From a virus (taxonomy: Duplodnaviria > Heunggongvirae > Uroviricota > Caudoviricetes), in IMG/VR virus record IMGVR_UViG_3300005095_000172, positions 1 to 64,000 of that record: a DNA stretch of 64,000 nucleotides; one strand, given 5' to 3'. Positions 1-64,000 of this stretch are shown in pieces. How positions within the stretch are numbered: position 1 is the stretch's first letter; each line of letters begins with the position of its first letter. The notes beneath the pieces are model-generated. The model was not told the origin of the DNA, did not search any database, and saw nothing but the letters and a program-made list of their open reading frames with translations. A program made the translations under genes and the position numbers.

Positions 1-55
1 TTTTTTTTTCAACTTGTTTTTAGATTGATCTTTAACTTGATCTTCACCTTCTTTT

Positions 56-307
56 TTATCCACCCCGATAATTTTTTCCGATGATACCATATCTACCAAC
101 GAAAGGTCTTTTATCCAATAACTTTAAAAATTCTTTCCTTTGTCCATGATCATCTAAATGAATATACTCTGGGTTGTGAATAGAATTATAAAATGGAAAC
201 TCCAAATTATTTGTTTCGTAAAAATCTCGTATTTTACCCCAAAATCCTGTTTCAGGGATTTCTTCCATATGATTAAAAGATTCCCAATCATTTACTTTAG
301 ATATCAA
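56..307 (-). CDS. hypothetical protein (TTG start in ORF track; the frame is open further upstream)
   Basis: ORF track; tightly packed on the minus strand; no recognisable motifs. Confidence 0.3.
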   Translation of the reverse strand: MISKVNDWESFNHMEEIPETGFWGKIRDFYETNNLEFPFYNSIHNPEYIHLDDHGQRKEFLKLLDKRPFVGRYGIIGKNYRGG

Positions 308-502
308 CCATCTAGAAAAATTTGATGTGGTGTTATCTAAGAAATAGCCATTGTATCCGTTATTTTGAATGATGTTTTTTGTTTCTTGTGATATGTAATC
401 ACTGATAATGAAAAAATCTATCGGAAATTCTTCATCAAAAAATCATCGTTATTGAATCTTGCGATGATATATTTTCTTTCGTTCTTATTTTCCTTACTCA
501 TT

Positions 503-1720
503 TCACTTATTCTCTCCTTTGTAAGAATTAATGTATTCAATAGCATCGAATTCATTCAAAGTCGGTACAAGGAAAGTTTTCATCATGTTCATGAAAACTT
601 TCTCAGGGATAAATTTCCCTTCTTGTAGAAGTCGCTGATTATTTCTGAAATCCAGTGATGACTCACCAACGATGAATATTTTTGAAACTTTGAAATATTC
701 TTTAGGTAGATTATTAATCCACTTTCCTCTTGACTTTTTAGACATATTAGTCATGTCAATTACTATATTTTCTCTATTTTGAACTGCTTTTCGGAATTCG
801 TCTCTGACATAAGTGTCAATCACTTTCTGATCGTTATCATCTAACTGACTCCAAATTTCAGAATAAGAACCTTCAATTTTGTATTTTTTAGCGTATCTCA
901 TCAGCATATCGTCTCTTGATATTACTTTGAATTCACCTTTTTTATTATTAATGTATGTGGTCTTTCCAGAACAAGGTAAGCCAACCAAAATTTCAATGTA
1001 AGGATTTTCAGTTGAATTTCTTCCAGTTATGAATTCTGCTTTAAAGTACTTTTTAAAAGTTTCTTCTCCATATAAAGTACTACCAAGTTCAGGACCAGTG
1101 TCTCCTCTTGAACCAGCTCCTTTTTTATAGAATCTACCAAGTGAATCATTTCTACTTTGCTTAACAAAGTTCTTATAATGCTCATATTGTGGAAACATTT
1201 TAACAATTTCTTCTGGCTTGAATTCTTTCCCGTCTTTAATTCTATTGAAAAGAACACTGTGTAGAGAAATTATTTTAAGAATCTGGTTCATCTCACATTC
1301 ATCGATCACATTCATCGCAACCAATTCAGAAAGAGGGTCGATGGCTTTCCAAAACGAGACTCCATCGTGTCCTCTAAAATGTACCTTTTCCTTAGCTGAA
1401 GTTTCGATATTTGGCCCATTTCTTTCTTCACCATTAAATGAAGGTTTCTTTTCTCCGGCTGGGATTACTCCTCTGGCTGCAGGTTTTCCAACATCATGAA
1501 GTAATGCAGATAATTTTACGATTTTATTGTCGTTTCTTGCTTCTTGGCAAACCATCATAGTGTGTGCCCAAACAGAACCCTCAAGGTGATATGGATTTGG
1601 TTCCGTAGTTTTTACAGCATGGTCAGAGTCTTTCATAGCATCGGCTAATTCTTTAAAGTTCACTTGGAACCAAAAAATCAACTCTTCCATTGTAGGGTTA
1701 TTTTTATCTATAAATTCCAC
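503..1720 (-). CDS. HD-domain phosphohydrolase fused to a Pnk-like P-loop polynucleotide 5'-kinase (RNA/DNA end-healing enzyme)
   Basis: N-terminal 'HTMMV..LLHDVGK' HD motif. C-terminal 'LVGLPCSGKTTYI' Walker A plus 'ISRDDM' matches the T4 Pnk kinase domain ('GCPGSGKST..NRDDY'). GTG start. A promoter element lies upstream. Confidence 0.7.
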   Translation of the reverse strand: MEFIDKNNPTMEELIFWFQVNFKELADAMKDSDHAVKTTEPNPYHLEGSVWAHTMMVCQEARNDNKIVKLSALLHDVGKPAARGVIPAGEKKPSFNGEERNGPNIETSAKEKVHFRGHDGVSFWKAIDPLSELVAMNVIDECEMNQILKIISLHSVLFNRIKDGKEFKPEEIVKMFPQYEHYKNFVKQSRNDSLGRFYKKGAGSRGDTGPELGSTLYGEETFKKYFKAEFITGRNSTENPYIEILVGLPCSGKTTYINNKKGEFKVISRDDMLMRYAKKYKIEGSYSEIWSQLDDNDQKVIDTYVRDEFRKAVQNRENIVIDMTNMSKKSRGKWINNLPKEYFKVSKIFIVGESSLDFRNNQRLLQEGKFIPEKVFMNMMKTFLVPTLNEFDAIEYINSYKGENK

Positions 1721-1726
1721 ATTCTT

Positions 1727-1768
1727 CCTTTATTTTAACTTCTATATTATAGCTAAAGTTAGCTTAAA
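1727..1768 (-). promoter_or_regulatory. Copy of a conserved ~45-nt promoter element. Minus-strand sense: AGCTAACTTTAGCT palindrome, then TATAAT, then ~20 nt, then AAAGAAAGG RBS, then ATG.
   Basis: One of about 20 near-identical copies, each at fixed spacing before a minus-strand start codon. Confidence 0.6.
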
Positions 1769-1783
1769 CTAAGATAAATTAGT

Positions 1784-2284
1784 TTACACAAAAGTTTTTT
1801 GAATTAATTCACCAGTAGGTTCATAAATTTCTTTAATATGAACGGCTCCTAAATCTCCATTTTCTTGCTGATATGTGAAGTCAATCAATCCATTTTCATA
1901 AACTTGAAAGATACCGTATTCAGTGATGGCCTTATCTTTTTGTGTGTCGATGATACTTTCTTCACTTATACCTAGTTTTTCCATTAAATCATAGATTTCA
2001 CTAAGTTCTCTTTTACTTTTTTGAAAAACTTTCTTCTCTAGTTCACGGAAATACTCATCTTGTGTCTGGTATTTTTCATACACGAATTTTCTGATATCAG
2101 AAGGAGACAACGGTTCGTTCATTTCGATCATTTTCAAGTTTTCACTTTCATCTAGGAATCCATTATCTTCTGATGTGATGAAACAAGTATCTACGAATGT
2201 AGTTGTTAACAGAGCATTCGCTCTATCTATAACACTTGATACTCTTTCTTCTGGTGATTTTTTAATTGTTGCTACTACTTTCAT
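1784..2284 (-). CDS. hypothetical protein
   Basis: ORF track; 166 aa; acidic. Confidence 0.45.
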   Translation of the reverse strand: MKVVATIKKSPEERVSSVIDRANALLTTTFVDTCFITSEDNGFLDESENLKMIEMNEPLSPSDIRKFVYEKYQTQDEYFRELEKKVFQKSKRELSEIYDLMEKLGISEESIIDTQKDKAITEYGIFQVYENGLIDFTYQQENGDLGAVHIKEIYEPTGELIQKTFV

Positions 2285-2293
2285 TTTTCTTCC

Positions 2294-2455
2294 TTATAGA
2301 GTTTCTCTGAATTCTTTTACGATTTGAGTAATTTCCTTGGTTGTATAACCATGGTCTGGGAATTTCACTTTGATGTAATTTTTTAAATCACTCGCTTTGG
2401 TCTTACCAGACATTGCCATTGCTTCTCTTAGTTTTTGTTCAGAAACTGTTTTCAT
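2294..2455 (-). CDS. small hypothetical protein (53 aa; not in the ORF track, which omits ORFs under 60 aa)
   Basis: ATG at 2453-2455 with the conserved promoter/RBS element directly upstream; reads MKTVSEQKLREAMAMSGKTKASDL... Confidence 0.35.
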   Translation of the reverse strand: MKTVSEQKLREAMAMSGKTKASDLKNYIKVKFPDHGYTTKEITQIVKEFRETL

Positions 2456-2461
2456 TTTAGT

Positions 2462-2504
2462 CCTTTCTTTTTAACTTCTATATTATAGCTAAAGTTAGCT
2501 TAAA
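2462..2504 (-). promoter_or_regulatory. conserved promoter element copy
   Basis: Consensus match 'cctttctttttaacttctatattatagctaaagttagcttaaag'. Confidence 0.6.
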
Positions 2505-2533
2505 GAGAAATAAACTGATAAAATATTCTATCA

Positions 2534-3013
2534 TTAGATCATTTCTTCATAAATGACTTCAAAATTGTTTTCAGGGTCTAGAAGTTTTACATAACAAACC
2601 TTTTCTTCCCTACCGATAAACCCAGCATAAGATTGTTCTATTAGCCCAGAACTCAGTAATTTAAAGTCTCCTGGGCCATAAGCTGACCTAACTCTAAAAA
2701 CACCTTCAGATACTTCTGAAACGTCTTCTAAAGAATATCCTCTTATCTTGAAAAGTTCAATGATTTGTTCTGGGAATAATTCGTCCAAGATAGTTTTCTT
2801 GAACTCTTCATTTTGTCCAGTAAGTGATTGAATATGTTCTACATTAAAGAGAAATCTCATAGTAGCTTCCTCTTTTTCTTTAGGCACATCAGTTACTGTC
2901 AATTGGCTTATATTTGTCAAAAGTTCTTTTTCTGCGAACTCAACTACTTCTTTGAAGCTAATGATCTTAACATTACCTGAACCGTTTCTAAATTCTAGAG
3001 TAAAAGTTTTCAT
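2534..3013 (-). CDS. hypothetical protein
   Basis: ORF track; preceded by a promoter element copy. Confidence 0.45.
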   Translation of the reverse strand: MKTFTLEFRNGSGNVKIISFKEVVEFAEKELLTNISQLTVTDVPKEKEEATMRFLFNVEHIQSLTGQNEEFKKTILDELFPEQIIELFKIRGYSLEDVSEVSEGVFRVRSAYGPGDFKLLSSGLIEQSYAGFIGREEKVCYVKLLDPENNFEVIYEEMI

Positions 3014-3020
3014 TTTTAAG

Positions 3021-3064
3021 CCTTTCTTTTTAACTTCTTTATTATAGTGTGTTTTAGCTTAAAG
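3021..3064 (-). promoter_or_regulatory. conserved promoter element copy (palindrome degenerate)
   Basis: Partial consensus match. Confidence 0.45.
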
Positions 3065-3251
3065 TTTGGTTAAATTTAGAAATTTTATTTTCCCAAATCA
3101 ATTTCATTAAATCCTCTATTAGTTTTTCAGCTTCCTTTTCACTGATTTTCATAACTTGTATCTGTTCATTTCTTCCTAAATAAAATGAAATTGAAAAGTT
3201 CCCATCTTTGTCAGGACCGCTTGGTGATGTAATTTTTGAATAATGAGTCAT
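3054..3251 (-). CDS. hypothetical protein
   Basis: ORF track. Confidence 0.35.
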   Translation of the reverse strand: MTHYSKITSPSGPDKDGNFSISFYLGRNEQIQVMKISEKEAEKLIEDLMKLIWENKISKFNQTLS

Positions 3252-3333
3252 GCTTTATACTACTCCATTTAGCTTATGATACGCTTAAAATATTTGATAC
3301 TTAAATATTGAGTATTTGAATTAAGGAGAAATC

Positions 3334-3597
3334 ATGTTAAAGGAAATTCTTGAAGAATTGAACGCTGATGTTGAAGAAAAGAAGATGACGCCAACAGAGA
3401 AAAAGGCAGCGGCAAAGTACGCAAAAACACCTCAAGCAAAAAAGGCGACAAAACTTAAAGCTAAGTGTATGGCGAAATTTGGTGATAAAGTTAGAGCTTC
3501 TGGTGGTAAACTAACTTGTAAAGCAGACGGTACTGTCGGTAAAGGTATGGATAAAGCTACTAAGAAAGCTATGATGAAAGCGAGAAAGAAGCACTAA
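3334..3597 (+). CDS. Lys/Ala-rich basic protein, histone H1 / Hc1-like (putative DNA-binding or condensing protein)
   Basis: Only well-supported plus-strand gene. Strong RBS 'taaggagaaatcATG'. Low-complexity 'KKAAAKYAKTPQAKKATKLKAK' composition. Followed by a bidirectional hairpin. Confidence 0.55.
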   Translation: MLKEILEELNADVEEKKMTPTEKKAAAKYAKTPQAKKATKLKAKCMAKFGDKVRASGGKLTCKADGTVGKGMDKATKKAMMKARKKH

Positions 3598-3607
3598 GTT
3601 TAAATTT

Positions 3608-3644
3608 GATTCAGGAAGTAAGTTTGAAACAGAATTCCTGAATC
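3608..3644. terminator. bidirectional hairpin between convergent genes (perfect 10-bp stem gattcaggaa/ttcctgaatc, 17-nt loop)
   Basis: Seen in the sequence. Lies 11 nt after the plus-gene stop and 8 nt after the minus-gene stop. U-tracts are weak. Confidence 0.45.
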
Positions 3645-3651
3645 AGTTACT

Positions 3652-4080
3652 TTAAGAAATGCTCATGTCTAAAATGATAATTTCTCCAGAAGGAGTCTGG
3701 TTTATGAAAGTCGTTACATTCAATTCACCCTTATCTATTGTTCCAGGTGTGTTTATCGTTTCGTCACAAACTACTCTATAATCATCAATACAGTTCTGGG
3801 ATTTAGCAAACTCTAAAACTCTTTCAAAACTACTTCTAACTTCCGCTCTAAGTGATTCATCGTTCATTTCAAATTGTACTTTACTCATGTAATTCGAAAG
3901 ATCAGATTTGATTTCATTTAAGCATTTTCTTACATTCGCACGTTCAAATAGGTTACAGGAAGTTTCTTGTGGATAATTTTCAACTACATTTTCGTTTGCT
4001 TCAAGACCAAATGCTACCAATAACGCAGTTGGGACATATAATTTCAGGAATAATCTTCTTGTTTTGTTGAATTCAGTCAT
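3652..4080 (-). CDS. hypothetical secreted/membrane-anchored protein
   Basis: N-terminal hydrophobic segment 'RRLFLKLYVPTALLVAFGL'. Confidence 0.4.
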   Translation of the reverse strand: MTEFNKTRRLFLKLYVPTALLVAFGLEANENVVENYPQETSCNLFERANVRKCLNEIKSDLSNYMSKVQFEMNDESLRAEVRSSFERVLEFAKSQNCIDDYRVVCDETINTPGTIDKGELNVTTFINQTPSGEIIILDMSIS

Positions 4081-4319
4081 CTTTTCTTTACCTCTAATTT
4101 ACCATCTTTATACCCATAAGACATTAGTGTTTTTGTATTTTTACCACATTTGGGGCACATAAATCTTGTATGGTTAAAAATAGAAGAGTTGTCATACACA
4201 GCTTCGCAATCATCGCAATAAGTACACTCTTTCCACTCAGTATCATTTGGAGTAAGAGTTTTCATGTACATGACAAAAAGACCGCCAATAAATCCTAATA
4301 TAAAAGTTAAAGGGCACAT
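4077..4319 (-). CDS. membrane-anchored zinc-ribbon protein
   Basis: N-terminal TM helix; CxxC...CxxC ('CTYCDDC...CPKCG'). Confidence 0.4.
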   Translation of the reverse strand: MCPLTFILGFIGGLFVMYMKTLTPNDTEWKECTYCDDCEAVYDNSSIFNHTRFMCPKCGKNTKTLMSYGYKDGKLEVKKR

Positions 4320-4422
4320 TTTAAACTTCCATCAATGCAATAAAAACGCATTTTTTGTAGGTTTTTGACCTTTCTATTAATGTACTTGTTTCACCACTTA
4401 ATGTGCTTCCTAAAATAATCAT

Positions 4423-4632
4423 CTAACACCCTTTCTTAATTTTATTTGCTTGTTCTTTAGAAATCGTTCTTAATAGATAAATTGAATTTGCGTCCATAGT
4501 TCTATTTTTATAAAGCTTAATGTCCCCGTCAATCTCTTTATCTTCAAATTCAGTTTCGATGAGACACTTTACTCCGTATTCATCAAAATCTTCGATGTAA
4601 TCAATATCCCTTAGAATAAAGTTGTAATCCAT
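4423..4632 (-). CDS. hypothetical protein
   Basis: ORF track; promoter element upstream. Confidence 0.4.
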   Translation of the reverse strand: MDYNFILRDIDYIEDFDEYGVKCLIETEFEDKEIDGDIKLYKNRTMDANSIYLLRTISKEQANKIKKGC

Positions 4633-4638
4633 TTTAGT

Positions 4639-4682
4639 CCTTTCTTTTAAAGTTCTGTATCATAGCTAAAGTTAGCTTAAAG
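4639..4682 (-). promoter_or_regulatory. conserved promoter element copy
   Basis: Consensus match. Confidence 0.55.
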
Positions 4683-4691
4683 AGAATATAT

Positions 4692-4898
4692 CTACAAGAA
4701 TTTATGCACTTTCCATTTTTCTTCTACTACCTTAGTTGCAAAAACCATGTCTACTTCCATAGCTATCCTATGTAGCCAAAATACAACAGTTTCATTTCTC
4801 TTTTCCACAAAATATTTCAGTATTTCAAAATCACCGTTAAGGATCATGTTGGAAATACAAGTTGGAGTGATTTGAGTTTTATCTATGTTGATATACAT
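4692..4898 (-). CDS. hypothetical protein
   Basis: ORF track. Confidence 0.35.
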   Translation of the reverse strand: MYINIDKTQITPTCISNMILNGDFEILKYFVEKRNETVVFWLHRIAMEVDMVFATKVVEEKWKVHKFL

Positions 4899-5055
4899 AT
4901 CTCTGTTTGTCCCTTTAAATGTCGTGAAACTTTTTTCTTAAGTATAGTTTCAAATATTCTTCTATATTCTTAGCACCTACTGGATTTGCGCTATGAACAT
5001 TGAACCTAAAGTGTCTTGGAATTTCTATTACTCCATCTAAATCAGCTTCAACTAT

Positions 5056-5241
5056 CTATTTTACTAAGTCATACCCAGTAAGTTCTTTAACTCCTGGTTC
5101 TATACCAAGGTCATGGTCAAACGAAATATAGTCAGGGAAATCATTGTTAAGTAAGAACAAGACTGCTTCATCATAGCTTCTTACTACTATAAATGATTCC
5201 TCTTTAGGAGTTCTGATGTCGTCTAAGTAAAGTTTAGTCAT
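5056..5241 (-). CDS. hypothetical protein
   Basis: ORF track. Confidence 0.35.
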   Translation of the reverse strand: MTKLYLDDIRTPKEESFIVVRSYDEAVLFLLNNDFPDYISFDHDLGIEPGVKELTGYDLVK

Positions 5242-5242
5242 T

Positions 5243-5440
5243 TTAGTTCTTTCTATTTTTTACTATGCTTCTTAGAAAATCAATTTTTTGATTCACACCA
5301 ATGTCGTTCATATCCCATTTATATCCATGTTCTTTAGCATAAACCACCAAATCTTGAAAAGTGATTCTTGAAATTTCGTTAGGGAATTCACCAACTACCG
5401 CTCGTGAAATTAGTTCACTTATGACTTCTTGCTTATTCAT
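5243..5440 (-). CDS. hypothetical protein
   Basis: ORF track; promoter element upstream. Confidence 0.4.
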   Translation of the reverse strand: MNKQEVISELISRAVVGEFPNEISRITFQDLVVYAKEHGYKWDMNDIGVNQKIDFLRSIVKNRKN

Positions 5441-5445
5441 TATTT

Positions 5446-5493
5446 CCTTTCTTTTCTTTTTAACTTCTATATTATAGCTAAAGTTAGCTTAAA
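5446..5493 (-). promoter_or_regulatory. conserved promoter element copy
   Basis: Consensus match. Confidence 0.6.
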
Positions 5494-5710
5494 GAGAAAT
5501 AAAGTCTTTGTAATCTACAACTTGAATATCATTAGAATGAGTTTTTTGAGATTCAGCGTAAAAGAGAAGCTCATTAGTTTCACTTAATTGTTCGTCAATC
5601 TTTAAGATCATATCTACAAGCATTCGTTCTCTTGTTACTTTATAATCTCTCTTCAGTATTTGAATGAGATTCCTCTTTAAACTTTCTGTCGCAGAACTAT
5701 CTTGAACCAT
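5489..5710 (-). CDS. hypothetical protein
   Basis: ORF track. Confidence 0.35.
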   Translation of the reverse strand: MVQDSSATESLKRNLIQILKRDYKVTRERMLVDMILKIDEQLSETNELLFYAESQKTHSNDIQVVDYKDFISL

Positions 5711-5750
5711 CTCTATCAGTTCTTTATATCATATATGTTCATTTTTATCC

Positions 5751-6866
5751 TTATTCAATTTCGCCCAACAACTTTCTAGCTTGTTCTAGTTTAGAAGTTT
5801 CTTTGATAATTCTTTCCTTAATCATCTTCTCCATTTTTTCTGGAGAACTAGGATAGTCATAAAGACACTTCATAACAATACCAAAGTCTTGAGTTTTTGA
5901 ATGCTCAATAGCGAAAGATTTTCTATCGTTAAAATCAAAGAACTTGTTTCTAAGTTCAACGGCTTTTTGAACTCTATGGTTATAGTATTTTTCAATTTTC
6001 TCGATAATTCCCTCAATTCTTACTCTTTCTTCAGAACCTTGCTCAAGTTCAGCTAAAACATCATCAATTTCTTCATTTAGTATCAAGTCAATCAATGTGT
6101 TTTCCTTACTAAGATCATCTAGAAGACCGTGTCTTTCAATGTACCAATCTGTTTTTACTTTGATGAATTGACCGTCTTTGAATTTTACTACATATCCTTC
6201 AATATTTTCTTCAGAAGCCTTTCTCTCAATAATTTCATCTAAAGTCAAATCAAATGTTTCGGCAGCAGGAATTGACATTTCTTTCGCAAACTTTTTTACA
6301 TCATCTGTAGAATAGTATTCACCAGTTTCTTTATCCCGAACTTGAAGTAATCTAAGTTCAGTTCTTTCATAAGTTAGGACAATCTTATTTCTTGGAGAAA
6401 CCAATTCAAAAAGAAAAACTTTATCTAAATTGGCATCTAAGACATCTTGAATAAAACTTGTGAAAAGAATAGTACTAACCATTTTTGTTTGGTCATTGTC
6501 AAATGACATCTTTGTCTTTGGAACAAATTTTCCATTAGGTAGTCTAACGAATGAAATTAATGAACCATCTTCTTTGAAAGAAACTGAGTCAATTTCTTTA
6601 TCTTTCACGACTCCATATTGTACTGTTTCACCTTGGTTCAGGTTCAGGAACTTTGTCAACATAGGAGTTCTTTCCCAAACATCTTCATTTTTAAGGAAAG
6701 TTAAACCCCTCAATTCCCACGCATCATTTTCAATGAAGTCATTTTCAAACGCTAATCTGTAATTGAACAAAGCGTATTCGTACCCTTGGACAGTACCACT
6801 TTGAACATAAAATGCCTCTGAATTTTCGGTAATTTTAAGTGCTTCTTCATAAGTAGGTAATTTCAT
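5751..6866 (-). CDS. rnlA: RNA ligase 1 (T4 RnlA family)
   Basis: Nucleotidyltransferase motif I 'FKEDGSLIS' is identical in pattern to T4 Rnl1 'TKEDGSLVS'. N-terminal 'ELRGLTFL'/'FLNLNQGE' resemble T4 'ECRGIMFE'/'FFNLNENP'. Confidence 0.8.
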   Translation of the reverse strand: MKLPTYEEALKITENSEAFYVQSGTVQGYEYALFNYRLAFENDFIENDAWELRGLTFLKNEDVWERTPMLTKFLNLNQGETVQYGVVKDKEIDSVSFKEDGSLISFVRLPNGKFVPKTKMSFDNDQTKMVSTILFTSFIQDVLDANLDKVFLFELVSPRNKIVLTYERTELRLLQVRDKETGEYYSTDDVKKFAKEMSIPAAETFDLTLDEIIERKASEENIEGYVVKFKDGQFIKVKTDWYIERHGLLDDLSKENTLIDLILNEEIDDVLAELEQGSEERVRIEGIIEKIEKYYNHRVQKAVELRNKFFDFNDRKSFAIEHSKTQDFGIVMKCLYDYPSSPEKMEKMIKERIIKETSKLEQARKLLGEIE

Positions 6867-6876
6867 TTCTTTCCTT

Positions 6877-7389
6877 TTAAAATTGAATGATTTTCTTGAA
6901 CCAATTATTTGTTTTTTCTTTGAAACCCTTAAGTTCTTTTTCTAGTTCTTTATTTCTTTCCTTAAGATTTTGAATTTTCTTGAATTCTTTGTATGTGGTC
7001 GGATTACATTTTTCTAAAGAAATCATATCGTGTAAGTTATCGTGACATTTTATACATAACACTACTCCATTAGATTCATCATAGGCTAAGTTTTGATAGT
7101 ATGACTTAGGATAGATATGATGTGCTTGAAACCCACCTTTAGGATTCTTCACTCCACATACATCACACCCATTACCGTTCTTCTTAACTCTATCAGCCCA
7201 ATTTCGAAGCCTGCCTTTAGAAAGTGTTGGGTTAAGTTCCCGTTCTAATTGCTTAATTTCCCAATTTAGTTTCTTGACCTCACCATTCAGTTCTGAAATC
7301 CTTTCCTTTGCTTTTCGGTTAATCTCAAGTGTTTCATTATGGGTTTTTATAGTAGTTAGTCCGATTTTAGAAAGAATGGAAAACTTCAT
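6877..7389 (-). CDS. HNH endonuclease (free-standing homing-endonuclease-like) with coiled-coil
   Basis: 'CDVCG...HHIYPKS...CIKCHDNLH' HNH zinc-finger motif. Confidence 0.7.
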   Translation of the reverse strand: MKFSILSKIGLTTIKTHNETLEINRKAKERISELNGEVKKLNWEIKQLERELNPTLSKGRLRNWADRVKKNGNGCDVCGVKNPKGGFQAHHIYPKSYYQNLAYDESNGVVLCIKCHDNLHDMISLEKCNPTTYKEFKKIQNLKERNKELEKELKGFKEKTNNWFKKIIQF

Positions 7390-7634
7390 TTTTCAAACAC
7401 CTCATCTATATCTACCCAATATGAAATAGTATCAGCTGTTTCGAACCTAACTTCGTCTTCTTCTATACCGAAAGACCTGACTAACATAGTTCTAGAAACA
7501 CAATCAGCATCGAAATCTAGTTTCACTGATTTTTCGAAGGTATGTATATCAAACTCATCGAATCTAATCATAAATTCTTCGGTGAAATTTGTAAGTTTTC
7601 CCATTAGTTCTTTAAAAGTGAATGAAGTTTTCAT
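7386..7634 (-). CDS. hypothetical protein (its promoter is disrupted by the IS insertion)
   Basis: ORF track. It keeps the conserved RBS-ATG half of the promoter element, but the -10/palindrome half now sits on the far side of the IS. Confidence 0.4.
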   Translation of the reverse strand: MKTSFTFKELMGKLTNFTEEFMIRFDEFDIHTFEKSVKLDFDADCVSRTMLVRSFGIEEDEVRFETADTISYWVDIDEVFEK

Positions 7635-7640
7635 TTTAAG

Positions 7641-7652
7641 CCTTTCTTTTTA
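7641..7652 (-). promoter_or_regulatory. RBS-proximal remnant of a promoter element copy, cut off by the IS607 insertion
   Basis: Matches the consensus only up to 'cctttcttttta'. Confidence 0.45.
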
Positions 7653-7827
7653 TATGTTATATGATACTCTCCAAATATAAAGTAATTGTAAGTAATTAAT
7701 CTTTATATAAACTTAAACAAGCGTTTAAATCCAGAGTTCCTAATTCATCGACCTTGCTATAAATAGTCTTATTTGGTCTCCAAAGGCTTAATTTTATAGT
7801 GTTTCTGGGTATCCCTCAGTAGCACTT

Positions 7828-8991
7828 TTAGTTTTCTTTGAGTAACTCTAATCCTCTTCTAAGGATGTTTAGAGCAGCATTTATATCTCTATCTTCTTCA
7901 AAACCACAATGTTCACAATTATATATGCGTTCTGATAATTTCAGTTCATCTTTAACACAACCACACCTTGAACATGTCTTTGAAGAAGGATAGAATGTTT
8001 CTATTTGTACTACACTAACTTGGTTTTCGTTAGCTTTGTATAGAAGTTTGGTGACTAAATCACCCCAAGCAACATCTTGTATCGCTTTAGAAAGTCTTCT
8101 ATTTTTCATCATGTTCTTAACTTGAAGACTTTCTAAAGCAATGAAATCATAAATATTCACGAGTTTTCTTGTAATTTTATGGTTTCTATCATCTCTTTGA
8201 TTTTTGATTTTACGGTGTATCTTTTGTACTTTCTTCTTAGATTTTATTCTATTCTTAGAACCTTTCTTTCTTCTTGAAAGTTCTTTCTGAGCTTGTTTAA
8301 GCTTCTTAGAACTTTTATGAGTAAGTTTAGAATTCCCTATTTTCTCTCCATTAGAAGTTATCACTATGTCTTTTATCCCTAGATCAATACCAACTGGTTT
8401 ACTTTGTCCTTTGACTTTGAAAGAAGATATTTCAACTTTGAAAGTAATTGAGATAAAATATAAATCTCCTTCTTTAACGATTGTATAACCAGTAACTTTC
8501 TCTGGTAAATCCCAATTAGTCTTGTGTTTTTTGAATTTAATTAAATGGTCTTCTTTCGAATAAGGAGATGACTTTCCTTTTGGAATGACTATCTTGTTAT
8601 CATTGAATTTAACTCTTAACCCAGCATACATATTAATACTCTGAGTCATATTCTTCCTTGATTTGAATTTAGGATACCCACCATTTCTATAGAACCCTTG
8701 GAATCCTTTATAAAGGTTAGCTAATGAAGCTTGTAAGTAGTCATTAGCTGAACGATACAGAAAAGAGTGAGTTTGTTTAAGTTCTGTTAGAGATTTTCCT
8801 AATTGAGTTTGATTAGGGATATTTGGATAATCTTCGTTTTTAGAATAATGGCCAAATTTGAAATCTTTTATTTCTGATAAGATTTGGTTATAAACAAATC
8901 TTTGTTGACCGAATAATTCATATAGTAGAGCTTTTTGTTTAGCTGAAGGAAGGAGTCTATATTTATTAGTTCTGATGATACTTCTTGACAT
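7828..8991 (-). CDS. tnpB: TnpB (IS605/IS607 OrfB; RuvC-like RNA-guided nuclease family)
   Basis: C-terminal 'CSRCGCV...YNCEHCGFEEDRDINAALNI' RuvC-III/zinc-finger signature, typical length, basic K/R-rich central region. Confidence 0.85.
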   Translation of the reverse strand: MSRSIIRTNKYRLLPSAKQKALLYELFGQQRFVYNQILSEIKDFKFGHYSKNEDYPNIPNQTQLGKSLTELKQTHSFLYRSANDYLQASLANLYKGFQGFYRNGGYPKFKSRKNMTQSINMYAGLRVKFNDNKIVIPKGKSSPYSKEDHLIKFKKHKTNWDLPEKVTGYTIVKEGDLYFISITFKVEISSFKVKGQSKPVGIDLGIKDIVITSNGEKIGNSKLTHKSSKKLKQAQKELSRRKKGSKNRIKSKKKVQKIHRKIKNQRDDRNHKITRKLVNIYDFIALESLQVKNMMKNRRLSKAIQDVAWGDLVTKLLYKANENQVSVVQIETFYPSSKTCSRCGCVKDELKLSERIYNCEHCGFEEDRDINAALNILRRGLELLKEN

Positions 8992-9032
8992 AAACCCTCC
9001 TTATTTTAACTTATTATAGTTATTTAATACTC

Positions 9033-9623
9033 TTAAGTAGATTTTAGAAGAGTTTCTGTAGATTTTAATATTTTTCTTCTATTACTATACATTTTCATAC
9101 TAAAATGATGAATGATAGAAATTAAATCTTCAGTTAATTCTTGTTGAAAATCTTCTTCTTTAGAAGAATTCAACACAACTATTTCTACTCCAAACATTTC
9201 AAAGAAAGTTTCAAAATACCCAAACCCAAATCTCGTAAGTCTGTCTTTATATGAAATGTAAATTTTTGAAATTTTACCATCTTGTATATCTTTTAGTAGA
9301 GAATTCAACCCCTTTCTATTTTCATTCATGCCAGAAGCTATGTCGCTATATACATTTTCTGGAACAACTCCAGTACTAACCATGAATTCTCTAATTATCT
9401 TTTCTTGTCTGATTAAATCGTCTTTTTGTTTCGTGTTTGAAACTCTCGTGTATATCACACATTGTCTTTCTTTTTGTTCTTTTTCAGTGAAAACGTCTTC
9501 ATACATGAATTTCCTAGAAGATAATTCGATGTATTTTACTTTACCGTTTCTTCTCCAATTATTCAGAGTCTGAGTGGTTATTTTGTACTTTTCTTTCATT
9601 TCTTTAGCTGATAGATAACCCAT
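9033..9623 (-). CDS. tnpA: IS607-type TnpA serine recombinase (MerR-like HTH + resolvase catalytic domain)
   Basis: 'VIYTRVSNTKQKDDL' catalytic-Ser motif; N-terminal HTH 'ITTQTLNNWRRNGK'; lies immediately upstream of tnpB. Confidence 0.8.
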   Translation of the reverse strand: MGYLSAKEMKEKYKITTQTLNNWRRNGKVKYIELSSRKFMYEDVFTEKEQKERQCVIYTRVSNTKQKDDLIRQEKIIREFMVSTGVVPENVYSDIASGMNENRKGLNSLLKDIQDGKISKIYISYKDRLTRFGFGYFETFFEMFGVEIVVLNSSKEEDFQQELTEDLISIIHHFSMKMYSNRRKILKSTETLLKST

Positions 9624-9689
9624 TTTCCATTCCTTTAATTAAGTTTAAATTAAAGCTATTTAATTATAATAAAATATTGGAATAGAAAG

Positions 9690-9715
9690 TTATTATAACT
9701 AAAGTTAGCTTAAAG
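9690..9715 (-). promoter_or_regulatory. distal (TATAAT + palindrome) remnant of the same promoter copy, now facing tnpA
   Basis: 'ttattataactaaagttagcttaaag' with no cognate RBS/ATG at the usual spacing. Confidence 0.45.
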
Positions 9716-9800
9716 AAAGATAAATATGTGATTTTATATTTTATTTTTGAAAGATTTTGTTGATATTTAGAAAGAGTTTTTGAAGTAAGGAATGAAAGAG

Positions 9801-10160
9801 CTAGTAATCCCAGCTCTTTTCCCATTTTAATGGTTTTGTTTTTAACGAGTCTTTGGTCAGTCGTTGATACATTCTTTTATACGCATTTGCTTCTTTTGAA
9901 TTACCTGATTCTAATGCTTCTTTGTAAAGACCAAACGCTTCTGAAATATTGTGTGCGTCACACTCTTTTTCTCTATTTTTGAATGCGTCTTGAATACTAG
10001 AAATAAAAACCTTTTCATAGTGACTAGCACCATAGCCATTAGATTCCCCGTAGATATCGTATTTTCTTCTAAGGAAAGTGAGTAAGTTTTCTTTCGAGGT
10101 AAGATGTCTAACAGACATTAACCTCTCACTCATTGTTTCAAGAAGCTCTGAATCAGTCAT
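9801..10160 (-). CDS. hypothetical protein
   Basis: ORF track. Confidence 0.4.
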   Translation of the reverse strand: MTDSELLETMSERLMSVRHLTSKENLLTFLRRKYDIYGESNGYGASHYEKVFISSIQDAFKNREKECDAHNISEAFGLYKEALESGNSKEANAYKRMYQRLTKDSLKTKPLKWEKSWDY

Positions 10161-10458
10161 CTTTAACCTTTGCTTCAGCTCTCATTTTCCTGACATCTCC
10201 CATAAGTTCCATTTCTTCTTCTCTTTTTGGTGGTTCGGTCACCATATCCATTTTTGAAGTATCTTCGATTCCTACAGAAAACTTCCCTTTTGCATCAGTA
10301 AAATCAGCGTTTTTTTGGATAGAACCCTTGAAGTTACAAAAATGTAGAGTTGCTCCTTTAAAGTTACAACCAGATAGATTTGCGTCTCTGAAGTTCGAAT
10401 ATGAAAGGTCTTTTCCTGAAAAGTCTTTCCCTGATAAATCTTGTCCTCTAAAATTCAT
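10153..10458 (-). CDS. pentapeptide-repeat protein (start moved to MNFRG with RBS AAAGGAG)
   Basis: Tandem A(D/N)LSG-type pentapeptides: 'FRGQDLSGKDFSGKDLSYSNFRDANLSGCNFKGATLHFCNFKGS'. Confidence 0.6.
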   Translation of the reverse strand: MNFRGQDLSGKDFSGKDLSYSNFRDANLSGCNFKGATLHFCNFKGSIQKNADFTDAKGKFSVGIEDTSKMDMVTEPPKREEEMELMGDVRKMRAEAKVKDD

Positions 10459-10483
10459 GATTTCTCCTTTTGAATGGTTTCTT

Positions 10484-11413
10484 TTATTTAACTGGCACTT
10501 GAATGAATGGAGAAGACTTATCCCCAAGCATTACTTTAGGCTTAACTCCATCCCATCTATCAATTTCAGCTTTCTCATTTTCAAGTTGTTTATATGAAAG
10601 TACTTCTGGAGTCAGCGATTCAGCAATCATTTTGTTAGCCTTAGCGATGGCTGTAGCCTCGATTAATCTGGAATCTGCGATCCCTTGTGCATTAACTCTT
10701 TTCGCTTCTGCTTCACCTCTTTCCTTAGCTACCCTTTGCTTGGCTTCTGCTTCAGTTCTTTTAATTTCAAGTTCTTTTCTAGCAACTTCTTCATTCATTT
10801 GTTGCTTAGCCATAATTGACTTTTTCAACTGTGGGGGAATATAGATGTTCTGAATAGACGCTGCTGACACCTTAACACACCCTTCCCCAAAGATGCTATT
10901 GAACTTCTTATTGAGATTTTCCTTAATCTTCACCGAGTACGCATCACGCTTTTCGTTCAGGTCGTACACCGTTGCCGTACCAATTACACCCCTTGAGACC
11001 GAACGAACTTTCGGGATAACGATTTTCTCATCCCATACCCCGTCAACACCATAGTGTTTTCTGATATCAGACGCACAAGTTTTGCTCAGGCTGTAGTTCA
11101 GTACCATATCCAACGGCACTTCCATAGACTCACGGGTCAAGATGGTCAAGTGAGTATCATAGATGATCTCGTGACTGTCCTCTTTCTTAGCCGTTTGGTT
11201 GTTCATAATCAAGGCTTTGACCTTAGTATTATAGACATCGATATCCGTCAGCGGATTCAGCGAGAAATGGAAGCCCTCGTGCAACGCTTCATTCTGTACC
11301 TCACCATTTACAACTTCTACCCCAGCTTCACCTGAGTCAATAGTCGTCATATAACACCCACTCATCATAAAAGGCATTGCTGCCATCAATCCAATTTTAA
11401 TCATTCGTTTCAT
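10484..11413 (-). CDS. SPFH/band-7 (prohibitin/HflK-like) lipoprotein with a C-terminal coiled-coil
   Basis: Lipobox 'MMSGC'. SPFH-like core. 'EIKRTEAEAKQRVAKERGEAEAKR' coiled-coil. Start placed at MKRMIK, which has an AAGGAAG RBS. Confidence 0.55.
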   Translation of the reverse strand: MKRMIKIGLMAAMPFMMSGCYMTTIDSGEAGVEVVNGEVQNEALHEGFHFSLNPLTDIDVYNTKVKALIMNNQTAKKEDSHEIIYDTHLTILTRESMEVPLDMVLNYSLSKTCASDIRKHYGVDGVWDEKIVIPKVRSVSRGVIGTATVYDLNEKRDAYSVKIKENLNKKFNSIFGEGCVKVSAASIQNIYIPPQLKKSIMAKQQMNEEVARKELEIKRTEAEAKQRVAKERGEAEAKRVNAQGIADSRLIEATAIAKANKMIAESLTPEVLSYKQLENEKAEIDRWDGVKPKVMLGDKSSPFIQVPVK

Positions 11414-11430
11414 TTTTCTTCCTTTTATTT

Positions 11431-11901
11431 TTATGAAAACAGCCCGTATCCGAACTGAACATTTAGGTCGCCCCACCATCCATTTATTGCTGGAATTTTA
11501 TTTTTCTCTTCTTTATAACAAAGATCAGGGAGTGATATCTTTACGAATTCCCACCAAAGCCCCTCGAAATCATCAACCCAGCGATCACCGTCTTCATCTG
11601 GTTCCCCTATATATTTATAAAGGGTATCTTCATCAATGTACTTTCTTAGCTCATTAAATGCCTCTTCACTGATATAAGAATCTTCATAATCAGTACAAAT
11701 CCTATACAATTTATCTTCTGGGTATTTTCGTTCCACACCAGTAAAATCATCGTTGTGATTAAAAGACACACCAGTAGTCTTACAAGATTGCTTATAAGCT
11801 TCTTGCACATCTTCAAGCGTATGATTCACATCATAAACAACTTCTCGGGATTTTCCGTGTCCGTCATCAGACCAGTCACCGAGCACTAATTTCATCAACA
11901 T
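11431..11901 (-). CDS. hypothetical protein (GC-richer island)
   Basis: ORF track; 'GDWSDDGHGKS' motif of unclear meaning. Confidence 0.45.
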   Translation of the reverse strand: MLMKLVLGDWSDDGHGKSREVVYDVNHTLEDVQEAYKQSCKTTGVSFNHNDDFTGVERKYPEDKLYRICTDYEDSYISEEAFNELRKYIDEDTLYKYIGEPDEDGDRWVDDFEGLWWEFVKISLPDLCYKEEKNKIPAINGWWGDLNVQFGYGLFS

Positions 11902-11905
11902 GTGT

Positions 11906-11940
11906 TTCCTTTCTTTTATTATAGTTTCATTAGCTTAAAA
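11906..11940 (-). promoter_or_regulatory. degenerate promoter element copy
   Basis: Partial consensus. Confidence 0.35.
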
Positions 11941-11945
11941 GCAAC

Positions 11946-12173
11946 TTAATATTCTGACTTCTGTTTTCTTGAATTCACAAAGTACGCAAAGACAATCAAC
12001 CAGAAGATATTCATAGTGAACCGTTTCATTCCCGTATCAGACAAGCCAAACGGTAAGGCAAACGAGAATAACACAAACAACATACCGAACATCGATACGA
12101 TGAAGTGAATCATGCTGCCATCACCATCTAAAATTGCCCTTACAGGATTGAGATTTCTAAAAAAGTTTCTCAT
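11946..12173 (-). CDS. small membrane protein
   Basis: Two predicted TM helices. Confidence 0.4.
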   Translation of the reverse strand: MRNFFRNLNPVRAILDGDGSMIHFIVSMFGMLFVLFSFALPFGLSDTGMKRFTMNIFWLIVFAYFVNSRKQKSEY

Positions 12174-12382
12174 TATTCGCCTTTGTACCTAAAAAACCAA
12201 CGCTTAGTTCTAAGCCACATAGACTCCTGAACCATATACATACTTGCAGCCAAGCTCTTGAAGCCGAGCATATCAGCGATCCATCCAATGAAGAACGAAC
12301 CAGCCACAATTAAAAGCATTACGCTAAAAAGCATTACTAAGCCAAGTAAGATGGCTTGAATTAGTTTAATTAGTATTATCAT
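12173..12382 (-). CDS. small membrane protein
   Basis: Hydrophobic; ATGA-type coupling with the neighbouring gene. Confidence 0.4.
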   Translation of the reverse strand: MIILIKLIQAILLGLVMLFSVMLLIVAGSFFIGWIADMLGFKSLAASMYMVQESMWLRTKRWFFRYKGE

Positions 12383-12590
12383 TTTTCTTCTCCAAATATT
12401 CAGTGATAGTTTTGTTCATCAAGTACTCAAGAACAAAGAAATCCTCGAAACTTAAATTGTATTTATCTTGTATATTAGTTCCGTATCCTTTATCATCAGT
12501 TGGACCACTTACACTAAAATACATAAATGAACCAGTATCAAATTCAGCACTCACTGAACAAACTTCATTCGAAATCATCTTACACCTCAC
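12366..12590 (-). CDS. hypothetical protein
   Basis: ORF track. Confidence 0.35.
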   Translation of the reverse strand: MRCKMISNEVCSVSAEFDTGSFMYFSVSGPTDDKGYGTNIQDKYNLSFEDFFVLEYLMNKTITEYLEKKNDNTN

Positions 12591-13143
12591 AATCTTTATA
12601 TGTTAAAGTTCTAAGAGTCCCCCAGTCAATAGTTCCGTTCTTGAATAGTTCCAATAAAGTACAGTCTGGCGTTCTGACATCCCAGCTACAAATATCGCCA
12701 TGAGGAATCAACAACTTAGAGATGAAGTTCCTTTTAATTACACTGAGTTGTCTTTCTTGGATTTTTTCGAATGAGGTAGGTTCTAGCCAAGAAGCTTTAT
12801 AACAAATAGATTCCAAGTAACATGAATATTCATCCACGTAAATATTACTATCCATTTCTACTCTAAATGTTCTTTTACCTTCGTGGTCTTTATATCTTTC
12901 CATGAATTCATTCAAGACGATGACTGTTTCTTCTACATCATCGTCATAAAGATCATTTGAAAACATTTCTTTTTGTTCGAATAAATTCACACCAATGTAG
13001 TCAGCCCATTCTGGGACACTTGTCTTATCATCTTCATTGAGTTTTTCAACTAAAGATTTAATTGCGTTCTCAAGTTCAGTGAACTTATCTTCTAGTTCTT
13101 CAGGAGTTAGCGTTTCTGCTCTTTCAATTTTAAATTCTTTCAT
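12580..13143 (-). CDS. hypothetical protein
   Basis: ORF track; promoter element upstream. Confidence 0.45.
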   Translation of the reverse strand: MKEFKIERAETLTPEELEDKFTELENAIKSLVEKLNEDDKTSVPEWADYIGVNLFEQKEMFSNDLYDDDVEETVIVLNEFMERYKDHEGKRTFRVEMDSNIYVDEYSCYLESICYKASWLEPTSFEKIQERQLSVIKRNFISKLLIPHGDICSWDVRTPDCTLLELFKNGTIDWGTLRTLTYKDCEV

Positions 13144-13150
13144 TTTTTAG

Positions 13151-13197
13151 CCTTTCTAATTTTGATATAATTGATTATACCTAAAATTACCTTAAAG
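13151..13197 (-). promoter_or_regulatory. degenerate promoter element copy
   Basis: Partial consensus. Confidence 0.35.
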
Positions 13198-13227
13198 TCT
13201 GGTTAAGTTTTTACCAGTGGAAATATC

Positions 13228-13596
13228 TTACTCCCAAAACGGTTCAGCTTTTGTAATAAAAACCCTATCTCCAAATTTGTATATATCTTCTACGCAATTT
13301 TCTGGTGAATCAGTGAATCCTATTAAGAAAAGATTGAACCCATCACATTCTTCATCATGAACAGTTTCACCTTCTAAAAACGGAGATTCTAACCAAGCAA
13401 TATACACATATTGCTTAAACATCTTTTTAGTATCAATATCTTCGATAATATAGTTTCTATTCTTCCCATAGTGTTTTTCTAGAGTTTCTGGGAGTAAATC
13501 AATTATGGTTTCGTTCACTTCCCTAATAGAGTTCATCGTGAACCATCCACCGTATGTTGAGTCACACAGAAAATTAGTTATTTTGTAATCCCTCAT
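13228..13596 (-). CDS. hypothetical protein
   Basis: ORF track. Confidence 0.45.
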   Translation of the reverse strand: MRDYKITNFLCDSTYGGWFTMNSIREVNETIIDLLPETLEKHYGKNRNYIIEDIDTKKMFKQYVYIAWLESPFLEGETVHDEECDGFNLFLIGFTDSPENCVEDIYKFGDRVFITKAEPFWE

Positions 13597-13928
13597 TACG
13601 AATCCAACATTTTAGAAAGTAGAACTTCAGATGAACCACTACCTTGTTCAATCGCACCAGCGATTGCGAGTTTCATTCCTAAATCGTCCTTTCTCATATC
13701 AAGATGTTTAGAAAGATAGTTATAAAGTTCCTTTGAATCTTTAAGATTTTCAATTCCAGTTAGTTCTGATAAAATCAATCTAGAAGTCATATTCATCGAA
13801 GCTACCATTCCGAATAAAAGAGCAGAGTCAAGAAAAGAAACATCAGCACTTTTTGTTTCGAATTTTTCTTTATTCAAATTCTCCATCATTTCCATTAGTT
13901 CATAGTAATCTATGTATTCAGTTTTCAT
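13596..13928 (-). CDS. hypothetical protein
   Basis: ORF track. Confidence 0.45.
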   Translation of the reverse strand: MKTEYIDYYELMEMMENLNKEKFETKSADVSFLDSALLFGMVASMNMTSRLILSELTGIENLKDSKELYNYLSKHLDMRKDDLGMKLAIAGAIEQGSGSSEVLLSKMLDS

Positions 13929-14298
13929 TATTTTCCTTTACTATTCCCAAAAGGTTATCTATTGTATTAACTAGGTCTTCAACATAAACATCATTCTTAG
14001 AAGATATCGTTTTCTTAAGTTCAACATCATCGCCATTTAGAAGTTTATCCTTAACTTTCTTAGTAATATTTCTTTTCTTATAAACTTCAATGTCATAAAG
14101 ATCATTCCCGTTTAGAGAAATTTTCACATATCCAATTCCTTTAAAAGCAGGAACATTCCTAACGGAAAACTGTAAAGCACCAAGTTCCTTTTCTGTTTCT
14201 GGGAATCCTAAGAAGTCTTTCGCTCCCCAAGAAATTAGTGCAAGTTTGTCCAAAACTTTAATTTGATATTGGATAGTTTTTGCTACTTCTATTGACAC
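13918..14298 (-). CDS. hypothetical protein
   Basis: ORF track; promoter element upstream. Confidence 0.45.
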   Translation of the reverse strand: MSIEVAKTIQYQIKVLDKLALISWGAKDFLGFPETEKELGALQFSVRNVPAFKGIGYVKISLNGNDLYDIEVYKKRNITKKVKDKLLNGDDVELKKTISSKNDVYVEDLVNTIDNLLGIVKENNEN

Positions 14299-14303
14299 GT
14301 TGT

Positions 14304-14346
14304 CTCCTTTTGTTATGTTTAATTATAGCTAAAGATAGCTTAAAAG
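14304..14346 (-). promoter_or_regulatory. promoter element copy
   Basis: 'aattatagctaaagatagcttaaaag'. Confidence 0.45.
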
Positions 14347-14721
14347 AAGTTTAAGAGAAACGACTGATATTCAGTTCTCTTAAGATTTTTTCTTTTTCCC
14401 CATTTTAAATCTTGTATAGATTTACTGAGTCTTTCCTTTACTTCTTTTCTTGTGGAAAGCGCATAAAGTGAAGACAACTTTTTATCGATAGCTTCTAATT
14501 GTTTAGTTAGAATTTCATTCCTATTCACAATTTAGAAACCTTAACTGATATATACGCTAGGAATGAAATGATAGTAATTTGTACTAGAAGCATTTCTGCT
14601 TGTAGAAGATGTGGTGATACTAAGAAGTCTATATTTCCTGATTGAATAAATTCTTTAGCTCTTTCTATTGCAGGGATATCCATAATAATTCTCCGAAAGT
14701 GATTTAAACTATTTAAGTGAA

Positions 14722-15390
14722 TTATGAAATTTTCCCTAATTTCACATTTCCTTCAGAAACATATACTCCTCTCATTGGGATATAAAGTTCTGGAGCTTCC
14801 ATTACTCTATAATGAATTCCTACTGTTTCACAACTTTCAAAGTCATTTTTATCTTCTACTATATCATAGATATTGTCTATGAATATATCTTTTTCTAGAA
14901 TTGACTCTCCGTATTTATCAACTAGCCATTGTAAAAAATCTTCAAGAGTTTTGAATTTTTCCTTGACTAAAATGAATGGAGGTTCTAATCCTTCTTTTAA
15001 AAATCCTAAAGTGAAATCACTTGAGATGAAAATACCGTTTGAAGTGTTACAATCTTCTATAAGGGAACTTCTGTCGTCAGTGAATTTTGGTTTCACTCTG
15101 TAGTTTTCACTTCCTGGATACATAATAAAATTTGGTTCATAGTCGTGTTTCCAATCGAACCAGGCATTTGAGTTTTCATCATACCATTGTATTGTTCTTC
15201 CTAAATTAAATGCCTTTCTAACTTCAGCGTATTCATCATCTACAATGTAATGGTATTCATTGATGTTTTTATTGATGATGAATTCATCAACTAATCGCCA
15301 GACCGTAGAACCTTCTATCCTTTTCCAGATTCTAGGGTGTCCTTGTTTCACCCAAGAACCAATTTCGTTTATAAGTTTATTGTTGTTCAT
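14722..15390 (-). CDS. hypothetical protein
   Basis: ORF track. Confidence 0.45.
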   Translation of the reverse strand: MNNNKLINEIGSWVKQGHPRIWKRIEGSTVWRLVDEFIINKNINEYHYIVDDEYAEVRKAFNLGRTIQWYDENSNAWFDWKHDYEPNFIMYPGSENYRVKPKFTDDRSSLIEDCNTSNGIFISSDFTLGFLKEGLEPPFILVKEKFKTLEDFLQWLVDKYGESILEKDIFIDNIYDIVEDKNDFESCETVGIHYRVMEAPELYIPMRGVYVSEGNVKLGKIS

Positions 15391-15419
15391 GTAATCCCTC
15401 CACAGGATTTAGTAAAGTT

Positions 15420-16157
15420 TCACAGTCTTCGTTTAATTTTAAATTCATCATAGTCAGTAAAAATCAACCTTACTGGATCACCTTCACTAACTTTTATCTC
15501 AGAAACTCCTTGAACAACATGATTGCTTCCGTCCACCCAAAGGGTTATGGGAGTTCTACTTTTGGCTTTTATGAACATATCTCGTGGCGGAATAACATAC
15601 TCTATGTTTCTATTTGTTTTATCTCCAGTGATACTCCAAAGATTAGAAGAAAGAGGGAGGATAACTCCTCCATTATTCTTGTTGATTCCTGTGGAACCTT
15701 GAGGTGTACTGATTATCAATCCACCTCCTTTGAATTTTGAGAAAATTTCATCTTTCTCAGTTACATCAAAATCAATCCAGGAGTTCATGTCTCCGCCTAC
15801 CATCACTTCATTGAACGCTTGGAATATTTCAGAGACTTGAATTTCTTTGGTTTCATTCACTGAAGCCATATCTCTAACTTCTTTAGAATATGTAACTTCT
15901 ACCTTAATAGACTTAAACTCTACTATTGTTGAATCTTCTATTTCAAATTCTTTTCTTGGACTATTCATTAGAAACCCAACAGTACCAGCATTAATTCCAT
16001 AGAATGGTTTTTGAAAATGTCTATAGAGATTAATCGCCCTTAGAAGTGTCCCATCACCGCCTTTAGCCACGACAACATTTTCATATAACCTAATATATTT
16101 ATTTTCGTCGTACCTATCTTTTATTTCTTCTAGTAATTCTCCAAAATTAGAAAACAT
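15420..16157 (-). CDS. nadK: NAD+ kinase (NadK/PpnK family)
   Basis: 'GGDGTLL' and 'GINAGTVGFL' motifs; 'STPQGSTGIN' resembles the NadK 'TPTGSTAYS' motif. Confidence 0.65.
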   Translation of the reverse strand: MFSNFGELLEEIKDRYDENKYIRLYENVVVAKGGDGTLLRAINLYRHFQKPFYGINAGTVGFLMNSPRKEFEIEDSTIVEFKSIKVEVTYSKEVRDMASVNETKEIQVSEIFQAFNEVMVGGDMNSWIDFDVTEKDEIFSKFKGGGLIISTPQGSTGINKNNGGVILPLSSNLWSITGDKTNRNIEYVIPPRDMFIKAKSRTPITLWVDGSNHVVQGVSEIKVSEGDPVRLIFTDYDEFKIKRRL

Positions 16158-16423
16158 TATCTACCTTCCGAGTTCATTTTACAATATTCTTTTAAAGCTC
16201 TAGACAGACTAGGAAATGTAGTATTGTCCTTCATATACAATTTCACCGAGTCTTGTTTAGTAGAAATGAATAATTTTTCTATAAAGTCTTGATATGAGTA
16301 GTTTCTATGAAGAGAGTCATGTACTACTTCTTTATTTTCATCATCAAGTATAGCGAACCCATCACGAGTAAGAATGTATGAAAACTTCTCTGGGAAGCAG
16401 TTGTCAAATTCTTCTTTTGACAT
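16157..16423 (-). CDS. hypothetical protein, paralog of 17058-17330
   Basis: 'CFPEKFSYILTRDGFAILDDENKEV' versus 'CFPKSLSYILFLDGFMVLDEERKEI'. Confidence 0.4.
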   Translation of the reverse strand: MSKEEFDNCFPEKFSYILTRDGFAILDDENKEVVHDSLHRNYSYQDFIEKLFISTKQDSVKLYMKDNTTFPSLSRALKEYCKMNSEGR

Positions 16424-16450
16424 AAAAACCCCTTTTTATAAATTTACGAA

Positions 16451-16702
16451 TCATGAATGATACCATTTTACATAATCTGATCTTGTTCTCAAAGTGAGTT
16501 CTTGGAGTTCAATTTTTTCTACGAGACCATGCTCATCATAGTACATGTCTGTTTCTTCATTGTACGTCAATTTTCCTGGAATGGGGGTTTTGGAAGCATT
16601 CATCATTTCACAAATTACACACCCACCAGTTTCTCCATTTCTGAATTTCACTAGAGGAAGATCATCATTACCGCAAATTTCACACAATTCATTTTGTAAC
16701 AC
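16451..16702 (-). CDS. Cys-rich zinc-ribbon protein, paralog of 16787-17074
   Basis: 'CEICGNDD...GGCVICE' versus 'CEICGKND...CLACACAG'. Confidence 0.4.
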   Translation of the reverse strand: MLQNELCEICGNDDLPLVKFRNGETGGCVICEMMNASKTPIPGKLTYNEETDMYYDEHGLVEKIELQELTLRTRSDYVKWYHS

Positions 16703-16786
16703 GATTTCTCCTTAAATTAATTCCCGAGGTTTCAAGCCTTTTTAAAACAGACTTTTCACTAGATTGTTTATATAATTCTTTCTTTT

Positions 16787-17074
16787 TCATTCATTATTTT
16801 CAAGCCAATCTTTATATTCTTTTCTTGATTTGAAGCTGTTTTCTCCTACTTTGAAAGTAAATAGGTTGTCACTTTCATCATAGTAACAATCATCATTAGA
16901 ATTATAAGTGATGTAACCACCAAAAACTTCTTTCATACCAGAAGGTTCTGCTCCAGCACAAGCACAAGCAAGGCAATAATTGAAAGTTCCACCACCGAGA
17001 GAACTTGACATCACCAAACATTCTATGTCATTTTTACCGCAGATTTCACATCTTCTATTATTGGTTTCTACCAT
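16787..17074 (-). CDS. Cys-rich zinc-ribbon protein (paralog)
   Basis: See 16451-16702. Confidence 0.4.
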   Translation of the reverse strand: MVETNNRRCEICGKNDIECLVMSSSLGGGTFNYCLACACAGAEPSGMKEVFGGYITYNSNDDCYYDESDNLFTFKVGENSFKSRKEYKDWLENNE

Positions 17075-17330
17075 CTTTGTTCCTATTACAATATTCCAAT
17101 AGTGCTTCTGTCAATTCTCCAGGATTGTTCTTTATATTCCAAAGTACATCTTCTTGATAGCTCTTTATAAATGTTTCCGTTTCTTCGAATGAAATCTCAA
17201 AGTCCCCAATGGAATTCACTAAGATTTCTTTCCTTTCTTCGTCTAAGACCATAAATCCGTCTAAGAAAAGTATGTAAGACAAAGATTTTGGAAAACATTT
17301 TTTCAATTCGATATCGAATCTAGTTTTCAT
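17058..17330 (-). CDS. hypothetical protein (paralog of 16157-16423)
   Basis: See 16157-16423. Confidence 0.4.
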   Translation of the reverse strand: MKTRFDIELKKCFPKSLSYILFLDGFMVLDEERKEILVNSIGDFEISFEETETFIKSYQEDVLWNIKNNPGELTEALLEYCNRNKDGRNQ

Positions 17331-17599
17331 CTTTCAACTCCACCATTTCTGGGTAAATGTATAGATCATTTATATACTCATTACTACTTTCAATGTAAAT
17401 ATCACCGTCTATATCTACAAAAGCAATACTCATCTCTGGTTTGTGTTTCTCTACGAAATCGAAATAATCCGCAAAGGAAGCAGTAACGGCTCCTGCATTT
17501 TCTCTCTCTCTCTTCAGTAATTCTTTTATCGATTTCAAATGCGTTGTCTTTCAATACAATTTCTTTTCCGATATTTCTTGTTGCTTTTTCTGAAGTCAT
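17320..17599 (-). pseudogene. gene split by a frame change inside a (GA)6-7 dinucleotide repeat (about 95 aa if restored)
   Basis: The ATG with promoter element sits at 17597-17599. The N-terminal frame degenerates after the repeat at 17501-17513, while the +1 frame continues with protein-like sequence. Confidence 0.4.
17501..17513. repeat. (TC)6-7 / (GA)6-7 dinucleotide microsatellite inside a coding region
   Basis: Seen in the sequence: 'tctctctctctct'. Confidence 0.8.
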
Positions 17600-17605
17600 T
17601 TTAGT

Positions 17606-17648
17606 CCTTTCTTTTTAACTTCTATATTATAGCTAAAATAGTCTTAAA
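17606..17648 (-). promoter_or_regulatory. promoter element copy
   Basis: Consensus match. Confidence 0.55.
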
Positions 17649-17654
17649 AACAAA

Positions 17655-17897
17655 TTAAATGAATTTATCGAATTCAGGAAAATTAATTGGTCCTACTATA
17701 ATCCATTTTTTAAATGCATCGGCATCTTTTGAGTTAGCCCATATTCTATTACCTAAATATTTCGTGGTTGGAGTTTCAGTCCCAAATGCTTGTTCGATAG
17801 AAGCATCAAATGTATCATCTTTTGGGCAACAAAAATAGTATCTTCCTGGTTCTATTTCTTCTGGCGTAGTAATCCTTTTCATTTTCTTTCCTCGCAA
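17655..17897 (-). CDS. hypothetical protein
   Basis: ORF track. Confidence 0.4.
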   Translation of the reverse strand: MRGKKMKRITTPEEIEPGRYYFCCPKDDTFDASIEQAFGTETPTTKYLGNRIWANSKDADAFKKWIIVGPINFPEFDKFI

Positions 17898-18118
17898 TTT
17901 TGTGGTTTTAAAGTTTTAGGATTGATATAGACTGATAATCTTCTTTTCCCGTAAAGGTAAACCACATTTTCAATGCAAATCTTTCTATACCAAAAACCTT
18001 GATGTGGTCGTTCAATACTTCTTGTTTTAGAAAAATCCTCATTACTTTCTGTGAGTTCGCACCCACTAAAACTCAAAGAAATAATGATCCCTATCATAGC
18101 CATTGAAATCTTTTTCAT
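17879..18118 (-). CDS. small lipoprotein
   Basis: Signal/lipobox 'ISLSFSGC'. Confidence 0.4.
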   Translation of the reverse strand: MKKISMAMIGIIISLSFSGCELTESNEDFSKTRSIERPHQGFWYRKICIENVVYLYGKRRLSVYINPKTLKPQNCEERK

Positions 18119-18855
18119 TTTTTATTCCTTTGGTGTTTTCCGCAAGAACACCAACCTTTTTCAATTAGTGCCCAAAAATTTCTACCGTCCATCAAGTGTT
18201 TAAATTCACAAAAGTCACTTCTGATATCTCTGGCATTAGCATCAATGTGTATATCACTTCTATCAACAAATTCAACTTCTTTCATCTTAAATCCATTATA
18301 ATCAAATATTATAGTATAGAACTCATTAAAGTATTCTCGTTCATTACAGTAGAAATAGTCATATCTATCTTCTTCTTTATTGTAATAGTAAAGAGTAACC
18401 TCATCCAAAGTATTAGCTATTTTAAGTACTGAGTCTTCTATTTCTTTGAACCAAATGTCCCAATCTTCATTATCGTGAGAATGTACGAAGAAACACTCAC
18501 TTGGATAAACTTGCCTTATAAGTTCAATTCTTTCGTTAAAGCTTAGAGGGTTCTTTTCTGGACATTCACCATTGTCATCTCCAAGTACAACAATAGGTAC
18601 TTTCCCATCAAGAAGAATCTCATTAATGATGTGTTGGTGACCAAAGTGGAATGGTTGAAACCTTCCTATAACCATTCCGTATTCTACATTTCTCGGTTTT
18701 ACCTCTGATGTTACGGCAAATTCAAGGTAATTCATTTCATACTTCGGATACATATTTTGAAGAGAAGAATACAACACGCTTTCATCTACATTCCCGTGAA
18801 GTTCTTTCAGTACCCTGAAATCATTCCTAATTTTGTTTATTGTATAAGTAGTCAT
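18115..18855 (-). CDS. nicotinamide-mononucleotide adenylyltransferase (NadM/NatV-type NMNAT) with a C-terminal extension
   Basis: 'GMVIGRFQPFHFGHQHII' (H/T)xGH nucleotidyltransferase motif characteristic of NMNATs; adjacent to nadV. Confidence 0.65.
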   Translation of the reverse strand: MTTYTINKIRNDFRVLKELHGNVDESVLYSSLQNMYPKYEMNYLEFAVTSEVKPRNVEYGMVIGRFQPFHFGHQHIINEILLDGKVPIVVLGDDNGECPEKNPLSFNERIELIRQVYPSECFFVHSHDNEDWDIWFKEIEDSVLKIANTLDEVTLYYYNKEEDRYDYFYCNEREYFNEFYTIIFDYNGFKMKEVEFVDRSDIHIDANARDIRSDFCEFKHLMDGRNFWALIEKGWCSCGKHQRNKK

Positions 18856-18879
18856 TGTCTCTTCCCTTTCAGAGATGCC

Positions 18880-20319
18880 TTATCTTGACATCTCTCTTAC
18901 TGCTGTAAGTGTAGTAAGTTTCACTTCCCCATTTTCATAGATTGTTTCTAGGCAATCTTGAATTACTCTATCATCGACTTTCAAGTATCTATCATCAGTG
19001 AAATATTCATCAGTTTCTTTGTTGTACCAAAGTGTCAGTTCACCTTTTTTAGACTTTTTGTTCGGGGCGGTAATAGGGTCTTTGAACACATCTCTTTGTA
19101 CAAGGTATGGCTCCCAGACACTATTTCCTTCACCGTCTTCGATAGGACTTCCTTCATCTACGATAATACTTGAACATTTAAGAGCCCAACCTTGGGTGTC
19201 TCTATTATGAGATTGCATCAACCAACCACCAGAACCAAAGGCGATATTAGAAGAAGCGTAACCTCTTTCTTTAAGAACTTCAAGCATTTCTTTGATAGTT
19301 TCTTCATTAATACCATCACCCCAGATAATTCCGTACTTAGTAAACTCTTTATAACCTTTAGAATTAATTGTGAATTTAACTTCATTCTTTTCCATAATAT
19401 CAAGAGTTTTATTAATCACTTCTACTGGATTTCCTGAGTCTGGTCGAATAACAAACTTAGGGTACTCTTCACTTTCAATCTTTTCTTTGAACTCACCTGA
19501 TGTTACAGCATCAACCGTTTTAAAGTAATTGTAAGAATCACAAACTGCTGCTACAATAACTGAAGTTTTGTTGACTTCAATGTGGTTCATAATTATCTTG
19601 AGTTCATTTTCTTTAAGCCAAGATGTAGTCGTACTGTGCTCCGTAGCAGGGATTGAGTACCCAGCGTCTTCTTCATCATAGAATTCAAATGCGTATCTAA
19701 GAGAATTGAAGTTATCAGTTCCCATAAACTGTGTTAGATGAGCTACACCACCAATCCCTGCTGATTCCACTGAACTCGAACCTCTGTCTCCGAAGTTGTG
19801 GAACTGGAACTGTACGTCAAATACATCATCTGATGAAGTTTCCTTCCAGTACTTTTCAAGAAGTTCTCTGATATAGTAGCTTCTTGTGGCAATATTTGAT
19901 GTGTACCAAACCTTAAGGAAAAGAGTTTCAAGGAAACCTGCTACCCAAGGAACTTTCTCATCTGTTGATTCAATGCTGAATAGAATATTTCCAGTAGGAA
20001 TTACAGAACCTTCTTTAACAGCTCTGATTTTTACTGGAATATACCCGTTGTATTCATTTACAATATACTCCCAACCTTCTTTATTGAAAGGGATACCGTG
20101 CCCAGAAGCAAATTTTTCTGCTTGGTTTACATCATCCATTGTTACTGGATTCATAAGGTACTTCAAGATAAAGTACTGAATTCCAAAGAAAACCGTTTTT
20201 GGATATACTTTACCGCTTCTTGCTTCTGCGTACACAAACATTTGCTTCATATTTTCTGGGTATTGTTTCCAGTGACTGTATTTGTAAGAGTCACTCAACA
20301 TAATTACATTTTCTTTCAT
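18880..20319 (-). CDS. nadV: nicotinamide phosphoribosyltransferase (NadV/NAMPT)
   Basis: 479 aa; N-terminal 'SDSYKYSHWKQYP' and overall NAMPT-like sequence. Confidence 0.8.
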   Translation of the reverse strand: MKENVIMLSDSYKYSHWKQYPENMKQMFVYAEARSGKVYPKTVFFGIQYFILKYLMNPVTMDDVNQAEKFASGHGIPFNKEGWEYIVNEYNGYIPVKIRAVKEGSVIPTGNILFSIESTDEKVPWVAGFLETLFLKVWYTSNIATRSYYIRELLEKYWKETSSDDVFDVQFQFHNFGDRGSSSVESAGIGGVAHLTQFMGTDNFNSLRYAFEFYDEEDAGYSIPATEHSTTTSWLKENELKIIMNHIEVNKTSVIVAAVCDSYNYFKTVDAVTSGEFKEKIESEEYPKFVIRPDSGNPVEVINKTLDIMEKNEVKFTINSKGYKEFTKYGIIWGDGINEETIKEMLEVLKERGYASSNIAFGSGGWLMQSHNRDTQGWALKCSSIIVDEGSPIEDGEGNSVWEPYLVQRDVFKDPITAPNKKSKKGELTLWYNKETDEYFTDDRYLKVDDRVIQDCLETIYENGEVKLTTLTAVREMSR

Positions 20320-20330
20320 TTTATTCCCTT

Positions 20331-20639
20331 TTATTGATTTCTAATGATGAGTCTATTCTCATCACACAAACTTAAACTATTAGATTTCCTTATTAACCTT
20401 TTTATGTATTCAGCGGTACTTATAGGTTTCACATCAATAATCTTTACTATATCATTATAGAACTTCATCTTTAAGATTTCTCTTTGTACTAATTCCAAAC
20501 AATTTGAAGACGATATGGTATAATGGTCAACTGAAATTTCAACATTTAACCCAAACATTTTTGTGAATATAATGTAGTTCGGAATATCCTGGCCATTCCG
20601 ATTATTCGGTTGAGCAAATGTAAAAGAAACCACACTCAT
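20331..20639 (-). CDS. hypothetical protein
   Basis: ORF track. Confidence 0.4.
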   Translation of the reverse strand: MSVVSFTFAQPNNRNGQDIPNYIIFTKMFGLNVEISVDHYTISSSNCLELVQREILKMKFYNDIVKIIDVKPISTAEYIKRLIRKSNSLSLCDENRLIIRNQ

Positions 20640-20656
20640 AAAAACTAAAAAGGAAT

Positions 20657-20986
20657 TTATAGTACTTCATTTTGTACCTCTTGAATACTTTTTAAGTTTA
20701 TCGGGTAATCCTTCAACGACTGAACTCCTCTTTCCGTGATGGAGTATTCTTTTGTGTCATAGTTGAGTTCTATAAGCCCTGATTCTCTATAAATCTGCAT
20801 ATTGTCGGAATAATAACCTCGAAGTTCTTTCCTATTTCCTTTTTTACCAAGTACTTTAGTGACTATTTCATATTTTGAACTTGGTCCGTGTTTATGTAAA
20901 TAGTCTAAAATTTTTATTAGTTTAGTTGGTTTGCCATTGATAGTTCTTGAAGCCGTTGCTTTAGCTCTTCTCATTCTATAATACAT
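20657..20986 (-). CDS. hypothetical protein (possible winged-helix DNA-binding protein)
   Basis: Basic N-terminus; promoter element upstream. Confidence 0.35.
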   Translation of the reverse strand: MYYRMRRAKATASRTINGKPTKLIKILDYLHKHGPSSKYEIVTKVLGKKGNRKELRGYYSDNMQIYRESGLIELNYDTKEYSITERGVQSLKDYPINLKSIQEVQNEVL

Positions 20987-20991
20987 CTGTG

Positions 20992-21036
20992 TCCTTTCTA
21001 AGTTTATATGATATGATAGCTAATTTTAGCTTAAAA
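20992..21036 (-). promoter_or_regulatory. degenerate promoter element copy
   Basis: Partial consensus. Confidence 0.35.
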
Positions 21037-21061
21037 GTGAATTAATTCCTATAATTAATTT

Positions 21062-21436
21062 TTAAAGTAATTCTTCAAGGTCACTTTCATCTAAGGAGAA
21101 TATCCTACTTAAGAAGCCTCTTTTTCTCTCATCTAGTTTTAGGTTAGTAAGGTCTTCTTGACTTTCTTTTGAGAATTCTATGTATAAGTATTCCTTATCA
21201 GTAGATATAATATCTTCTACTTTTACTTTATATCTTTTTGCGCTTTCATCTTCAGAAACTTCCAACTCATAACTTACTGGAACTTCTCCAACACCATTAT
21301 AGATGTCTTCTAATCTTTGTTTAGCTTCTTGCGGGACTTCTATTCCAACAATTTCACAAGAAGATTTGATGTTCTCAAGTACTTTCAATTCTTCTAAGAA
21401 ATTCTTCCCGCAATAAATTCTAGTTTGTAGTGCCAA
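21062..21436 (-). CDS. hypothetical protein
   Basis: ORF track. Confidence 0.4.
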   Translation of the reverse strand: MALQTRIYCGKNFLEELKVLENIKSSCEIVGIEVPQEAKQRLEDIYNGVGEVPVSYELEVSEDESAKRYKVKVEDIISTDKEYLYIEFSKESQEDLTNLKLDERKRGFLSRIFSLDESDLEELL

Positions 21437-21509
21437 CTGAACTCCTTACTCATATTTGTTGTATTTTACTCTTAGTTTACTATTCTATACTTTAAGACAA
21501 CTTAAATTT

Positions 21510-21881
21510 TTACTCTACTGTCACAACTACATTATCTTTCACCACTATTCTATGGTTATCCCCAATTCCATATTTCCCATTGTTTATAATCTTTGCTGCC
21601 CCTAGATATTCTGGTAGCATTTTCTTATGTATCTCAGATATATCAATCCCAAGCACTCTTTCTATATATCTTAATGTAGCGTGTTCGCTTATGATAAGTT
21701 CTTTTGAAGTGTGTTTAAGTTTTTCGATTTCTTTCTTTAAGGAATCATTCCTTTTTCTTTCTTCTTTTAAAGATTTCCTGACTTCTTGAATTTGAGATTC
21801 GAAATTTGAGATTTTAGCGTTGGATTCAGCTAATCGTGTTTCTAATGATTTGAGAGTTGTGTGTTTTGCTTTGTTGTTCAT
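21510..21881 (-). CDS. coiled-coil protein
   Basis: Heptad-rich N-terminal half. Confidence 0.4.
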   Translation of the reverse strand: MNNKAKHTTLKSLETRLAESNAKISNFESQIQEVRKSLKEERKRNDSLKKEIEKLKHTSKELIISEHATLRYIERVLGIDISEIHKKMLPEYLGAAKIINNGKYGIGDNHRIVVKDNVVVTVE

Positions 21882-21928
21882 AGTAAATCCTTTTGATGAA
21901 TTATACTATAAACAAACTTAAATGTTTC

Positions 21929-22054
21929 TTATTTTCTAATGTCTTCTTTGGAGAATATCATATATAGAATTATCATTATTAAGATTACTACCACACCGCT
22001 GTCTTGAGAAGCGTGTGCTATTTGAGTCGTGTTGTTTACGTCAGGTTTACCCAT
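21929..22054 (-). CDS. small single-TM protein (about 41 aa; not in the ORF track)
   Basis: RBS 'AAGGAAATA' + ATG; hydrophobic 'VVVILIMIILYMIF'. Confidence 0.3.
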   Translation of the reverse strand: MGKPDVNNTTQIAHASQDSGVVVILIMIILYMIFSKEDIRK

Positions 22055-22063
22055 TATATTTCC

Positions 22064-22693
22064 TTAAGATAATTTTAAAATCCCATTATCATTCCAAAGT
22101 GCTCCAGAAATACCAGGATTAAAATCAGGAACAAAAAACCTTTGTTTTTCTTTAAAATCTTTTACTGTAAGTACTTGATTGTCTTTTGTTGGAGAATATC
22201 CTTCTGGTAATTCGTCATATTGCTTAATTCCTCCTATATTCTCTAATGATGTTTCAATCGGAATGAGGTCTTCATTTATTGAAACATCTTCATTGTCTTC
22301 AGAAGAGTAATCTTGTGCCATATCGTTTGAGTATTTACCAAGATAAGGAAAATCGTTTTTATTATGGTAATTGAGTTCTAAAGAATCATATACTTCTATC
22401 CTAGAAGCTCCGTCAAATAATGAAAATACGTCTCCTTGCTTAAAGAAAAGCTTACTTTGTGGATAGAAAACGATGTATCTCATAGCATCTGGTTCTTGTT
22501 CAGACGGGAAATCTTTAACAGAATAAACTATTTGTTCTATGTCTATGAGTTCTTTATCTAACCAAATTATTTCATTATTTATGAAAATTCCTATCTCTTT
22601 AGTATCGGTGGAAATGACTATTTCTCCTTCTTTCAGAATTTCATTTTCTAAAGTAGTTTTAAATCCAGTCTTTAATATAATCCCAGTATTCAT
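22064..22693 (-). CDS. putative tail-fiber / receptor-binding-like protein (paralogous to the next gene)
   Basis: Shares the C-terminal motif 'GALWNDNGILKLS' with 'GAIWNDNGTLRIQ' in 22704-23819. Confidence 0.3.
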   Translation of the reverse strand: MNTGIILKTGFKTTLENEILKEGEIVISTDTKEIGIFINNEIIWLDKELIDIEQIVYSVKDFPSEQEPDAMRYIVFYPQSKLFFKQGDVFSLFDGASRIEVYDSLELNYHNKNDFPYLGKYSNDMAQDYSSEDNEDVSINEDLIPIETSLENIGGIKQYDELPEGYSPTKDNQVLTVKDFKEKQRFFVPDFNPGISGALWNDNGILKLS

Positions 22694-22703
22694 CTATCTC
22701 TCC

Positions 22704-23819
22704 TTATTCATCACAACAATAATCACAAACTCTACTTGTATCAGCTCCACTAGGGATATTCAAGTAATTCAATGGACACTCAGGTAGTTTGTGGCAATAA
22801 CCCCAAGCACCATAAAAGTTAGTCCCTGAACTAACATCAAGTTGAGGGAATGAGGTTAATGATGTACAATTATACCAAGCCCAACTAAAGTCAGTTATCT
22901 TACTTTCATCTTCAGCACTCACTACAAATTCTGTCATATTAGTACAATAATAGAACAAAAGACGATAACTTGATCTATTCCCGTATCTTATAATCTCACC
23001 TTTGGTTACTTTATCTCGATTACTTGTTGGATAAACACTATCATTCGTAATAACATCTATGTACCCGTTAGTCACTGGTCTAGTAATACCATCACTCCTC
23101 CAACCAAGTTCTTCAGTGGTGTAGTATCTCATTACACCTTCACATTTCTGAATTCTCAAAGTTCCATTGTCATTCCAGATGGCTCCGCACTCTTCAGGTT
23201 CTTCTGTTGGTGGAAAATAATAAATAGATTTAGAAGTTCCCAAAGTCACTAAGTTGTTTTCATCTCCACCAATATAATCTTCATCCATTTCTCCATTTTC
23301 AAGAAGCATCCCGTTTTCATTCTTCATGAAATTAGAGTATTGATTCAAATATTCTTTAGGAATAATAGATTCATCACCAATGTTTTTCCAGTCACCTTGA
23401 AGAACACTGTCGTACGCATCTTTGTTTAATTTCACACCACCGCTTCTAGTGATGTACCCATCGTAGTTCACTTTTGGTTCAAAGTAGTCAAATATTTTAG
23501 ATTTTTGATATGTGTTAAGATTAGACATAGGTCTAAAAACCCAACCATTATTGGTCTTGTAGAATTCAGAGTACGCATAGTCACCAGATTCTTTAGTACA
23601 AATCCATAAATCTCCTGGTTCTCCATCTAGAGAAGTAGGTACATTTGGGCTTACAATAACTCTTTCATCGACCCAATCTGGTTTCAAAAGCGGAAATGTA
23701 GCTAATCTATTTCCGTGATAAGTGTGTAGTGAGAGTTCATCAGGATTAAGGATAATTTCCCCAATAGGGATATTAGTAGGTATATCTGATGATTTATAGA
23801 GGATAATTCCTGTTTCCAT
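22704..23819 (-). CDS. putative tail-fiber / receptor-binding-like protein with a Cys-rich C-terminus
   Basis: See above; 'CDYCCDE' tail. Confidence 0.3.
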   Translation of the reverse strand: METGIILYKSSDIPTNIPIGEIILNPDELSLHTYHGNRLATFPLLKPDWVDERVIVSPNVPTSLDGEPGDLWICTKESGDYAYSEFYKTNNGWVFRPMSNLNTYQKSKIFDYFEPKVNYDGYITRSGGVKLNKDAYDSVLQGDWKNIGDESIIPKEYLNQYSNFMKNENGMLLENGEMDEDYIGGDENNLVTLGTSKSIYYFPPTEEPEECGAIWNDNGTLRIQKCEGVMRYYTTEELGWRSDGITRPVTNGYIDVITNDSVYPTSNRDKVTKGEIIRYGNRSSYRLLFYYCTNMTEFVVSAEDESKITDFSWAWYNCTSLTSFPQLDVSSGTNFYGAWGYCHKLPECPLNYLNIPSGADTSRVCDYCCDE

Positions 23820-23886
23820 TTAAACTACCTTTTTGAATATTTAATGGTCATTCAGTGTCTAGATAGTTTAAATGTATTGGGAGTTT

Positions 23887-24189
23887 TTATTCTTCGTTAA
23901 TAATTCTTAATGCTTCTTCTTGTGACAAACCATCTTCAGTCAATGCAGCAAATCTAAGAGATTTGAAGATATCAACGACTACATCGTCATTTGTCATTTC
24001 TACGTCTTCTGGAAGACTACTAATCACTTCTTTTGCTACAGTAAGGACTCCAACTGTGATTTCAGCCAATGCTTGGGTTAAGTTTTCTGAGTCGATTTCT
24101 ACGGAACTTCCTTCAATTTTAATCATAATTCCTCCTAATCTTTTAGTGAAGCGAATACAATTTTCGCAGCAATCCAAATTGATTTCCAA
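23887..24189 (-). CDS. hypothetical acidic protein
   Basis: ORF track. Confidence 0.35.
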   Translation of the reverse strand: MEINLDCCENCIRFTKRLGGIMIKIEGSSVEIDSENLTQALAEITVGVLTVAKEVISSLPEDVEMTNDDVVVDIFKSLRFAALTEDGLSQEEALRIINEE

Positions 24190-24725
24190 TCATTGTTATC
24201 CATCAATTCTTCATCATTCAACCAAATAACTTTATTGTGGTAAAATTCGTCTGGGTCTTTCAAATCTTGAGCTTCATTTTTAATATCAGCTTCAGTTTTT
24301 CCTGGTGTTTTATCAGTTACATCAACCAAGAACCCAACACAAGATTGATTCATTTGAGTAGAAACCAAAGTTGCGCCAACACATACGACATTTTCATCAT
24401 CTACTTCATACCCAGCTTCTTCCTTAACTTCAATAATACAAATTTCTTCCGGAGATTTATCCATATCGATACTACCACCGAATGCAGTGAGCATCATGGC
24501 TTTGTCTTCAAATAGCTCATCCATTGGAGGTTTAGATTCGAAGATTAGCCCCCATCTATCTTTTCTATTTGCATCAAAGAGGATAAACGCAATAGAATCT
24601 CTACCTCCTCTTTCAGCATAGTAGTAATGTCCCCTAGCTTTCTTTACTGTCATGAACGGGTTTCCGTCTGGTGTAGTTTCTTCTGAAGCCCAGACAACTT
24701 CTGGTGTGTAATCATTATTTTCCAT
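24135..24725 (-). CDS. Nudix hydrolase (likely ADP-ribose / NAD-related pyrophosphatase)
   Basis: Nudix box 'GGSIDMDKSPEEICIIEVKEEAGY' (Gx5Ex7REUxEExGU). Confidence 0.7.
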   Translation of the reverse strand: MENNDYTPEVVWASEETTPDGNPFMTVKKARGHYYYAERGGRDSIAFILFDANRKDRWGLIFESKPPMDELFEDKAMMLTAFGGSIDMDKSPEEICIIEVKEEAGYEVDDENVVCVGATLVSTQMNQSCVGFLVDVTDKTPGKTEADIKNEAQDLKDPDEFYHNKVIWLNDEELMDNNDWKSIWIAAKIVFASLKD

Positions 24726-25189
24726 TATGGTTCCTTTAAAAATTTCTTAGTGAGTTTCCCAGAATACTCATCTTGTTTAAGTGCTTCTGGATAATTCTGC
24801 ATTACTTCTGTGTAAGAAGAGTATTTTTCTTCAGTGATTCCGTACTTTTTAATCCCATCTTCGTCAAAATAAGGGTACACCCACTGATATTCTGGTTCTG
24901 AAGTGAAGGAATATTCTAGATGGGACGCATTATAAAAGAAATCATAATCTTCCACAAGAATTTTTTCTTCTCCTACGATAACCCATACATTTTCTCCTTC
25001 TAAATATGCAATCTTAAACTCACATAATCTATCATTTGAATTTATGATGATATCATATGTACAAAAACCACATTGCTTTTCAACCCAACTTCCTGAATCT
25101 AGAACTATCAGGCTACATTGTCTTCCACCATCAATCCAATTTTGGTATTCAAGCTTTAGGTGCGCTTTTAGATATTCATGAGTTTTCAT
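24725..25189 (-). CDS. hypothetical protein
   Basis: ORF track. Confidence 0.4.
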   Translation of the reverse strand: MKTHEYLKAHLKLEYQNWIDGGRQCSLIVLDSGSWVEKQCGFCTYDIIINSNDRLCEFKIAYLEGENVWVIVGEEKILVEDYDFFYNASHLEYSFTSEPEYQWVYPYFDEDGIKKYGITEEKYSSYTEVMQNYPEALKQDEYSGKLTKKFLKEP

Positions 25190-25413
25190 TTCTTGTTCTC
25201 GAATTCTTTGATTATTTCATTGGTTGTATTAGCGTCAGAAATTACAACAATTCCTTTCCTCACTTCCATAACAGTATCGAAAGTGTCAGTCTTTACTGTC
25301 ATGCTTTCTCCGTTTTGGTATGTAATTATGACTAAAGTGATTACAGTCACTAAAGCAAGAAAAATTAAATCCAAAAGCACACTCATAAATTTCATATTAT
25401 CTCCTATTTTCAA
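25186..25413 (-). CDS. small membrane protein
   Basis: TM helix. Confidence 0.35.
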   Translation of the reverse strand: MKIGDNMKFMSVLLDLIFLALVTVITLVIITYQNGESMTVKTDTFDTVMEVRKGIVVISDANTTNEIIKEFENKK

Positions 25414-25657
25414 TTATTTGGTAGTTCCCGCAAAATGTGTAGCGTCTATTATTTTTAGTATTTTCATCATAAAATGTCACACAATTCCCATTTATTGAGA
25501 AATCATTAGTGAATTTCCAAGAACCTTCCGTAGTGATTGAATATCTATATAACTTTCTCTTATCTTCAGCACATCCGCTCACGAAGATACTGAAAATTAT
25601 CATGAAAGTAAATGCCAAGTTTCGCTTAAAATAGATCATATTGAACGTCCTCAACAA
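25397..25657 (-). CDS. small lipoprotein
   Basis: 'IFSIFVSGC' lipobox. Confidence 0.35.
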   Translation of the reverse strand: MLRTFNMIYFKRNLAFTFMIIFSIFVSGCAEDKRKLYRYSITTEGSWKFTNDFSINGNCVTFYDENTKNNRRYTFCGNYQIIENRR

Positions 25658-25910
25658 TGGATTTCACTTCATCTTCTCCAAACTCTTCAATCATATCTTC
25701 TATGTGTACTTTCAGCTTCTTAGTCATTTTCGATTTCTTTTCAACTTCTACTCTTTCTCTAAGAAGCTTAATTGCATGCCCAATTTCTTGTTCATCATTG
25801 AACTTACCATCTACTTCATATTCATTGTCCATTTCTGAATAGTCAGTATAAACACCTAACTTAAGCGTACCGTCTTTTCTTAAATAGATCGTTGGGTCTT
25901 GTCCTAACAC
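25626..25910 (-). CDS. hypothetical protein
   Basis: ORF track. Confidence 0.35.
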   Translation of the reverse strand: MLGQDPTIYLRKDGTLKLGVYTDYSEMDNEYEVDGKFNDEQEIGHAIKLLRERVEVEKKSKMTKKLKVHIEDMIEEFGEDEVKSIVEDVQYDLF

Positions 25911-26035
25911 AACATAATATGAGTACTCGTAACTACGTGGTGGAGTATCAATTACTAAAGTATATTGGCCAACTACAATTTCTCTTCGCTTACTTTCTTG
26001 TAGTTCTCCTGAAATACCATGAATTTCATTTATAT

Positions 26036-26575
26036 TTATCCTTTAATCTCTTCTTTCATATAAACACCATCTACATCCTTGATGAACCAAGACTCGTTAT
26101 CATTAGACACGATATATTTTGTATATTCACTATCGTGTACTTTAGCAGCATAGTAATCTTTACCTTTCATCACCGAAGGTTGTTCTTTGAAAAGTTCTTC
26201 AAGAAAAGATGCTAACTTTCTTTCTTCAGATTGCTTCAAATCTCCTTTAGAACCTTTCTTATACTGAGGAATTCCTCCATTTACCATCACTCCACCATCA
26301 TCAAGGAGCTTATATCTGTAATTTCCGTGAAATTCGTCTTTTATACTCAAACCCCACCCAGTATATCTTGAATCATCTAAATTATACTTTTTAGCGTCAA
26401 GAGCACTACTTCTTACCAGTTGAGCCATCTTGAACTCAGGATCATGACCAATATTTCTAGAAAAATCATCATTAAAATCCAATAGCCATTCAAGCGTTGC
26501 TTCTGGATATCCGTCGAAGTGTTTATAAAGTTCTAGATCTAAATCTGATACTCTAATTACTGCTGATGTTCCCAT
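26036..26575 (-). CDS. hypothetical protein
   Basis: ORF track; promoter element upstream. Confidence 0.45.
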   Translation of the reverse strand: MGTSAVIRVSDLDLELYKHFDGYPEATLEWLLDFNDDFSRNIGHDPEFKMAQLVRSSALDAKKYNLDDSRYTGWGLSIKDEFHGNYRYKLLDDGGVMVNGGIPQYKKGSKGDLKQSEERKLASFLEELFKEQPSVMKGKDYYAAKVHDSEYTKYIVSNDNESWFIKDVDGVYMKEEIKG

Positions 26576-26582
26576 TTCATTC

Positions 26583-26626
26583 CTTTCTTTTTAACTTCTA
26601 TATTATAACTGAAATTATCTTAAAGA
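26583..26626 (-). promoter_or_regulatory. promoter element copy
   Basis: Consensus match. Confidence 0.5.
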
Positions 26627-26630
26627 CTGC

Positions 26631-27491
26631 TTAAATTTTATATTCACTACAACTTTCTGACATATTCATAGTTTCTTTCTTCTTATAGCAAAATACAGTA
26701 GAAGGACTCATGTCTTCAGCAAACTTACAAGTACTGCAAGAATTTAAGTTTTTGAAAATGAATCTTTTCAAAAACTCTTCATAATTCATAAATTCACATC
26801 CCTTATATGAATAAGTTGGGTATGTCCACATATAACACCAATTATAAGCGTCATCATTATCGAAAACAGTATATTTTGGTAACTTAAGAATCCCTGCATT
26901 TACTCTTCTATGGCTATCTACCAAAGTATTTTCTGCATCCTCCTCACTTAATTTTCTCATTTCAGTGCCACCATAACAAATTTTCATGACTAATTTAATT
27001 TTACCCGCTGTATCACAACCAGTAACTGCCAATCCTCTAATATTAGAATTATTTCCATGATCATAGAATTCAGTTACAAATTCCTCAAAAGTGATCTCTC
27101 TACAATTTTCTAAATTATAAGGGAAACTCCAGAAACCGTATCCTTCTCCATTATCAAAAAGAATGTATTCTGATGGTCTCATGATAGAATTTTGATCTTC
27201 AAGCATCTTCTCTGAGAACATTTCGTGTATTTCCATTCTAAGAACTTTCATTACAAATTCATATTTGTATCTATCATCTATGCCTTTGATAGCAAGATTT
27301 CTTTTAGACATATCTTCTTCAACCATACCGGAGTAAATCACAAACTCCTTTCCATCTTTCATTTTCACCCAATAAAAATCATTATCTAAAGAAAATGGGG
27401 AGACACAAAACTCTTCTCCTTTATACTTTTCAATAAGTTTAATTGGTAAAGTTGTGATAAAATCACCAGAATTGGTTCTGTCTTTGACCAT
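26631..27491 (-). CDS. hypothetical protein
   Basis: ORF track. Confidence 0.45.
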   Translation of the reverse strand: MVKDRTNSGDFITTLPIKLIEKYKGEEFCVSPFSLDNDFYWVKMKDGKEFVIYSGMVEEDMSKRNLAIKGIDDRYKYEFVMKVLRMEIHEMFSEKMLEDQNSIMRPSEYILFDNGEGYGFWSFPYNLENCREITFEEFVTEFYDHGNNSNIRGLAVTGCDTAGKIKLVMKICYGGTEMRKLSEEDAENTLVDSHRRVNAGILKLPKYTVFDNDDAYNWCYMWTYPTYSYKGCEFMNYEEFLKRFIFKNLNSCSTCKFAEDMSPSTVFCYKKKETMNMSESCSEYKI

Positions 27492-27542
27492 TTTTCTTTG
27501 TATTTCTTCAGCGTTCTTTTTAATATAAATGCCTTATTGTAA

Positions 27543-28410
27543 TCAACTTTCAAGATATTTACCCTCCACTATATTTTCAACTTCTTTAAAATCAGCTTTA
27601 TTAACAGTCACAACAGCGATTCTTGTTCTGGGTACCAATTCATTATATCTAAAAGTTTCTCCGTTCTTTTGGAACCGCCCTTCAGATTGAACAAGTACTT
27701 CTTCTCTCTTCACAAACCTACCGAATTTTTCTCCTGGAGTTGTTTCAGAGAACCAATCCTTACCAGTTTTATTTTTGCAATGTTCAATCTGTTCTTGAGA
27801 TGTTTTATTTTGCAGTTCTTTATGAGAACAATAAGTCTGGGCAAAAACATTTTTTGAATTCTTTTCGGGATCTCTTACTCTCCACAAAAATGAATTTACA
27901 ACTTCACTCTCATCCTCAACTCCATAAACTCTAGCATCAAAATAAGCTAAGTTGAGTTTGTGTCTAAACTTCTCCGTGAGTCCTTGAGCTTCAAGAACTT
28001 CTTTTAGTCCTTCATTGAACTTCACGGAACAGTACGCAGCAAAAAGTGAAGCAATCTTTTGAACCCTACCATTATAAATATGTTGGTAGTCCTTACGAAG
28101 TTCCTTCTCAAACCCAGTTTCCTCTTTCAACTCAACTTTCCTTAGCTGAGTAAGAGAAGGGATATAAAGTGTGATCTCGTCACTCTGAGTGTAACCAGTG
28201 TAAGCGTTGAATTCCTCCACTAACTTCACCGTACAATAATTCATAGCAGCAATAAGCACTCTATCAAAAGGCTTTCAAATCCCTTAGTGAATTTTGAAAT
28301 CCATGACCGTCTAACCTAACGATGATATGGTTATCTACAGGAACTCTTTTTTCGTATTGTGCTTCATATCCCTTTAATCTATCACCAAGAGCTGGGCTTG
28401 TATCTTTCAT
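27543..28410 (-). CDS. Thg1-like protein (tRNA-His guanylyltransferase / 3'-5' nucleotidyltransferase family), interrupted by a +1 frame change at UUU_UGA
   Basis: N-terminal 48-aa ORF (28264-28410) 'VPVDNHIIVRLDGHGF' matches Thg1 'VVRIDGKKFH'. The downstream ORF (27543-28259, GTG start) 'QSDEITLYI', 'AYFDARV', 'FLWRVRD' matches Thg1 'ESDEYSFIL', 'PSFDGRV', 'YLRWRQ'. Confidence 0.55.
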
Positions 28411-28802
28411 TTCCATTCCTTATATTTCATAGTATTGTATTTCCATAGATAGAAAAATTTATTGTATCTTTTCTTTAAAACATCAATCTTAACAAAAAGC
28501 CATACCAACCACCTAAATGAACCAAGAAGAACTCCGAAGTAAAATACCACCAAAACACTACCAATTAAAGTAGTAATCATAATTTTTGGAATTTCATACA
28601 ATTCACTGAACTTACCATAAATAAATTCATATGGTTCTCCTGAGAGAACTCCATCTGGATTTAAAAACTCATAATCTAAAGCCGACCAGTCGTGTTCACT
28701 AAAATCTAAAAGCGCAATTAACCCGTTCATAAATCCTGTGATAAGAGATACAAAGAACACTCCTTCCAATATGATAAGTAAGAACTCAAATTCTTCATTC
28801 AT
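28407..28802 (-). CDS. membrane protein
   Basis: Multiple TM helices. Confidence 0.4.
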   Translation of the reverse strand: MNEEFEFLLIILEGVFFVSLITGFMNGLIALLDFSEHDWSALDYEFLNPDGVLSGEPYEFIYGKFSELYEIPKIMITTLIGSVLVVFYFGVLLGSFRWLVWLFVKIDVLKKRYNKFFYLWKYNTMKYKEWK

Positions 28803-28804
28803 TT

Positions 28805-29158
28805 TTATTTCCTTTCTGTGTAATTCTCAAATATATTTCCAACAACTTTCACGTCTTTAAGAATATCATAAGCTTCATCTCCGAAAATACTTTCGTAAAT
28901 TCCTATAAATTTACCTTTCATAAAACCTACTCTAAGAATCATTCCGTTGCTGTATTCTATGATGTCTCCTTCATAGATTTCCTTTCCAGAGTAATCTTTC
29001 ATTCCAGTGTATTGACAAATTTCAACTTTGTCAGAACTCCTTTTAACCAATCCACTATCTATTTGGAATTCAACAAATACTGTCCTAAAATGAATGGTGA
29101 CAACTTCATAAATTTTATTCGTTAGTCTATCATAGACTCTGAATTTTAGTTCTTTCAT
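28805..29158 (-). CDS. hypothetical protein
   Basis: ORF track. Confidence 0.4.
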   Translation of the reverse strand: MKELKFRVYDRLTNKIYEVVTIHFRTVFVEFQIDSGLVKRSSDKVEICQYTGMKDYSGKEIYEGDIIEYSNGMILRVGFMKGKFIGIYESIFGDEAYDILKDVKVVGNIFENYTERK

Positions 29159-29430
29159 TATATTCCTTTCATGTAAATAGTTGAAACAAGGTCATCTACG
29201 ATGTTTTCAAATGTTTCATCTTCAATTTCATCTACAGTACTTCCAAGATAAGATTTGTTCAGAGTTTCAATGGTCCAATCATTTACAGCATCGTGAAATA
29301 CTACCTTACCGTCTTCTTTAATGATGTATTCAGTTGGACTGAACTCGATGATTTCTTTATCTTGAAGAAATTCTATTACGTCTTTTCTAGTGACTTCAAC
29401 GCCCTTTCTTTGTAGTTCTGAGTATGTCAT
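29158..29430 (-). CDS. hypothetical protein
   Basis: ORF track; promoter element upstream. Confidence 0.4.
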   Translation of the reverse strand: MTYSELQRKGVEVTRKDVIEFLQDKEIIEFSPTEYIIKEDGKVVFHDAVNDWTIETLNKSYLGSTVDEIEDETFENIVDDLVSTIYMKGI

Positions 29431-29436
29431 TTTAAG

Positions 29437-29480
29437 CCTTTCTTTTTAACTGTTATATTATAGCTAAAGTTAGCTTAAAG
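29437..29480 (-). promoter_or_regulatory. promoter element copy
   Basis: Consensus match. Confidence 0.6.
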
Positions 29481-29485
29481 ACAAA

Positions 29486-29992
29486 TTAATTTACCTTAAA
29501 ATAATCCTTTATTTTATCAAACTCCACGAACTCGTAATTGTGTTTTTCGGGACATACATCAAAATATCTATCATCGTAAAGGAATTTCTTGTGAAGATGA
29601 CCGTGGATTACCCCGTGCCTGTTCCTAATTTCAGAAGGGTGAATAGGGCAATGTGAAACCCAGAAGTTCTTATAGGAGTAAAATGGTAGTTGGATTTCAA
29701 TTTTTGAATTTTGTTCTTTATTGAGTTGAACCTCATCATAGAGTTTTAAGCTATCGTGATTTCCCATAATAACTTTTATTCTACACTTCACATTCCTAAG
29801 CCTTTTGATGTACTCATCGTACCTTGGGTTCTCAAAGATGAAGTCACCAAGTACATGAAGAATATCTCTTTTTCCAAGCGACTCAATTTTTTGAATCCAG
29901 TATTCATCGTGTTCTTCAGGTGATTTGAAGTTGTTTCTGTACTTAGTAATGACTTTATGTCCTATATGAAGGTCAGATGTAAATAAATTCAT
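29486..29992 (-). CDS. calcineurin-like metallophosphoesterase
   Basis: 'DLHIGH', 'GDFIF', 'GNHD', 'HGHLH' metallophosphoesterase (MPP) motifs. Confidence 0.65.
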   Translation of the reverse strand: MNLFTSDLHIGHKVITKYRNNFKSPEEHDEYWIQKIESLGKRDILHVLGDFIFENPRYDEYIKRLRNVKCRIKVIMGNHDSLKLYDEVQLNKEQNSKIEIQLPFYSYKNFWVSHCPIHPSEIRNRHGVIHGHLHKKFLYDDRYFDVCPEKHNYEFVEFDKIKDYFKVN

Positions 29993-30246
29993 TTTCTTTG
30001 TAGTTCCTGTTTTAGTAATTGAAAAGCTTCATCAATATCTTAGATATACACTTCATTTATATGCTCTTCATTCTCAATATACTTATATATCTTCATATGA
30101 ATTATGAATTTTATATAGACGGATAACTCATAGCGATAGTTATATAACCATCATTGAATTCAAGTTTATTCAACTTTCTCCTATGTTTAATATACCATAT
30201 TCCTTTTGTATTTTGTGTAATGAATGTGTCAATTAAAATTTCTTGT

Positions 30247-30755
30247 TTAAAGTTCATTAGCAAATTCTACCACTATGCGTATCACTACCAGATATCTCAA
30301 TTTTGAACTCAACCTCTTCTGGCTCGAAGTCGAGAAATCACCATAGCTGTCCATGCCGTTTCCTGTTGTGATAACTTTTCCATCATCCATCGTGACCTCG
30401 ATTGTGTAGTTGTGTCCATCAAAACTTATCTCAGTCGTTTCGCCTTCATTTGGCGGGATAAACGATGTTGTGTATCCACGAAATTCTGCGATCATGCTAC
30501 ACATCCACCATCATTATCAATAATTTCTCCATTTATTTTACTTATCAATTCTCCAGCTTTCTCAAGTTTAGCTTTTGCACCAGACTTATCAAAATCTTCC
30601 TCTACATAATTATGTCGCGCACAAAAATTTGATGTTTCACCATTATATCCATAATATGTTAGTCTACAATCGTTATAATATAATAAAAAATTTCCACTAT
30701 ACCCAATCTCTTCTGCAACAACGCCAGTTTCAGCGTATAGTTTTTTTCTTGACAT
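30247..30755 (-). pseudogene. decayed gene(s) in a GC-richer (~45%) island; several adjacent frames each carry protein-like segments
   Basis: ORFs 30492-30755 and 30247-30504 overlap in different frames. A third frame encodes 'DFEPEEVEFKIEISGSDTHSGRIC'. Composition differs from the flanking DNA. Confidence 0.35.
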
Positions 30756-30809
30756 ATGCTGTGTATTCTACGGATTGATGAACAGCATTAATAAACTTCT
30801 CTTTTCTTG

Positions 30810-31235
30810 TCATTGGTTATCCTTTAGTAGTTTATAGATTGTGTCTATACTTCTCTTTAGTAACTGATACCGATTTTCCAGTTCCGTTACATCTTCCTTA
30901 ATACTTGAATTAAGAATTTTCTTATCCAATTCTCGTTTTTCTTCGATAATATCTTTTGCTTTGAGTTCAAGTACATCCAGTAATTCTTTTGAAACTCCTG
31001 AAATTCCCATAAATAAAATGCCGTGGTACTCAATGAATGCTGAGTATTCTACATTTACATCTTCCTCTACACTTCTTGAATTTTCATTATAAACTAGACC
31101 TTTACAAGTAGCTTCCTCTTTAATAGAATCCCAGTCTGTTAGCGACATACCATTCATTGTGTTTATGTCTGTCAGATGGTCCAATGTGATAGTTATAAGA
31201 TCTTTATGTTCTGATATAAATTTTAAAGTAATCAT
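30810..31235 (-). CDS. hypothetical protein
   Basis: ORF track. Confidence 0.4.
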   Translation of the reverse strand: MITLKFISEHKDLITITLDHLTDINTMNGMSLTDWDSIKEEATCKGLVYNENSRSVEEDVNVEYSAFIEYHGILFMGISGVSKELLDVLELKAKDIIEEKRELDKKILNSSIKEDVTELENRYQLLKRSIDTIYKLLKDNQ

Positions 31236-31414
31236 TGATTATCCTTGTCAATCGTTCCGTCATTTTGAACCGCCCAACTAGCAGGTTCCATTTCCAACCC
31301 ATCGTAGATTTCCCAATCTTCTGGTTCTACGAAAGTATAACACAAATTCATTTCTCCATCTTCTTTTAGATAAACTCTTACTCCATTTTTACTTATCAGT
31401 TTCTTACCATCCAA
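31232..31414 (-). CDS. hypothetical protein (TTG start)
   Basis: ORF track. Confidence 0.3.
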   Translation of the reverse strand: MDGKKLISKNGVRVYLKEDGEMNLCYTFVEPEDWEIYDGLEMEPASWAVQNDGTIDKDNQ

Positions 31415-31626
31415 AAGTGCTTCATGTCAATCTCTTTGCGTTTCATCATTTATCCTTTTCTGTGAAGTTTTCTTCGATAAAATCAACTACTTTTGATAGA
31501 CCTTCTTTACCCATATGAAGACTGACTGTATATTCTTCCATAATGTTTAGGATTTTTCGTAAATCTCTTTATTTTTAACAGACACCATTTCTTTTCTTTT
31601 TCACCAACTTCAATTTTCGTTTTAAT

Positions 31627-31667
31627 CCTTTCTTTAACTTCTATATTATAGCTAAAGCAACCTTAAA
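31627..31667 (-). promoter_or_regulatory. promoter element copy (ACG where the start ATG would be)
   Basis: Consensus match. Confidence 0.45.
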
Positions 31668-31678
31668 TCAAAATAAAA

Positions 31679-32200
31679 TTATCTTCCATTTTTTAAATCG
31701 GTTACTATTTCATCCAGATACTTAAACATACTAGAACCACTACTGAATTTCATAATAGAAAGTGTTGCTTTAGCAGTCACATTGGGGATTTTTTGTAATC
31801 TTTCATCAAAAGAATCTATGTAACTTCCCCTTTTTAGAATAGCGAACTCATCACCACCAATCCTGAATAGATTAGAATCCTCAAAAAGAGATTTGATACT
31901 AAGAGAAACATCAATAATCATTTCATCACCAGCATCATAGCCTTTTGTTCTGTTGATATCATGTAGTCCATTAATATCAATAATCGCTAAGATGAAGTGG
32001 TGATTGAAAGTTTCGTACTCATACCAAAATTCAGATAACCTTTCTTGAAAGTCTGCTCTACCCATGAAATTTGTTAAGTAGTCGTACTTATATTTTCTTA
32101 TAGTAGAATCCTTCTCATGAATTTCTTTTTCAAGTCTTTCTATTCTTATTTTGAGTTTTTGAATTTCTATATCATTTGGATTGTTTAATTCTTTATTCAT
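31679..32200 (-). CDS. GGDEF-domain diguanylate cyclase (stand-alone, with an N-terminal coiled-coil)
   Basis: 'DYLTNFMGR' (DxLTGLxNR), 'IIDINGLHDINRTKGYDAGDE', 'RIGGDEFAIL' intact GGDEF active site. Confidence 0.7.
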   Translation of the reverse strand: MNKELNNPNDIEIQKLKIRIERLEKEIHEKDSTIRKYKYDYLTNFMGRADFQERLSEFWYEYETFNHHFILAIIDINGLHDINRTKGYDAGDEMIIDVSLSIKSLFEDSNLFRIGGDEFAILKRGSYIDSFDERLQKIPNVTAKATLSIMKFSSGSSMFKYLDEIVTDLKNGR

Positions 32201-32438
32201 TTTCTAATTCCTTGGTATATAAGGTTTCTACACATCCATTGGGCTGTCAAGTTTATACCTAACAATACTAATTGTCCCCGAATCAAGAGAAGTGTTATGA
32301 GTTTTATTGAACATTTCCTTTGCCTTCTCTAATGAGCTAAAAACACCTAAAATATCTTGGAAAGAATCTTATTCATCCATAATGGCTAAGAAAACAAATT
32401 TCATTGGAGGTAGTTTCACAAGTATATTCTATCATGAC

Positions 32439-32705
32439 TCACCTTTCATAAAGTAGAATTAAGATATTATTCACTATTTCAATCACTGTCACGAATATGA
32501 AAATCGTTGCTAAAGATACTGTTGCCATTACCGCAAGGACACTAACTCCATTTATAAAAGCGTAGACTACTGAAGTTGCTTCTATAATTTGTATGTTCGC
32601 TGAGCTAAACCCATAACCAAAAAGGATGAACATACCAATGATAGCGAAGATCAAAAATAAAATCCCCAAATCTTCCAATAAGCATCTCTTATAATTCTTT
32701 TTCAT
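32439..32705 (-). CDS. membrane protein
   Basis: Hydrophobic. Confidence 0.4.
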   Translation of the reverse strand: MKKNYKRCLLEDLGILFLIFAIIGMFILFGYGFSSANIQIIEATSVVYAFINGVSVLAVMATVSLATIFIFVTVIEIVNNILILLYER

Positions 32706-32714
32706 AACTACCTC

Positions 32715-32942
32715 TTATCTTTTATACTTTATGGTACATCTATTGTCGTCGATGAAGTACACAATTTTCAATTCTTCTGTGTTGAAGTGAAATATTCTTT
32801 CTTCCTCTATATTTTCTTTAAGAATGGTCATTTTAACCAACACATCAGAAATTATCTCATTTGGTAGTTCTAAAGAAACTAAATCTTCCATGAGTTCTGC
32901 TTCATCTTGAATTTCTAGAACTGCTTGTAAACTTTTTATCAT
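32715..32942 (-). CDS. hypothetical protein
   Basis: ORF track. Confidence 0.35.
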   Translation of the reverse strand: MIKSLQAVLEIQDEAELMEDLVSLELPNEIISDVLVKMTILKENIEEERIFHFNTEELKIVYFIDDNRCTIKYKR

Positions 32943-33307
32943 TGTGAATCCTTTTTGTTCCTAGATTTACGATAATGGTAGTCATAATGATCGGGGTTAT
33001 CTAAACTTAAAATTTTAGAATTTTCAAAAGTATACCATTCTGGATTTCTTGCTTTTATATATTCTTCTATACTGTCCCAACCATTTTCTTCCCAAGTACC
33101 TATGAAATCTGTTTCATAGTAGTGAGAACTTATTGTAGTTCTCACCCCAACTTTCTCTCCTGATTTAATTCTTTCAATAATTGGTTCGAATTTTATATCT
33201 TCTAATTTATCCAATAGCGTACTAATTTCAGCATTTATCGGTTCTTCAAATTTTTTAAGTTTAGTCCTCAGTTCTTCTATTCTTTCTTCAATTTCTTTTT
33301 GTTTCAT
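32939..33307 (-). CDS. hypothetical protein
   Basis: ORF track. Confidence 0.4.
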   Translation of the reverse strand: MKQKEIEERIEELRTKLKKFEEPINAEISTLLDKLEDIKFEPIIERIKSGEKVGVRTTISSHYYETDFIGTWEENGWDSIEEYIKARNPEWYTFENSKILSLDNPDHYDYHYRKSRNKKDSQ

Positions 33308-33347
33308 AGTTCTTCCCCTGAATATATTTCTCTATAAGTGATCTCCA

Positions 33348-34061
33348 TTACCCATTCCTTACCATTTTCTCAATTTTATACACCTGTGTGCTATAAGTCT
33401 TAATAGGTTTCCCTCTTTTATCACGCATAACGCCATAGTATCTTAGAAGAGCACTTTCCTCTTTGGAAGCCGTATGCTTGAGTTGTTTTCTTTCGTGAGT
33501 GTAGATACTAAGAATAAGTGCTGCCGCTTTGATGTTCCCTTCTACTGAAAACAAATCTTGTCTTTTCTTAATACCAATTTCAGCGAGTTCATACTTCCAA
33601 ATCTCGAAGATAACTCCGCCCAAACCAACAGCAGTCACATGAGCACTCTTATAAGATACCCAATTTTTCTTAGTAGGAACTTTAACATAAACAGGAGCGT
33701 GTTTTGCTCCAGGATTTAGACTTGACTCTTTAGCCAAAACGGCAGTCAGTGTTACTGGGTCAATATTAAATTCCTTAGCGTACCTCAACACACTTGAAAC
33801 GATTTTTCTCTTTGTTCCTTCTGGGGTTGGGTATACATCAACCAATCTTTGTACAACCATTATGTCTTTTATAGCGTTAGAATTAACGCTTTTGGTCGTT
33901 CTTTCCCTTTTCTCCTTTTGGCCAATGGTTGGTGTGCCCTCTTCACATTTTTGAATTAAAGCATCCATTTCTTTAATAGAGCCTGAGTGGAAATCTATTT
34001 CTTCACAAGCCCCTCCAATTAGTAAACTTGATAAGATAGTCACGATAATAGGAAATTTCAT
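33348..34061 (-). CDS. SLT-domain lytic transglycosylase-like lipoprotein (cell-wall hydrolase)
   Basis: Lipobox 'LLIGGAC'; 'LAKESSLNPGAKH' resembles the SLT catalytic 'ES..NP.A' motif. Confidence 0.5.
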   Translation of the reverse strand: MKFPIIVTILSSLLIGGACEEIDFHSGSIKEMDALIQKCEEGTPTIGQKEKRERTTKSVNSNAIKDIMVVQRLVDVYPTPEGTKRKIVSSVLRYAKEFNIDPVTLTAVLAKESSLNPGAKHAPVYVKVPTKKNWVSYKSAHVTAVGLGGVIFEIWKYELAEIGIKKRQDLFSVEGNIKAAALILSIYTHERKQLKHTASKEESALLRYYGVMRDKRGKPIKTYSTQVYKIEKMVRNG

Positions 34062-34066
34062 TCTGA

Positions 34067-34110
34067 GCCTTTCTTTTTAACTGTTATATTATAGCTAAAG
34101 TTAGCTTAAA
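34067..34110 (-). promoter_or_regulatory. promoter element copy
   Basis: Consensus match. Confidence 0.6.
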
Positions 34111-34123
34111 GGAAAATAAAACA

Positions 34124-34405
34124 TCATTCTTTACATTCAACCGTAAAAATTATTTTAGAAGCTTCAATGATGATAATCATATTAACAAAGAAAAGTAGAA
34201 TACAAACCATTGCAAATAACATTGAACCCATATCAAACATCATAGTGTCAAACCAACCATCTGAATTCTTCCCGAACTCAACCCCTAAAACATTCAAGAG
34301 TTTACCAATCACGAATGATGAGCCAAGTACGATAATTCCTATGAGAAACCCGTAGAAAACATCTTTACCAGTTTTAGTTACTTTTATTTTACATTTTGGT
34401 GTCAT
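34124..34405 (-). CDS. membrane protein
   Basis: 2-3 TM helices. Confidence 0.4.
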   Translation of the reverse strand: MTPKCKIKVTKTGKDVFYGFLIGIIVLGSSFVIGKLLNVLGVEFGKNSDGWFDTMMFDMGSMLFAMVCILLFFVNMIIIIEASKIIFTVECKE

Positions 34406-34652
34406 TAGATTCCCTTTCGTAGTCTTCCATTATGATGTACTCAACAAGTAGTTCTTGTTCACCACAAAGCATTACTTGTAGGACTGTAATTGGAATATCG
34501 CTATAAGTAGCGTTAAAACCAAACATATTCTTGGCAGCAGGTGAGTTCATGTGGAAACGAATGAATCTACTAAGTGGATGACTCTTTACTAAAGTTCCTC
34601 TTACAGAATTAAATTTCATTGAGTTGTGTGTGTTGTTTTGTGTATCAAACAT
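34389..34652 (-). CDS. hypothetical protein
   Basis: ORF track. Confidence 0.35.
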   Translation of the reverse strand: MFDTQNNTHNSMKFNSVRGTLVKSHPLSRFIRFHMNSPAAKNMFGFNATYSDIPITVLQVMLCGEQELLVEYIIMEDYERESNDTKM

Positions 34653-35412
34653 CTAAAAATCCTTTTATTTCAAAACTAAAACCAACTTCTGACAATGCTT
34701 CAGCTTGGTTTGTGTATAGAGTACTAATGTACTTTTCAAACTTTCTTAGTGTTTGAATTTTCTCATCATCAATTTTAGTAGTTTGAATGATAAGAATAAG
34801 TTTTCCATACTCTTTAATCAAATCATTAATAAACTTCAAAGTGATCTTTTCACTTTTGATGTAATCCCACGCATAGATAATGTTTATGTCATCTATATAA
34901 CTAGCCCCTAACTCTTTAAGAATACCAATAATCACTCTTTCTTCAAGTACTGTGTCATTTTCAATAAGAAGTATGTTTGATTTTCTCTTTGAAGGATTCA
35001 AGAATTGACCAAATAATTTATCTTTGAAATCTGATACTTCTTCCCATTCACCTTCAACATCTGAAAGAAAATCGGTATCACTGTTCCACCCACCCATATC
35101 ATTGATGTTGATACACTTTCCTTCTGTTAGGTATTGAACTTGTAATATATCTCGTTCATTAAGAAGTTCATCAAGTTTTTCAGTTGCTCCCAACAATGAA
35201 TAGTTATGAATTTGAGTAAGAGCTTTCAGCAATCCACCTTCTGATGTTTTTGATTTATTGTGGGTAATTGATCTTTCGTCTTCTTTCATGATAAGAGATA
35301 TAATGGTTCTCAATTCACTTTCGACTAAAGGAGTTCTTTCATGCTTGAAGATGAAGTAGTCATCTAATGTGGTTATCCTATACCAAGGATATTTAGAATG
35401 TCTTAGTATCAT
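34645..35412 (-). CDS. hypothetical protein with a C-terminal CheY-like (possibly degenerate receiver) segment
   Basis: 'ILLIENDTVLEERVIIGILKELG' resembles the start of a receiver domain with Asp replaced by Asn. Confidence 0.3.
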   Translation of the reverse strand: MILRHSKYPWYRITTLDDYFIFKHERTPLVESELRTIISLIMKEDERSITHNKSKTSEGGLLKALTQIHNYSLLGATEKLDELLNERDILQVQYLTEGKCININDMGGWNSDTDFLSDVEGEWEEVSDFKDKLFGQFLNPSKRKSNILLIENDTVLEERVIIGILKELGASYIDDINIIYAWDYIKSEKITLKFINDLIKEYGKLILIIQTTKIDDEKIQTLRKFEKYISTLYTNQAEALSEVGFSFEIKGFLDV

Positions 35413-35413
35413 T

Positions 35414-35728
35414 TTAGCCCTTTATGGAAATGTTCTCATCAATTTCAATGAGTTGGTCAAGTAGGTCATAATCAATATAGAATAAACCGTCTTCTTCAAT
35501 TAAGATCGCACCCTTTGAATCAAGGGAACTAATGATACCAGCAATTTGTTTTTCAGTGAAGGTTTCTTTAAAGTCTTTAGGCGAAGCCCAAGAGTAATTG
35601 TCGTCTTTCAGATCAGAAACAGAATTAGCCCCGCACTGTTCGTTACTCATTTTGAATTGATGAGCTAAGAATTCGGTTTCTTTTTCAGTGAACCCGAGTT
35701 TCTTAAGTGATTCATTGAGAGTTTTCAT
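35414..35728 (-). CDS. hypothetical protein
   Basis: ORF track. Confidence 0.4.
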   Translation of the reverse strand: MKTLNESLKKLGFTEKETEFLAHQFKMSNEQCGANSVSDLKDDNYSWASPKDFKETFTEKQIAGIISSLDSKGAILIEEDGLFYIDYDLLDQLIEIDENISIKG

Positions 35729-35730
35729 TT

Positions 35731-36033
35731 TTAAGCCTTGAACGAAATAGTAACGAACTCAATGAATGCCCAAACATACATAGTCAATCTAGTCAGAGTA
35801 ATGACAATGGTTGGAAAGTTATTTGTTAGCATAGATTGTGCTGCTTCAATGTTTCCCAATGAAATGGCAAGTTGGAATATCGGGTTATTTTTCTTTTGCT
35901 CGTACACATAAGCGTCCCAAATCATTTCAGCAACGAGTAAAACAACAAGTCCAACAAAAGCATAGATATTTTGGGTGTACCAAAATAGTACAAGAGCAGT
36001 TACATTTAACGCAGTAGATAGTTTAATTTTCAT
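35731..36033 (-). CDS. membrane protein
   Basis: TM helices; promoter element upstream. Confidence 0.4.
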   Translation of the reverse strand: MKIKLSTALNVTALVLFWYTQNIYAFVGLVVLLVAEMIWDAYVYEQKKNNPIFQLAISLGNIEAAQSMLTNNFPTIVITLTRLTMYVWAFIEFVTISFKA

Positions 36034-36039
36034 ATTAGT

Positions 36040-36082
36040 CCTTTCTTTTAACTTCTATATTATAGCTAAAGTTAGCTTAAAG
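36040..36082 (-). promoter_or_regulatory. promoter element copy
   Basis: Consensus match. Confidence 0.6.
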
Positions 36083-36124
36083 GGAAATAAAACGGGAAAA
36101 TTAATCAAAAATAAACTTCTAAAA

Positions 36125-36316
36125 TTAATCTCTGCTTTCCAATGAAAAGAAGACCATGATGGCGAACCAAGCGATGGTTCCGTTTATAATTGAAGTCTGA
36201 GTTTCAAGCGTGAGGTCGAGAGAACCAGAAGTAATCGAGATTTGGGTTAGTATCCCTTTTACTACAGTGATAGCTCCTAAGATTAGTAGCGTAAGTACAA
36301 TATATTTTTGTTTCAT
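36125..36316 (-). CDS. small membrane protein
   Basis: Two TM helices. Confidence 0.35.
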   Translation of the reverse strand: MKQKYIVLTLLILGAITVVKGILTQISITSGSLDLTLETQTSIINGTIAWFAIMVFFSLESRD

Positions 36317-36371
36317 TTTTAAACCCTTATTTTAATTCTTGTTTTTAGTTCTTTATGATAAATGAAGACTT

Positions 36372-36668
36372 TTATTTTATCACCTTTACATCAATGATTT
36401 CATACCCATCATCGATAAATCTATCAAGGATGTCTGCTCCAGAAAAGTCTTTAAACTTACCTTTGTCCATCCCTTCTTTACTATATCCTTCCCAACTGTC
36501 ACCTCTATTGGGATTACCAAAATTCCAATGTTCCCATTTAGAACCTTTTTTCACAAACTTGAATCTATTTTCAATGTCAATAAGTTCGAATTCTTTAGCG
36601 TTGATAAGATCATCTCTCTTACTCATAACTCTTTTTAAATATTGGTCTTTGATTGTCTCTCTAATCAT
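36372..36668 (-). CDS. hypothetical protein
   Basis: ORF track. Confidence 0.4.
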   Translation of the reverse strand: MIRETIKDQYLKRVMSKRDDLINAKEFELIDIENRFKFVKKGSKWEHWNFGNPNRGDSWEGYSKEGMDKGKFKDFSGADILDRFIDDGYEIIDVKVIK

Positions 36669-36773
36669 TTATGTTTCCTTAATCTTTACAGTAAAGCGTA
36701 GTTACAGAGATTGTAATAATTATGAATAATAAAGAAATAAAATCACCTAATGAAATCATTTATATTCCTGTAT

Positions 36774-37133
36774 CTATTCATAAAGAACTTCTCTTAGTTG
36801 TTTTCCAAGTCTTGGGGATTTCAGTTTAGCCAAAGCCTTCTTTTCAATTACCTCAGCTTGTCTCTTCGTAGTTCCGATAACTTTTGCCACATCATCTGGG
36901 TAGAACTTTCCACTTACTCTTTTTATATTTAAAGTTTTTCTCGACTTTTCTTCTAAGTCCATTCTATCTTGGATAATTTTGATTCTTAGAACTAATTTCA
37001 ACTCTTTTATTTTCATTAGTTTTAGTTCATCTGGTAAGTCAGATTTTTCGACCTTTTCTATTTCTTTCTTTATGTCTTCAGTTGACATATTAATTTGTTC
37101 TTTAGTTAGGTATTCATCACCCTTTCTTCTCAT
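36774..37133 (-). CDS. sigma-70 region-4-like HTH protein (putative phage transcription factor)
   Basis: 'DVAKVIGTTKRQAEVIEKKALAKLKSP' versus sigma region 4.2 '[27 protein letters not shown]'. Confidence 0.5.
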   Translation of the reverse strand: MRRKGDEYLTKEQINMSTEDIKKEIEKVEKSDLPDELKLMKIKELKLVLRIKIIQDRMDLEEKSRKTLNIKRVSGKFYPDDVAKVIGTTKRQAEVIEKKALAKLKSPRLGKQLREVLYE

Positions 37134-37226
37134 TTCATTTCCTATAGAATTAATTTAGTTTGTTTCTTCAATCTATATGGATTAGACGATGACCTATAAT
37201 ATAGGTAACATTAGCTATTCAATAGG

Positions 37227-37493
37227 TTATCTAGGTACTGGGCCAGAAGTAATTTCGAGTAGATTATTCACCATTTCAATGTATTTAACATCTTTTGTTT
37301 GATTGAACATTTCTCCAATTAGAGAAATAAGTTCATTGATTCTTGGTGGGTAGAGAGATTTACCGATAAGTTGGAAAGTGACATTTTCGAACTCTAGTTC
37401 TTGTGCCTTCTCTTTATCGATTGGAAATAGAAGCATCTCCGTCGGGGTGTTTTGGTATAAGTTTTTATATAAGTTTAGTACAACGTCCATCAT
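37227..37493 (-). CDS. hypothetical protein
   Basis: ORF track; promoter element upstream. Confidence 0.4.
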   Translation of the reverse strand: MMDVVLNLYKNLYQNTPTEMLLFPIDKEKAQELEFENVTFQLIGKSLYPPRINELISLIGEMFNQTKDVKYIEMVNNLLEITSGPVPR

Positions 37494-37496
37494 TTA

Positions 37497-37542
37497 ACCT
37501 TTATTTTTTAAGATAAGTAATTATAGCTAAAGTAATCTTAAA
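37497..37542 (-). promoter_or_regulatory. degenerate promoter element copy
   Basis: Partial consensus. Confidence 0.35.
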
Positions 37543-37565
37543 GTAAGGTTAAATGATGAATTATA

Positions 37566-38024
37566 TTAATAATATGTTAATTTATCTGTTTCTGTATCGT
37601 AGACGAAAAAAGTCAAACCACAAGTGTAGTATTCCCTTCCACCAGGAGTGGTTTCTTTATGGGAATTTAAAAATTCTGTCACTTCTTCATCTATAAGAAT
37701 ATCTGAAGTGTCTATTTTTATTTCATCGTAAGACAATCTTTTCTTAACTATTGGCTCTGGTTCAGGTTCTTCGTGTTCACCGTTATCACCGTCCTTTGTC
37801 CTTTCGTGAGGTTCTATGACATCTTCATGAGCGTTGATACCCCAGTGTATCAACGCATACATATCTGGGATCATCTTATTGAATTGTTCAGCTAGTATTT
37901 CTTGGTTAGTTTCAAATTCAAAACTTGTATCGTATGAATTTTCCATCCCCATCCTTAGCATTTGCATAAAGAAATACGCAGACTGGAAATATTCATTGTT
38001 TTGTATTTTTAACCCTATTAACAC
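37566..38024 (-). CDS. hypothetical protein
   Basis: ORF track. Confidence 0.4.
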   Translation of the reverse strand: MLIGLKIQNNEYFQSAYFFMQMLRMGMENSYDTSFEFETNQEILAEQFNKMIPDMYALIHWGINAHEDVIEPHERTKDGDNGEHEEPEPEPIVKKRLSYDEIKIDTSDILIDEEVTEFLNSHKETTPGGREYYTCGLTFFVYDTETDKLTYY

Positions 38025-38034
38025 AAGAATCTCC

Positions 38035-38334
38035 TTAGATAGTCATTGCAATGCTATCCATGATATCGTCATTGCTCATTAGTTTTTCCTTAATTTCGTT
38101 TTCTAGTTCAAGGTCTTCTTTCGGAGTTTTCATTTCTCTTTTAATTTCTTTAATTGCTCCATCGATTTCTTTTACTAATACGCCATTATCTTTTGCTTCT
38201 GCTTTAATTTGTTTGATGTCATCTTGAATTGCTTTCATTTCAATTTGGCAACCAATGATTGCCTTCGCATAATCAAAAACATCCATAGTTTCTTCTGCTT
38301 TATCAATTTGTTCTACTTCTTCAAAAATGTCCAT
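38035..38334 (-). CDS. coiled-coil protein
   Basis: ORF track. Confidence 0.4.
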   Translation of the reverse strand: MDIFEEVEQIDKAEETMDVFDYAKAIIGCQIEMKAIQDDIKQIKAEAKDNGVLVKEIDGAIKEIKREMKTPKEDLELENEIKEKLMSNDDIMDSIAMTI

Positions 38335-38344
38335 TATGTTCTCC

Positions 38345-38812
38345 TTAAATTTCAGTTATTTGGGTGAATAACTCACCAATCTCTAATCTATCATCATCAA
38401 AATCATCTTCATTTTCATAATTCCAGAAAATGAATTTACTAATTTCCACTGGTTCGTTTTCTTTATAGGAAGTGACTGAAAAGTTTAAATTAAAAATGAT
38501 TTTTAGTTCATCGTCTTTAATACTTAATGAAGTCACTGCTTCTCTATTTACTAAGTTTGTATTTTCTTCGTGTTCAGAAATGAAGAAATTCAGTCTAAAG
38601 TACGGAATGGATTTTATTTCTTTAAACGCAGATAAAGCGTCTTCTTCAGTCTCATAAGAAAAATAATGATAATCTGGTGTCCACCTACCGAATAAGTGAA
38701 TATTGTTCATGAAATTGAAAACAATCCTTTTCCTCATTAAATCCAAAGAAATGACTGAAATATTATTAAGGAAAATGAACTTATCAGATTCCTTTTGTTT
38801 AATAGTTTTCAT
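38345..38812 (-). CDS. hypothetical protein
   Basis: ORF track. Confidence 0.4.
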   Translation of the reverse strand: MKTIKQKESDKFIFLNNISVISLDLMRKRIVFNFMNNIHLFGRWTPDYHYFSYETEEDALSAFKEIKSIPYFRLNFFISEHEENTNLVNREAVTSLSIKDDELKIIFNLNFSVTSYKENEPVEISKFIFWNYENEDDFDDDRLEIGELFTQITEI

Positions 38813-38821
38813 TCTCTTTCC

Positions 38822-39043
38822 TTAGAAGAACTTAACCACAATGAATAGTGCCCATAGTAAAGAAAACACAGTGATGGTGTTTAGTAGAGATTCTTTGCTT
38901 GGTTTGTAAACCAAAGCAGAAATGAATGAAGCAGTAGAGTGGATAAGGGTAGTAAAATACAAAAATAGCACTAACCAAATTCCACTTTCTTTTAAGATTT
39001 CCACAAGATTCAATCCCTGAAACCAATTTGTTATAAATTCCAT
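38822..39043 (-). CDS. small membrane protein
   Basis: Two TM helices. Confidence 0.35.
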   Translation of the reverse strand: MEFITNWFQGLNLVEILKESGIWLVLFLYFTTLIHSTASFISALVYKPSKESLLNTITVFSLLWALFIVVKFF

Positions 39044-39118
39044 TTTAATTCCTTTATATTTGTTATATCTTATAATTAGTAGTTTAAAGAAACCTTAAGG
39101 GATTAGTTCCCCTTAAGA

Positions 39119-40582
39119 TTAAGCATATTCTCTTACGAGCCTATCCCAGTCATTCATTCCTGCCTTTTTAATGGCAATCGCAGCGACTACTGCTCTCATA
39201 GTAAGTTGTTGCTCTCCAGAAGCAAGTTGCTCTAGAATTTCAACTTTATCGTCTAAACTGATATCAGGTTCAATGTATGGTAAAATCGATCTAATTCTAT
39301 TTACGATATCTTCTCTTTTTAGCTGAAGGTCCATGAAGAACGATCTAGACTTAATAGCACTTAGGTTAGGGTCTTTGTCGAACTTAGAACCAGGAAGATT
39401 TGAGATAAAAATAATTCTTGATGTGAAGTCAAATTTACTTGGAAGTTTAATCTTAGTCCCTACATCTTCAGGTTTATTTATCAATGCATCTTCAAGGTCT
39501 GCTAAGTATTTGATTCTTTCTTCGTCACCCATAAGCTCTAAGTTCACTGTTGTTCTACTTGGCCAAGAAACTTGTCTAACTTTATATGTATCAATCGCTG
39601 ATTTTAAAATGTTCACTGCGTCTTTATCAGAGAATGCTGAGTCAGAGTCATCATAAACAATCACCATATCGTCTCTATTAGCAAATAAGTCCATATACAA
39701 CCCAAATGGAGAAAGTTTAGCACCCTTTCTATGTCTCCACCTTGCATTTGGACCTTCTGGTGAACCAAGAACTTCTTTCATAGTCTTTTCAACATGAAAG
39801 GGGTTTCCTATCCCTGCTTGTCCAACTACTAAAAGCCCATTTGCGCCACCAGTCGCAACGATTTTCGTAAGTTTTTCGATATCGTCGAATACTACTTCTG
39901 GGTCAGAATATTTTACTTCTGAAAGTTTCTTTTCAGCTTTAGTGAAAATTTCTTCTGTAGAGTTTTTCTCAGTTTGGTTCTTTGTAACTTTGAAACCTCT
40001 GTATTCATCTTCATTCCAAACTCCAGCTTCTTTCATTTTACTGACATATTTAGAGTATGAGTCTACTTCTGGGTCATAATCAACGCCTTTAGAAGTTCCG
40101 AATGCAATCATTTTCTTAGGAGGTCTATTGGAAGCACTAATACTTTCATCTATAGACTCATTGATTCCACCACTAAGAATAACTTCTTTAAGTTCTCCAA
40201 CAACATCAACAATATTCAACCAATCTTCTAGTTTAATAGTTAATGTTGGAGTGTCCCATCTTTTCTTCCCGTCTTTCGGGTCCCAGAAATCAACAATATT
40301 GATTTGATATTTAGATTTCTTTGCTTTTTTCAACCAACCAAACCTAATCATTTGACCGTTTTTGTTGATGTATTTAAACCCTTTCCCTTCTCCTAAACCT
40401 TTCTTTTTGAAAGATTCTTTACCTAACGAACCGCCTAAAAGTTTAAATTCAGCTCCCAGAGCATTTCCCATTACTACTGCAAGTAAATCTGAAACTTTTT
40501 TGAGTTTTGATTCACTGAAAGAAGCTTCATTTAATATTCCTTCATTTAACCCGACTTGTTCGATAATTTTCCTAATTTCCAT
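39119..40582 (-). CDS. P-loop/AAA-like NTPase-fold protein with an atypical Walker A
   Basis: 'LLVVGQAGIGNPF' (GxxxxG but N in place of K), 'MVIVYDDSD' Walker-B-like, 'IIFISNLPG' sensor-1-like. Confidence 0.35.
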   Translation of the reverse strand: MEIRKIIEQVGLNEGILNEASFSESKLKKVSDLLAVVMGNALGAEFKLLGGSLGKESFKKKGLGEGKGFKYINKNGQMIRFGWLKKAKKSKYQINIVDFWDPKDGKKRWDTPTLTIKLEDWLNIVDVVGELKEVILSGGINESIDESISASNRPPKKMIAFGTSKGVDYDPEVDSYSKYVSKMKEAGVWNEDEYRGFKVTKNQTEKNSTEEIFTKAEKKLSEVKYSDPEVVFDDIEKLTKIVATGGANGLLVVGQAGIGNPFHVEKTMKEVLGSPEGPNARWRHRKGAKLSPFGLYMDLFANRDDMVIVYDDSDSAFSDKDAVNILKSAIDTYKVRQVSWPSRTTVNLELMGDEERIKYLADLEDALINKPEDVGTKIKLPSKFDFTSRIIFISNLPGSKFDKDPNLSAIKSRSFFMDLQLKREDIVNRIRSILPYIEPDISLDDKVEILEQLASGEQQLTMRAVVAAIAIKKAGMNDWDRLVREYA

Positions 40583-40818
40583 TAAGATTCTCCTTGAATT
40601 TGCTTATACATCTTGTATTTAATCTTAGGTTGTTCAGAAGGCTTTCCGAAAAGTTTCATATTCAAAATTGTTGCTGCGACCTGCTTTCCACCCATTTTCT
40701 TAACGATTTTTTGAAATTCTTTAATGATTTGAGGATTATTTCTAACGAATACTTCAGCTTCTTCTTTTCCAGTTCTTCCTGGTTTTCCGACAGCTGACTC
40801 TGTAAGTTTCACTTTCAT
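40582..40818 (-). CDS. hypothetical basic protein
   Basis: ORF track. Confidence 0.35.
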   Translation of the reverse strand: MKVKLTESAVGKPGRTGKEEAEVFVRNNPQIIKEFQKIVKKMGGKQVAATILNMKLFGKPSEQPKIKYKMYKQIQGES

Positions 40819-40850
40819 GTCTAACTCCTGTATAGTTTGTACTATTTAAG

Positions 40851-41855
40851 TCATTTCTTCAATTTTAACTTAAGAATTCCTTTTGAACCAGAGTACACGT
40901 TAGAAGCTATGATATACGCAAAACTCTTTCCACAGTTGTTCTTCAGCCATTCGTTAGCGTCCTTTTCTTTAATTTCTCTTGGCCAGATAAAGACTTTGTG
41001 TCCCTTTTCCAGTAATTCAAGTGATTTCTCTCTAGAAGTATTGTCTTTGAATTGATTATCGAAACAAAAAATTACGTCTTTTACTTCAGATATCCTTTCT
41101 TCATTCAAGTCAGCACCAAGTGCAGCACAAATTCTATCTCTTGGAAGACCTGAACTCAACGCATCAAAGACAGATTCGAATAGGAAAACCGATTTATCTC
41201 TATCTATAGAGAACCAATTCCAAACCTTATACCCTGAATTTTCTTCTGGGATATAAGTATAAAATCTCTTATCTTTAATTGCTCTAGCTTGAAATCCATA
41301 AACTTTGTTGTCTTTTTCTTTATACCAAAGGGGAATTACGATAGAATCTCGTATAGGTAAGTATTTCTCATCTATTTTAATGTCTTCCTTTGAATAAAAA
41401 ATCCCTTCTTCATCTATACAACGTCCATTTAGGTACTTCTTTGCTTCTTCTGAACTTTCTGCCTTTATGAATTTTTCTGGGAATTCAAAGGTGCTTACCA
41501 CTTTCTTCTTATAAGAATAATCTATATCTGGAGAAATGAGTTCGTCTTTATTTTGAAATTTGTTTTTGAGAGAGTTGAAACTCGTTTCTCTTTTTTCCTT
41601 TCTGTATTGTTCAAATAGGACAGAATTGACTTCTTTTAGAAATGTGTACATACTTCCAGAGAAACTACAATTGAAACAATGAACGACATCATTTTCATAA
41701 GAAGATTTTCTATAAAGATGAAGACGTTTTTGTCTTTCATCTTTCTGAGAGTCTCCGCAAATTATACATTTTGCAGAGATATCATTTTCACTTTCTTTGC
41801 CAATGTCTGATCCAACAGCAAATTTGAAATATTTTACATTTATTGGATCTAACAC
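40851..41855 (-). CDS. DNA primase (T4 gp61-like: zinc ribbon + TOPRIM)
   Basis: 'CIICGDSQKDERQKRLHLY...VHCFNCSFSG' zinc-binding domain; TOPRIM-like 'VFLFESVFDALS'; lies in a replication gene neighbourhood. Confidence 0.65.
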   Translation of the reverse strand: MLDPINVKYFKFAVGSDIGKESENDISAKCIICGDSQKDERQKRLHLYRKSSYENDVVHCFNCSFSGSMYTFLKEVNSVLFEQYRKEKRETSFNSLKNKFQNKDELISPDIDYSYKKKVVSTFEFPEKFIKAESSEEAKKYLNGRCIDEEGIFYSKEDIKIDEKYLPIRDSIVIPLWYKEKDNKVYGFQARAIKDKRFYTYIPEENSGYKVWNWFSIDRDKSVFLFESVFDALSSGLPRDRICAALGADLNEERISEVKDVIFCFDNQFKDNTSREKSLELLEKGHKVFIWPREIKEKDANEWLKNNCGKSFAYIIASNVYSGSKGILKLKLKK

Positions 41856-41864
41856 AATTGAACC

Positions 41865-42242
41865 TTATTCTGAATTTTCCTCTGGTGCATCGTCGTCATT
41901 AACACCCATTTCTTCTCTTGCCTCTTGAACTACTTTATCAACAGTTTTAGCGAATTCTAGGAATTTTTCAAGTCCAAGTTCATTGAAAATAGCTTCTACA
42001 AGTTCAGAAACCTTTTCATATGTTTTTTCATTTTTTATTGTCAATACAGTAACCAACATCCCGATATCAAAATTCTGAATTTCTAGTAGAAGATTATAGA
42101 CAGCTTGTCTTAGTTCACTTTCTTGTTCTTCATCAACACCTTCGATTTCTAGTGCGTCAACTACTTCTTTCAAATCTTCTAGTTCGTGGTTAAAAATCAA
42201 TTTCATCATTATTCCTTTTAAAAATATGCTTTGAATACCCAA
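41865..42242 (-). CDS. acidic hypothetical protein
   Basis: ORF track. Confidence 0.4.
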   Translation of the reverse strand: MGIQSIFLKGIMMKLIFNHELEDLKEVVDALEIEGVDEEQESELRQAVYNLLLEIQNFDIGMLVTVLTIKNEKTYEKVSELVEAIFNELGLEKFLEFAKTVDKVVQEAREEMGVNDDDAPEENSE

Positions 42243-42445
42243 ATATCCATTCCATTTTCAAATACAGAAGCTTTGCAATTTATTCCAAGTTTTTCACACT
42301 CTTCTCTGAACTTCTGTATCACCTCTTTATCTTCAATCACCTTAATTACAATGAAATAATCACTGCCTTGGGGAGAGTATGGGTTAGAATCAATAACTCC
42401 AGCATTTTTAAGTGCTTTCTTGAAATTAGAAAGTATCATACCCAT
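42218..42445 (-). CDS. hypothetical protein
   Basis: ORF track. Confidence 0.35.
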   Translation of the reverse strand: MGMILSNFKKALKNAGVIDSNPYSPQGSDYFIVIKVIEDKEVIQKFREECEKLGINCKASVFENGMDIWVFKAYF

Positions 42446-43509
42446 TCCTCCAAGCCAGAATTTCTATTTTCCATTTTCTTTGCTTCCACATAAAAGTCAG
42501 TGATGTTCATCATCTGTTGTTGAAGACTATGTTTGGTTAAGAATTCCATTATACAATTTGGGTCGTATTTGAATTCTATTTCATTGTATGTCTTGATAAT
42601 ATCTTCCCTAATATCTTCTGGAATTTCACTAAACAACACCAACTTCATATTTCTATGAAAGTTTTGTAAGTATAACTTATTTTCCTTAAGATTTTCTTTA
42701 AGGTTTACCAAGAATTTCTTAGCAGTAACTTCCCCAAATGGAGTAGCTTTAAAGATATCCTTTTCATCTTGTACTTCACCCTTTTTGTTTACCTTATAGA
42801 TGCCAAACTCATCATAAAGTTTCTTTGAAATACTAAGTTCATTAAATTCTTGCGGGTCTGTAATGTGGATTTCTTTACCTTTCAAATAAGAGATAAATTT
42901 ATCAGTGAACTGAGTACCTCTTTTAATATGTGGAATTCCATCACTTTCGTCACCACAAAGAATATGTACCATTTTCCATTCTTTCAGTTCCTCTGGAGAC
43001 ATTTTAATAAATTGTTTCTTAATAGGATCATAAAGTTCAGCACCGTATTCCAACACTTGCTTAAAGTCTTTATCACTGGAAACTACTATTACTTCAGATA
43101 CGCCAGAGTATTTCTCTGCCAGTACTCCAATAATATCATCTGCCTCAGCTCTTTCAACTCTAATGACTTTATAAGGGAAACAGTTATCGATAACAGAAAT
43201 GAATTCTTCATTCTTTTCAAAGAATTCTTCAAAATTCACTTCACTTTTATCTCTATCTTTTTTCCTATGGCTTTTATATCCAGAAAAGAATTCCTTTCTC
43301 CAGTTATTCTTATTATCGAGTGCTAATACAATATCTCCATAATCTCCGAACTTTGTAGTGATATGTCTAAGAGATTGGAGCATTAGGTGGTAATACATGG
43401 CAATATAGCCCTGAGTGACATATTGCCCATCAACTTTCCTTGGTCTAGCCTGAGAAATCGCAATATACAGATTTCTCATTGATAGGTGGCTTGTATCTAC
43501 AAGAACCAT
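42436..43509 (-). CDS. rnh: RNase H / 5'-3' flap endonuclease (T4 rnh family)
   Basis: 'LALDNKNNWRKEFFSGYKSHRKK' versus T4 'LCIDNAKSGYWRRDFAYYYKKNR'; 'ERAEADDIIGVL...VSSDKDFKQV' versus T4 'DKYEADDHIAVL...ISSDGDFTQL'. Confidence 0.8.
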   Translation of the reverse strand: MVLVDTSHLSMRNLYIAISQARPRKVDGQYVTQGYIAMYYHLMLQSLRHITTKFGDYGDIVLALDNKNNWRKEFFSGYKSHRKKDRDKSEVNFEEFFEKNEEFISVIDNCFPYKVIRVERAEADDIIGVLAEKYSGVSEVIVVSSDKDFKQVLEYGAELYDPIKKQFIKMSPEELKEWKMVHILCGDESDGIPHIKRGTQFTDKFISYLKGKEIHITDPQEFNELSISKKLYDEFGIYKVNKKGEVQDEKDIFKATPFGEVTAKKFLVNLKENLKENKLYLQNFHRNMKLVLFSEIPEDIREDIIKTYNEIEFKYDPNCIMEFLTKHSLQQQMMNITDFYVEAKKMENRNSGLEEWV

Positions 43510-43531
43510 GAATTATCCTTTAGATTGGCGA

Positions 43532-44572
43532 CTAAAGGTCGTCAATCATTTTTAGGATTTCATCATCGTCCGCAGCAGAAGTGGTTGGTTTGGAAACAGT
43601 TTCCTTTGGAGCAGGAGCAGATTCTTTTGACTCTTCCTTAGTAGACTCTACCTGTGCTGGCTCTGCTTCAGACACTTTCCTAGTTTTAGGAGTATATCCA
43701 CCAGTACTTACTGGTGCTGTCTCACTAGAACTTTCTGATGTAGCTTCTTGACCTCTTGGTCTTTTTGAATATGGTTCAGAAATAATTTTAGATCCAATAG
43801 AAATCAAATATGCTTCTTCAGGAGATTTTTCTAGTGTCCAAGCAATTTTCTTCTTAAGTTCTGCGTATGGTTTGTAATAATCTTCTGAAATGAATTCTGT
43901 CAGGTCGTGACATTTTTCAAGAACAGCTTCATCCATCTCTTCATCAGTTTCAAATGCTCTAGAAGTTACTGTTTCGATAGAAGTATCATCATAGTTGATA
44001 AAACCACCTGCTTTTTTCACTTCTAGAATAATATTCGCACCTTCTTCTGGGTCAAAAAGTTGAATTGGTTTCTTACCAATTTTAAGTTGCTGTTCTGTAG
44101 GTTCTAGTGCTGCCTGGAATTTCTCAAACAATTTTACCCCGTATTTCCAATAGAAAATTTTACCATTATTTTCTGGATTAGCTGGGTCGTTTACCACAAG
44201 GATATTTGAAATGAATTTCACCGAACGACTGAATGTACTTTGCATTTTCTTAGCTTCTTCAGTACCAACATCACCCAATTCATAGTAAATTTCTGAAACA
44301 GGACAATCTAGACCAATACTAGCTGGTGATGGCTCAATGTAATATCTGTATTTGTTAGTTTGTTTATTAAAAATTCTCACTGAGTGTTCAAAGATTCTAA
44401 CTACTGGAGGAGTATCACCACCCTTTCCTGGTAGTAATCTAATGATAGCAGTACCATTATCATCTTCGTCTCTTTGCAGTTTCCATTCTCTAGGGTCGTT
44501 GAAGTCTTCTTTTTTACTATCGACGCCTTTTTGTAGTGTTTGTTTTAGGTTATCCCAATTATATTTTCCCAT
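43532..44572 (-). CDS. single-stranded DNA-binding protein (T4 gp32 family)
   Basis: 'REWKLQRDEDDNGTAIIRLLP' versus T4 '[21 protein letters not shown]'; 'VLVVNDPANPENNGKIFYWKYG' versus '[22 protein letters not shown]'; acidic C-terminal tail. Confidence 0.8.
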   Translation of the reverse strand: MGKYNWDNLKQTLQKGVDSKKEDFNDPREWKLQRDEDDNGTAIIRLLPGKGGDTPPVVRIFEHSVRIFNKQTNKYRYYIEPSPASIGLDCPVSEIYYELGDVGTEEAKKMQSTFSRSVKFISNILVVNDPANPENNGKIFYWKYGVKLFEKFQAALEPTEQQLKIGKKPIQLFDPEEGANIILEVKKAGGFINYDDTSIETVTSRAFETDEEMDEAVLEKCHDLTEFISEDYYKPYAELKKKIAWTLEKSPEEAYLISIGSKIISEPYSKRPRGQEATSESSSETAPVSTGGYTPKTRKVSEAEPAQVESTKEESKESAPAPKETVSKPTTSAADDDEILKMIDDL

Positions 44573-44701
44573 TTCGTTTCTCCGTTTTTCCCGTAAATTT
44601 TCGTTTTATTCAGCTTTCCGTTTTTAAGTTTGTTTTCGTTTATTTCGTCTATGCCATCGTGTTTCCTCCATTATTGAGGTGTGGTTCTATTTAATGCTTC
44701 T
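44573..44701 (-). promoter_or_regulatory. gp32 mRNA leader with repeated AAACGAAAA / AAAACGGA units (candidate autogenous translational operator)
   Basis: 129-nt A-rich leader containing 'aaacgaaaa' twice and 'aaaacgga' twice directly 5' of the GGAG RBS. Confidence 0.4.
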
Positions 44702-45403
44702 CTAAAACAGAGAAGCTACACCAACAATGATTTTGATCGGTTCATCATCAACTTCCCACATTGAAACTCCGTTTCCTGTTGAAGGTGATTTTTTAATAGA
44801 CACTGAGTAATTCTTATCAGGTAGTTTAGAAACATTTTGCATATCAATTTCTACATTAATATCTTCATTAACACTCATTGGGAATTCTGTAACACTTTCG
44901 TCAGACATATTCTTGTTTCTATCCAACTTACACACAGTAATGGTACTATCACCATCTACCTTTCCACTAATAAGCATTGTAGTGGCTTTAGTTAGAGAAG
45001 CAATTTTCTTCATTCTTCCTAGTTCTTCTGAAGAAATTTCAAACGCAATGACTTCTGGTGTACCTGAGATTTTATCAAGAGCAGTTACTGGTATGTCATA
45101 CGATTTCATGGTATCTAGGTCTGAAGTCTGGTATCTTTGATGGTATTTCCCAGATTCAATGCTAATCACTGAACCTTCTTGAGAAATTTCAGGGTCTTTA
45201 TAGAAATCAACAAGAGTCAAAAATTCACTCATATTTTCAAGACCAAATTCTTCAAATTGATCTTCCCCATAATCTTCCATATTGATAAATGCGATTACTG
45301 ATTTATTTTTCTGTAGTACTGATGTCCAAGGGTATCTTAGAATAGCAGCATTTCCAACGGTTGTCAAGCTTTTTAAGCCTTTTCTAGTTTCTTCGTTAAG
45401 CAA
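44702..45403 (-). CDS. putative sliding clamp (T4 gp45-like)
   Basis: Similar size (233 aa versus 228 aa). Weak N-terminal and mid-protein resemblance ('EISSEELGRMKKIAS' versus T4 'EIKAEDLQQLLRVSRG'). Confidence 0.4.
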   Translation of the reverse strand: MLNEETRKGLKSLTTVGNAAILRYPWTSVLQKNKSVIAFINMEDYGEDQFEEFGLENMSEFLTLVDFYKDPEISQEGSVISIESGKYHQRYQTSDLDTMKSYDIPVTALDKISGTPEVIAFEISSEELGRMKKIASLTKATTMLISGKVDGDSTITVCKLDRNKNMSDESVTEFPMSVNEDINVEIDMQNVSKLPDKNYSVSIKKSPSTGNGVSMWEVDDEPIKIIVGVASLF

Positions 45404-45457
45404 TTTAATCTCCTTTGTTTGAATTTTACATTATATATCTTAAAACTTAATGTTCAC

Positions 45458-46069
45458 TTAATTATTTTCTAACCCAAGTTCCTTGAGGGAAACCTTAGTT
45501 TTTAAAAGTTCAGAAATACCAATTAAACACTTTCTAATCTCCTTTTCAGTTTTTGGTTCATCCTTTAAAGTTTGAACTACATCTTCCATTGTTATTCCAA
45601 GATTCCTGAAATACTTTACAGTTTCCAATAAAGATTCCCTATATTCTGGTGGGACATTCCTCTCATCTATTGGGAAATACGAAACTTGGACTCTTCTATA
45701 AGTGCTGTTATTGTCCTTTGGGTCTGTCGCTACAAAACTTTCCGCAAACATAGCAAGTCTAGCTAAATCTTGAAGTTCTATATCATACCTTTCAACTAAT
45801 TTCATAATGATAGCAATGTAGTACCCATTATCAGCTAAGAAGTCAAGATTGTCGAAATAGAAACTTGTAAGTGCTGGTTGAAATGAAATTCCTGGTTTCT
45901 TAGGAAAAACATAAGTTTTTGCGAATAGGTATTTTGTTGTATCGAATTTTACCTTAGACCAGAACCCAGCCCCTATTTCATCTTTTAAAACAATTTCCCA
46001 AACGGCTTGCTGACACTTATTCTCAAAAAATATAATAGGTCTTTGCATTTTTCTTCTTTTAGTTTCCAT
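45458..46069 (-). CDS. hypothetical protein
   Basis: ORF track. Confidence 0.4.
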   Translation of the reverse strand: METKRRKMQRPIIFFENKCQQAVWEIVLKDEIGAGFWSKVKFDTTKYLFAKTYVFPKKPGISFQPALTSFYFDNLDFLADNGYYIAIIMKLVERYDIELQDLARLAMFAESFVATDPKDNNSTYRRVQVSYFPIDERNVPPEYRESLLETVKYFRNLGITMEDVVQTLKDEPKTEKEIRKCLIGISELLKTKVSLKELGLENN

Positions 46070-47170
46070 TTATCCCTCTTCGATATTCACTTCTAATTCT
46101 TTTATCGGGTATCCGTGTTCAAGATATTCATTCAGTCTTTCATAGCTATGTTTCAATACATAATTTTTATTCGTAACTCTTCCAGTTTTTGTTTTTGTAC
46201 TGAAATCATCAATGAAGTCAAAATACCTCATCATATCCTTTTCTTTATGAAGTCTCATTCCTCTTCCGATTGACTGATTAAGTCTAATACTAGATTTAGT
46301 ACTGGCGGCACTGAAGAAATTGTGTAACCTCTTAATGTTCAACCCAGTCGAAACTGTCTGGGCACTTCCAATGATAATCCCGTCTTCTACATTTTCCAAT
46401 AATGCTCTTACTTCATTTCTTGTTTCTCCCTCAATAGAACCTTTAATTAGGTATATATGAAAATCACTAAGAACTCTGATTTTTCTAATGTCATCATCTG
46501 AAAAATGTTTAGACAGATTTCGTTTATCTTTATCTGTCAGTTCCGTAAGAACAAAAAGTTCTTCTGTAGAATTTATTTTTTCTTTTGCTTCCAGTACTCT
46601 CTTAGGAGTAACCTTTTCAAGGATAATAGGTTCTGGGATATTGAATTTATTTGCGAGTATAAGTTTAAGTAATAAATCACCGTGAGATATAGAGTTATAC
46701 ATAACCATAGAGTTCCCGTATTTTTCTGTGGCTTGAATAACCATCTTAGCTATGAAATTATTCCTTGGGATATGTTCTTCTATAAATTTAGTTTCCTTTT
46801 GGTAATTTTTCAAAGCTTTTACTTTTTTCTTATCAGCATCAGAATAGTTCAAGTACACCGTGACAATAGTTACAGGAGTTGCTAACCCTCTTTCAATCAA
46901 TCCTTGAGGAGTAATGATTTTCTTGGATTTACCTAAAGTGGCTGAAAGCGTGAATCTCCCTTCGTAAGTCTTCGGCAAAGTTCCCGTTAGGCCAATCTTA
47001 TAAAGACAATTTCTGGATGCGTTCAGAAGCTTAGTGAGTGACTCTCCTGTTGCGAGATGACAATTAGATACATTTAGTCCATTAGCAAAATAATTATGAT
47101 TATCTTCAACATGGAGATTATAGGTATCACCTTCGTAATGACATGGTTCAATTGAAACTATTTTTGACAT
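46070..47170 (-). CDS. uvsW: UvsW helicase C-terminal fragment preceded by a 36-aa split-intein C-half (IntC)
   Basis: It starts 'MSKIVSIEPCHYEGDTYNLHVEDNHNYFANGLNVSN|CHLATGESL', with its own GGAGG RBS. The IntC block (47063-47170) parallels Npu DnaE IntC. The extein 'CHLATGESLTKLL..CLYKIGLTGTL' matches T4 UvsW 'ECHLATGKSISSII..CMFKFGLSGSL'. Confidence 0.8.
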   Translation of the reverse strand: MSKIVSIEPCHYEGDTYNLHVEDNHNYFANGLNVSNCHLATGESLTKLLNASRNCLYKIGLTGTLPKTYEGRFTLSATLGKSKKIITPQGLIERGLATPVTIVTVYLNYSDADKKKVKALKNYQKETKFIEEHIPRNNFIAKMVIQATEKYGNSMVMYNSISHGDLLLKLILANKFNIPEPIILEKVTPKRVLEAKEKINSTEELFVLTELTDKDKRNLSKHFSDDDIRKIRVLSDFHIYLIKGSIEGETRNEVRALLENVEDGIIIGSAQTVSTGLNIKRLHNFFSAASTKSSIRLNQSIGRGMRLHKEKDMMRYFDFIDDFSTKTKTGRVTNKNYVLKHSYERLNEYLEHGYPIKELEVNIEEG

Positions 47171-47314
47171 ATATATTCCTCCATGGACAAAATCATTTTT
47201 CCTAATGAATTTTTATACCACCTTTTCAATATAGTTTTATTTTCTTTAGAAAATATAGTAATCTTTAAGCTTGTTTTTGAATAGAATGTGATTTGGAAAA
47301 ATTCACCAATTTTC

Positions 47315-47773
47315 TTAAATTCTTCTACTAAAAGAATTAATCGTTCGTTCAATTTTTCTTCTTGTATCCCCATCAATTGACTCCTTCATATTGTAATATT
47401 TTTCTTCAATTTTCCAGATATTCTCATAGAACCAATCGTCATCTATGAAAACATATTCATATCCGTGCGTCTCACACCATTGTTTAGCGAATTTCTCCTT
47501 TACCTTTACTACTTCGTCGCTCATTTCAGATTTAGGTTTAATTTCATAGAGTATTTTTCCAATTTCATCTTCAAAATCTATTATATATGTATGTGAAACC
47601 CCATTATATGAGTACGGGATTCTTGTTTTTTCATACATAAGTGATGGGTTTATCATGAAAAATAAAGCTTCCCAGGAACTCCTGAGAGCAACACCATTCA
47701 CATAACATCGTGATTTAGAATATGAATTCGTGATACAAGGAGTCCACTCACCGTTAGCTATTTTTGTTTTCAT
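47315..47773 (-). CDS. putative PD-(D/E)xK nuclease (candidate homing endonuclease) between the split-intein halves
   Basis: 'HTYIIDFEDEIGKILYEIKP' D...E-x-K signature; sits inside the fractured uvsW locus. Confidence 0.4.
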   Translation of the reverse strand: MKTKIANGEWTPCITNSYSKSRCYVNGVALRSSWEALFFMINPSLMYEKTRIPYSYNGVSHTYIIDFEDEIGKILYEIKPKSEMSDEVVKVKEKFAKQWCETHGYEYVFIDDDWFYENIWKIEEKYYNMKESIDGDTRRKIERTINSFSRRI

Positions 47774-47930
47774 GTATATAGATTGTCTCTCTGCTTTTTC
47801 TTGAGGTCTTCTTTATTCATGGTATGATTTGGATTATTTTCAGTTATGTATTTAGAGTGAAGAGCGTTCTCACATTTTTTATTACAAGTTTTCCTATACG
47901 CACCATATCCATATAAACTGGAGTCTCTCT

Positions 47931-48401
47931 TTAATCTTTTTTGACAAAATGCACAGTTTTCGAGTGGGAAAAATAATCTAATATTTCAGTATTAGTCATT
48001 TCATAAAATTCAGTATGTTCTAGACCAAATTTCAAAAACATTTTCATGTATTTATTTTTTCCTCTAAGCTCCGTACTTTCGTGAAGTTTTGAGTTAGAAT
48101 ACTGTAAAGCAATAATTTCATCTTCTATATTACTTCTTTCAATGGGATATATAACTCTTCCATTTTCATCCCAAATAGCATAATTTAAATCTATATCTGT
48201 AATGTCAAATAAAACTGCAAACTTGAAGAAATAGAAGTTGATATGGTTTTCGTTAATTTTTCCTAAATCTTTTCTAAGGTAAGTTATCTTACCTTTGATC
48301 TTTGATCTTACTGCTTTTGTGTATGGGGTTTTAGTGAGGAAGAGTTTAAGTTCAGTTAGAGAACTAATTCTTTCTATTTCTTTAAATATATTTCTTTTCA
48401 T
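47931..48401 (-). CDS. hypothetical protein between the split-intein halves (possible partner of the nuclease)
   Basis: ATG with GGAG RBS; no recognisable motif. Confidence 0.4.
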   Translation of the reverse strand: MKRNIFKEIERISSLTELKLFLTKTPYTKAVRSKIKGKITYLRKDLGKINENHINFYFFKFAVLFDITDIDLNYAIWDENGRVIYPIERSNIEDEIIALQYSNSKLHESTELRGKNKYMKMFLKFGLEHTEFYEMTNTEILDYFSHSKTVHFVKKD

Positions 48402-48446
48402 CTCATTCTCCGAGTAAAATTTAAGCCATGGCTTGCCTCTATTTAA

Positions 48447-49430
48447 TCAACTTACACTTAAAATGTCATCCCCAACTAATAATTCATCAACTCTTACCCA
48501 ACCCCTTTTTGTGTTTACTTTATGGTTTCCAGTGATAATAAGTTCTTTCCCGTCCTCAGTCTTTAGCTTATACGTCTGTTCTTTTGGAAGATTCTTGTGT
48601 ACTTTTCTTACCTTTTTGTATTCATATTCACCAGAGTTTTCATTTATCGTCAATACTTCTTCACCAACTGAAATCTCACTTATTTTTTTCACCCCATCTT
48701 TTGTCAGTATTGGTGTGTTTGGATGTAAACATTCATCAACTATTACATAATCTAATTGGTCATAGTCGGACTCTTTCATAAGTATTCCCGACTGCCATGT
48801 AGTGACAACCATAGGCTTACTAAATGATTTTTCTTTCCCAGCAAATATCGTGTGAAGCTTTTTATCTGCATCTTCTTCACTCATCCCATAACTAAGGAAA
48901 TCTGAACGCATCTGTTCGGCTAATCCGACATTCGGAACTATCAGTAAACCTTTCTTTCCGTGTCTTTCGAAGAATGACATGATAAGAAAAACAATCAAAC
49001 TTTTTCCTGCCCCAGTAGCCGCTACGATTATTCTTCGTGGATGCTTGAGTACTTCCCTTAATGCGTCAACTTGATAATCATATGGTTCAAATGGGAGATT
49101 TAGTGATTTAATATGTTCTTGGATATCTGCTTCTGAGAAAAATTCTGGTTCAGTCTTAGGAGTGTAAGGTTCGTCTAAGTGGTCTTTATATCTAAGTGAA
49201 ATTGTTTCAGCTAACCCTTTTGGTATTTGCATAGATAAGTCAGATAACACCTTGAAATAGTATTTCTTACCGTCCCATATACCAGATCTGTATTTTGGTG
49301 AAAACTTATACCCATCCACAAAAACACTCAAGTCATCCATTAATTTAGTTCTTAGAACTAAAGCTTCTTCTTCTGAATGAGAATCGAAAGTTATAATAGA
49401 AAAACTTTCATCTTTATCAAAAATCTTCAT
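48447..49430 (-). CDS. uvsW: UvsW helicase N-terminal fragment followed by a 94-aa split-intein N-half (IntN)
   Basis: N-terminus 'DGYKFSPKYRSGIWDGK' matches T4 UvsW 'DGYRFNPRFRYGNWDGR'. Walker A 'ATGAGKS'. 'VIVDE|CLHPNTPILTKDG...ITGNHKVNT...' are intein blocks A/B. The ORF ends at a stop after IntN (48450-48731). Confidence 0.8.
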   Translation of the reverse strand: MKIFDKDESFSIITFDSHSEEEALVLRTKLMDDLSVFVDGYKFSPKYRSGIWDGKKYYFKVLSDLSMQIPKGLAETISLRYKDHLDEPYTPKTEPEFFSEADIQEHIKSLNLPFEPYDYQVDALREVLKHPRRIIVAATGAGKSLIVFLIMSFFERHGKKGLLIVPNVGLAEQMRSDFLSYGMSEEDADKKLHTIFAGKEKSFSKPMVVTTWQSGILMKESDYDQLDYVIVDECLHPNTPILTKDGVKKISEISVGEEVLTINENSGEYEYKKVRKVHKNLPKEQTYKLKTEDGKELIITGNHKVNTKRGWVRVDELLVGDDILSVS

Positions 49431-49491
49431 ATATCCCCTCTTTTGTTTAGGGATATTTTATAAAAAGAAACTTAATATTGACTTAATGTAT

Positions 49492-49767
49492 TCAATAATT
49501 TCCCGTGGCTCCCACGACAACTTGAGTTTTTGGATTAAATGTTCTCGGGATAGGAGAATTTCTTCCTATATTCTTCACAAACTCAATACGATACCCTCTT
49601 TCTTCCATTAGTTCTTTGAATTCATTGAAAGAAGTACTGATTCTACCTGCTCCTGTCTTAGCCCAAGAAACATTTTCCATTAGGCCTTTATCTGAACAAT
49701 CTGTTTTAAATTCAATGAGTTCATAGTAGTATCGTTGATTATCTTCTTTGTAGATAAAAGTTTCCAT
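49492..49767 (-). CDS. hypothetical protein
   Basis: ORF track. Confidence 0.4.
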   Translation of the reverse strand: METFIYKEDNQRYYYELIEFKTDCSDKGLMENVSWAKTGAGRISTSFNEFKELMEERGYRIEFVKNIGRNSPIPRTFNPKTQVVVGATGNY

Positions 49768-49795
49768 TTAAATCCTTTTAAAAGCCATATGTCGA

Positions 49796-50071
49796 TTAAT
49801 GCTTAAAATTAAATTCTAGTCTATTTTCATTTTTAGACCAATATCTTTCTATTATTCCAGTGACTGTTCTGTACACATAACCGTCATCGATGTCAACTAC
49901 ATAAGAATCTGATGGAAAGCGTTTCAACTCCTTTATGACATCTTTTACAGTTGAAACCCCACTTGTGAAATCGTGGTCAATCGTACCATCCTCCTGAATA
50001 ATTATACCAGAGGTAAATTTAATGTTCTTAGGATACTGTTCTAAAATTTCAATTAATTGTTCTGAATTCAT
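49796..50071 (-). CDS. hypothetical protein
   Basis: ORF track; promoter element upstream. Confidence 0.4.
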   Translation of the reverse strand: MNSEQLIEILEQYPKNIKFTSGIIIQEDGTIDHDFTSGVSTVKDVIKELKRFPSDSYVVDIDDGYVYRTVTGIIERYWSKNENRLEFNFKH

Positions 50072-50077
50072 TTTTAG

Positions 50078-50118
50078 CCTTTCTTTTTAACTTCTATATT
50101 ATAACTAAAGTTAGCTTA
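50078..50118 (-). promoter_or_regulatory. promoter element copy
   Basis: Consensus match. Confidence 0.55.
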
Positions 50119-50126
50119 GAATTCCT

Positions 50127-50444
50127 TTAATCCAAAAGTTCAATTTTGGCTCTTTTAATTTTATACCCGTCGAAAGTACCTTTTACATTTATAGTTGAAT
50201 TCAAGTCAATACAAGTTCTTCCAACAAGATGAGTATCGAATTCCAAAATCCCTGAATCAACAAGAACTCTTTGCTTTTGTTCATTCAATGAAGAGAAGTG
50301 TACTCTTACCTTTTTCTTATCTTTTGTCATACCAATCAAAGTATATGTCCATCCGTACATACCGTTCTCAATCTTCATTTGGATAGGCTTAATGTCAATG
50401 TCAACTTTTTGCCCATTTTCAAGGTCAGTCCAATCAAGCATCAT
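50127..50444 (-). CDS. hypothetical protein
   Basis: ORF track. Confidence 0.4.
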   Translation of the reverse strand: MMLDWTDLENGQKVDIDIKPIQMKIENGMYGWTYTLIGMTKDKKKVRVHFSSLNEQKQRVLVDSGILEFDTHLVGRTCIDLNSTINVKGTFDGYKIKRAKIELLD

Positions 50445-50855
50445 AATCCAGACAGCGTTATACTGTCTTTCAGTAAGAGTTCCATTTCTTCAATCATTTC
50501 TTTCATACTTCTCAAGAAAGAGTTATCTTCTGAACCTTGAGCAATAAATTCCATCATTTCAGAATTTGTTTCATAGAACTCTTGTACAAAAGTCTTACCT
50601 CTGGCTTCCTCTTCTTCTAAGCGTAGAACTCTTTTTAGTTCGTCTTCATAAGCTTTGTTTTCAGAATATACTTCAGAAATTGTCTTTCCCATTAGTTTAT
50701 TGGCACAACCACTTCCAACAGAGACAGTTTTATTAGTTTTGTTATTTTTTGATTAGATAAGCGTGTTTGATTCCTCTTCCACAAGTGTCACAACAGAAAG
50801 TTTTATCTGAAGATGATCTTTTCTCGAGGATAGAGAATTTAATAGAGGTTTTCAT
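50441..50855 (-). pseudogene. Cys-containing small protein split by a frame change in an A6 run (37-aa N-terminal piece + 83-aa ORF)
   Basis: The ATG with promoter element is at 50853-50855. The 0-frame stops right after AAA AAA (T-run 50745-50750 on the plus strand), and the +1 frame opens exactly there. Confidence 0.3.
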
Positions 50856-50861
50856 TTTAAG

Positions 50862-50904
50862 CCTTTCTTTTAACTATTATATTATAGCTAAAATTAGCTT
50901 AAAA
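50862..50904 (-). promoter_or_regulatory. promoter element copy
   Basis: Consensus match. Confidence 0.55.
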
Positions 50905-51103
50905 TGAAATTAATTATGGAGTATGTAGTAGTAAGATTAGGAATCTTCTCCATCCCAATCTTTATCTACTTCATCAAAGAATTTCTTTCGATCTTCTTTG
51001 TCTAGTTCAGAAGGAGATTTAACTCCATATTTCTTTAATTTTCCTTTGAAGAATTTTTGATATTCTGTTTCTTCATTCAGTTTTTCTAGAATTTCTTTCA
51101 ACA

Positions 51104-51310
51104 TTATTTCTTTCCTTGCATCTTCTTTAATGCTCTTTCAAGCTCTGTTTTAGCTTTCTCTAAATAACTAAAAATGACTCTGTCTATATCAGATGAACTA
51201 ATTTTAGTATTCATTTTCTTTATGATATCATTGATTTCAGAAAATGTAAGTTCAGCGTCATCAGCCCAACTCGCACTTTCTTTTAAATCTTTAATGGTTT
51301 CTCTTAACAT
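51104..51310 (-). CDS. hypothetical protein
   Basis: ORF track. Confidence 0.35.
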   Translation of the reverse strand: MLRETIKDLKESASWADDAELTFSEINDIIKKMNTKISSSDIDRVIFSYLEKAKTELERALKKMQGKK

Positions 51311-51319
51311 AACTTTAAC

Positions 51320-51559
51320 TTATGCAAATTTATAAGTATGATTACCGCAAAGGTCTAATTCCACACCTTTACCTTTTTTATTTTTGGCATAAATAAAACC
51401 ACCAACGACTCCGCTACCACCATCGACGAAAAATTCTTCTCCGTCATTTCTTTTTAGTACTACTACGCCATCAGAAGTACCAATTTTCTTTGCCAATTCT
51501 CTAGCTTCTGGACAAAGTATTTCATTAGACTGAAGTTTCTCAACAATTTCTCTTAACAT
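51320..51559 (-). CDS. hypothetical protein
   Basis: ORF track. Confidence 0.35.
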   Translation of the reverse strand: MLREIVEKLQSNEILCPEARELAKKIGTSDGVVVLKRNDGEEFFVDGGSGVVGGFIYAKNKKGKGVELDLCGNHTYKFA

Positions 51560-51597
51560 AAAAGTTCCCCTTAGTTTCTTATATTTAAGCTTTATTT

Positions 51598-52074
51598 CTA
51601 ATTAAACTTTCCGCCCTTAAACATCTCCCAATCAATTAGACTCTTTATTGTCCACTTCATAGAGTCAAGACCCTTAAGTACCAATTCTATTTGTTCAAGT
51701 AAATCAGTGACCATTTGAAGTTTTTCTTTAATAGCTATATATTCATTATCCTTTTCAATAAAAGATTTAATTTCAGAATTGGATAGGGAGAAATTGAATT
51801 CATTTTTATAGTACAAGTATCTTTCTTGCCACTTTCTATCCAATTCAAATGAATATTTTGTGTGTTTTTGTTTTATAGTGAAGAATAGCGATTGATAATA
51901 ACCAAGAATTTCTGTATGTTTTCGTAACCTTTCACTTATGTCTTTAATTTCAAATTTAATAAATTCGTTATATCTGTCAAATAATTTTTCAGTATCCATT
52001 CTAGTCCCAAAATCTTCTTTCACCGATAAGTTTATAGACCTCTTTTCTAAGCATTTCTTCCTTATCAACTTCAC
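51598..52074 (-). CDS. hypothetical protein
   Basis: ORF track. Confidence 0.4.
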   Translation of the reverse strand: MKLIRKKCLEKRSINLSVKEDFGTRMDTEKLFDRYNEFIKFEIKDISERLRKHTEILGYYQSLFFTIKQKHTKYSFELDRKWQERYLYYKNEFNFSLSNSEIKSFIEKDNEYIAIKEKLQMVTDLLEQIELVLKGLDSMKWTIKSLIDWEMFKGGKFN

Positions 52075-52447
52075 TCAATTCATCACCAGCTTTCTTTAAT
52101 TCTTTGAATAAAGAAACTATTTCATTTAACAGTGCTTCGTCCTTTTCCCACCCAATATAGTGAGAATGTTTCCAATTTTCAGCTCTATCTTTATAAAGTT
52201 CTTCTATCACATCATCAGCATATGAATAGTCCCACCATCTATGTCTCCAAATAACCTTTCTGTAACGCCAGAAGTTCTTTAATCCTATGATTAAATCATA
52301 TCTAAAAAAGTCTTTAATTTTATGCGCTGTTCTATAAACCCAAAGCTCAATCTTTTCTTTTTTAGACAGCTTAGTTTCATCGAACATTCGTTCCAATTCT
52401 TCTAAATCAATAACTTCAAATTCTTCAAGCTTATTCTTCATATTCAA
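52001..52447 (-). CDS. hypothetical protein
   Basis: ORF track; overlaps its neighbour at the 5' end, so the real start is probably internal. Confidence 0.35.
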   Translation of the reverse strand: MNMKNKLEEFEVIDLEELERMFDETKLSKKEKIELWVYRTAHKIKDFFRYDLIIGLKNFWRYRKVIWRHRWWDYSYADDVIEELYKDRAENWKHSHYIGWEKDEALLNEIVSLFKELKKAGDELSEVDKEEMLRKEVYKLIGERRFWD

Positions 52448-52736
52448 GTTCCTTACAATGTTCGCAAAGCACGCAATCCTCTTCTAGAGTGGGCATTAAT
52501 TCAAAATCAGTTTTGTCTATTCTCCTAATGCCCATTCCGGTTAGTGTCCATTCTATGTCTTCTTTGGGCATATCATCTATGAAGAAAGATTTTCCTTTTA
52601 TGATTCCTTCTACTTGGCAATTTTCACATCTATCCACAGTAACTGGGGTGAATACCCCATTTACTTCGTGGAATTTTCTGACACCAAACCCTATAAGTTT
52701 CTTTAGGACAATTCTATCAGAATAATCAAAATCCAC
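52431..52736 (-). CDS. hypothetical Cys-containing protein
   Basis: 'CENCQ...CVLCEHC'. Confidence 0.35.
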   Translation of the reverse strand: MDFDYSDRIVLKKLIGFGVRKFHEVNGVFTPVTVDRCENCQVEGIIKGKSFFIDDMPKEDIEWTLTGMGIRRIDKTDFELMPTLEEDCVLCEHCKELEYEE

Positions 52737-52805
52737 TATACTTCCTTATGAACTTTCTCCATCACTTCTAATGATGATATCTCCTTCGTATATGAAAAAC
52801 TTCCA

Positions 52806-53861
52806 TCATAACCCAGCTTCTTTATCTAGCCTTTCCATGAACCATTTTCTTGCGATAGTTGAAATGTGTTTATTCACATCTTTTGGTTCAAGACCTCTTT
52901 CTACAAGGACGTCCATTTCTTCTTTCATAACATCGGAAACAACCGCCTTAAGGAACTCTCCTGTTCTCTTAACATCACCCTTTCCACCATTGAGAACATC
53001 GAATGTCTCATTGTACATTTGTTCTAGTCTCCAAGATGGAGTAGCGTAATTAGCAAAGTCAATTTTCTTTTGTTCAAGCTCACTATCCACTTTACTTAGT
53101 TTTTTCACTTTTGAATTAGAATGCTTATCCCCCTTACTCTTAAAGGAAAATCTATTTCCGTCGAACCAACCGACGAACACAATCCCTTCTCCGATACCTG
53201 AAACGCCAAATTTCTTAGCGACAGGACATTCATTTTCTACATATTCGGTGAGTTTCACAATTTCTTCTTGTGCTTTAGAAGGATTTTCAAAATCAATATC
53301 TACTTCGAATGTTTCAAAGTCAAAGATAGAAAAAATTCTAAGTTCAGGATTTTTTACTCTATTGAAAATTACTCTTGGATCCACAGCCCATCTATAATCT
53401 TCCTCATCTTTCATTTTGAATTTAATACCGAACATATAGAATGATTTGTCTAGTTCAGAAATACCGACCCCATTTTGAATTCCATTTCCAGCCCATTCTC
53501 CATAAATACATAATTCTTCAATTTCATCGCCTTTATACATATCATCAAAAACTTCATTCAGCATTGACTCAATGTAATCCCTAATACTTTCTACATAAAA
53601 GGCAAATCCTGCGTTGTCTTTGTCTACGGTGATTACATTTTTCTTAGACTGACACCACATTTCACGCTCTGAATTCATACAAATACTAGCGTTTGTTCCG
53701 TGGAGCTTCACTGTACCTACAAAAGTCACCGTAGGAAGGTCTTTAGAATGGTCATAAACAGCATTTCCGTCTTCATCCACACCTTTGTATCTCGCAACAT
53801 GAGATAGGTCTTTTACCACGTTTCTGAATTGAGCAATGCTCGGCATTTTGATTAGTTTCAT
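52806..53861 (-). CDS. RNA ligase, Rnl2-like (nucleotidyltransferase with KxHGxN motif I)
   Basis: 'VTFVGTVKLHGTNASI' versus T4 Rnl2 'WVAREKIHGTNFSL'. Confidence 0.6.
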   Translation of the reverse strand: MKLIKMPSIAQFRNVVKDLSHVARYKGVDEDGNAVYDHSKDLPTVTFVGTVKLHGTNASICMNSEREMWCQSKKNVITVDKDNAGFAFYVESIRDYIESMLNEVFDDMYKGDEIEELCIYGEWAGNGIQNGVGISELDKSFYMFGIKFKMKDEEDYRWAVDPRVIFNRVKNPELRIFSIFDFETFEVDIDFENPSKAQEEIVKLTEYVENECPVAKKFGVSGIGEGIVFVGWFDGNRFSFKSKGDKHSNSKVKKLSKVDSELEQKKIDFANYATPSWRLEQMYNETFDVLNGGKGDVKRTGEFLKAVVSDVMKEEMDVLVERGLEPKDVNKHISTIARKWFMERLDKEAGL

Positions 53862-53873
53862 TTTTCTTCCTTT

Positions 53874-54128
53874 TTAAAATTGAGAACTTAGTTCGCTGTA
53901 AATTTTCTCAGTTTGTTCGTAATGTGTGTCTAAAAATTCTTCCAATTTCTGAAGATCATGAGTAGTTGCATCTGTTCCAAACAAAGCGTCGATTTCTCTT
54001 AGTAGAGTTTCCATTTCATCTGCTCTTGGGTGTTTAACGATAGAACAAAAGTCTTTGATGTATCTCAAGTTTACTCTAAGGAGTTTTGCGTCATTTATCA
54101 TATCGTGTAATTCATTTATTAGTTTCAT
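53874..54128 (-). CDS. hypothetical protein
   Basis: ORF track. Confidence 0.35.
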   Translation of the reverse strand: MKLINELHDMINDAKLLRVNLRYIKDFCSIVKHPRADEMETLLREIDALFGTDATTHDLQKLEEFLDTHYEQTEKIYSELSSQF

Positions 54129-54137
54129 ACTTTATCC

Positions 54138-54398
54138 TTAGAAAGATTTCTTAATGTATTTTTCGAAAAGCTCTATTTTTGAAATGAATTCACCGTCGGA
54201 ATTCTTTGCTCTTGTATTATAAGAACCAAATGGAACCCAATACACTCCATTGATTTCATACTCAGTTTCCCTGAAAAAATCCCTTACGTCTTTAAAAGTA
54301 ATTGAGTTTAGCATCTTTTCATAGGTTCCATTACCTTTAATTTTGTTTCCACAAATCACGGTATCAATTAGTGTATCGATGATAACTTTTGTTTTCAT
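54138..54398 (-). CDS. hypothetical protein
   Basis: ORF track; promoter element upstream. Confidence 0.4.
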   Translation of the reverse strand: MKTKVIIDTLIDTVICGNKIKGNGTYEKMLNSITFKDVRDFFRETEYEINGVYWVPFGSYNTRAKNSDGEFISKIELFEKYIKKSF

Positions 54399-54403
54399 TT
54401 TAA

Positions 54404-54447
54404 GCCTTTCTTTTCAACTATTATAGTATAACTAAAGTTATCTTAAA
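54404..54447 (-). promoter_or_regulatory. promoter element copy
   Basis: Consensus match. Confidence 0.5.
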
Positions 54448-54454
54448 AAACAAA

Positions 54455-54997
54455 TTAAACAAAAGTGTGTTCGATAAAAGTTCTTATTTTTTCCTTTCCA
54501 TCAAATTCGTTAGTGAATTCATAATCATATTTTCCATCTGAAATAGTTTCCCTTACCCAATTATCAAAATCGTTTTTAGGGTGTTTTGCTTCGCCTTTTA
54601 TAGCTACTATTTGAAATCCATTATCTACACACCAATCATATTCATTTTGTGTTCTGATATCTGAAATCACATAATTGTCGACATGAACTAGACTCATTTC
54701 GTCTGCTAACATTCTAACAAAAAGTTCATTTTCAACATCTCTAAGTTTATTCAGCGACAACCAAATTTCTCTTGGTGTCTTAGTTATCACTTCCCCAGTC
54801 TCTTCGATAAGAAGATTAAGTGGTTTCTCTTTTTCTTCTGGTGGATAGTCTGGTTTCAACCAAGGGTAAATTTTAGCACCGAGTTTTTTCAGTTGGTCTG
54901 AAAAACTGAATCTGACAAACCCATATTCATTCTTCAGAATATCTACTATATAGTCCTTCCCTGAGCCACTGACTCCCATGAATGCAATCTTTACCAT
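54455..54997 (-). CDS. deoxynucleoside monophosphate kinase (T4 gp1-like)
   Basis: 'IAFMGVSGSGKDYIV' versus T4 gp1 'IFLSGVKRSGKDTTA'; similar size. Confidence 0.55.
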   Translation of the reverse strand: MVKIAFMGVSGSGKDYIVDILKNEYGFVRFSFSDQLKKLGAKIYPWLKPDYPPEEKEKPLNLLIEETGEVITKTPREIWLSLNKLRDVENELFVRMLADEMSLVHVDNYVISDIRTQNEYDWCVDNGFQIVAIKGEAKHPKNDFDNWVRETISDGKYDYEFTNEFDGKEKIRTFIEHTFV

Positions 54998-55001
54998 TTA
55001 A

Positions 55002-55262
55002 TCACTCCATGATCTGTTTATAGTGAAATCTAAAATAATCGATATTTATGAACCATAAATCTGCGTTTTCTTTTTCGATATTATCTAAATCTCCAGCCAC
55101 AACACCGACGATTTCATCGTCCTTGAATTTCTTTAAGTATTCCTTATCATGGTTCCCCATAGAAATAGAAGGGTATTTTTTCTTCATTTCTTCTATTTCT
55201 TTCTTATTCACAGTGATTACTTCGCTTTCAGTAGGTTTCTTGATCACTTTAATTCTTTCCAT
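55002..55262 (-). CDS. hypothetical protein
   Basis: ORF track. Confidence 0.35.
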   Translation of the reverse strand: MERIKVIKKPTESEVITVNKKEIEEMKKKYPSISMGNHDKEYLKKFKDDEIVGVVAGDLDNIEKENADLWFINIDYFRFHYKQIME

Positions 55263-55283
55263 AATTATACATTCTCCTTAATT

Positions 55284-55493
55284 TTAACAATGATTTACAT
55301 CTAATGGATCGTTACCTTCCGGTATTTTCACTATAAATCTTTTATTATTGATTTCTCCGTCAGACCAAACTCCGTCAAACAATCTTACCTTATCGACCCT
55401 TAGAATAGACAAATATTCAGTTGGGTCGAATTCTACTCGGATATACTCATTTCCGTTTTTAGCAAATGTGTGTTCGTGAAATACATTACTCAT
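55284..55493 (-). CDS. hypothetical protein
   Basis: ORF track. Confidence 0.35.
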   Translation of the reverse strand: MSNVFHEHTFAKNGNEYIRVEFDPTEYLSILRVDKVRLFDGVWSDGEINNKRFIVKIPEGNDPLDVNHC

Positions 55494-56056
55494 GTGGTTC
55501 TACTTTCCACGATTTCTATAATTTTACTAACAGCGTCTTCACTCATTTCCACCGAATAATAATCAATACCGTATTCTTCTAGAGTTTGTTTAATTTCTTT
55601 GTCTTTCTGTATAGCTTCTTCTAAAGTTTGATTTCTTCCATATTCTTGATACCCATGTTCTTCAAGATTTCTTTCTAAGAAAATATTAATGGTGTGATAA
55701 GATTTCCACATAGAAACTAATAAATTCTTGAATTCTTCTTTTGGTAAGTGCGGGTTGTCTTGTAAATAAACTAAACCAAGGAAAAACGGTCCATCATTTA
55801 CTGTATAATCAACTTGTCCTTCGAGTTTAAACCAAGGATGTGATTGTTTTGCTAAAATCATAACTTGGTCTTTGATTTTAAAATGGTCTTTACTATATGT
55901 TAAATCCTTTGCGTATTCTGGCACATATTCAATGCTATATCCTTCTTTTTTCATTTGATGGAAGACCCCAGTAGAGATAGTGCTTTTTCCCGTTCCTGGT
56001 CCTCCAAACAAGCATATATTCAATAACTTTCTATCTGTTTGCTTCACAATTTTCAC
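55490..56056 (-). CDS. P-loop kinase (AAA_28 / NadR ribosylnicotinamide-kinase-like)
   Basis: Walker A 'LFGGPGTGKSTIS'; small kinase-sized; fits the NAD salvage theme. Confidence 0.4.
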   Translation of the reverse strand: MKIVKQTDRKLLNICLFGGPGTGKSTISTGVFHQMKKEGYSIEYVPEYAKDLTYSKDHFKIKDQVMILAKQSHPWFKLEGQVDYTVNDGPFFLGLVYLQDNPHLPKEEFKNLLVSMWKSYHTINIFLERNLEEHGYQEYGRNQTLEEAIQKDKEIKQTLEEYGIDYYSVEMSEDAVSKIIEIVESRTT

Positions 56057-56237
56057 CTAATTTTATAATTTTTCCTGTTCCAGAGCATCTACTACATATA
56101 TCAGACTCTGGCTCCCCGAATGCTCCGTGCCCGTGTATCACACCAGAACCATTGCAATATTCACAAACATTTACAACAATTATTCCACGTTTTATAAGTT
56201 TAGAAAGTTTCACTTTCTTTTGATTATCTTTACTCAT
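56031..56237 (-). CDS. zinc-ribbon protein
   Basis: 'CEYCNGSG...CSRCSGTG'. Confidence 0.35.
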   Translation of the reverse strand: MSKDNQKKVKLSKLIKRGIIVVNVCEYCNGSGVIHGHGAFGEPESDICSRCSGTGKIIKLGENCEANR

Positions 56238-57042
56238 AATACCAGCCTTCTTCCTTTAGAAGTTCTTTCGCTTCTTCTGTGCTTAGTTCGATTGCTTCTC
56301 CTTTAACATAAGGAGTGTCGATTTTAATGGTGGTTTCACCAGCAAAGCCGTCTTTCTTGAAATATAAAGGTTCAACTTCAAAAGACCTAAGACCAATCAT
56401 AGTTCTTTTATTTGGGACTGATTCAGGCACACCATGAAGACATTTAGTGTTGTCGAAAATTAATACATCACCGACACCTAAATTCAATTCCTTTTCTTCA
56501 CCATTACTGTCAATTATCTTAAGACCACCACCGTCGTTTTCATTTTCTAAGACGATTACCATTACTAATCTAGGAATTAACCCTTCTTCCAACTTAATAT
56601 ATTCTTTATCCCATTCACCTTTGAATATTTCTGCGTCGAAGTGGTAAGGCAGAGAATTGTCATACCCAGATTTATATTTCTGGTAATTCACCAGTACTTT
56701 TGTATCTAGTGGAATTTTATTGTATTCACCATAAAGAAAATTACTAAGAACACCAAAATATAAATACATGAGTTCTTCTACTCCTTGGATTTCAGAAGAC
56801 ATAAGAAACGGGGCAGTGTCAGGGGTTTCTAATGAGACCAATACAGCGTCTCCTCTTCTACCTTTTGTATCTTCTCTTTTTCTAAATAATTTTCTTTCTA
56901 CAAAATCTTCAGAGTATTCATTTTCAATAGAAGGAATTGTCTCTTCTAATAGAATCTTTATTCCAGGTTCTCCAACTCCATTTCTTTCTATATGGAACCC
57001 GCTTTCTTTCAAATTGTTTATTATTTCATTAACATAGCCCAT
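56230..57042 (-). CDS. possible 2OG-Fe(II) oxygenase-fold protein
   Basis: 'LPYHFDAE' (HxD) ... 'KCLHGVP' ... 'GLRSF'; weak. Confidence 0.3.
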   Translation of the reverse strand: MGYVNEIINNLKESGFHIERNGVGEPGIKILLEETIPSIENEYSEDFVERKLFRKREDTKGRRGDAVLVSLETPDTAPFLMSSEIQGVEELMYLYFGVLSNFLYGEYNKIPLDTKVLVNYQKYKSGYDNSLPYHFDAEIFKGEWDKEYIKLEEGLIPRLVMVIVLENENDGGGLKIIDSNGEEKELNLGVGDVLIFDNTKCLHGVPESVPNKRTMIGLRSFEVEPLYFKKDGFAGETTIKIDTPYVKGEAIELSTEEAKELLKEEGWYYE

Positions 57043-57096
57043 TAAATCTTCTCCACTTGGTAGTTCTTAATTACTGAAGGAAATTTCAAGTAGAAA

Positions 57097-57312
57097 CTAC
57101 TCTTTATTTTCCAATAATATAGCTTTCATTTCATCAGGAAGAAGTTCTTCTGGACCTTCTTCAGTGAACTTTAGAAAGATTTCATTTTCTAAAAACTTAG
57201 TTTTCCCATACAAGTTGTTTTCTAGGACTGTAGTATTAATGGGAAACTCTGGTTCCCCACATTCCATACTCACATACACTTCCCCATCAATAGTAATTTC
57301 ATAAATTTCCAT
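57097..57312 (-). CDS. hypothetical protein
   Basis: ORF track. Confidence 0.35.
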   Translation of the reverse strand: MEIYEITIDGEVYVSMECGEPEFPINTTVLENNLYGKTKFLENEIFLKFTEEGPEELLPDEMKAILLENKE

Positions 57313-59384
57313 TACTCAACCTCGATATTGAATTTTCTGAAACTAGATTGCTCAATAGAATAGATGAATTCATCAGAACCACTGATTGGTATAGTTAGGT
57401 TAAAATCAACTTCTGATAATTTACTTTTCTTTTGGCAAATATAAGCTAACACCAAAGAAGCATACTCATATAATAGGTTAGAACCGACAGGAACATGGTA
57501 TTTCTTAAAAATATTATTCACACCTTTGATGTTTTTACCGTAAGAAGGAATTCCTTCTGATATGATCAGTTCACTGTAAAAATCGACAAGTTCTTTAAAG
57601 AAATCGTGTGTATCATCCAAATCAGGGAAGACAATTTCATCATCAGCATTTAATCCAATTTTTTGATGGAGTTTATTTTCAAGAACTTGATACCCTTGAG
57701 CACCATTGAAATCATACAAGTGGAGGTTAGTAACGTGGTGGTTGTAAGAACCAAGAGACACTTCTGGGTCAATCTCGTCTTGGATAGATTGTAGAATCAT
57801 TTCTTGTAGGAATGTCCATTCAAAAATATTTATACTCCCCCAACCCCAAATTACATCACCTGACCGAGACTTAACATTCATATGTAGTCTTTTATCAGGA
57901 GTGACAAAAAAGTCCATGGCCATGTTGCAATTATGAACAATCCAACCACCAGATTTAAGAATAAAATTATGATTATCTTCAACGGTAATATCGAAAACGC
58001 CAACAGATTCTTCCACATATTCTACGCCTATGACCTTAATGAACCCCATTGAAGTGTCTGAATTTTCTTTAATTCTTCTTTCAAATACTTTATGGTCACC
58101 GATTCTATTTTTTAATTGGTGTTTGAAATTCTTCCAAGAACCAAATTTATCAACTATCCTTGTTAAAGAAGGAAATCCCATGGTACCAAGATTTTTATTT
58201 GCGTAATCATAAGAAAGAGTTTCCAATTCTTCTATTCTCTTTTCGAAGATGTCTAAAATTTCTTCTTTCGAAAGTCCTTTAAACATTAGCCCGTGAGAAT
58301 ATCCAGGATTTTGTCTATTGGCTTCGACTTTCTTTTCAATAACCTTCTTATTTCTGCTTGGATTATTTAGTAATTTATGAATTCTATTGTGTTCACTTTC
58401 TGTCAACAGCTCTAAATTTTCCTTAGAATTATCAAAATGATCTCCATTTTTATGATGAACAGTCATCCCTTCTGGAATTTCTCCATAAAAGTATTCAAAT
58501 GAATCTCTATGCCAAGAGGTCAAATTCGAGAATCTCTTATTTTCTCTTAAATTCTTTTTAATCAAACCACCGTTCTCATGAATTGGAGTCGAAAGTATAT
58601 AGTCACCTATTTCGATTTCAGATGCTTTTTTCTGTATTACGGTGTATGGTTGTCTGCTCCTTCCAACAAAAGAATATTCTTTCATATACATAGAATGATC
58701 TTCAGTAACACAAACCTCATCTCCGTTACTTAATGTGATCTTTAAGTATCTACTCACGTCTTTTGTTTTACCAGACCACTCAACTCTTTTTAGTTCCACG
58801 CATTCTGAACTTTCGTTATAAGAGTAAACCAAATCTTCAGTTGTTACTTCAGATATTCTTTTATACCCTGAGTTCGTGAGAATTTCTGTATGAGAAAGGA
58901 AACAAGGTTTGTCCAATGTTTTATCAAGCCCATACACATTCTCCAAACTTTCTTTAGTATCCAAGTTAGGGTCACCAATGTAAAGAGTAGCTCTTCTTGT
59001 ATAAATTCCTTCGTTTCTAAATTGTTCAATCACGTCATCTAATTGATTACCGTTCTTAATTCTTTCAGGATAACCTCCACGCCAATTTTTTCCGTCATCT
59101 GAAAAGTCTTTTGCTCTTGGTAAGAAAAACGATAGATAAGGGTCTATTCCATTGGACCCAGCGAATACCCAAAAAGTTTCTGCGATAGAAGCAAAAATAT
59201 TATTCTTTCTTCCATTCAGTGAAAGGTGTCTAGCCTTTGGATTTTCGATAGTAGAGAAGAAGTTATAGATAGTGTTGATGTCTCCATTCCTTGATTTTGT
59301 TCTATAACCATTGTAGATTAATTCTTCTAACGCTTTCAAGACAGCGTCGTTTATTGTCTTTCCTTCTATAAAGGTAGGCTTCAT
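57312..59384 (-). CDS. thymidylate synthase-family enzyme (ThyA or dNMP hydroxymethylase) carrying an HNH intein at the catalytic Cys
   Basis: Exteins 'IFASIAETFWVFAGSNG' and 'LDKP|C..NMAMDFFV..RSGDVIWGWGSINIFEWTFL' align to the TS 'ELLWF..G', 'PCHxxxQFYV', 'RSxDxxLGxPFN' regions. The intervening 325 aa have intein blocks. Confidence 0.8.
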   Translation of the reverse strand: MKPTFIEGKTINDAVLKALEELIYNGYRTKSRNGDINTIYNFFSTIENPKARHLSLNGRKNNIFASIAETFWVFAGSNGIDPYLSFFLPRAKDFSDDGKNWRGGYPERIKNGNQLDDVIEQFRNEGIYTRRATLYIGDPNLDTKESLENVYGLDKTLDKPCFLSHTEILTNSGYKRISEVTTEDLVYSYNESSECVELKRVEWSGKTKDVSRYLKITLSNGDEVCVTEDHSMYMKEYSFVGRSRQPYTVIQKKASEIEIGDYILSTPIHENGGLIKKNLRENKRFSNLTSWHRDSFEYFYGEIPEGMTVHHKNGDHFDNSKENLELLTESEHNRIHKLLNNPSRNKKVIEKKVEANRQNPGYSHGLMFKGLSKEEILDIFEKRIEELETLSYDYANKNLGTMGFPSLTRIVDKFGSWKNFKHQLKNRIGDHKVFERRIKENSDTSMGFIKVIGVEYVEESVGVFDITVEDNHNFILKSGGWIVHNCNMAMDFFVTPDKRLHMNVKSRSGDVIWGWGSINIFEWTFLQEMILQSIQDEIDPEVSLGSYNHHVTNLHLYDFNGAQGYQVLENKLHQKIGLNADDEIVFPDLDDTHDFFKELVDFYSELIISEGIPSYGKNIKGVNNIFKKYHVPVGSNLLYEYASLVLAYICQKKSKLSEVDFNLTIPISGSDEFIYSIEQSSFRKFNIEVE
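57930..58904 (-). mobile_element. intein (325 aa) with an HNH homing-endonuclease domain, inserted at the TS-family active-site Cys
   Basis: Begins 'CFLSHTEILT', block B 'TEDHSMY', HNH 'HHKNGDHFDN...EHNRIH', ends 'VEDNHNFILKSGGWIVHN' + C. Confidence 0.8.
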
Positions 59385-59448
59385 TCAATTTTCTCCTGTT
59401 TTCATTTATAAAGTTATTTTATTGTATAAAAGTTTTCTTAATTGGAAC

Positions 59449-60549
59449 TTATTTCCAACCCATTTCTTTTGCAAGTTTATATCTTCTTGAAGTGAATGAT
59501 TTAAACTTCAAAATCTCACTTTCATCCACACCATGTTTTCTTAGTTCTGATTTCATTTCTTCATAGACAACTTTCGGTGATCTGAAGAAGTTTTCCTTTG
59601 TTAAGAATTCTCCAACTTTACTTTTGATAAATTTTCTTCTTCTCGTTTCTTCTATGCTGAACTTTTTTCTCTTTTTAGGAAGTACTGAAGTAAAATTCAA
59701 CTTTTCTTGTAGTTCTTCAAATGAATACTTAGGAATTAAGTTTATCATTTTAAAGAATTTCAAGTAATTTGTCTCAGACCTGATTGCCCAAGGTCTCACA
59801 GATTGTTTATAGTCATTGATTGAGTGAGATTGATTAGAATATTCTGAATGAATTATGTTGTGCGCAACTGGGTTAATCATAATCATCCCAAAGAATTCAG
59901 TAAGCTCTTCAACGCATTCTTGTGAAGATAAATCAATATTCCTCAGTAAATCACTAGGGTTCTTTTCTCCCTTAATCACGCTATGTCCATATTGGCTCAC
60001 TTCCATATGATGGAGGTCAAATGTGAATGAATTTTTTGTTGGGGATTTTGTTAAGAACGGGTCAATGTTAGTGAAGAATGGAATACCGCTAATTGGACAT
60101 CGTTGTTCCATGATATTCTTCTTACCAAAATACATACAGGAAAGGACTTCCATATTTTTCAGTCTTCTTTCGTCCCTTGAATTTAATGAAATTTCAGTAC
60201 CGTCATTCAAGACAACTTTATATTTGTCTTTAGAAATTCTCACATACTCTTTGAAGTCTTTTAAAGTGTATTTCGTCTTGAAATACTTATTGTATTTTAA
60301 AATAATTCTCTGAGCATCTTTTCCGACAGCGTTGATATTTGTGGTTCTATTTTCTTTAGAGAAGAGTTTTTGCAAGTCAGTTTCTTTATTCAAAAACTTC
60401 AAAACTGACTTTCTGTTATAAGTATGTAGTGGGTCGTATTTTCCTAATACAATATCCACACTTTCAGTAAGAGTATGTCCTTGGATAAGTTTTTCTTCAA
60501 TTTCTTTTACGATTTTTTCGTCAATAAATTCTGGAATAGAAATCTTCAT
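59449..60549 (-). CDS. putative free-standing HNH-type endonuclease
   Basis: 'FDLHHME...N...NPVAHNIIH' HNH-like His/Asn spacing; large N-terminal region of unknown function. Confidence 0.35.
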   Translation of the reverse strand: MKISIPEFIDEKIVKEIEEKLIQGHTLTESVDIVLGKYDPLHTYNRKSVLKFLNKETDLQKLFSKENRTTNINAVGKDAQRIILKYNKYFKTKYTLKDFKEYVRISKDKYKVVLNDGTEISLNSRDERRLKNMEVLSCMYFGKKNIMEQRCPISGIPFFTNIDPFLTKSPTKNSFTFDLHHMEVSQYGHSVIKGEKNPSDLLRNIDLSSQECVEELTEFFGMIMINPVAHNIIHSEYSNQSHSINDYKQSVRPWAIRSETNYLKFFKMINLIPKYSFEELQEKLNFTSVLPKKRKKFSIEETRRRKFIKSKVGEFLTKENFFRSPKVVYEEMKSELRKHGVDESEILKFKSFTSRRYKLAKEMGWK

Positions 60550-60602
60550 TTATTTCCTTTTTACAAATTGAAGAATTATACTATAATTGACTTAATCTTT
60601 AC

Positions 60603-61538
60603 TTAAAAATTCTCTCCGAGGTCTTCTTCTATAATCACACATTCTTTAAGCATCTTATCTATATTACTTCTTATTTCAGACTTCTTAAGTTTACCGAAAT
60701 GCGTCTTTTTATGTATAGTACCTAGCTTATGATCATATAAAGTGTATTCGTGTTTAGGGAAGGTCACTTCACCTAATTCTTCCAACACTTCATCAGGAGT
60801 CTTCTTAGAGTTCAGTGCTGCGTCCATGATAGCTTCACTCCATCTTAACGCAGATTCCATCTCATTGATTTCTAGTGTGCTAAAGAAATGTCTGAATTCT
60901 ACTGTACCGACATATTTTAATTGAAATAGGTTAATTCCAGTCCTATTGACAAAATGCCAATTATACCCACCATCTTTATTTTTACTTACATATGATTGGA
61001 AATATTCTTCCATAGTTCGTGCTTTCATCATTTTATCAAAGATAGCTTCTGAAATAGGGTGACCATTTTGTTTCTTTCTGAATTTATCGTATTTCTTCGC
61101 TGCTTCGTATGCTGCTCTAGAATATTTTTTCCTAGATGGTTCAACGAATTCTCTAGTAATTTCTAGGATTCTTTCTTGATGTTCAAAGAAATACTTTGTG
61201 ATATCCTTCACCGTTTCCAAATCTTCAGATAATCCAGGTACTCCTACATGAACATGGAAGTCGCAAGTATGGTTAATATTTTTCCTTGGTAGTAGCTCAA
61301 GAATTTCTTTGATATTCTTTACTTGTTCCTCTATTGTATCTGTTGGCGTTACATTAACCTCTCCGCCAAGAGAAACCATTTTCTTAGTATTGTCCACCCC
61401 AAGCCCAGAAGAATTAACTAAAGTGTTCTCTTCCCTATTCCATTGCCCTAGATGACCAAGTTCTATTCTTTGGTCAGTATCGACTAATTCCAGTTCACTA
61501 CCAAATGTGAAGATTTCTTTCGGGTATTTTACAGCCAT
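60603..61538 (-). CDS. putative amidoligase (glutamine-synthetase / GCS2-like carboxylate-amine ligase fold)
   Basis: N-terminal 'FTFGSELELVD' metal-binding ExE strand motif typical of the GS/GCS2 'phage amidoligase' family. Confidence 0.4.
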   Translation of the reverse strand: MAVKYPKEIFTFGSELELVDTDQRIELGHLGQWNREENTLVNSSGLGVDNTKKMVSLGGEVNVTPTDTIEEQVKNIKEILELLPRKNINHTCDFHVHVGVPGLSEDLETVKDITKYFFEHQERILEITREFVEPSRKKYSRAAYEAAKKYDKFRKKQNGHPISEAIFDKMMKARTMEEYFQSYVSKNKDGGYNWHFVNRTGINLFQLKYVGTVEFRHFFSTLEINEMESALRWSEAIMDAALNSKKTPDEVLEELGEVTFPKHEYTLYDHKLGTIHKKTHFGKLKKSEIRSNIDKMLKECVIIEEDLGENF

Positions 61539-62206
61539 TCATCCATCCCAGAATTATTTTCTTCTTCGTTATGAACATAGTCATAGTCAAAATAACTTTT
61601 CACCAGAACTTCTTTAGGGGCTTGCCAATCAATTTGAACTACTCTATCGTTTTCTTTGACTTGTTCCTTAAATGCTTCTCCGCATTTTCTGATAACTTCA
61701 TTATCTTTCCACCCAGGAGAATTTTCAGCCCAATCCAATCCTCTATTCTTTCCGGTTCTTCCGTTGGTTCTTTCAATAAAGTCTTGAATATCGTTATAGT
61801 ATGTATATAGATTGTGTACCTCAGTAGCACCATACTCTCTTAATTTTTCTGGGCCACCTTGAATACTTCTATTGTTGAAATACCCTTCCATGAAAACAGT
61901 TTCTACATCATCATTTTCTGAAAGTTCTTTAATGAAGTTTAGTCTATGTTCCCATTTACTTAGGTATGCTGTATCTAGCGAAACCCATCCATCACGATCT
62001 TTAGTGAACTTACCAAATACAAGCCACCCGTTACTAAACAATAATCCAACTTGTTCGACTTTAGGTTCTTTACCCTTTCTTTCTATTTCATAATAAAATG
62101 GTTCATAGCTAAATTCACTCATCAGATAATCAACTAATACCTTTGTTCTAGTAGATTTTCCAACTCCATTAGAACCCATATAATTAATAACTCTCAATTT
62201 TCCCAT
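61529..62206 (-). CDS. P-loop kinase/NTPase (candidate nucleotide or DNA-base kinase)
   Basis: Walker A 'YMGSNGVGKSTRT'. Confidence 0.45.
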   Translation of the reverse strand: MGKLRVINYMGSNGVGKSTRTKVLVDYLMSEFSYEPFYYEIERKGKEPKVEQVGLLFSNGWLVFGKFTKDRDGWVSLDTAYLSKWEHRLNFIKELSENDDVETVFMEGYFNNRSIQGGPEKLREYGATEVHNLYTYYNDIQDFIERTNGRTGKNRGLDWAENSPGWKDNEVIRKCGEAFKEQVKENDRVVQIDWQAPKEVLVKSYFDYDYVHNEEENNSGMDEWL

Positions 62207-62218
62207 TAGAATCTCCTT

Positions 62219-63211
62219 TTAAACCCATTCTTCAATCGAAGAAGTGTTTAGAATTTTTATTTTATCTTCAAATGGAAATTTAAATTTTTCCTTCTGAATT
62301 CCATCATTATTTACGAACCTTTTATCTAAAAGTTCTTCACGTGCTTCCCAAAGTATAGACCAATCTACTCCGTCGAATCCATTATTTTCTATAGATTTGA
62401 TATCTTCAGCCTGTCTATCTAAGTAATACCCAATATATCTACTATCTCTTTCCCTGAACAACTTTTTATACGCACAAGAAACAGTTTCTATCAAAAATGG
62501 GTCTACTTCCACGCCATCATTAATAAGTTCTTCCTGAAGTCTTTTTGTGTTAGCTTCAAGCCATTCTTTGTCTTCTTTAGAGAATTTATAGACTTTCTTT
62601 TTTCTTTTCCCATCTTCAATATAACGCTCTTTAGTAGCCCATTCGTCTTTTCCGAATGCTTTACATAACCCATGAGTATGACTTTCAGCGTTAGATTCTC
62701 CAAGAAATAAACGGTCTGGCTCTATTTTATAACCAGCTACTTGTTTCAGCATTTGTACCCAATTCCATACACTAAATCTACCAAAGTGGTCTATAGACTT
62801 ATACAATTCTTCCCAAATTGTATTGAAATTACTACTCGCTTCTCCTTTCAATAAATCGTCAAAGAAATCCTTTTGGCTATCACCAACAAGCTTCTTATAA
62901 GAAATGATCGTATCTGGGAGATATTTTCTTTGTTTAAGTTTATCTCGTTGAAACGGACAAAGCTTTTGAACATCTTTCCACCAATTTCTTAGTTTTGTCT
63001 CTCCAACGAGTTCTAAATCTGGGTATTCATTAAAAAGGAGGTATGCTGTAGGAAGATGATAAGTAATGCTATTCAAGAAACAAAACCAAAGAATTTGATC
63101 TTCATTCATTTCCAATCTATCAACAAGATAGTTACTCATCCAAATATTTGGATCTATGTCTTTTACCCTAAGTGAATTTTTATAGAATTCTTTAAAGCTT
63201 TCTTCTCTCAT
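62219..63211 (-). CDS. hypothetical protein (member of the modification-like cluster)
   Basis: ORF track; translationally coupled to the GATase gene. Confidence 0.45.
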   Translation of the reverse strand: MREESFKEFYKNSLRVKDIDPNIWMSNYLVDRLEMNEDQILWFCFLNSITYHLPTAYLLFNEYPDLELVGETKLRNWWKDVQKLCPFQRDKLKQRKYLPDTIISYKKLVGDSQKDFFDDLLKGEASSNFNTIWEELYKSIDHFGRFSVWNWVQMLKQVAGYKIEPDRLFLGESNAESHTHGLCKAFGKDEWATKERYIEDGKRKKKVYKFSKEDKEWLEANTKRLQEELINDGVEVDPFLIETVSCAYKKLFRERDSRYIGYYLDRQAEDIKSIENNGFDGVDWSILWEAREELLDKRFVNNDGIQKEKFKFPFEDKIKILNTSSIEEWV

Positions 63212-63843
63212 CCCATATCCCTATGGATTTTTTCATCTGAATTAGGAAGTACCTTTTCTATACTTTCATCTTTAAACCCAGCTCTTTTTAAGATATTTCT
63301 AGTACTAGCGATAATGTAGCCGTTTTCTAGCGTACCTTTCCATTGTGGTCTAAGACCATTTCTAGAGTTAGATATATTCCCATCTTTATCAAGTGAAACA
63401 ACAGAAACACTACACCCTTTATAGTCTTCATTGTAGTTTCTATTGTTTTTCAAGCAGTTCCAAAGGATTTCTGTATCGTTTCTTGTTTTATAGGAGTATC
63501 TCTTATCCCAATTTTCAGGTCCTTCTTGAGAAATGACTCCATTATGAACTATACAAAATTCATTATCGCCTATTGGTTGATTGAATTTTAAATCAGATGT
63601 ACTATATCTAATGTGTCCTATTAAAGAAAGTTCATCATTTACGATACATTGTTCAAAAGAAAAGTCTTTTAAGAATTCTGAAATGGTGATTGGTTTCGAG
63701 ACTATGCTTATATCTTTCCCATTAAACCAAGCTACGCCAGATGCGTGTTTTCCTCTAATTTCAGTTTCGAGGAAAACTCTTTTAAGGAGTTCAATATCAC
63801 TATTTTTTGGGGAGCTGATTTTAGCTCCTACTACACCGCACAT
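63208..63843 (-). CDS. class II (Ntn) glutamine amidotransferase domain protein
   Basis: N-terminal 'MCGVVG' catalytic-Cys start, as in GlmS/PurF/AsnB GATase domains. Confidence 0.65.
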   Translation of the reverse strand: MCGVVGAKISSPKNSDIELLKRVFLETEIRGKHASGVAWFNGKDISIVSKPITISEFLKDFSFEQCIVNDELSLIGHIRYSTSDLKFNQPIGDNEFCIVHNGVISQEGPENWDKRYSYKTRNDTEILWNCLKNNRNYNEDYKGCSVSVVSLDKDGNISNSRNGLRPQWKGTLENGYIIASTRNILKRAGFKDESIEKVLPNSDEKIHRDMG

Positions 63844-64000
63844 CTATTTTCCGCTTAAATCTGTAATTTCTTTTTCGATATTGTTATTTTCATCCATAAT
63901 CAGAACAGCAGGAACTAATTCATCTGCTTCCATTGGGGTCATTGAACCATATGCGATAACAATAATCTTGTCTCCTGGTTCAACCAACCTTGCCGCAGCA
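63844..64000 (-). CDS. PanD-like pyruvoyl-dependent aspartate alpha-decarboxylase, C-terminal part (truncated by the window edge)
   Basis: '[39 protein letters not shown]' versus E. coli PanD '[39 protein letters not shown]'. Confidence 0.6.

Follow-up and report, generated by a model that had tools for sequence, protein, structure and literature searches.

The window, the 64,000-nucleotide stretch of DNA that was analysed, comes from an uncultured phage of ~140 kb and ends in a tightly packed gene block in which all genes lie on the minus strand (Table 1). Strand, coordinates and family matches bear out the gene cluster claimed in the original prediction, and the Pfam matches to HMUD2, ADDT, Amidoligase_2, GATase_6 and Asp_decarbox are all above the cut-offs of these families. 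The stop codon of the PanD-like gene abuts the start codon of the GATase gene (TAGATG) with no intergenic spacing, and the GATase and AADT genes overlap, as do the kinase and amidoligase genes. No minus-strand terminator-like site was found within the block, and the gene order from the GATase to the dNMP kinase is syntenic with that of IMG/VR contig L001. Together, the abutting and overlapping genes, the absence of a terminator-like site and the synteny show that these genes are not grouped by chance. Other metabolic genes in the window include NAMPT and an NMNAT-like gene.

Table 1. Features of the gene block (window coordinates).
Feature	Coordinates	Strand	Length	Match
T4 gp1-type dNMP kinase	54455..54997	-	180 aa	phrog_139 E=1.6e-30
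AAA_28 P-loop kinase	55490..56056	-	188 aa	AAA_28 E=1.6e-10; phrog_2107 'thymidylate kinase' E=2.1e-20
2OG-Fe(II) oxygenase-like protein	56230..57042	-	270 aa	2OG-FeII_Oxy_3 E=8.5e-4 (weak, below cut-off)
TS-family gene, putative dUMP hydroxymethylase, intein-interrupted	57312..59384	-		phrog_3676 E=1.3e-72
Intein with HNH_3 homing-endonuclease domain	57930..58904	-	325 aa	Intein_splicing E=6.3e-15; HNH_3 E=5.1e-13 (Pfam)
Protein without family	59449..60549	-	366 aa	one homologue
Amidoligase_2 enzyme (ATP-dependent carboxylate-amine ligase, glutamine-synthetase/GCS2 type)	60603..61538	-	311 aa	Amidoligase_2 E=9.1e-10
5-hmdU DNA kinase, 'kinase 2' type (HMUD2)	61529..62206	-	225 aa	Pfam HMUD2 E=2.8e-9
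Amino-acid:DNA transferase (AADT, formerly aGPT-Pplase clade 2)	62219..63211	-	330 aa	Pfam ADDT E=3.7e-12
Stand-alone class II (Ntn) glutamine amidotransferase (GATase), PurF/GlmS-like	63208..63843	-	211 aa	GATase_6 E=2.3e-7
PanD-like (aspartate 1-decarboxylase family), 3' end	63844..64000	-	last 51 aa (63847-63999) + TAG stop	Asp_decarbox E=6.2e-10

The thymidylate synthase (TS)-family ORF is 690 aa long because an intein interrupts the TS fold. The intein is inserted directly before the catalytic Cys of the fold, which serves as the +1 residue; it starts with Cys1 of 'CFLSH' and ends with '...VHN' next to that Cys. The spliced sequence (365 aa) aligns without gaps to an intein-free homologue in L001 (71% identity), and the TS gene of another related locus, L087, likewise bears an intein. 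The best PDB match of the TS homologue is the CMP 5-hydroxymethylase MilA (2.5e-12), compared to 9e-5 for a true ThyA. The protein has the uracil-specifying Asn, in contrast to the Asp of cytosine-specific MilA, and its best phage relatives are in ViI-like, M6-like and SPO1-like phages, which are known 5-hmdU phages. These matches group the homologue with the hydroxymethylases of the family, and we infer that it is a dUMP hydroxymethylase making 5-hmdUMP. This supports the possible hydroxymethylase of the original prediction.

The dNMP kinase, correctly recognised before as gp1-like, has homologues in L001 (6e-90), L008, L086 and L091, and it probably converts 5-hmdUMP to the diphosphate. The AAA_28 kinase is kept in relatives. 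Homologues of the 2OG oxygenase-like protein occur in L001, L086, L089 and L091; its position near the TS homologue and the AAA_28 kinase is conserved, and so is an HxD...H...R triad in 7 homologues. The 366-aa protein matched no Pfam or PHROG family even at E<=5, which leaves its earlier assignment as a putative HNH nuclease unsupported; an HNH_3 domain lies inside the TS intein. The sole homologue of the 366-aa protein, 385 aa long, occupies the same position in L001 and has only the pattern D[LF]HHM...AH..H in common with it.

Two further genes, originally described as a P-loop kinase and a 330-aa unknown, proved to be a 5-hmdU DNA kinase and an AADT when compared with the 5-HMUDK and aGPT-Pplase families. 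The kinase translation contains the Walker A motif GSNGVGKST, and HMUD2 homologues adjoin the AADT in relatives. The top Foldseek matches in the PDB to the AF2 model of the AADT (pLDDT 94.3) are 8z2n and 8z2m, both PaMx11 gp46, a 5-PmdU glycinyltransferase (probability 1.00, TM 0.53-0.63). The AADT also contains the E-T-x-x-C motif, whose E242 and C246 are invariant and equivalent to E243 and C247 of gp46. Both M6 gp51 and ViI gp247 require the Glu and Cys of this motif (PMC8989533), and the Cys is the proposed nucleophile of gp46 (PMC11472151). An AADT and a 5-hmdU DNA kinase form the experimentally defined core of post-replicative thymidine hypermodification. No cultured phage was found with this cluster, the closest cultured-phage relatives being ~24% (AADT) and ~26% (GATase) identical.

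The AADT belongs to a divergent clade that is always GATase-linked. The GATase was present in all 42 metagenomic loci of this clade with at least 3 kb of upstream flank, to which the count was restricted; it lay within 4.5 kb on the same strand in 39 of them and abutted the AADT gene in 10. A recurrent architecture in relatives is Tet_JBP - GATase - GNAT - AADT - P-loop kinase. The N-terminus of the GATase reads MCG, and C2, R30, G31, R79, Y80, N101, G102 and D123 are invariant in 50 homologues, so that all class II catalytic and glutamine-binding residues are retained. In a profile search of the PDB, PurF ranked first (5e-9), and the AF2 model (pLDDT 92.8) matched the glutaminase domains of GlmS and PurF at probability 1.00. 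All of the ~400 GATase homologues are stand-alone domains of 205-245 aa, which implies that a partner enzyme is needed; none of 169 AADT and 396 GATase homologues was found to be a fusion of the two enzymes.

The Pfam match of the amidoligase agrees with the glutamine-synthetase/GCS2-like enzyme predicted earlier. Its ligase motifs are conserved, with E15, E17, E60, H95, H97, R199, E214 and R216 unchanged or almost unchanged across 26 homologues. Two relatives, L001 (GNAT::amidoligase::HMUD2, 700 aa) and L008, encode it as a fusion with the HMUD2 kinase, and in L086, L087, L089 and L091 it directly follows the AADT. A GNAT accompanies the amidoligase in close relatives. No GNAT homologue of this type was detected in the window; therefore, the pathway may differ from that of the relatives or extend in part past base 64000. 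The PanD-like gene is cut by the window edge, and its start and pyruvoyl-forming site lie beyond it. The remaining fragment matches the Pfam profile at 39.4 bits (cut-off 25) over positions 74-114 of 115 and aligns with bacterial PanD over the 'NGAAA...GD' region.

We propose that the cluster hypermodifies thymidine in the phage's own DNA after replication, and to the mechanism set out below as a whole we assign a probability of roughly one half. A known enzyme core and three accessory enzymes are predicted to rebuild thymine into a bulkier base. The HMUD2 and ADDT matches, the gp46 fold, the motif and the TS evidence support the 5-hmdU-based thymidine pathway of the original prediction. The TS homologue, with its intein spliced out, would hydroxymethylate dUMP, the dNMP kinase and host enzymes would take 5-hmdUMP to the triphosphate, and DNA would be polymerised with 5-hmdU replacing T. 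The HMUD2 kinase would phosphorylate the 5-hydroxymethyl group in DNA to 5-PmdU, whose C6 would be attacked by Cys246 of the AADT, with expulsion of the phosphate and addition of a nucleophile to the exocyclic methylene. These steps rest on characterised families, and the identity of the TS homologue, dNMP kinase, HMUD2 kinase and AADT is highly probable. In this AADT clade the nucleophile would be ammonia, released from glutamine by the translationally coupled PurF-like glutaminase, and the product 5-aminomethyl-dU; by analogy, we regard this assignment as evenly poised. The amidoligase would then use ATP to join a small carboxylate to the DNA-borne amine. Here the carboxylate would be β-alanine, which the PanD-like enzyme, encoded directly upstream, would produce from aspartate; we put forward β-alanine, and a product 5-(β-alanylaminomethyl)-dU whose base would bear a terminal primary amine, as tentative and rather doubtful.

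The PanD-like enzyme may instead be a bystander, with the cluster working as in its relatives through GATase, AADT, kinase and amidoligase, and PanD either serving metabolism as an auxiliary gene that supplies β-alanine, pantothenate or CoA, or being a recent arrival unconnected with DNA modification. Membership of PanD in the pathway is uncertain because it occurs in none of the ~87 related loci; the place upstream of the GATase is taken in close relatives by NT5C, HMUD2, AAA_28 or DnaB. The nearest IMG/VR PanD (L083, 51% identical) lies within a cellular panB-panC-panD operon, and metabolic genes such as NAMPT are carried by the window itself. By contrast, the lack of spacing before the GATase gene and of any panB or panC homologue downstream of the window's PanD argue for a link to the cluster, and a supply of β-alanine would suit a carboxylate-requiring amidoligase. 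A PanD that adjoins a dedicated ATP-grasp ligase on the unrelated contig L084 provides a precedent for PanD-ligase pairing. Neighbouring genes in a densely packed phage genome offer weak evidence of a common function, and we consider a bystander PanD a serious prospect, somewhat short of an even chance. Another route, close to that of the original prediction, would have the AADT transfer a free amino acid such as Asp or Glu to 5-PmdU, the amidoligase and GATase amidate the appended carboxylate, and PanD decarboxylate the appended Asp on DNA. Pairing of a GATase with a ligase is a known amidation design, exemplified by MurT/GatD. However, the GATase accompanies the AADT clade even where the amidoligase is missing (GATase-GNAT-AADT), implying that its partner is not the amidoligase, and PanD, besides being absent from all relatives, belongs to enzymes that act on free L-aspartate. 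In favour of this route, every characterised AADT uses amino acids or diamines (PMC8989533; PMC13458397), Gly or Ser is transferred to 5-PmdU in M6, ViI and PaMx11, and PLP enzymes of M6 and ViI decarboxylate DNA-borne amino acids (PMC8989533). Overall, we judge this route unlikely.

It is improbable that the GCS2-like amidoligase makes a γ-glutamyl conjugate for transfer onto DNA, from which the Ntn 'GATase', acting as an amidohydrolase, would later remove the γ-glutamyl group. The model for such a shuttle is the pair of EgtA (GCS2-type) and EgtC. Amidoligase_2 is a family of the GCS2/glutamine-synthetase type, and the GATase model matches EgtC, a γ-glutamyl amidohydrolase (probability 1.00, TM ~0.6), so that a hydrolase role is possible. 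Nevertheless, sequence identity is 11-13% to EgtC compared to 20-22% to PurF and GlmS, the profile search of the PDB at E<=0.01 recovered PurF and GlmS but no EgtC, and many loci have the GATase without the amidoligase. It is very improbable that the genes act outside DNA modification, with the amidoligase and GATase attaching a tag to a protein or producing a small metabolite, the role proposed for such pairs in LUZ24-like phages, and with the TS homologue serving as an ordinary thymidylate synthase. The nearest cultured-phage GATase homologues do come from LUZ24-like and tf-like podoviruses, in which no homologue of the AADT was detected, but they are only ~26% identical. Moreover, the genes are interleaved with those for HMUD2 and AADT, and the match of the TS homologue to a hydroxymethylase is far stronger than that to ThyA. 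The amidoligase-kinase fusions in relatives and the GATase-AADT linkage at 42/42 loci also disfavour the metabolite or peptide tagging raised earlier as an alternative.

The statement that this exact combination matches no described pathway holds in part: genes for a GATase and an amidoligase have already been recorded next to those for 5-HMUDK and AADT, but with functions unassigned (Lee et al. 2021, PMC8989533; PMC13229309, the 2026 T-dioxygenase paper). Pseudomonas phage PaMx11 makes 5-acetylaminomethyl-dU with the 5-HMUDK gp49, the glycine:DNA transferase (PUGT) gp46, the flavin lyase gp47 and the GNAT gp48, through a 5-aminomethyl-dU intermediate (PMC8989533). A dUMP hydroxymethylase, a DNA kinase and an AADT of the same fold and E-T-x-x-C motif are common to PaMx11 and this cluster, many relatives of which have a gp48-like GNAT. 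However, the AADT is 12-13% identical to gp46, and the window lacks an FAD lyase and a GNAT and has a PurF-like GATase and an amidoligase instead, so that the amine would come from glutamine rather than from cleaved glycine. If ammonia is indeed the nucleophile, the recurrent Tet_JBP - GATase - GNAT - AADT - P-loop kinase architecture would yield the same 5-acetylaminomethyl-dU that PaMx11 reaches through glycine and a flavin lyase (PMC8989533).

ViI-like phages have the nearest cultured-phage homologues of the AADT (~24%) and TS (~40%), and ViI gp243 is of the 'kinase 2' (HMUD2) type, like the kinase here. Salmonella phage ViI (5-NeOmdU) and Pseudomonas phage M6 (5-NedU) follow the same logic of kinase, transferase and tailoring enzymes, the last being PLP decarboxylases and a radical SAM isomerase there, compared to a GATase, an amidoligase and possibly a pyruvoyl-type PanD here. 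Metavirome clusters of the form Tet_JBP (T-dioxygenase)/ParB - GATase - AADT - P-loop kinase (PMC13229309; PMC8989533) contain the same GATase and AADT families (AADT 36-42% identical), and often the same amidoligase and GNAT families. In those clusters 5-hmdU arises after replication through the dioxygenase and the kinase is Ploopntkinase3, whereas the window and its close relatives have a pre-replication dUMP hydroxymethylase and HMUD2.

PurF, the glutamine PRPP amidotransferase, is by profile nearest to the GATase among solved proteins and shares all of its Cys1, Arg, Asn-Gly and Asp residues. In PurF, glutamine-derived ammonia displaces pyrophosphate, which is analogous to the step proposed for the AADT. 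PurF has its own fused synthase domain and a sugar phosphate substrate, whereas the glutaminase of the cluster is a separate protein, and the acceptor would be a DNA base held by an unrelated helical enzyme. At tRNA U34, MnmE/MnmG use ammonium or glycine as alternative nucleophiles at the C5 methylene to form nm5U or cmnm5U, although these are unrelated enzymes that act on RNA with a folate-derived carbon. This choice parallels that between the putative ammonia-using and the glycine-using AADTs, and for glycine the parallel has been drawn before (PMC8989533).

The core of the minus-strand gene block that is read from base 64000 down to 54455 is a thymidine hypermodification pathway, an identity to which we give a probability of about 0.9. 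In this pathway family, the synthesis of 5-hmdUMP precedes replication, and polymerisation places 5-hmdU in DNA, whereupon a DNA kinase phosphorylates the 5-hmdU and an amino-acid:DNA transferase (AADT; aGPT-Pplase clade 2) exchanges the phosphate for a nucleophile (PMC5889632, PMC8989533). The 330-aa protein of the block scores 46.9 bits against Pfam ADDT (PF18724; cut-off 26.2), with a weaker aGPT-Pplase3 match (29.1 bits). The top three PDB matches of its AF2 model (pLDDT 94.3) in Foldseek were structures of gp46, the PaMx11 5-PmdU (phosphorylated 5-hmdU in DNA) glycinyltransferase (probability 1.00, TM 0.53-0.63), followed by AGOG glycosylases. The family fold, exemplified by the gp46 crystal structure, is all-helical and akin to that of helix-hairpin-helix glycosylases. 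Searches of PDB sequences with the AADT profile, and hhalign against gp46, gave nothing significant, and the link to gp46 therefore needed both the fold comparison and the active-site motif E242-T-x-x-C246. Both E242 and C246 are kept without exception across 41 homologues, and ETVSC lies within one residue of the profile position taken by its gp46 counterpart ETILC (E243, C247). The motif Glu and Cys are essential in M6 gp51 and ViI gp247 (PMC8989533), and the motif Cys of gp46 is the proposed nucleophile at C6 (PMC11472151). Taken together, the Pfam threshold, fold match, invariant motif and motif position indicate that the 330-aa protein is an AADT, with predicted transfer activity.

The gene 12 nt downstream of the AADT encodes a 5-hmdU DNA kinase 2 (HMUD2, PF18747; 37.0 bits, cut-off 25), whose P-loop GSNGVGKST is visible in the translation, and a TS-family hydroxymethylase lies within the same block. 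The HMUD2 and ADDT matches above cut-off, the gp46 fold match and a TS homologue on the hydroxymethylase side bear out the original prediction of hypermodification built on 5-hmdU, and comparison of the kinase, AADT and amidoligase genes with the 5-HMUDK, aGPT-Pplase and amidoligase families that it named gave the matches in the table.

The TS homologue (phrog_3676, E=1.3e-72) is long because an intein is inserted directly ahead of the catalytic TS-fold Cys, which is the intein +1 residue (motif PCN). The intein blocks comprise Cys1 (CFLSH), TxxH as TEDH, and a terminal VHN followed by the +1 C. After removal of the intein, the 365-aa protein aligns without gaps to the intein-free homologue of the related contig L001 (71% identity); an intein is also present in the TS homologue of contig L087 and absent from those of L001, L003 and L008. 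The spliced protein matched the CMP 5-hydroxymethylase MilA in the PDB at 2.5e-12 and true thymidylate synthases at 9e-5 at best, and its best relatives in cultured phages belong to the 5-hmdU-making ViI-like, M6-like and SPO1-like phages. To our knowledge, no residue is diagnostic for hydroxymethylation versus methylation in the TS family; affinity to MilA and to the 5-hmdU-phage enzymes favours a predicted dUMP hydroxymethylase. The Asn of 'GSINIF' aligns with the Asp of cytosine-specific MilA. A plain ThyA and a dCMP hydroxymethylase were rejected on the MilA and ThyA scores and this Asn. Of the earlier suggestion of a dUMP/dCMP hydroxymethylase, the dUMP part is retained on the uracil-specifying Asn and the MilA affinity, and the dCMP part is dropped because Asn stands where MilA has Asp.

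Features of the block, in transcription order (64000 to 54455), and of the rest of the window
Feature	Coordinates	Strand	Place	Match or property
PanD-family protein, last 51 residues	63844-64000	minus	first	Asp_decarbox E=6.2e-10
Class II GATase domain, 211 aa	63208-63843	minus	second	
AADT (Pfam ADDT), 330 aa	62219-63211	minus	third	E=3.7e-12
HMUD2, 225 aa	61529-62206	minus	fourth	E=2.8e-9
Amidoligase_2 protein, 311 aa	60603-61538	minus	fifth	E=9.1e-10
366-aa protein	59449-60549	minus	sixth	no family match
TS-family protein, 690 aa	57312-59384	minus	seventh	
Intein, 325 aa	57930-58904	minus	within TS homologue	Intein_splicing E=6.3e-15; HNH_3 endonuclease E=5.1e-13
71-aa ORF		minus	between TS homologue and 2OG-oxygenase-like gene	
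2OG-oxygenase-like protein, 270 aa	56230-57042	minus		
Zinc-finger-like ORF, 68 aa	56031-56237	minus	between 2OG-oxygenase-like and AAA_28 kinase genes	DnaJ-type CXXCXGXG repeat, E=4e-6, below cut-off
AAA_28 P-loop kinase	55490-56056	minus	downstream of zinc-finger-like ORF	
Two small ORFs		minus	between AAA_28 kinase and dNMP kinase	
T4 gp1-type dNMP kinase	54455-54997	minus	last	
Two DNA helicase-family ORFs	46070-47170; 48447-49430	minus		
ORF with TnsA-like endonuclease domain	47315-47773		between the helicase ORFs	E=3e-6
NAD salvage gene pair	18115-20319	minus		nicotinamide phosphoribosyltransferase E=1.7e-133
Bin of highest GC	10001-12000			GC 0.387
Serine resolvase	9033-9623	minus		
TnpB/OrfB_IS605 protein	7828-8991	minus	adjoins resolvase	Cas12f-like TNB domain
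RNA repair set	503-1720; 5751-6866; 27543-28259; 52806-53861	minus		

The window has about 32% GC, and nearly all sizeable ORFs are on the minus strand. The first five genes of the block, from the PanD-like gene to the amidoligase, are tightly packed: the PanD stop adjoins the GATase ATG directly, the GATase gene shares 4 nt with that of the AADT, and the overlap between the kinase and amidoligase genes is 10 nt. Terminator-like sites on the minus strand were absent from the block. The possible 2OG oxygenase of the original prediction gained support from an HxD...H motif and 2OG-binding Arg kept in 7 homologues, with a Pfam score (20.7) below the cut-off of 27. By contrast, the proposed HNH nuclease, the 366-aa protein, had no Pfam or PHROG match even at E<=5; its only homologue is encoded at the corresponding place in one related contig, and a loosely HNH-like His pattern is all that is common to both. 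The HNH assignment was therefore rejected as unsupported. The zinc-finger-like repeat is kept in L001. The role of the AAA_28 kinase, in NAD or in nucleotide metabolism, is ambiguous because its family includes ribosylnicotinamide kinase.

The remainder of the window is that of a large phage with T4-type replication, RNA repair and NAD salvage genes. The RNA repair set comprises polynucleotide-kinase-like, RNA ligase 1-like, RNA ligase 2-like and Thg1-like tRNA-His guanylyltransferase genes, and the salvage pair places a nicotinamide phosphoribosyltransferase beside a cytidylyl/NMN adenylyltransferase-like gene. The two adjacent helicase ORFs, parted by two small ORFs of which one has the TnsA-like domain, look like one gene split by insertion of a mobile endonuclease. 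The adjoining resolvase and TnpB genes form an IS607-type element inside the phage genome, near which the GC content of the window peaks. The AADT is 100% identical to a protein on a 140,623-bp JGI contig in the protein database; no cultured phage was matched by megablast of the region, and none in the collection searched carries the cluster.

The GATase begins MCGVVG, and 48 of 49 locus homologues share an M-C-[GSA] start. Class II GATases use an N-terminal Cys nucleophile that follows the initiator Met, and glutamine-binding and oxyanion residues that in PurF are Arg26, Arg73, Asn101-Gly102 and Asp127. C2, R30, R79-Y80, H100-N101-G102 and D123-x-E125 of the GATase are invariant in 50 sequences and align with PurF, which came first in a profile search of solved structures (5e-9), with GlmS next. 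Every one of about 400 homologues is a stand-alone domain of 205-245 aa, and no fusion to a partner enzyme was found among the AADT and GATase homologues. The amidoligase matches Amidoligase_2 (PF12224) at 39.2 bits (cut-off 22), and the GxExE, GGE, HxH and TxEFR motifs of carboxylate-amine ligases are kept in 26 homologues. Single-sequence PDB searches with either protein returned nothing or noise.

We compared the cluster with at least 82 AADT loci of IMG/VR and JGI metagenomes (36-67% AADT identity) and with five more found by exact-protein look-ups. The related contigs are AT-rich (28-33% GC) and of environmental origin. Where a listed locus extended 3 kb or more beyond the upstream side of the AADT, a GATase homologue was always present (42 of 42); in 39 of these it was encoded on the AADT strand at a distance within 4.5 kb, and in 10 it directly adjoined the AADT. 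By this sequence comparison, one AADT clade has the GATase as its obligate partner. Distant relatives are arranged as Tet_JBP - GATase - GNAT - AADT - Ploopntkinase3 or as Tet_JBP - GATase - amidoligase - GNAT - (large, presumed ParB-like protein) - AADT - Ploopntkinase3, in agreement with ParB-dependent T-dioxygenase clusters (PMC13229309). Those nearest to the window (AADT identity 58-73%, GC 28-30%) are similar to it; they employ a TS-type hydroxymethylase together with HMUD2, NT5C, dUTPase_2 and HMUDK_hel, and have the order GATase - AADT - amidoligase - GNAT, close to which lie a 2OG-like protein and AAA_28. A search of bases 1-64000 found no homologue of NT5C, dUTPase_2, HMUDK_hel or the GNATs associated with these clusters. 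The amidoligase of L001 belongs to a 700-aa GNAT::amidoligase::HMUD2 fusion, and that of contig L008 is fused to HMUD2, which argues that the amidoligase acts on DNA. The best amidoligase match in the phage collection came from 'Phage Simon' (GC 62%), which also encodes HMUDK_hel and a TS homologue; it was rejected as a counterpart, with no detectable AADT or GATase of the window type.

Several related loci carry additional genes. In L091 (9068-10979), two tandem amidoligase paralogues follow the AADT without a GNAT, which suggests that the side chain of that phage is extended step by step, like a peptide; this contig also has TRAP-transporter genes (DctM, NMT1_3). In several marine loci (L002, 4851-8276; also L007, L011 and L016), the GATase/GNAT genes are separated from the AADT by genes for an SbmA/BacA-like transporter and a MotA/ExbB-like protein. 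In the close relative L086 (14684-16573), CTP_transf_like, TAGT (PF20691) and T4 endonuclease IV-like genes lie between the kinase and the TS homologue, which may point to discrimination against host DNA and to additional or alternative DNA modification.

The PanD-like fragment scores 39.4 bits against PF02261 (cut-off 25) over profile positions 74-114 of 115, the gene being cut by the window edge. The pyruvoyl cofactor of PanD forms at a Gly-Ser self-cleavage site, which here would be expected upstream of base 64000, outside the window. No PanD homologue was found in the AADT-related loci listed, and no word-sharing homologue of the 51-aa fragment in a large protein database. The tblastn matches in 'phage' records were discarded as tiny Listeria and Enterococcus contigs, and neither of two IMG/VR contigs with PanD had hypermodification genes. 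On one of these, L084 (8549-10177), PanD directly follows an ATP-grasp ligase and is surrounded by LicD and nucleotidyltransferase/aminotransferase genes, in what looks like a surface-glycan cluster pairing β-alanine supply with a ligase.

For the pathway as a whole, characterised homologues underlie the steps as far as 5-PmdU and the generation of an exocyclic methylene by the Cys, and we infer the later ones. A stand-alone glutaminase needs a partner, and the AADT is the sole universal one; we therefore propose, at about even odds, that the AADT nucleophile would be glutamine-derived ammonia, giving 5-aminomethyl-dU. This proposal has parallels in PurF, the closest solved relative of the GATase, where glutamine-derived ammonia displaces pyrophosphate, and in MnmEG, which takes ammonium or glycine as nucleophile in the analogous tRNA reaction. 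Moreover, under the ammonia model, loci with the GATase - GNAT - AADT architecture would yield 5-acetylaminomethyl-dU, which PaMx11 makes by a longer route (PMC8989533). The amidoligase would then use ATP to join a carboxylate to the DNA-borne amine. Since the PanD-like gene lies directly upstream, β-alanine is the obvious candidate carboxylate in the window phage, although we consider this assignment rather unlikely; the base would then end in a primary amine, a feature of most known thymidine hypermodifications. The joint reading, a second, glutamine-dependent phage route to 5-aminomethyl-dU by a PurF-like glutaminase and an AADT clade, with amidoligase-made amide side chains and β-alanine from a viral PanD, is more doubtful still. 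It would end in 5-(β-alanylaminomethyl)-2'-deoxyuridine (nucleoside C13H20N4O6, [M+H]+ 329.146).

Other assignments of the accessory genes have to be weighed against this scheme. The AADT may instead transfer an amino acid, which the amidoligase and GATase amidate and PanD decarboxylates where Asp has been appended; such a route fits known AADT chemistry, but leaves the GATase-AADT pairs that lack an amidoligase unexplained. The Ntn domain could also be an EgtC-like hydrolase, given that the GATase AF2 model (pLDDT 92.8) matches EgtC with probability 1.00. The same probability was obtained for the glutaminase domains of GlmS and PurF, however, to which the GATase is 20-22% identical compared to 11-13% for EgtC. 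PanD may be a metabolic gene unrelated to DNA modification, as its uniqueness to the window among the listed relatives and the location of its nearest IMG/VR relative (L083) in a cellular panBCD operon would imply; its place directly upstream of the GATase is what makes β-alanine the candidate. A role of the entire cluster outside DNA is unlikely in view of the kinase fusions and the 42/42 GATase-AADT association.

Amidoligase and glutaminotransferase genes have been reported from metaviromes alongside 5-HMUDK and aGPT-Pplase2, their 'functions not yet known' (PMC8989533), and GATases have been listed among the T-hypermodification machinery (PMC13229309). In the literature searched, no paper assigned a reaction or product to such GATases or amidoligases. 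The view that the combination matches no described pathway thus stands for reaction and product, and gives way for the co-occurrence of the accessory genes, which had been published. The pairing of GATase with AADT and the fusion of amidoligase to kinase lead to a concrete, testable chemical scheme. If it holds, ammonia transfer and ATP-dependent amide ligation would join the reactions known on DNA bases, and the scheme would account for phage clusters of marine and freshwater origin, which form a large group.

Thymidine hypermodifications shield phage DNA from restriction enzymes and are a source of enzymes for DNA chemistry. We know of few solved pathways, with Gly, Ser, putrescine or diaminopropane as donors and tailoring by PLP, radical SAM, flavin or GNAT enzymes. 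Compared to these systems, the core of the present cluster is known, and its HMUD2-type kinase is common to ViI (gp243) and SP10 (gp218); the accessory set was recognised earlier but uncharacterised, and the PanD-like gene has no counterpart in the listed relatives.

Follow-up and report, generated by a model that had tools for sequence, protein, structure and literature searches.

An HNH intein at the catalytic cysteine codon of a probable phage dUMP hydroxymethylase of the thymidylate synthase fold

Inteins in genes for thymidylate synthesis have been described in ThyX of mycobacteriophages, actinobacteria and cyanobacteria (PMC5050341; PMC4760082, as COG1351; bioRxiv 10.1101/2025.01.02.630785, as IPR003669). 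In published intein surveys and the literature, we found no intein host of the PF00303 fold. Literature searches on thymidylate synthase (TS) inteins led to the announcements of phages Maynard and CampHawk, whose inteins lie in terminase and UvrD. ThyA-fold genes of T4-like phages can also carry selfish elements, namely the td group I intron of T4 with I-TevI and related thy introns (PMC2988022). In hypermodifying phages, furthermore, dUMP hydroxymethylase is reported to occur together with genes for 5-HMUDK and AADT (PMC5889632, PMC8989533). Here we describe an intein in a TS-fold gene of a T4-like phage, carried on a 64,000-nucleotide stretch of DNA that was analysed as a whole and is called the window.

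The gene is a continuous open reading frame without internal stops (57312..59384, minus strand, stop included) that starts with ATG and encodes a 690-aa precursor of 79.7 kDa composed of N-extein, intein and C-extein. The sequence-only reading had not given its strand. Direct reading of the sequence showed a ribosome-binding site, AGGAG (59393..59397, minus), 8 nt 5' of the ATG. The N-extein as delimited by alignments (aa 1-160, 18.3 kDa; 58905..59384, minus) ends in TLDKP and contains the TS-fold active-site residues R32-N33-G34, E69 and R130-R131. It is followed by a class 1 intein of 325 aa and 37.8 kDa with an in-frame HNH endonuclease (aa 161-485; 57930..58904, minus), as defined by Pfam, the reading of the junctions and the alignment gap. 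The C-extein (aa 486-690, 23.7 kDa, plus stop; 57312..57929, minus), delimited by alignments and the AF2 model, carries C486-N487, R507-S508-G509-D510, N519 at the pyrimidine-specificity position, N553-x-H555-x-Y557 and a helical C-terminal extension. With slashes for the junctions, the precursor reads KTLDKP/CFLSHTEI ... SGGWIVHN/CNMAMDFF. The TGC codon of the +1 Cys (57927..57929, minus) has two roles, as it supplies the nucleophile of the splice junction and the catalytic residue of the TS-fold enzyme; C486 aligns with ThyA C146 and with the MilA Cys. An intein placed exactly at the catalytic Cys of a TS-family enzyme had been claimed before, and the reading frame, the length of 325 aa and both junctions agree with that claim.

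Motif reading along the intein identified block A (CFLSHTEILTNSG; 58866..58904, minus), which begins CFLSHTEILT with the Cys1 nucleophile, Cys161 of the precursor, and block B, VCVTEDHSMYM (58683..58715, minus), whose TxxH corresponds to intein T67/H70. Blocks F (VGVFDITVEDNHNFIL) and G (GGWIVHN) lie at the C-terminal end (57930..58004, minus) with a penultimate His and a terminal Asn, and the junction there reads VFDITVEDNHNFIL..GGWIVHN/C with Cys at +1. The Intein_splicing profile PF14890 (cutoff 35.8 bits) matched the precursor with E 6e-15 and 55.7 bits, and the excised intein with E 3e-17 and 63.4 bits. The HNH_3 domain PF13392 (Pfam aa 292-334; 58377..58511, minus; core motif VHHKNGDHFDNSKENLELLTESEHNRIH, aa 309-336) scored E 5e-13 and 48.9 bits in the precursor and E 2e-13 on the excised intein (48.9-50.1 bits overall, cutoff 24.8), and it contains the complete beta-beta-alpha-metal motif HH..N..N..H..H. 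A putative DNA-binding module, an FGSW-type helix pair resembling the 'homing endonuclease associated repeat', follows at 58113..58178 (minus); its Pfam HNH_repeat match is weak (E 0.21, under the cutoff), and FGSWK.FK is conserved in the related intein of P0002. The AF2 model has a pLDDT of 80.5, and its middle part matches the homing-endonuclease inteins TliVMA and PI-PfuI, with moderate confidence only in the intein part, where several segments fall below 50 pLDDT. Blocks A and B, a complete HNH domain and an HN/C terminus, all claimed in the sequence-only reading, are thus present and supported by Pfam. That reading had made missing terminal splice residues the test against itself; Cys1, the His-Asn pair and the +1 Cys are all there. 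A BIL or pretoxin Hint domain was considered and rejected, since the insert has the two extein halves of a single enzyme on either side and ends in a canonical HN/C junction. By these sequence features, the element is an intact class-1 intein with an HNH endonuclease, ordinary in kind and predicted to splice and to home.

Alignment with intein-free homologues showed that the 325-aa insert falls precisely between a near-invariant Pro and the invariant Cys, and it corresponds residue by residue to the gap in the intein-free orthologues P0004-P0009. Two further proteins without intein, P0011 and P0013 (74 and 71% identical), are collinear over the junction and read TKDRPCNMI there. The family motif DrpCN aligns with APCH of ThyA and VACT of MilA. 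An insertion at the 'PC' nucleophile motif of the TS/dNMP-hydroxymethylase family, as proposed earlier, is borne out by homologues that align precisely around the insert. Furthermore, the window protein retains all 64 extein columns that are at least 90% conserved in 63 intein-free homologues, which implies selection on the spliced product.

The same site exists in several allelic states. It is empty in the relatives L007 and L008, where it reads AAAGATAGACCA/TGCAATATG; P0002 and P0111 carry a homologous HNH intein there, and P0003 carries a mini-intein of 172 aa. P0011-P0015 have no intein although the exteins are only ~26-30% diverged, and P0111 has one. This coexistence of occupied, mini-intein and empty alleles is the pattern expected of a homing cycle. 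Intein and extein have diverged to similar degrees (46% versus 48/36% identity to P0002; 70% versus 74% to P0111), and the GC content of the intein (0.323) is near that of the window (0.329), with 0.343-0.356 in the exteins. Thus, neither GC/GC3 nor intein-versus-extein divergence gave a sign of recent horizontal acquisition, and the HNH domain could be inactive.

In an exhaustive HMMER search, the 147 best intein relatives beyond those of the first search included 40 in TS-fold exteins, and most of these 40 inteins sit at profile position 159-160, i.e. at the same Cys. The intein hits numbered 2380 in all, and a second insertion site lies near profile position 190. Among the other related TS-site inteins, 22 have a defined N junction, and 19 of these have Pro at -1; P0002 and some two-thirds of the related TS inteins that were checked retain the HNH domain. 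The clade is visible only by this exhaustive search; a word-indexed search with the intein alone returned 3 proteins. In IMG/VR, an alignment-based scan found an insert at the Cys site in none of 43 loci and a single-sequence scan confirmed no relatives, and megablast of positions 50000-64000 against GenBank phages gave no match; no deposited phage genome carried this intein. Judged by the profile matches, the insertion is no one-off, and related inteins fill the same site in dozens of metagenomic TS-fold genes. More tentatively, with the case for and against nearly in balance, the element may belong to a large, apparently undescribed clade of HNH inteins specialised on the catalytic-Cys codon of ThyA-fold pyrimidine hydroxymethylases/synthases in environmental phages. 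Such inteins would natively splice after a -1 Pro with the enzyme nucleophile as +1 residue. The supply of 5-hmdU, and with it hypermodification of phage DNA, would then be gated by splicing as an obligatory and perhaps also conditional step.

The window holds other selfish elements as well. Its uvsW is divided into an N part that closes with an intein N-half and a C part that opens with an intein C-half, and there are an IS607-like Resolvase and TnpB pair and a free-standing HNH gene. The split-intein uvsW, free HNH and IS607 of the sequence-only reading were accordingly recovered at the domain level. Its description of an 'unusually dense' set is relative: four to five such elements were counted in 64 kb, and T4, itself termed an outlier among T-even phages, has 15 homing endonuclease genes (PMC2988022). 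Next to the precursor gene, a 366-aa ORF (59449..60549) with a candidate HNH-like motif had no Pfam, PHROG or PDB match.

We then considered which enzyme the exteins form. The in-silico spliced extein passes the threshold of PF00303 Thymidylat_synt (37 bits, cutoff 24.3) and matches PHROG 3676 'thymidylate synthase' with E 1e-78. The extein profile is nearer to the CMP hydroxymethylase MilA (E 2e-26) than to any ThyA (1e-10 or weaker). In fold, the AF2 model superimposes on MilA with a TM score of 0.77-0.78 over both extein halves; ThyA matches too, with MilA the nearer. The family varies little or not at all at R32, E69, R130/R131, R507-S508 and D510, which we take to be E. coli ThyA R21, E58, R126/R127, R166-S167 and D169. 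N519 (N194 in spliced numbering) is invariant and aligns with ThyA N177; the MilA residue at this position is Asp. The family also has an invariant PCN, and FFLPRAxDFSDDG, a motif common to the family and MilA (YYAPGIAAYSADG), lies opposite the Trp-containing segment of ThyA in an alignment of low confidence. The nearest cultured homologues come from Ackermannviridae, YuA-like Pseudomonas phages (the group including M6) and SPO1-like phages, and one of them is annotated 'deoxyuridylate hydroxymethyltransferase'.

The genes around the precursor gene (all on the minus strand) bear on the same question. Upstream of it are an Amidoligase_2 enzyme (60603..61538; PF12224, E 9e-10), 5-hmdU DNA kinase 2 (HMUD2; 61529..62206; PF18747, E 3e-9, 37 bits, cutoff 25), an amino-acid:DNA transferase (ADDT/aGPT-Pplase3; 62219..63211; PF18724, E 4e-12) and a glutamine amidotransferase assigned by domain match (GATase_6; 63208..63843). 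On the other side are a dNMP kinase found by domain match (54455..54997) and a P-loop kinase that is syntenic in relatives (55490..56056; AAA_28 by domain match, 'thymidylate kinase' by PHROG match). HMUD2 and ADDT are at most 3 kb from the precursor gene in the window, and the association of the TS-fold gene with hypermodification genes recurs in the relatives L002, L005, L007 and L008.

From clade and context, the extein is most likely a dUMP hydroxymethylase and probably no true ThyA, with 5-hmdUMP as its likely product. A genuine thymidylate synthase converting dUMP to dTMP, with the intein unchanged, would accord with the PF00303 score, with the name 'thymidylate synthase' given to the family by most sources and PHROGs, and with the Asn at the specificity position, which is common to ThyA. 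We nevertheless consider it improbable: the closer resemblance to MilA in sequence and fold, PCN in place of PCH, and FFLPRAxDFSDDG (as in MilA) apparently in place of the folate-binding region of ThyA argue against it, as do cultured homologues from phage groups known for 5-hmdU use and neighbouring 5-hmdU DNA kinase and AADT genes that need 5-hmdU in DNA (PMC8989533). The sequence-only reading had proposed to class the extein by its specificity residues. Asn indicates uracil rather than cytosine, and a dCMP hydroxymethylase was rejected because the position is not Asp. No residue could be justified as a discriminator between hydroxymethylase and methylase chemistry, the Asn/Asp base-specificity position being the only usable one, and the choice of hydroxymethylase over ThyA follows from clade and context.

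Taken together, we consider it probable that a class-1 HNH homing intein separates Pro160 from the catalytic Cys of a likely dUMP hydroxymethylase and is removed by splicing. Splicing would take the usual class-1 route and begin with an N-S acyl shift by Cys161 (intein Cys1), followed by attack of Cys486, the +1 residue and the enzyme's own nucleophile, to give a branched intermediate. Cyclisation of Asn485 and an S-N shift would then release the 37.8-kDa intein and leave a 42-kDa enzyme with the native DKP-CN sequence. Once mature, the enzyme would most likely make 5-hmdUMP, the first committed step of thymidine hypermodification, so that the phage could produce modified DNA only if the intein splices; the 5-hmdU DNA kinase, amino-acid:DNA transferase, amidoligase and GATase encoded alongside would act later in the pathway. 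The predicted target of the HNH domain is the conserved AAAGAYMGNCCN/TGYAAY in intein-less alleles of related phages that infect the same cell; after a cut or nick there, recombinational repair would copy the intein in. Immutable Pro-Cys target codons would shield the element against target-site escape and imprecise deletion.

Alternatively, the intein might splice while its HNH domain no longer homes, with vertical inheritance and occasional loss, so that presence and absence would reflect loss and not invasion. Intein divergence that follows extein divergence, the fully ameliorated composition and the mini-intein allele P0003, which shows endonuclease loss in the lineage, would all be consistent with this. 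We regard it as unlikely, although a serious possibility, given the complete HNH_3 motif, the retention of the domain across most of the related TS inteins checked, and presence/absence polymorphism between P0111 and P0011-P0015 at such low extein divergence. Doubt about splicing itself comes from Pro160, the -1 residue: tested inteins splice poorly or fail with Pro at -1, where the first acyl shift is poor (PMC6486613). The insert could then be a decayed, non-splicing Hint domain in a pseudogene, or one capable of self-cleavage only. This is the least probable explanation, because every splice-site residue is intact in an open frame of 690 codons, the highly conserved extein columns are all kept, and the window contains no second TS-family ORF that could replace the gene. 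Moreover, the recurrence of -1 Pro at related TS sites shows that the clade coexists stably with this residue. Finally, splicing might be conditional, as it would be if a redox-sensitive disulfide between Cys1 and Cys+1 acted as a trap, and the intein would be a timing switch for the hydroxymethylase and not only a parasite. Cys serves as the nucleophile at both junctions, with the +1 Cys doubling as the active-site thiol of the enzyme, and Cys/Cys inteins of other systems are known to splice conditionally. We found no specific evidence for it here, and the closest relatives lack the intein, so no essential regulatory role is required; we consider it a very unlikely account. The preferred reading of a homing, splicing intein describes an otherwise textbook homing element on an immutable active-site sequence and does not imply a new mechanism.

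Several consequences follow. In uncultured phages, inteins have repeatedly used the catalytic Pro-Cys codon pair as a homing site, and one in the entry enzyme of thymidine hypermodification connects an anti-restriction trait with a selfish element. This marker gene may also be overlooked, or given the wrong size, by automated annotation. If the clade splices efficiently despite -1 Pro, protein-ligation tools would gain a useful natural scaffold.

Outside TS hosts, the closest relatives of the intein are the HNH inteins of ribonucleotide reductases, in NrdD (P0132, P0134 and P0139) and in NrdA of the Salmonella phages maane and pertopsoe and Dickeya phage Coodle. They share the Hint domain, in-frame HNH_3 and FGSW-type module, and in the NrdD representatives that were read the intein likewise lies directly before a conserved Cys; however, these inteins occupy a different host protein and are only 23-34% identical. 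For the extein, the best sequence and structure matches are the phage dUMP hydroxymethylases (SPO1-type; the TS homologues of ViI and M6) and MilA (PDB 5b6d/5jnh), which share the TS fold and Cys nucleophile and, in the phages, the association with 5-HMUDK and AADT genes (PMC5889632, PMC8989533). Identity to the phage enzymes is only 27-41%, and to MilA ~11% by structural alignment; MilA has the cytosine-specific Asp in place of Asn, and none of these enzymes carries an intein. The T4 td intron and related thy introns resemble the element as selfish DNA in a T4-like ThyA-fold gene whose homing target is functionally critical, conserved coding sequence (PMC2988022), but td is removed as RNA and uses a GIY-YIG endonuclease, whereas the window element would be removed as protein, has an HNH endonuclease and occupies another site. 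As in the ThyX inteins, a mobile element of the nucleotide-metabolism network interrupts a thymidylate-synthesis enzyme near its active centre. ThyX, however, is unrelated in fold and chemistry, and it accounts for all the published 'thymidylate synthase' inteins that we found; the present locus, with its site at the catalytic Cys codon, adds the ThyA/dNMP-hydroxymethylase fold (PF00303) to the hosts of inteins.

The gene at 57312..59384 (-) is a single open frame of 690 codons without interruption, starting with ATG and preceded 8 nt 5' by an AGGAG ribosome-binding box. Exact mapping divided its product into an N-extein (aa 1-160; 59384..58905, -), a 325-aa intein (aa 161-485; 58904..57930, -) and a C-extein (aa 486-690; 57929..57312, -) that opens with the +1 Cys (aa 486; codon 57929..57927, -). 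The precursor reads ..GLDKTLDKP/CFLSHTEILT at the N side and GGWIVHN/CNMAMDFFVT.. at the C side, residue for residue the junctions given in a sequence-only reading of this DNA. It matched Pfam Intein_splicing (E 6e-15, 55.7 bits vs a cutoff of 35.8) and HNH_3 (E 5e-13), and the intein contains block A with Cys1, block B (TEDH), blocks F and G, the HNH core VHHKNGDHFDNSKENLELLTESEHNRIH and a weak match to an FGSW-type endonuclease-associated repeat. Motif reading and Pfam scores thus agree with the blocks A and B, HNH domain and HN/C C-terminus that this reading had described. Upon in silico deletion of the 325 residues, the remaining 365-aa spliced extein scored above the PF00303 Thymidylat_synt cutoff and matched PHROG 3676 'thymidylate synthase' end to end (E 1e-78), placing the intein in a thymidylate synthase (TS)-family gene, also as claimed. 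Taken together, these scores and motifs showed that the intein observation is real and far beyond chance. The element is a genuine class-1 HNH intein, inserted at the catalytic Cys of what is probably a dUMP hydroxymethylase.

The position of the insert was defined by an alignment of nine homologues from the first search. Six are intein-free and collinear across the junction as ..TKDRP-CN.., and the window protein and the homologues P0002 and P0003 have an insert at precisely this point. A search with the spliced extein gave 156 relatives, the nearest of which (P0011 to P0015; 70-74% identity, 368-369 aa) have no insert. In a profile of 42 family members, the motif DrpCN aligned with ..APCH.. 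of ThyA (the Cys146 position) and with the catalytic Cys of the CMP 5-hydroxymethylase MilA, and the family RSGD....N aligned with RSxD....N177 of ThyA. The intein +1 residue is therefore the catalytic nucleophile of the enzyme, which bears out the insertion point proposed earlier. Furthermore, the window protein retains 64/64 columns that are ≥90% conserved among 63 intein-free homologues, which argues for a functional spliced enzyme under selection. Directly before the junction, aa 157-160 (58905-58916, -) are LDKP in the window protein and KDRP or KDIP in almost all relatives, with or without an intein; LDKP may reflect an N-extein that is co-adapted to the intein or immune to its own endonuclease.

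The best solved sequence relative of the extein was MilA (E 2.5e-12 with the single sequence, E 2e-26 with the family profile). Against the profile, ThyA reached 1e-10 at best, with most chains near 1e-8, and T4 dCMP hydroxymethylase was weaker than the ThyA chains. For an AlphaFold2 model of the precursor (mean pLDDT 80.5; exteins mostly >90, intein moderate), the best PDB match was MilA (TM 0.77-0.78 normalised to MilA), with an alignment that covers the two extein halves as well as the helical extension at the C terminus, followed by the homing-endonuclease inteins TliVMA and PI-PfuI and by thymidylate synthases. The pyrimidine-specificity position is an invariant Asn in the family, Asn177 in ThyA and Asp in MilA; given this Asn, the substrate base should be uracil. 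Homologues in deposited phages were found in Ackermannviridae (close to 41% identity across 61% of the query, and 37-39% at full length in a Serratia Miltonvirus and in Vibrio phages), YuA-like Pseudomonas phages (the group of M6) and SPO1-like Bacillus phages, one SPO1-like match being annotated 'deoxyuridylate hydroxymethyltransferase'. Two intein-free relatives, P0004 (585 aa) and P0005 (589 aa), one of them annotated from a Candidatus Magasanikbacteria MAG, have the TS-fold domain fused to a C-terminal extension of ~200 aa with no assigned function. The 64-kb window contains no second TS-family ORF. A residue-level rule separating hydroxymethylase from methyl-forming chemistry was sought and not found, and it is from clade and gene context that we infer 5-hmdUMP as the product of the mature enzyme.

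This context comprises genes for GATase_6 (63208-63843, -), the amino-acid:DNA transferase ADDT/aGPT-Pplase3 (62219-63211, -), the 5-hmdU DNA kinase HMUD2 (61529-62206, -) and Amidoligase_2 (60603-61538, -), a weak 2OG-Fe(II) oxygenase below the Pfam cutoff (56230-57042), an AAA_28 P-loop kinase (55490-56056, -) and a dNMP kinase (54455-54997, -). The loci of relatives, with or without intein, share the association with HMUD2, HMUDK_hel, ADDT, dUTPase_2 and NT5C. Previous studies have demonstrated that 5-HMUDK and AADT use 5-hmdU already in DNA as substrate, and have reported their genes together with a TS-homologous dUMP hydroxymethylase (PMC5889632, PMC8989533); no role was assigned to amidoligase and GATase partners (PMC8989533). 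The cluster (54455-63843, -) also has a DnaJ-type zinc-finger ORF in addition to GATase_6, ADDT, HMUD2 and Amidoligase_2. In the closest relatives, L007 and L008, a fusion of an acetyltransferase with HMUD2 and a gene resembling T4 EndoIV are found instead. The modification that the DNA ends up with may differ and is possibly undescribed.

Judging from the canonical residues, splicing would begin with an N-S acyl shift at Cys161, followed by attack of Cys486 to give a branched intermediate, cyclisation of Asn485 and an S-N shift, to leave a mature enzyme of 42.0 kDa and a free intein of 37.8 kDa. Before splicing, the active site would be physically split, with the active-site thiol serving as splice nucleophile. 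The putative HNH_3 endonuclease would target intein-less alleles around ..AAAGAYMGNCCN/TGYAAY.., and the intein would then be copied into the cut allele by repair. Full HNH inteins occupy the site in the window, P0002 (46% intein identity) and P0111 (70% over the available stretch), P0003 has a 172-aa mini-intein without endonuclease, and the closest relatives and all 43 recovered IMG/VR loci have no insert there. This spectrum of occupied, mini-intein and empty alleles is compatible with a homing cycle. Intein divergence parallels extein divergence and GC is matched (intein 0.323, genome 0.329), indicating that the intein-host association is old.

When 1.84 billion cluster representatives were searched exhaustively with the intein by HMMER, 2380 matched at E <= 1e-3. 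TS-family exteins were present in 40 of the 147 best listed matches outside the first search, most of them interrupted immediately ahead of the catalytic Cys at junctions like ..KD(I/V/R)P/C(L/F)xGDT...(V/I)xHN/CN.. Of the 22 other inteins at the TS site whose N junction is defined, 19 have Pro at -1 and three have Ala. A few proteins have the insert near profile position 190 instead. The metagenomic protein P0126 (1365 aa) has three inteins in one TS-fold gene: one ahead of 'YGPR' (~position 100), one at the catalytic Cys, which it precedes, and one ahead of 'SNINIFEF' (~190, the specificity loop); P0140, P0164, P0186 and P0191 too have an insert near position 190. These five proteins indicate that position ~190 is a second recurrent intein site in the TS fold. 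Outside TS hosts, the closest intein relatives lie in anaerobic ribonucleotide reductase and likewise immediately precede a conserved Cys. Among GenBank phages, a few Ackermannviridae have related inteins in their NrdA genes. At the sensitivity used, no deposited phage genome had a TS-fold gene with the window intein, which belongs to a sizeable metagenomic clade of which we found no description in the literature.

The window had also been described as unusually dense in selfish elements. The elements named are present, four to five in 64 kb; the density is a relative matter, as T4, which is described as an outlier, has 15 homing endonuclease genes (PMC2988022). The uvsW gene is in two parts, UvsW_N with ResIII/DEAD ending in an intein N-half (48447-49430, -) and an intein C-half followed by Helicase_C (46070-47170, -), separated by an ORF with no Pfam match (47931-48401, -) and one with a TnsA-like endonuclease N domain (47315-47773, -). 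This arrangement (46070-49430, -) resembles a natural split intein in which an endonuclease gene sits between the two halves. An IS607-like pair consists of a serine recombinase (Resolvase; 9033-9623, -) and an adjoining OrfB_IS605/TnpB with a Cas12f1-like TNB domain (7828-8991, -), and 6877-7389 holds a free-standing HNH gene (PF01844). The 366-aa ORF immediately upstream of the intein gene (59449-60549, -) has no match in Pfam, PHROG or PDB and shows an HNH-like 'DLHHM...AHNIIH' pattern; its slot contains a 27%-identical homologue in L007 and an unrelated ORF in L008. The ORF is a candidate free-standing homing endonuclease. Elsewhere, the window has auxiliary metabolic genes for NAMPT (18880-20319, -), a possible NMNAT resembling cytidylyltransferases (18115-18855, -), NAD kinase (15420-16157, -) and a Thg1-like tRNA-His guanylyltransferase (27543-28259, -). 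Alongside gp32, RNase H, primase and two RNA ligases, this set fits a T4-like phage with a module for NAD salvage.

Among known systems, 'thymidylate synthase' inteins in the surveys consulted are only those of flavin-dependent ThyX (PMC5050341; PMC4760082, COG1351; bioRxiv 10.1101/2025.01.02.630785, IPR003669), whereas the window host has the ThyA/hydroxymethylase fold; a literature search for inteins in ThyA or hydroxymethylase found nothing relevant. The classic selfish element in a ThyA-fold gene is the group I intron of T4 td with I-TevI, whose target overlaps critical TS sequence (PMC2988022), and the window element is its protein-level counterpart at a different site. The splicing mechanism is entirely standard. 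Pro at -1 is native here, and tested inteins with this residue spliced poorly or not at all (PMC6486613). The novelty lies in the host fold and site, the tie to a DNA-hypermodification pathway and this native -1 Pro.
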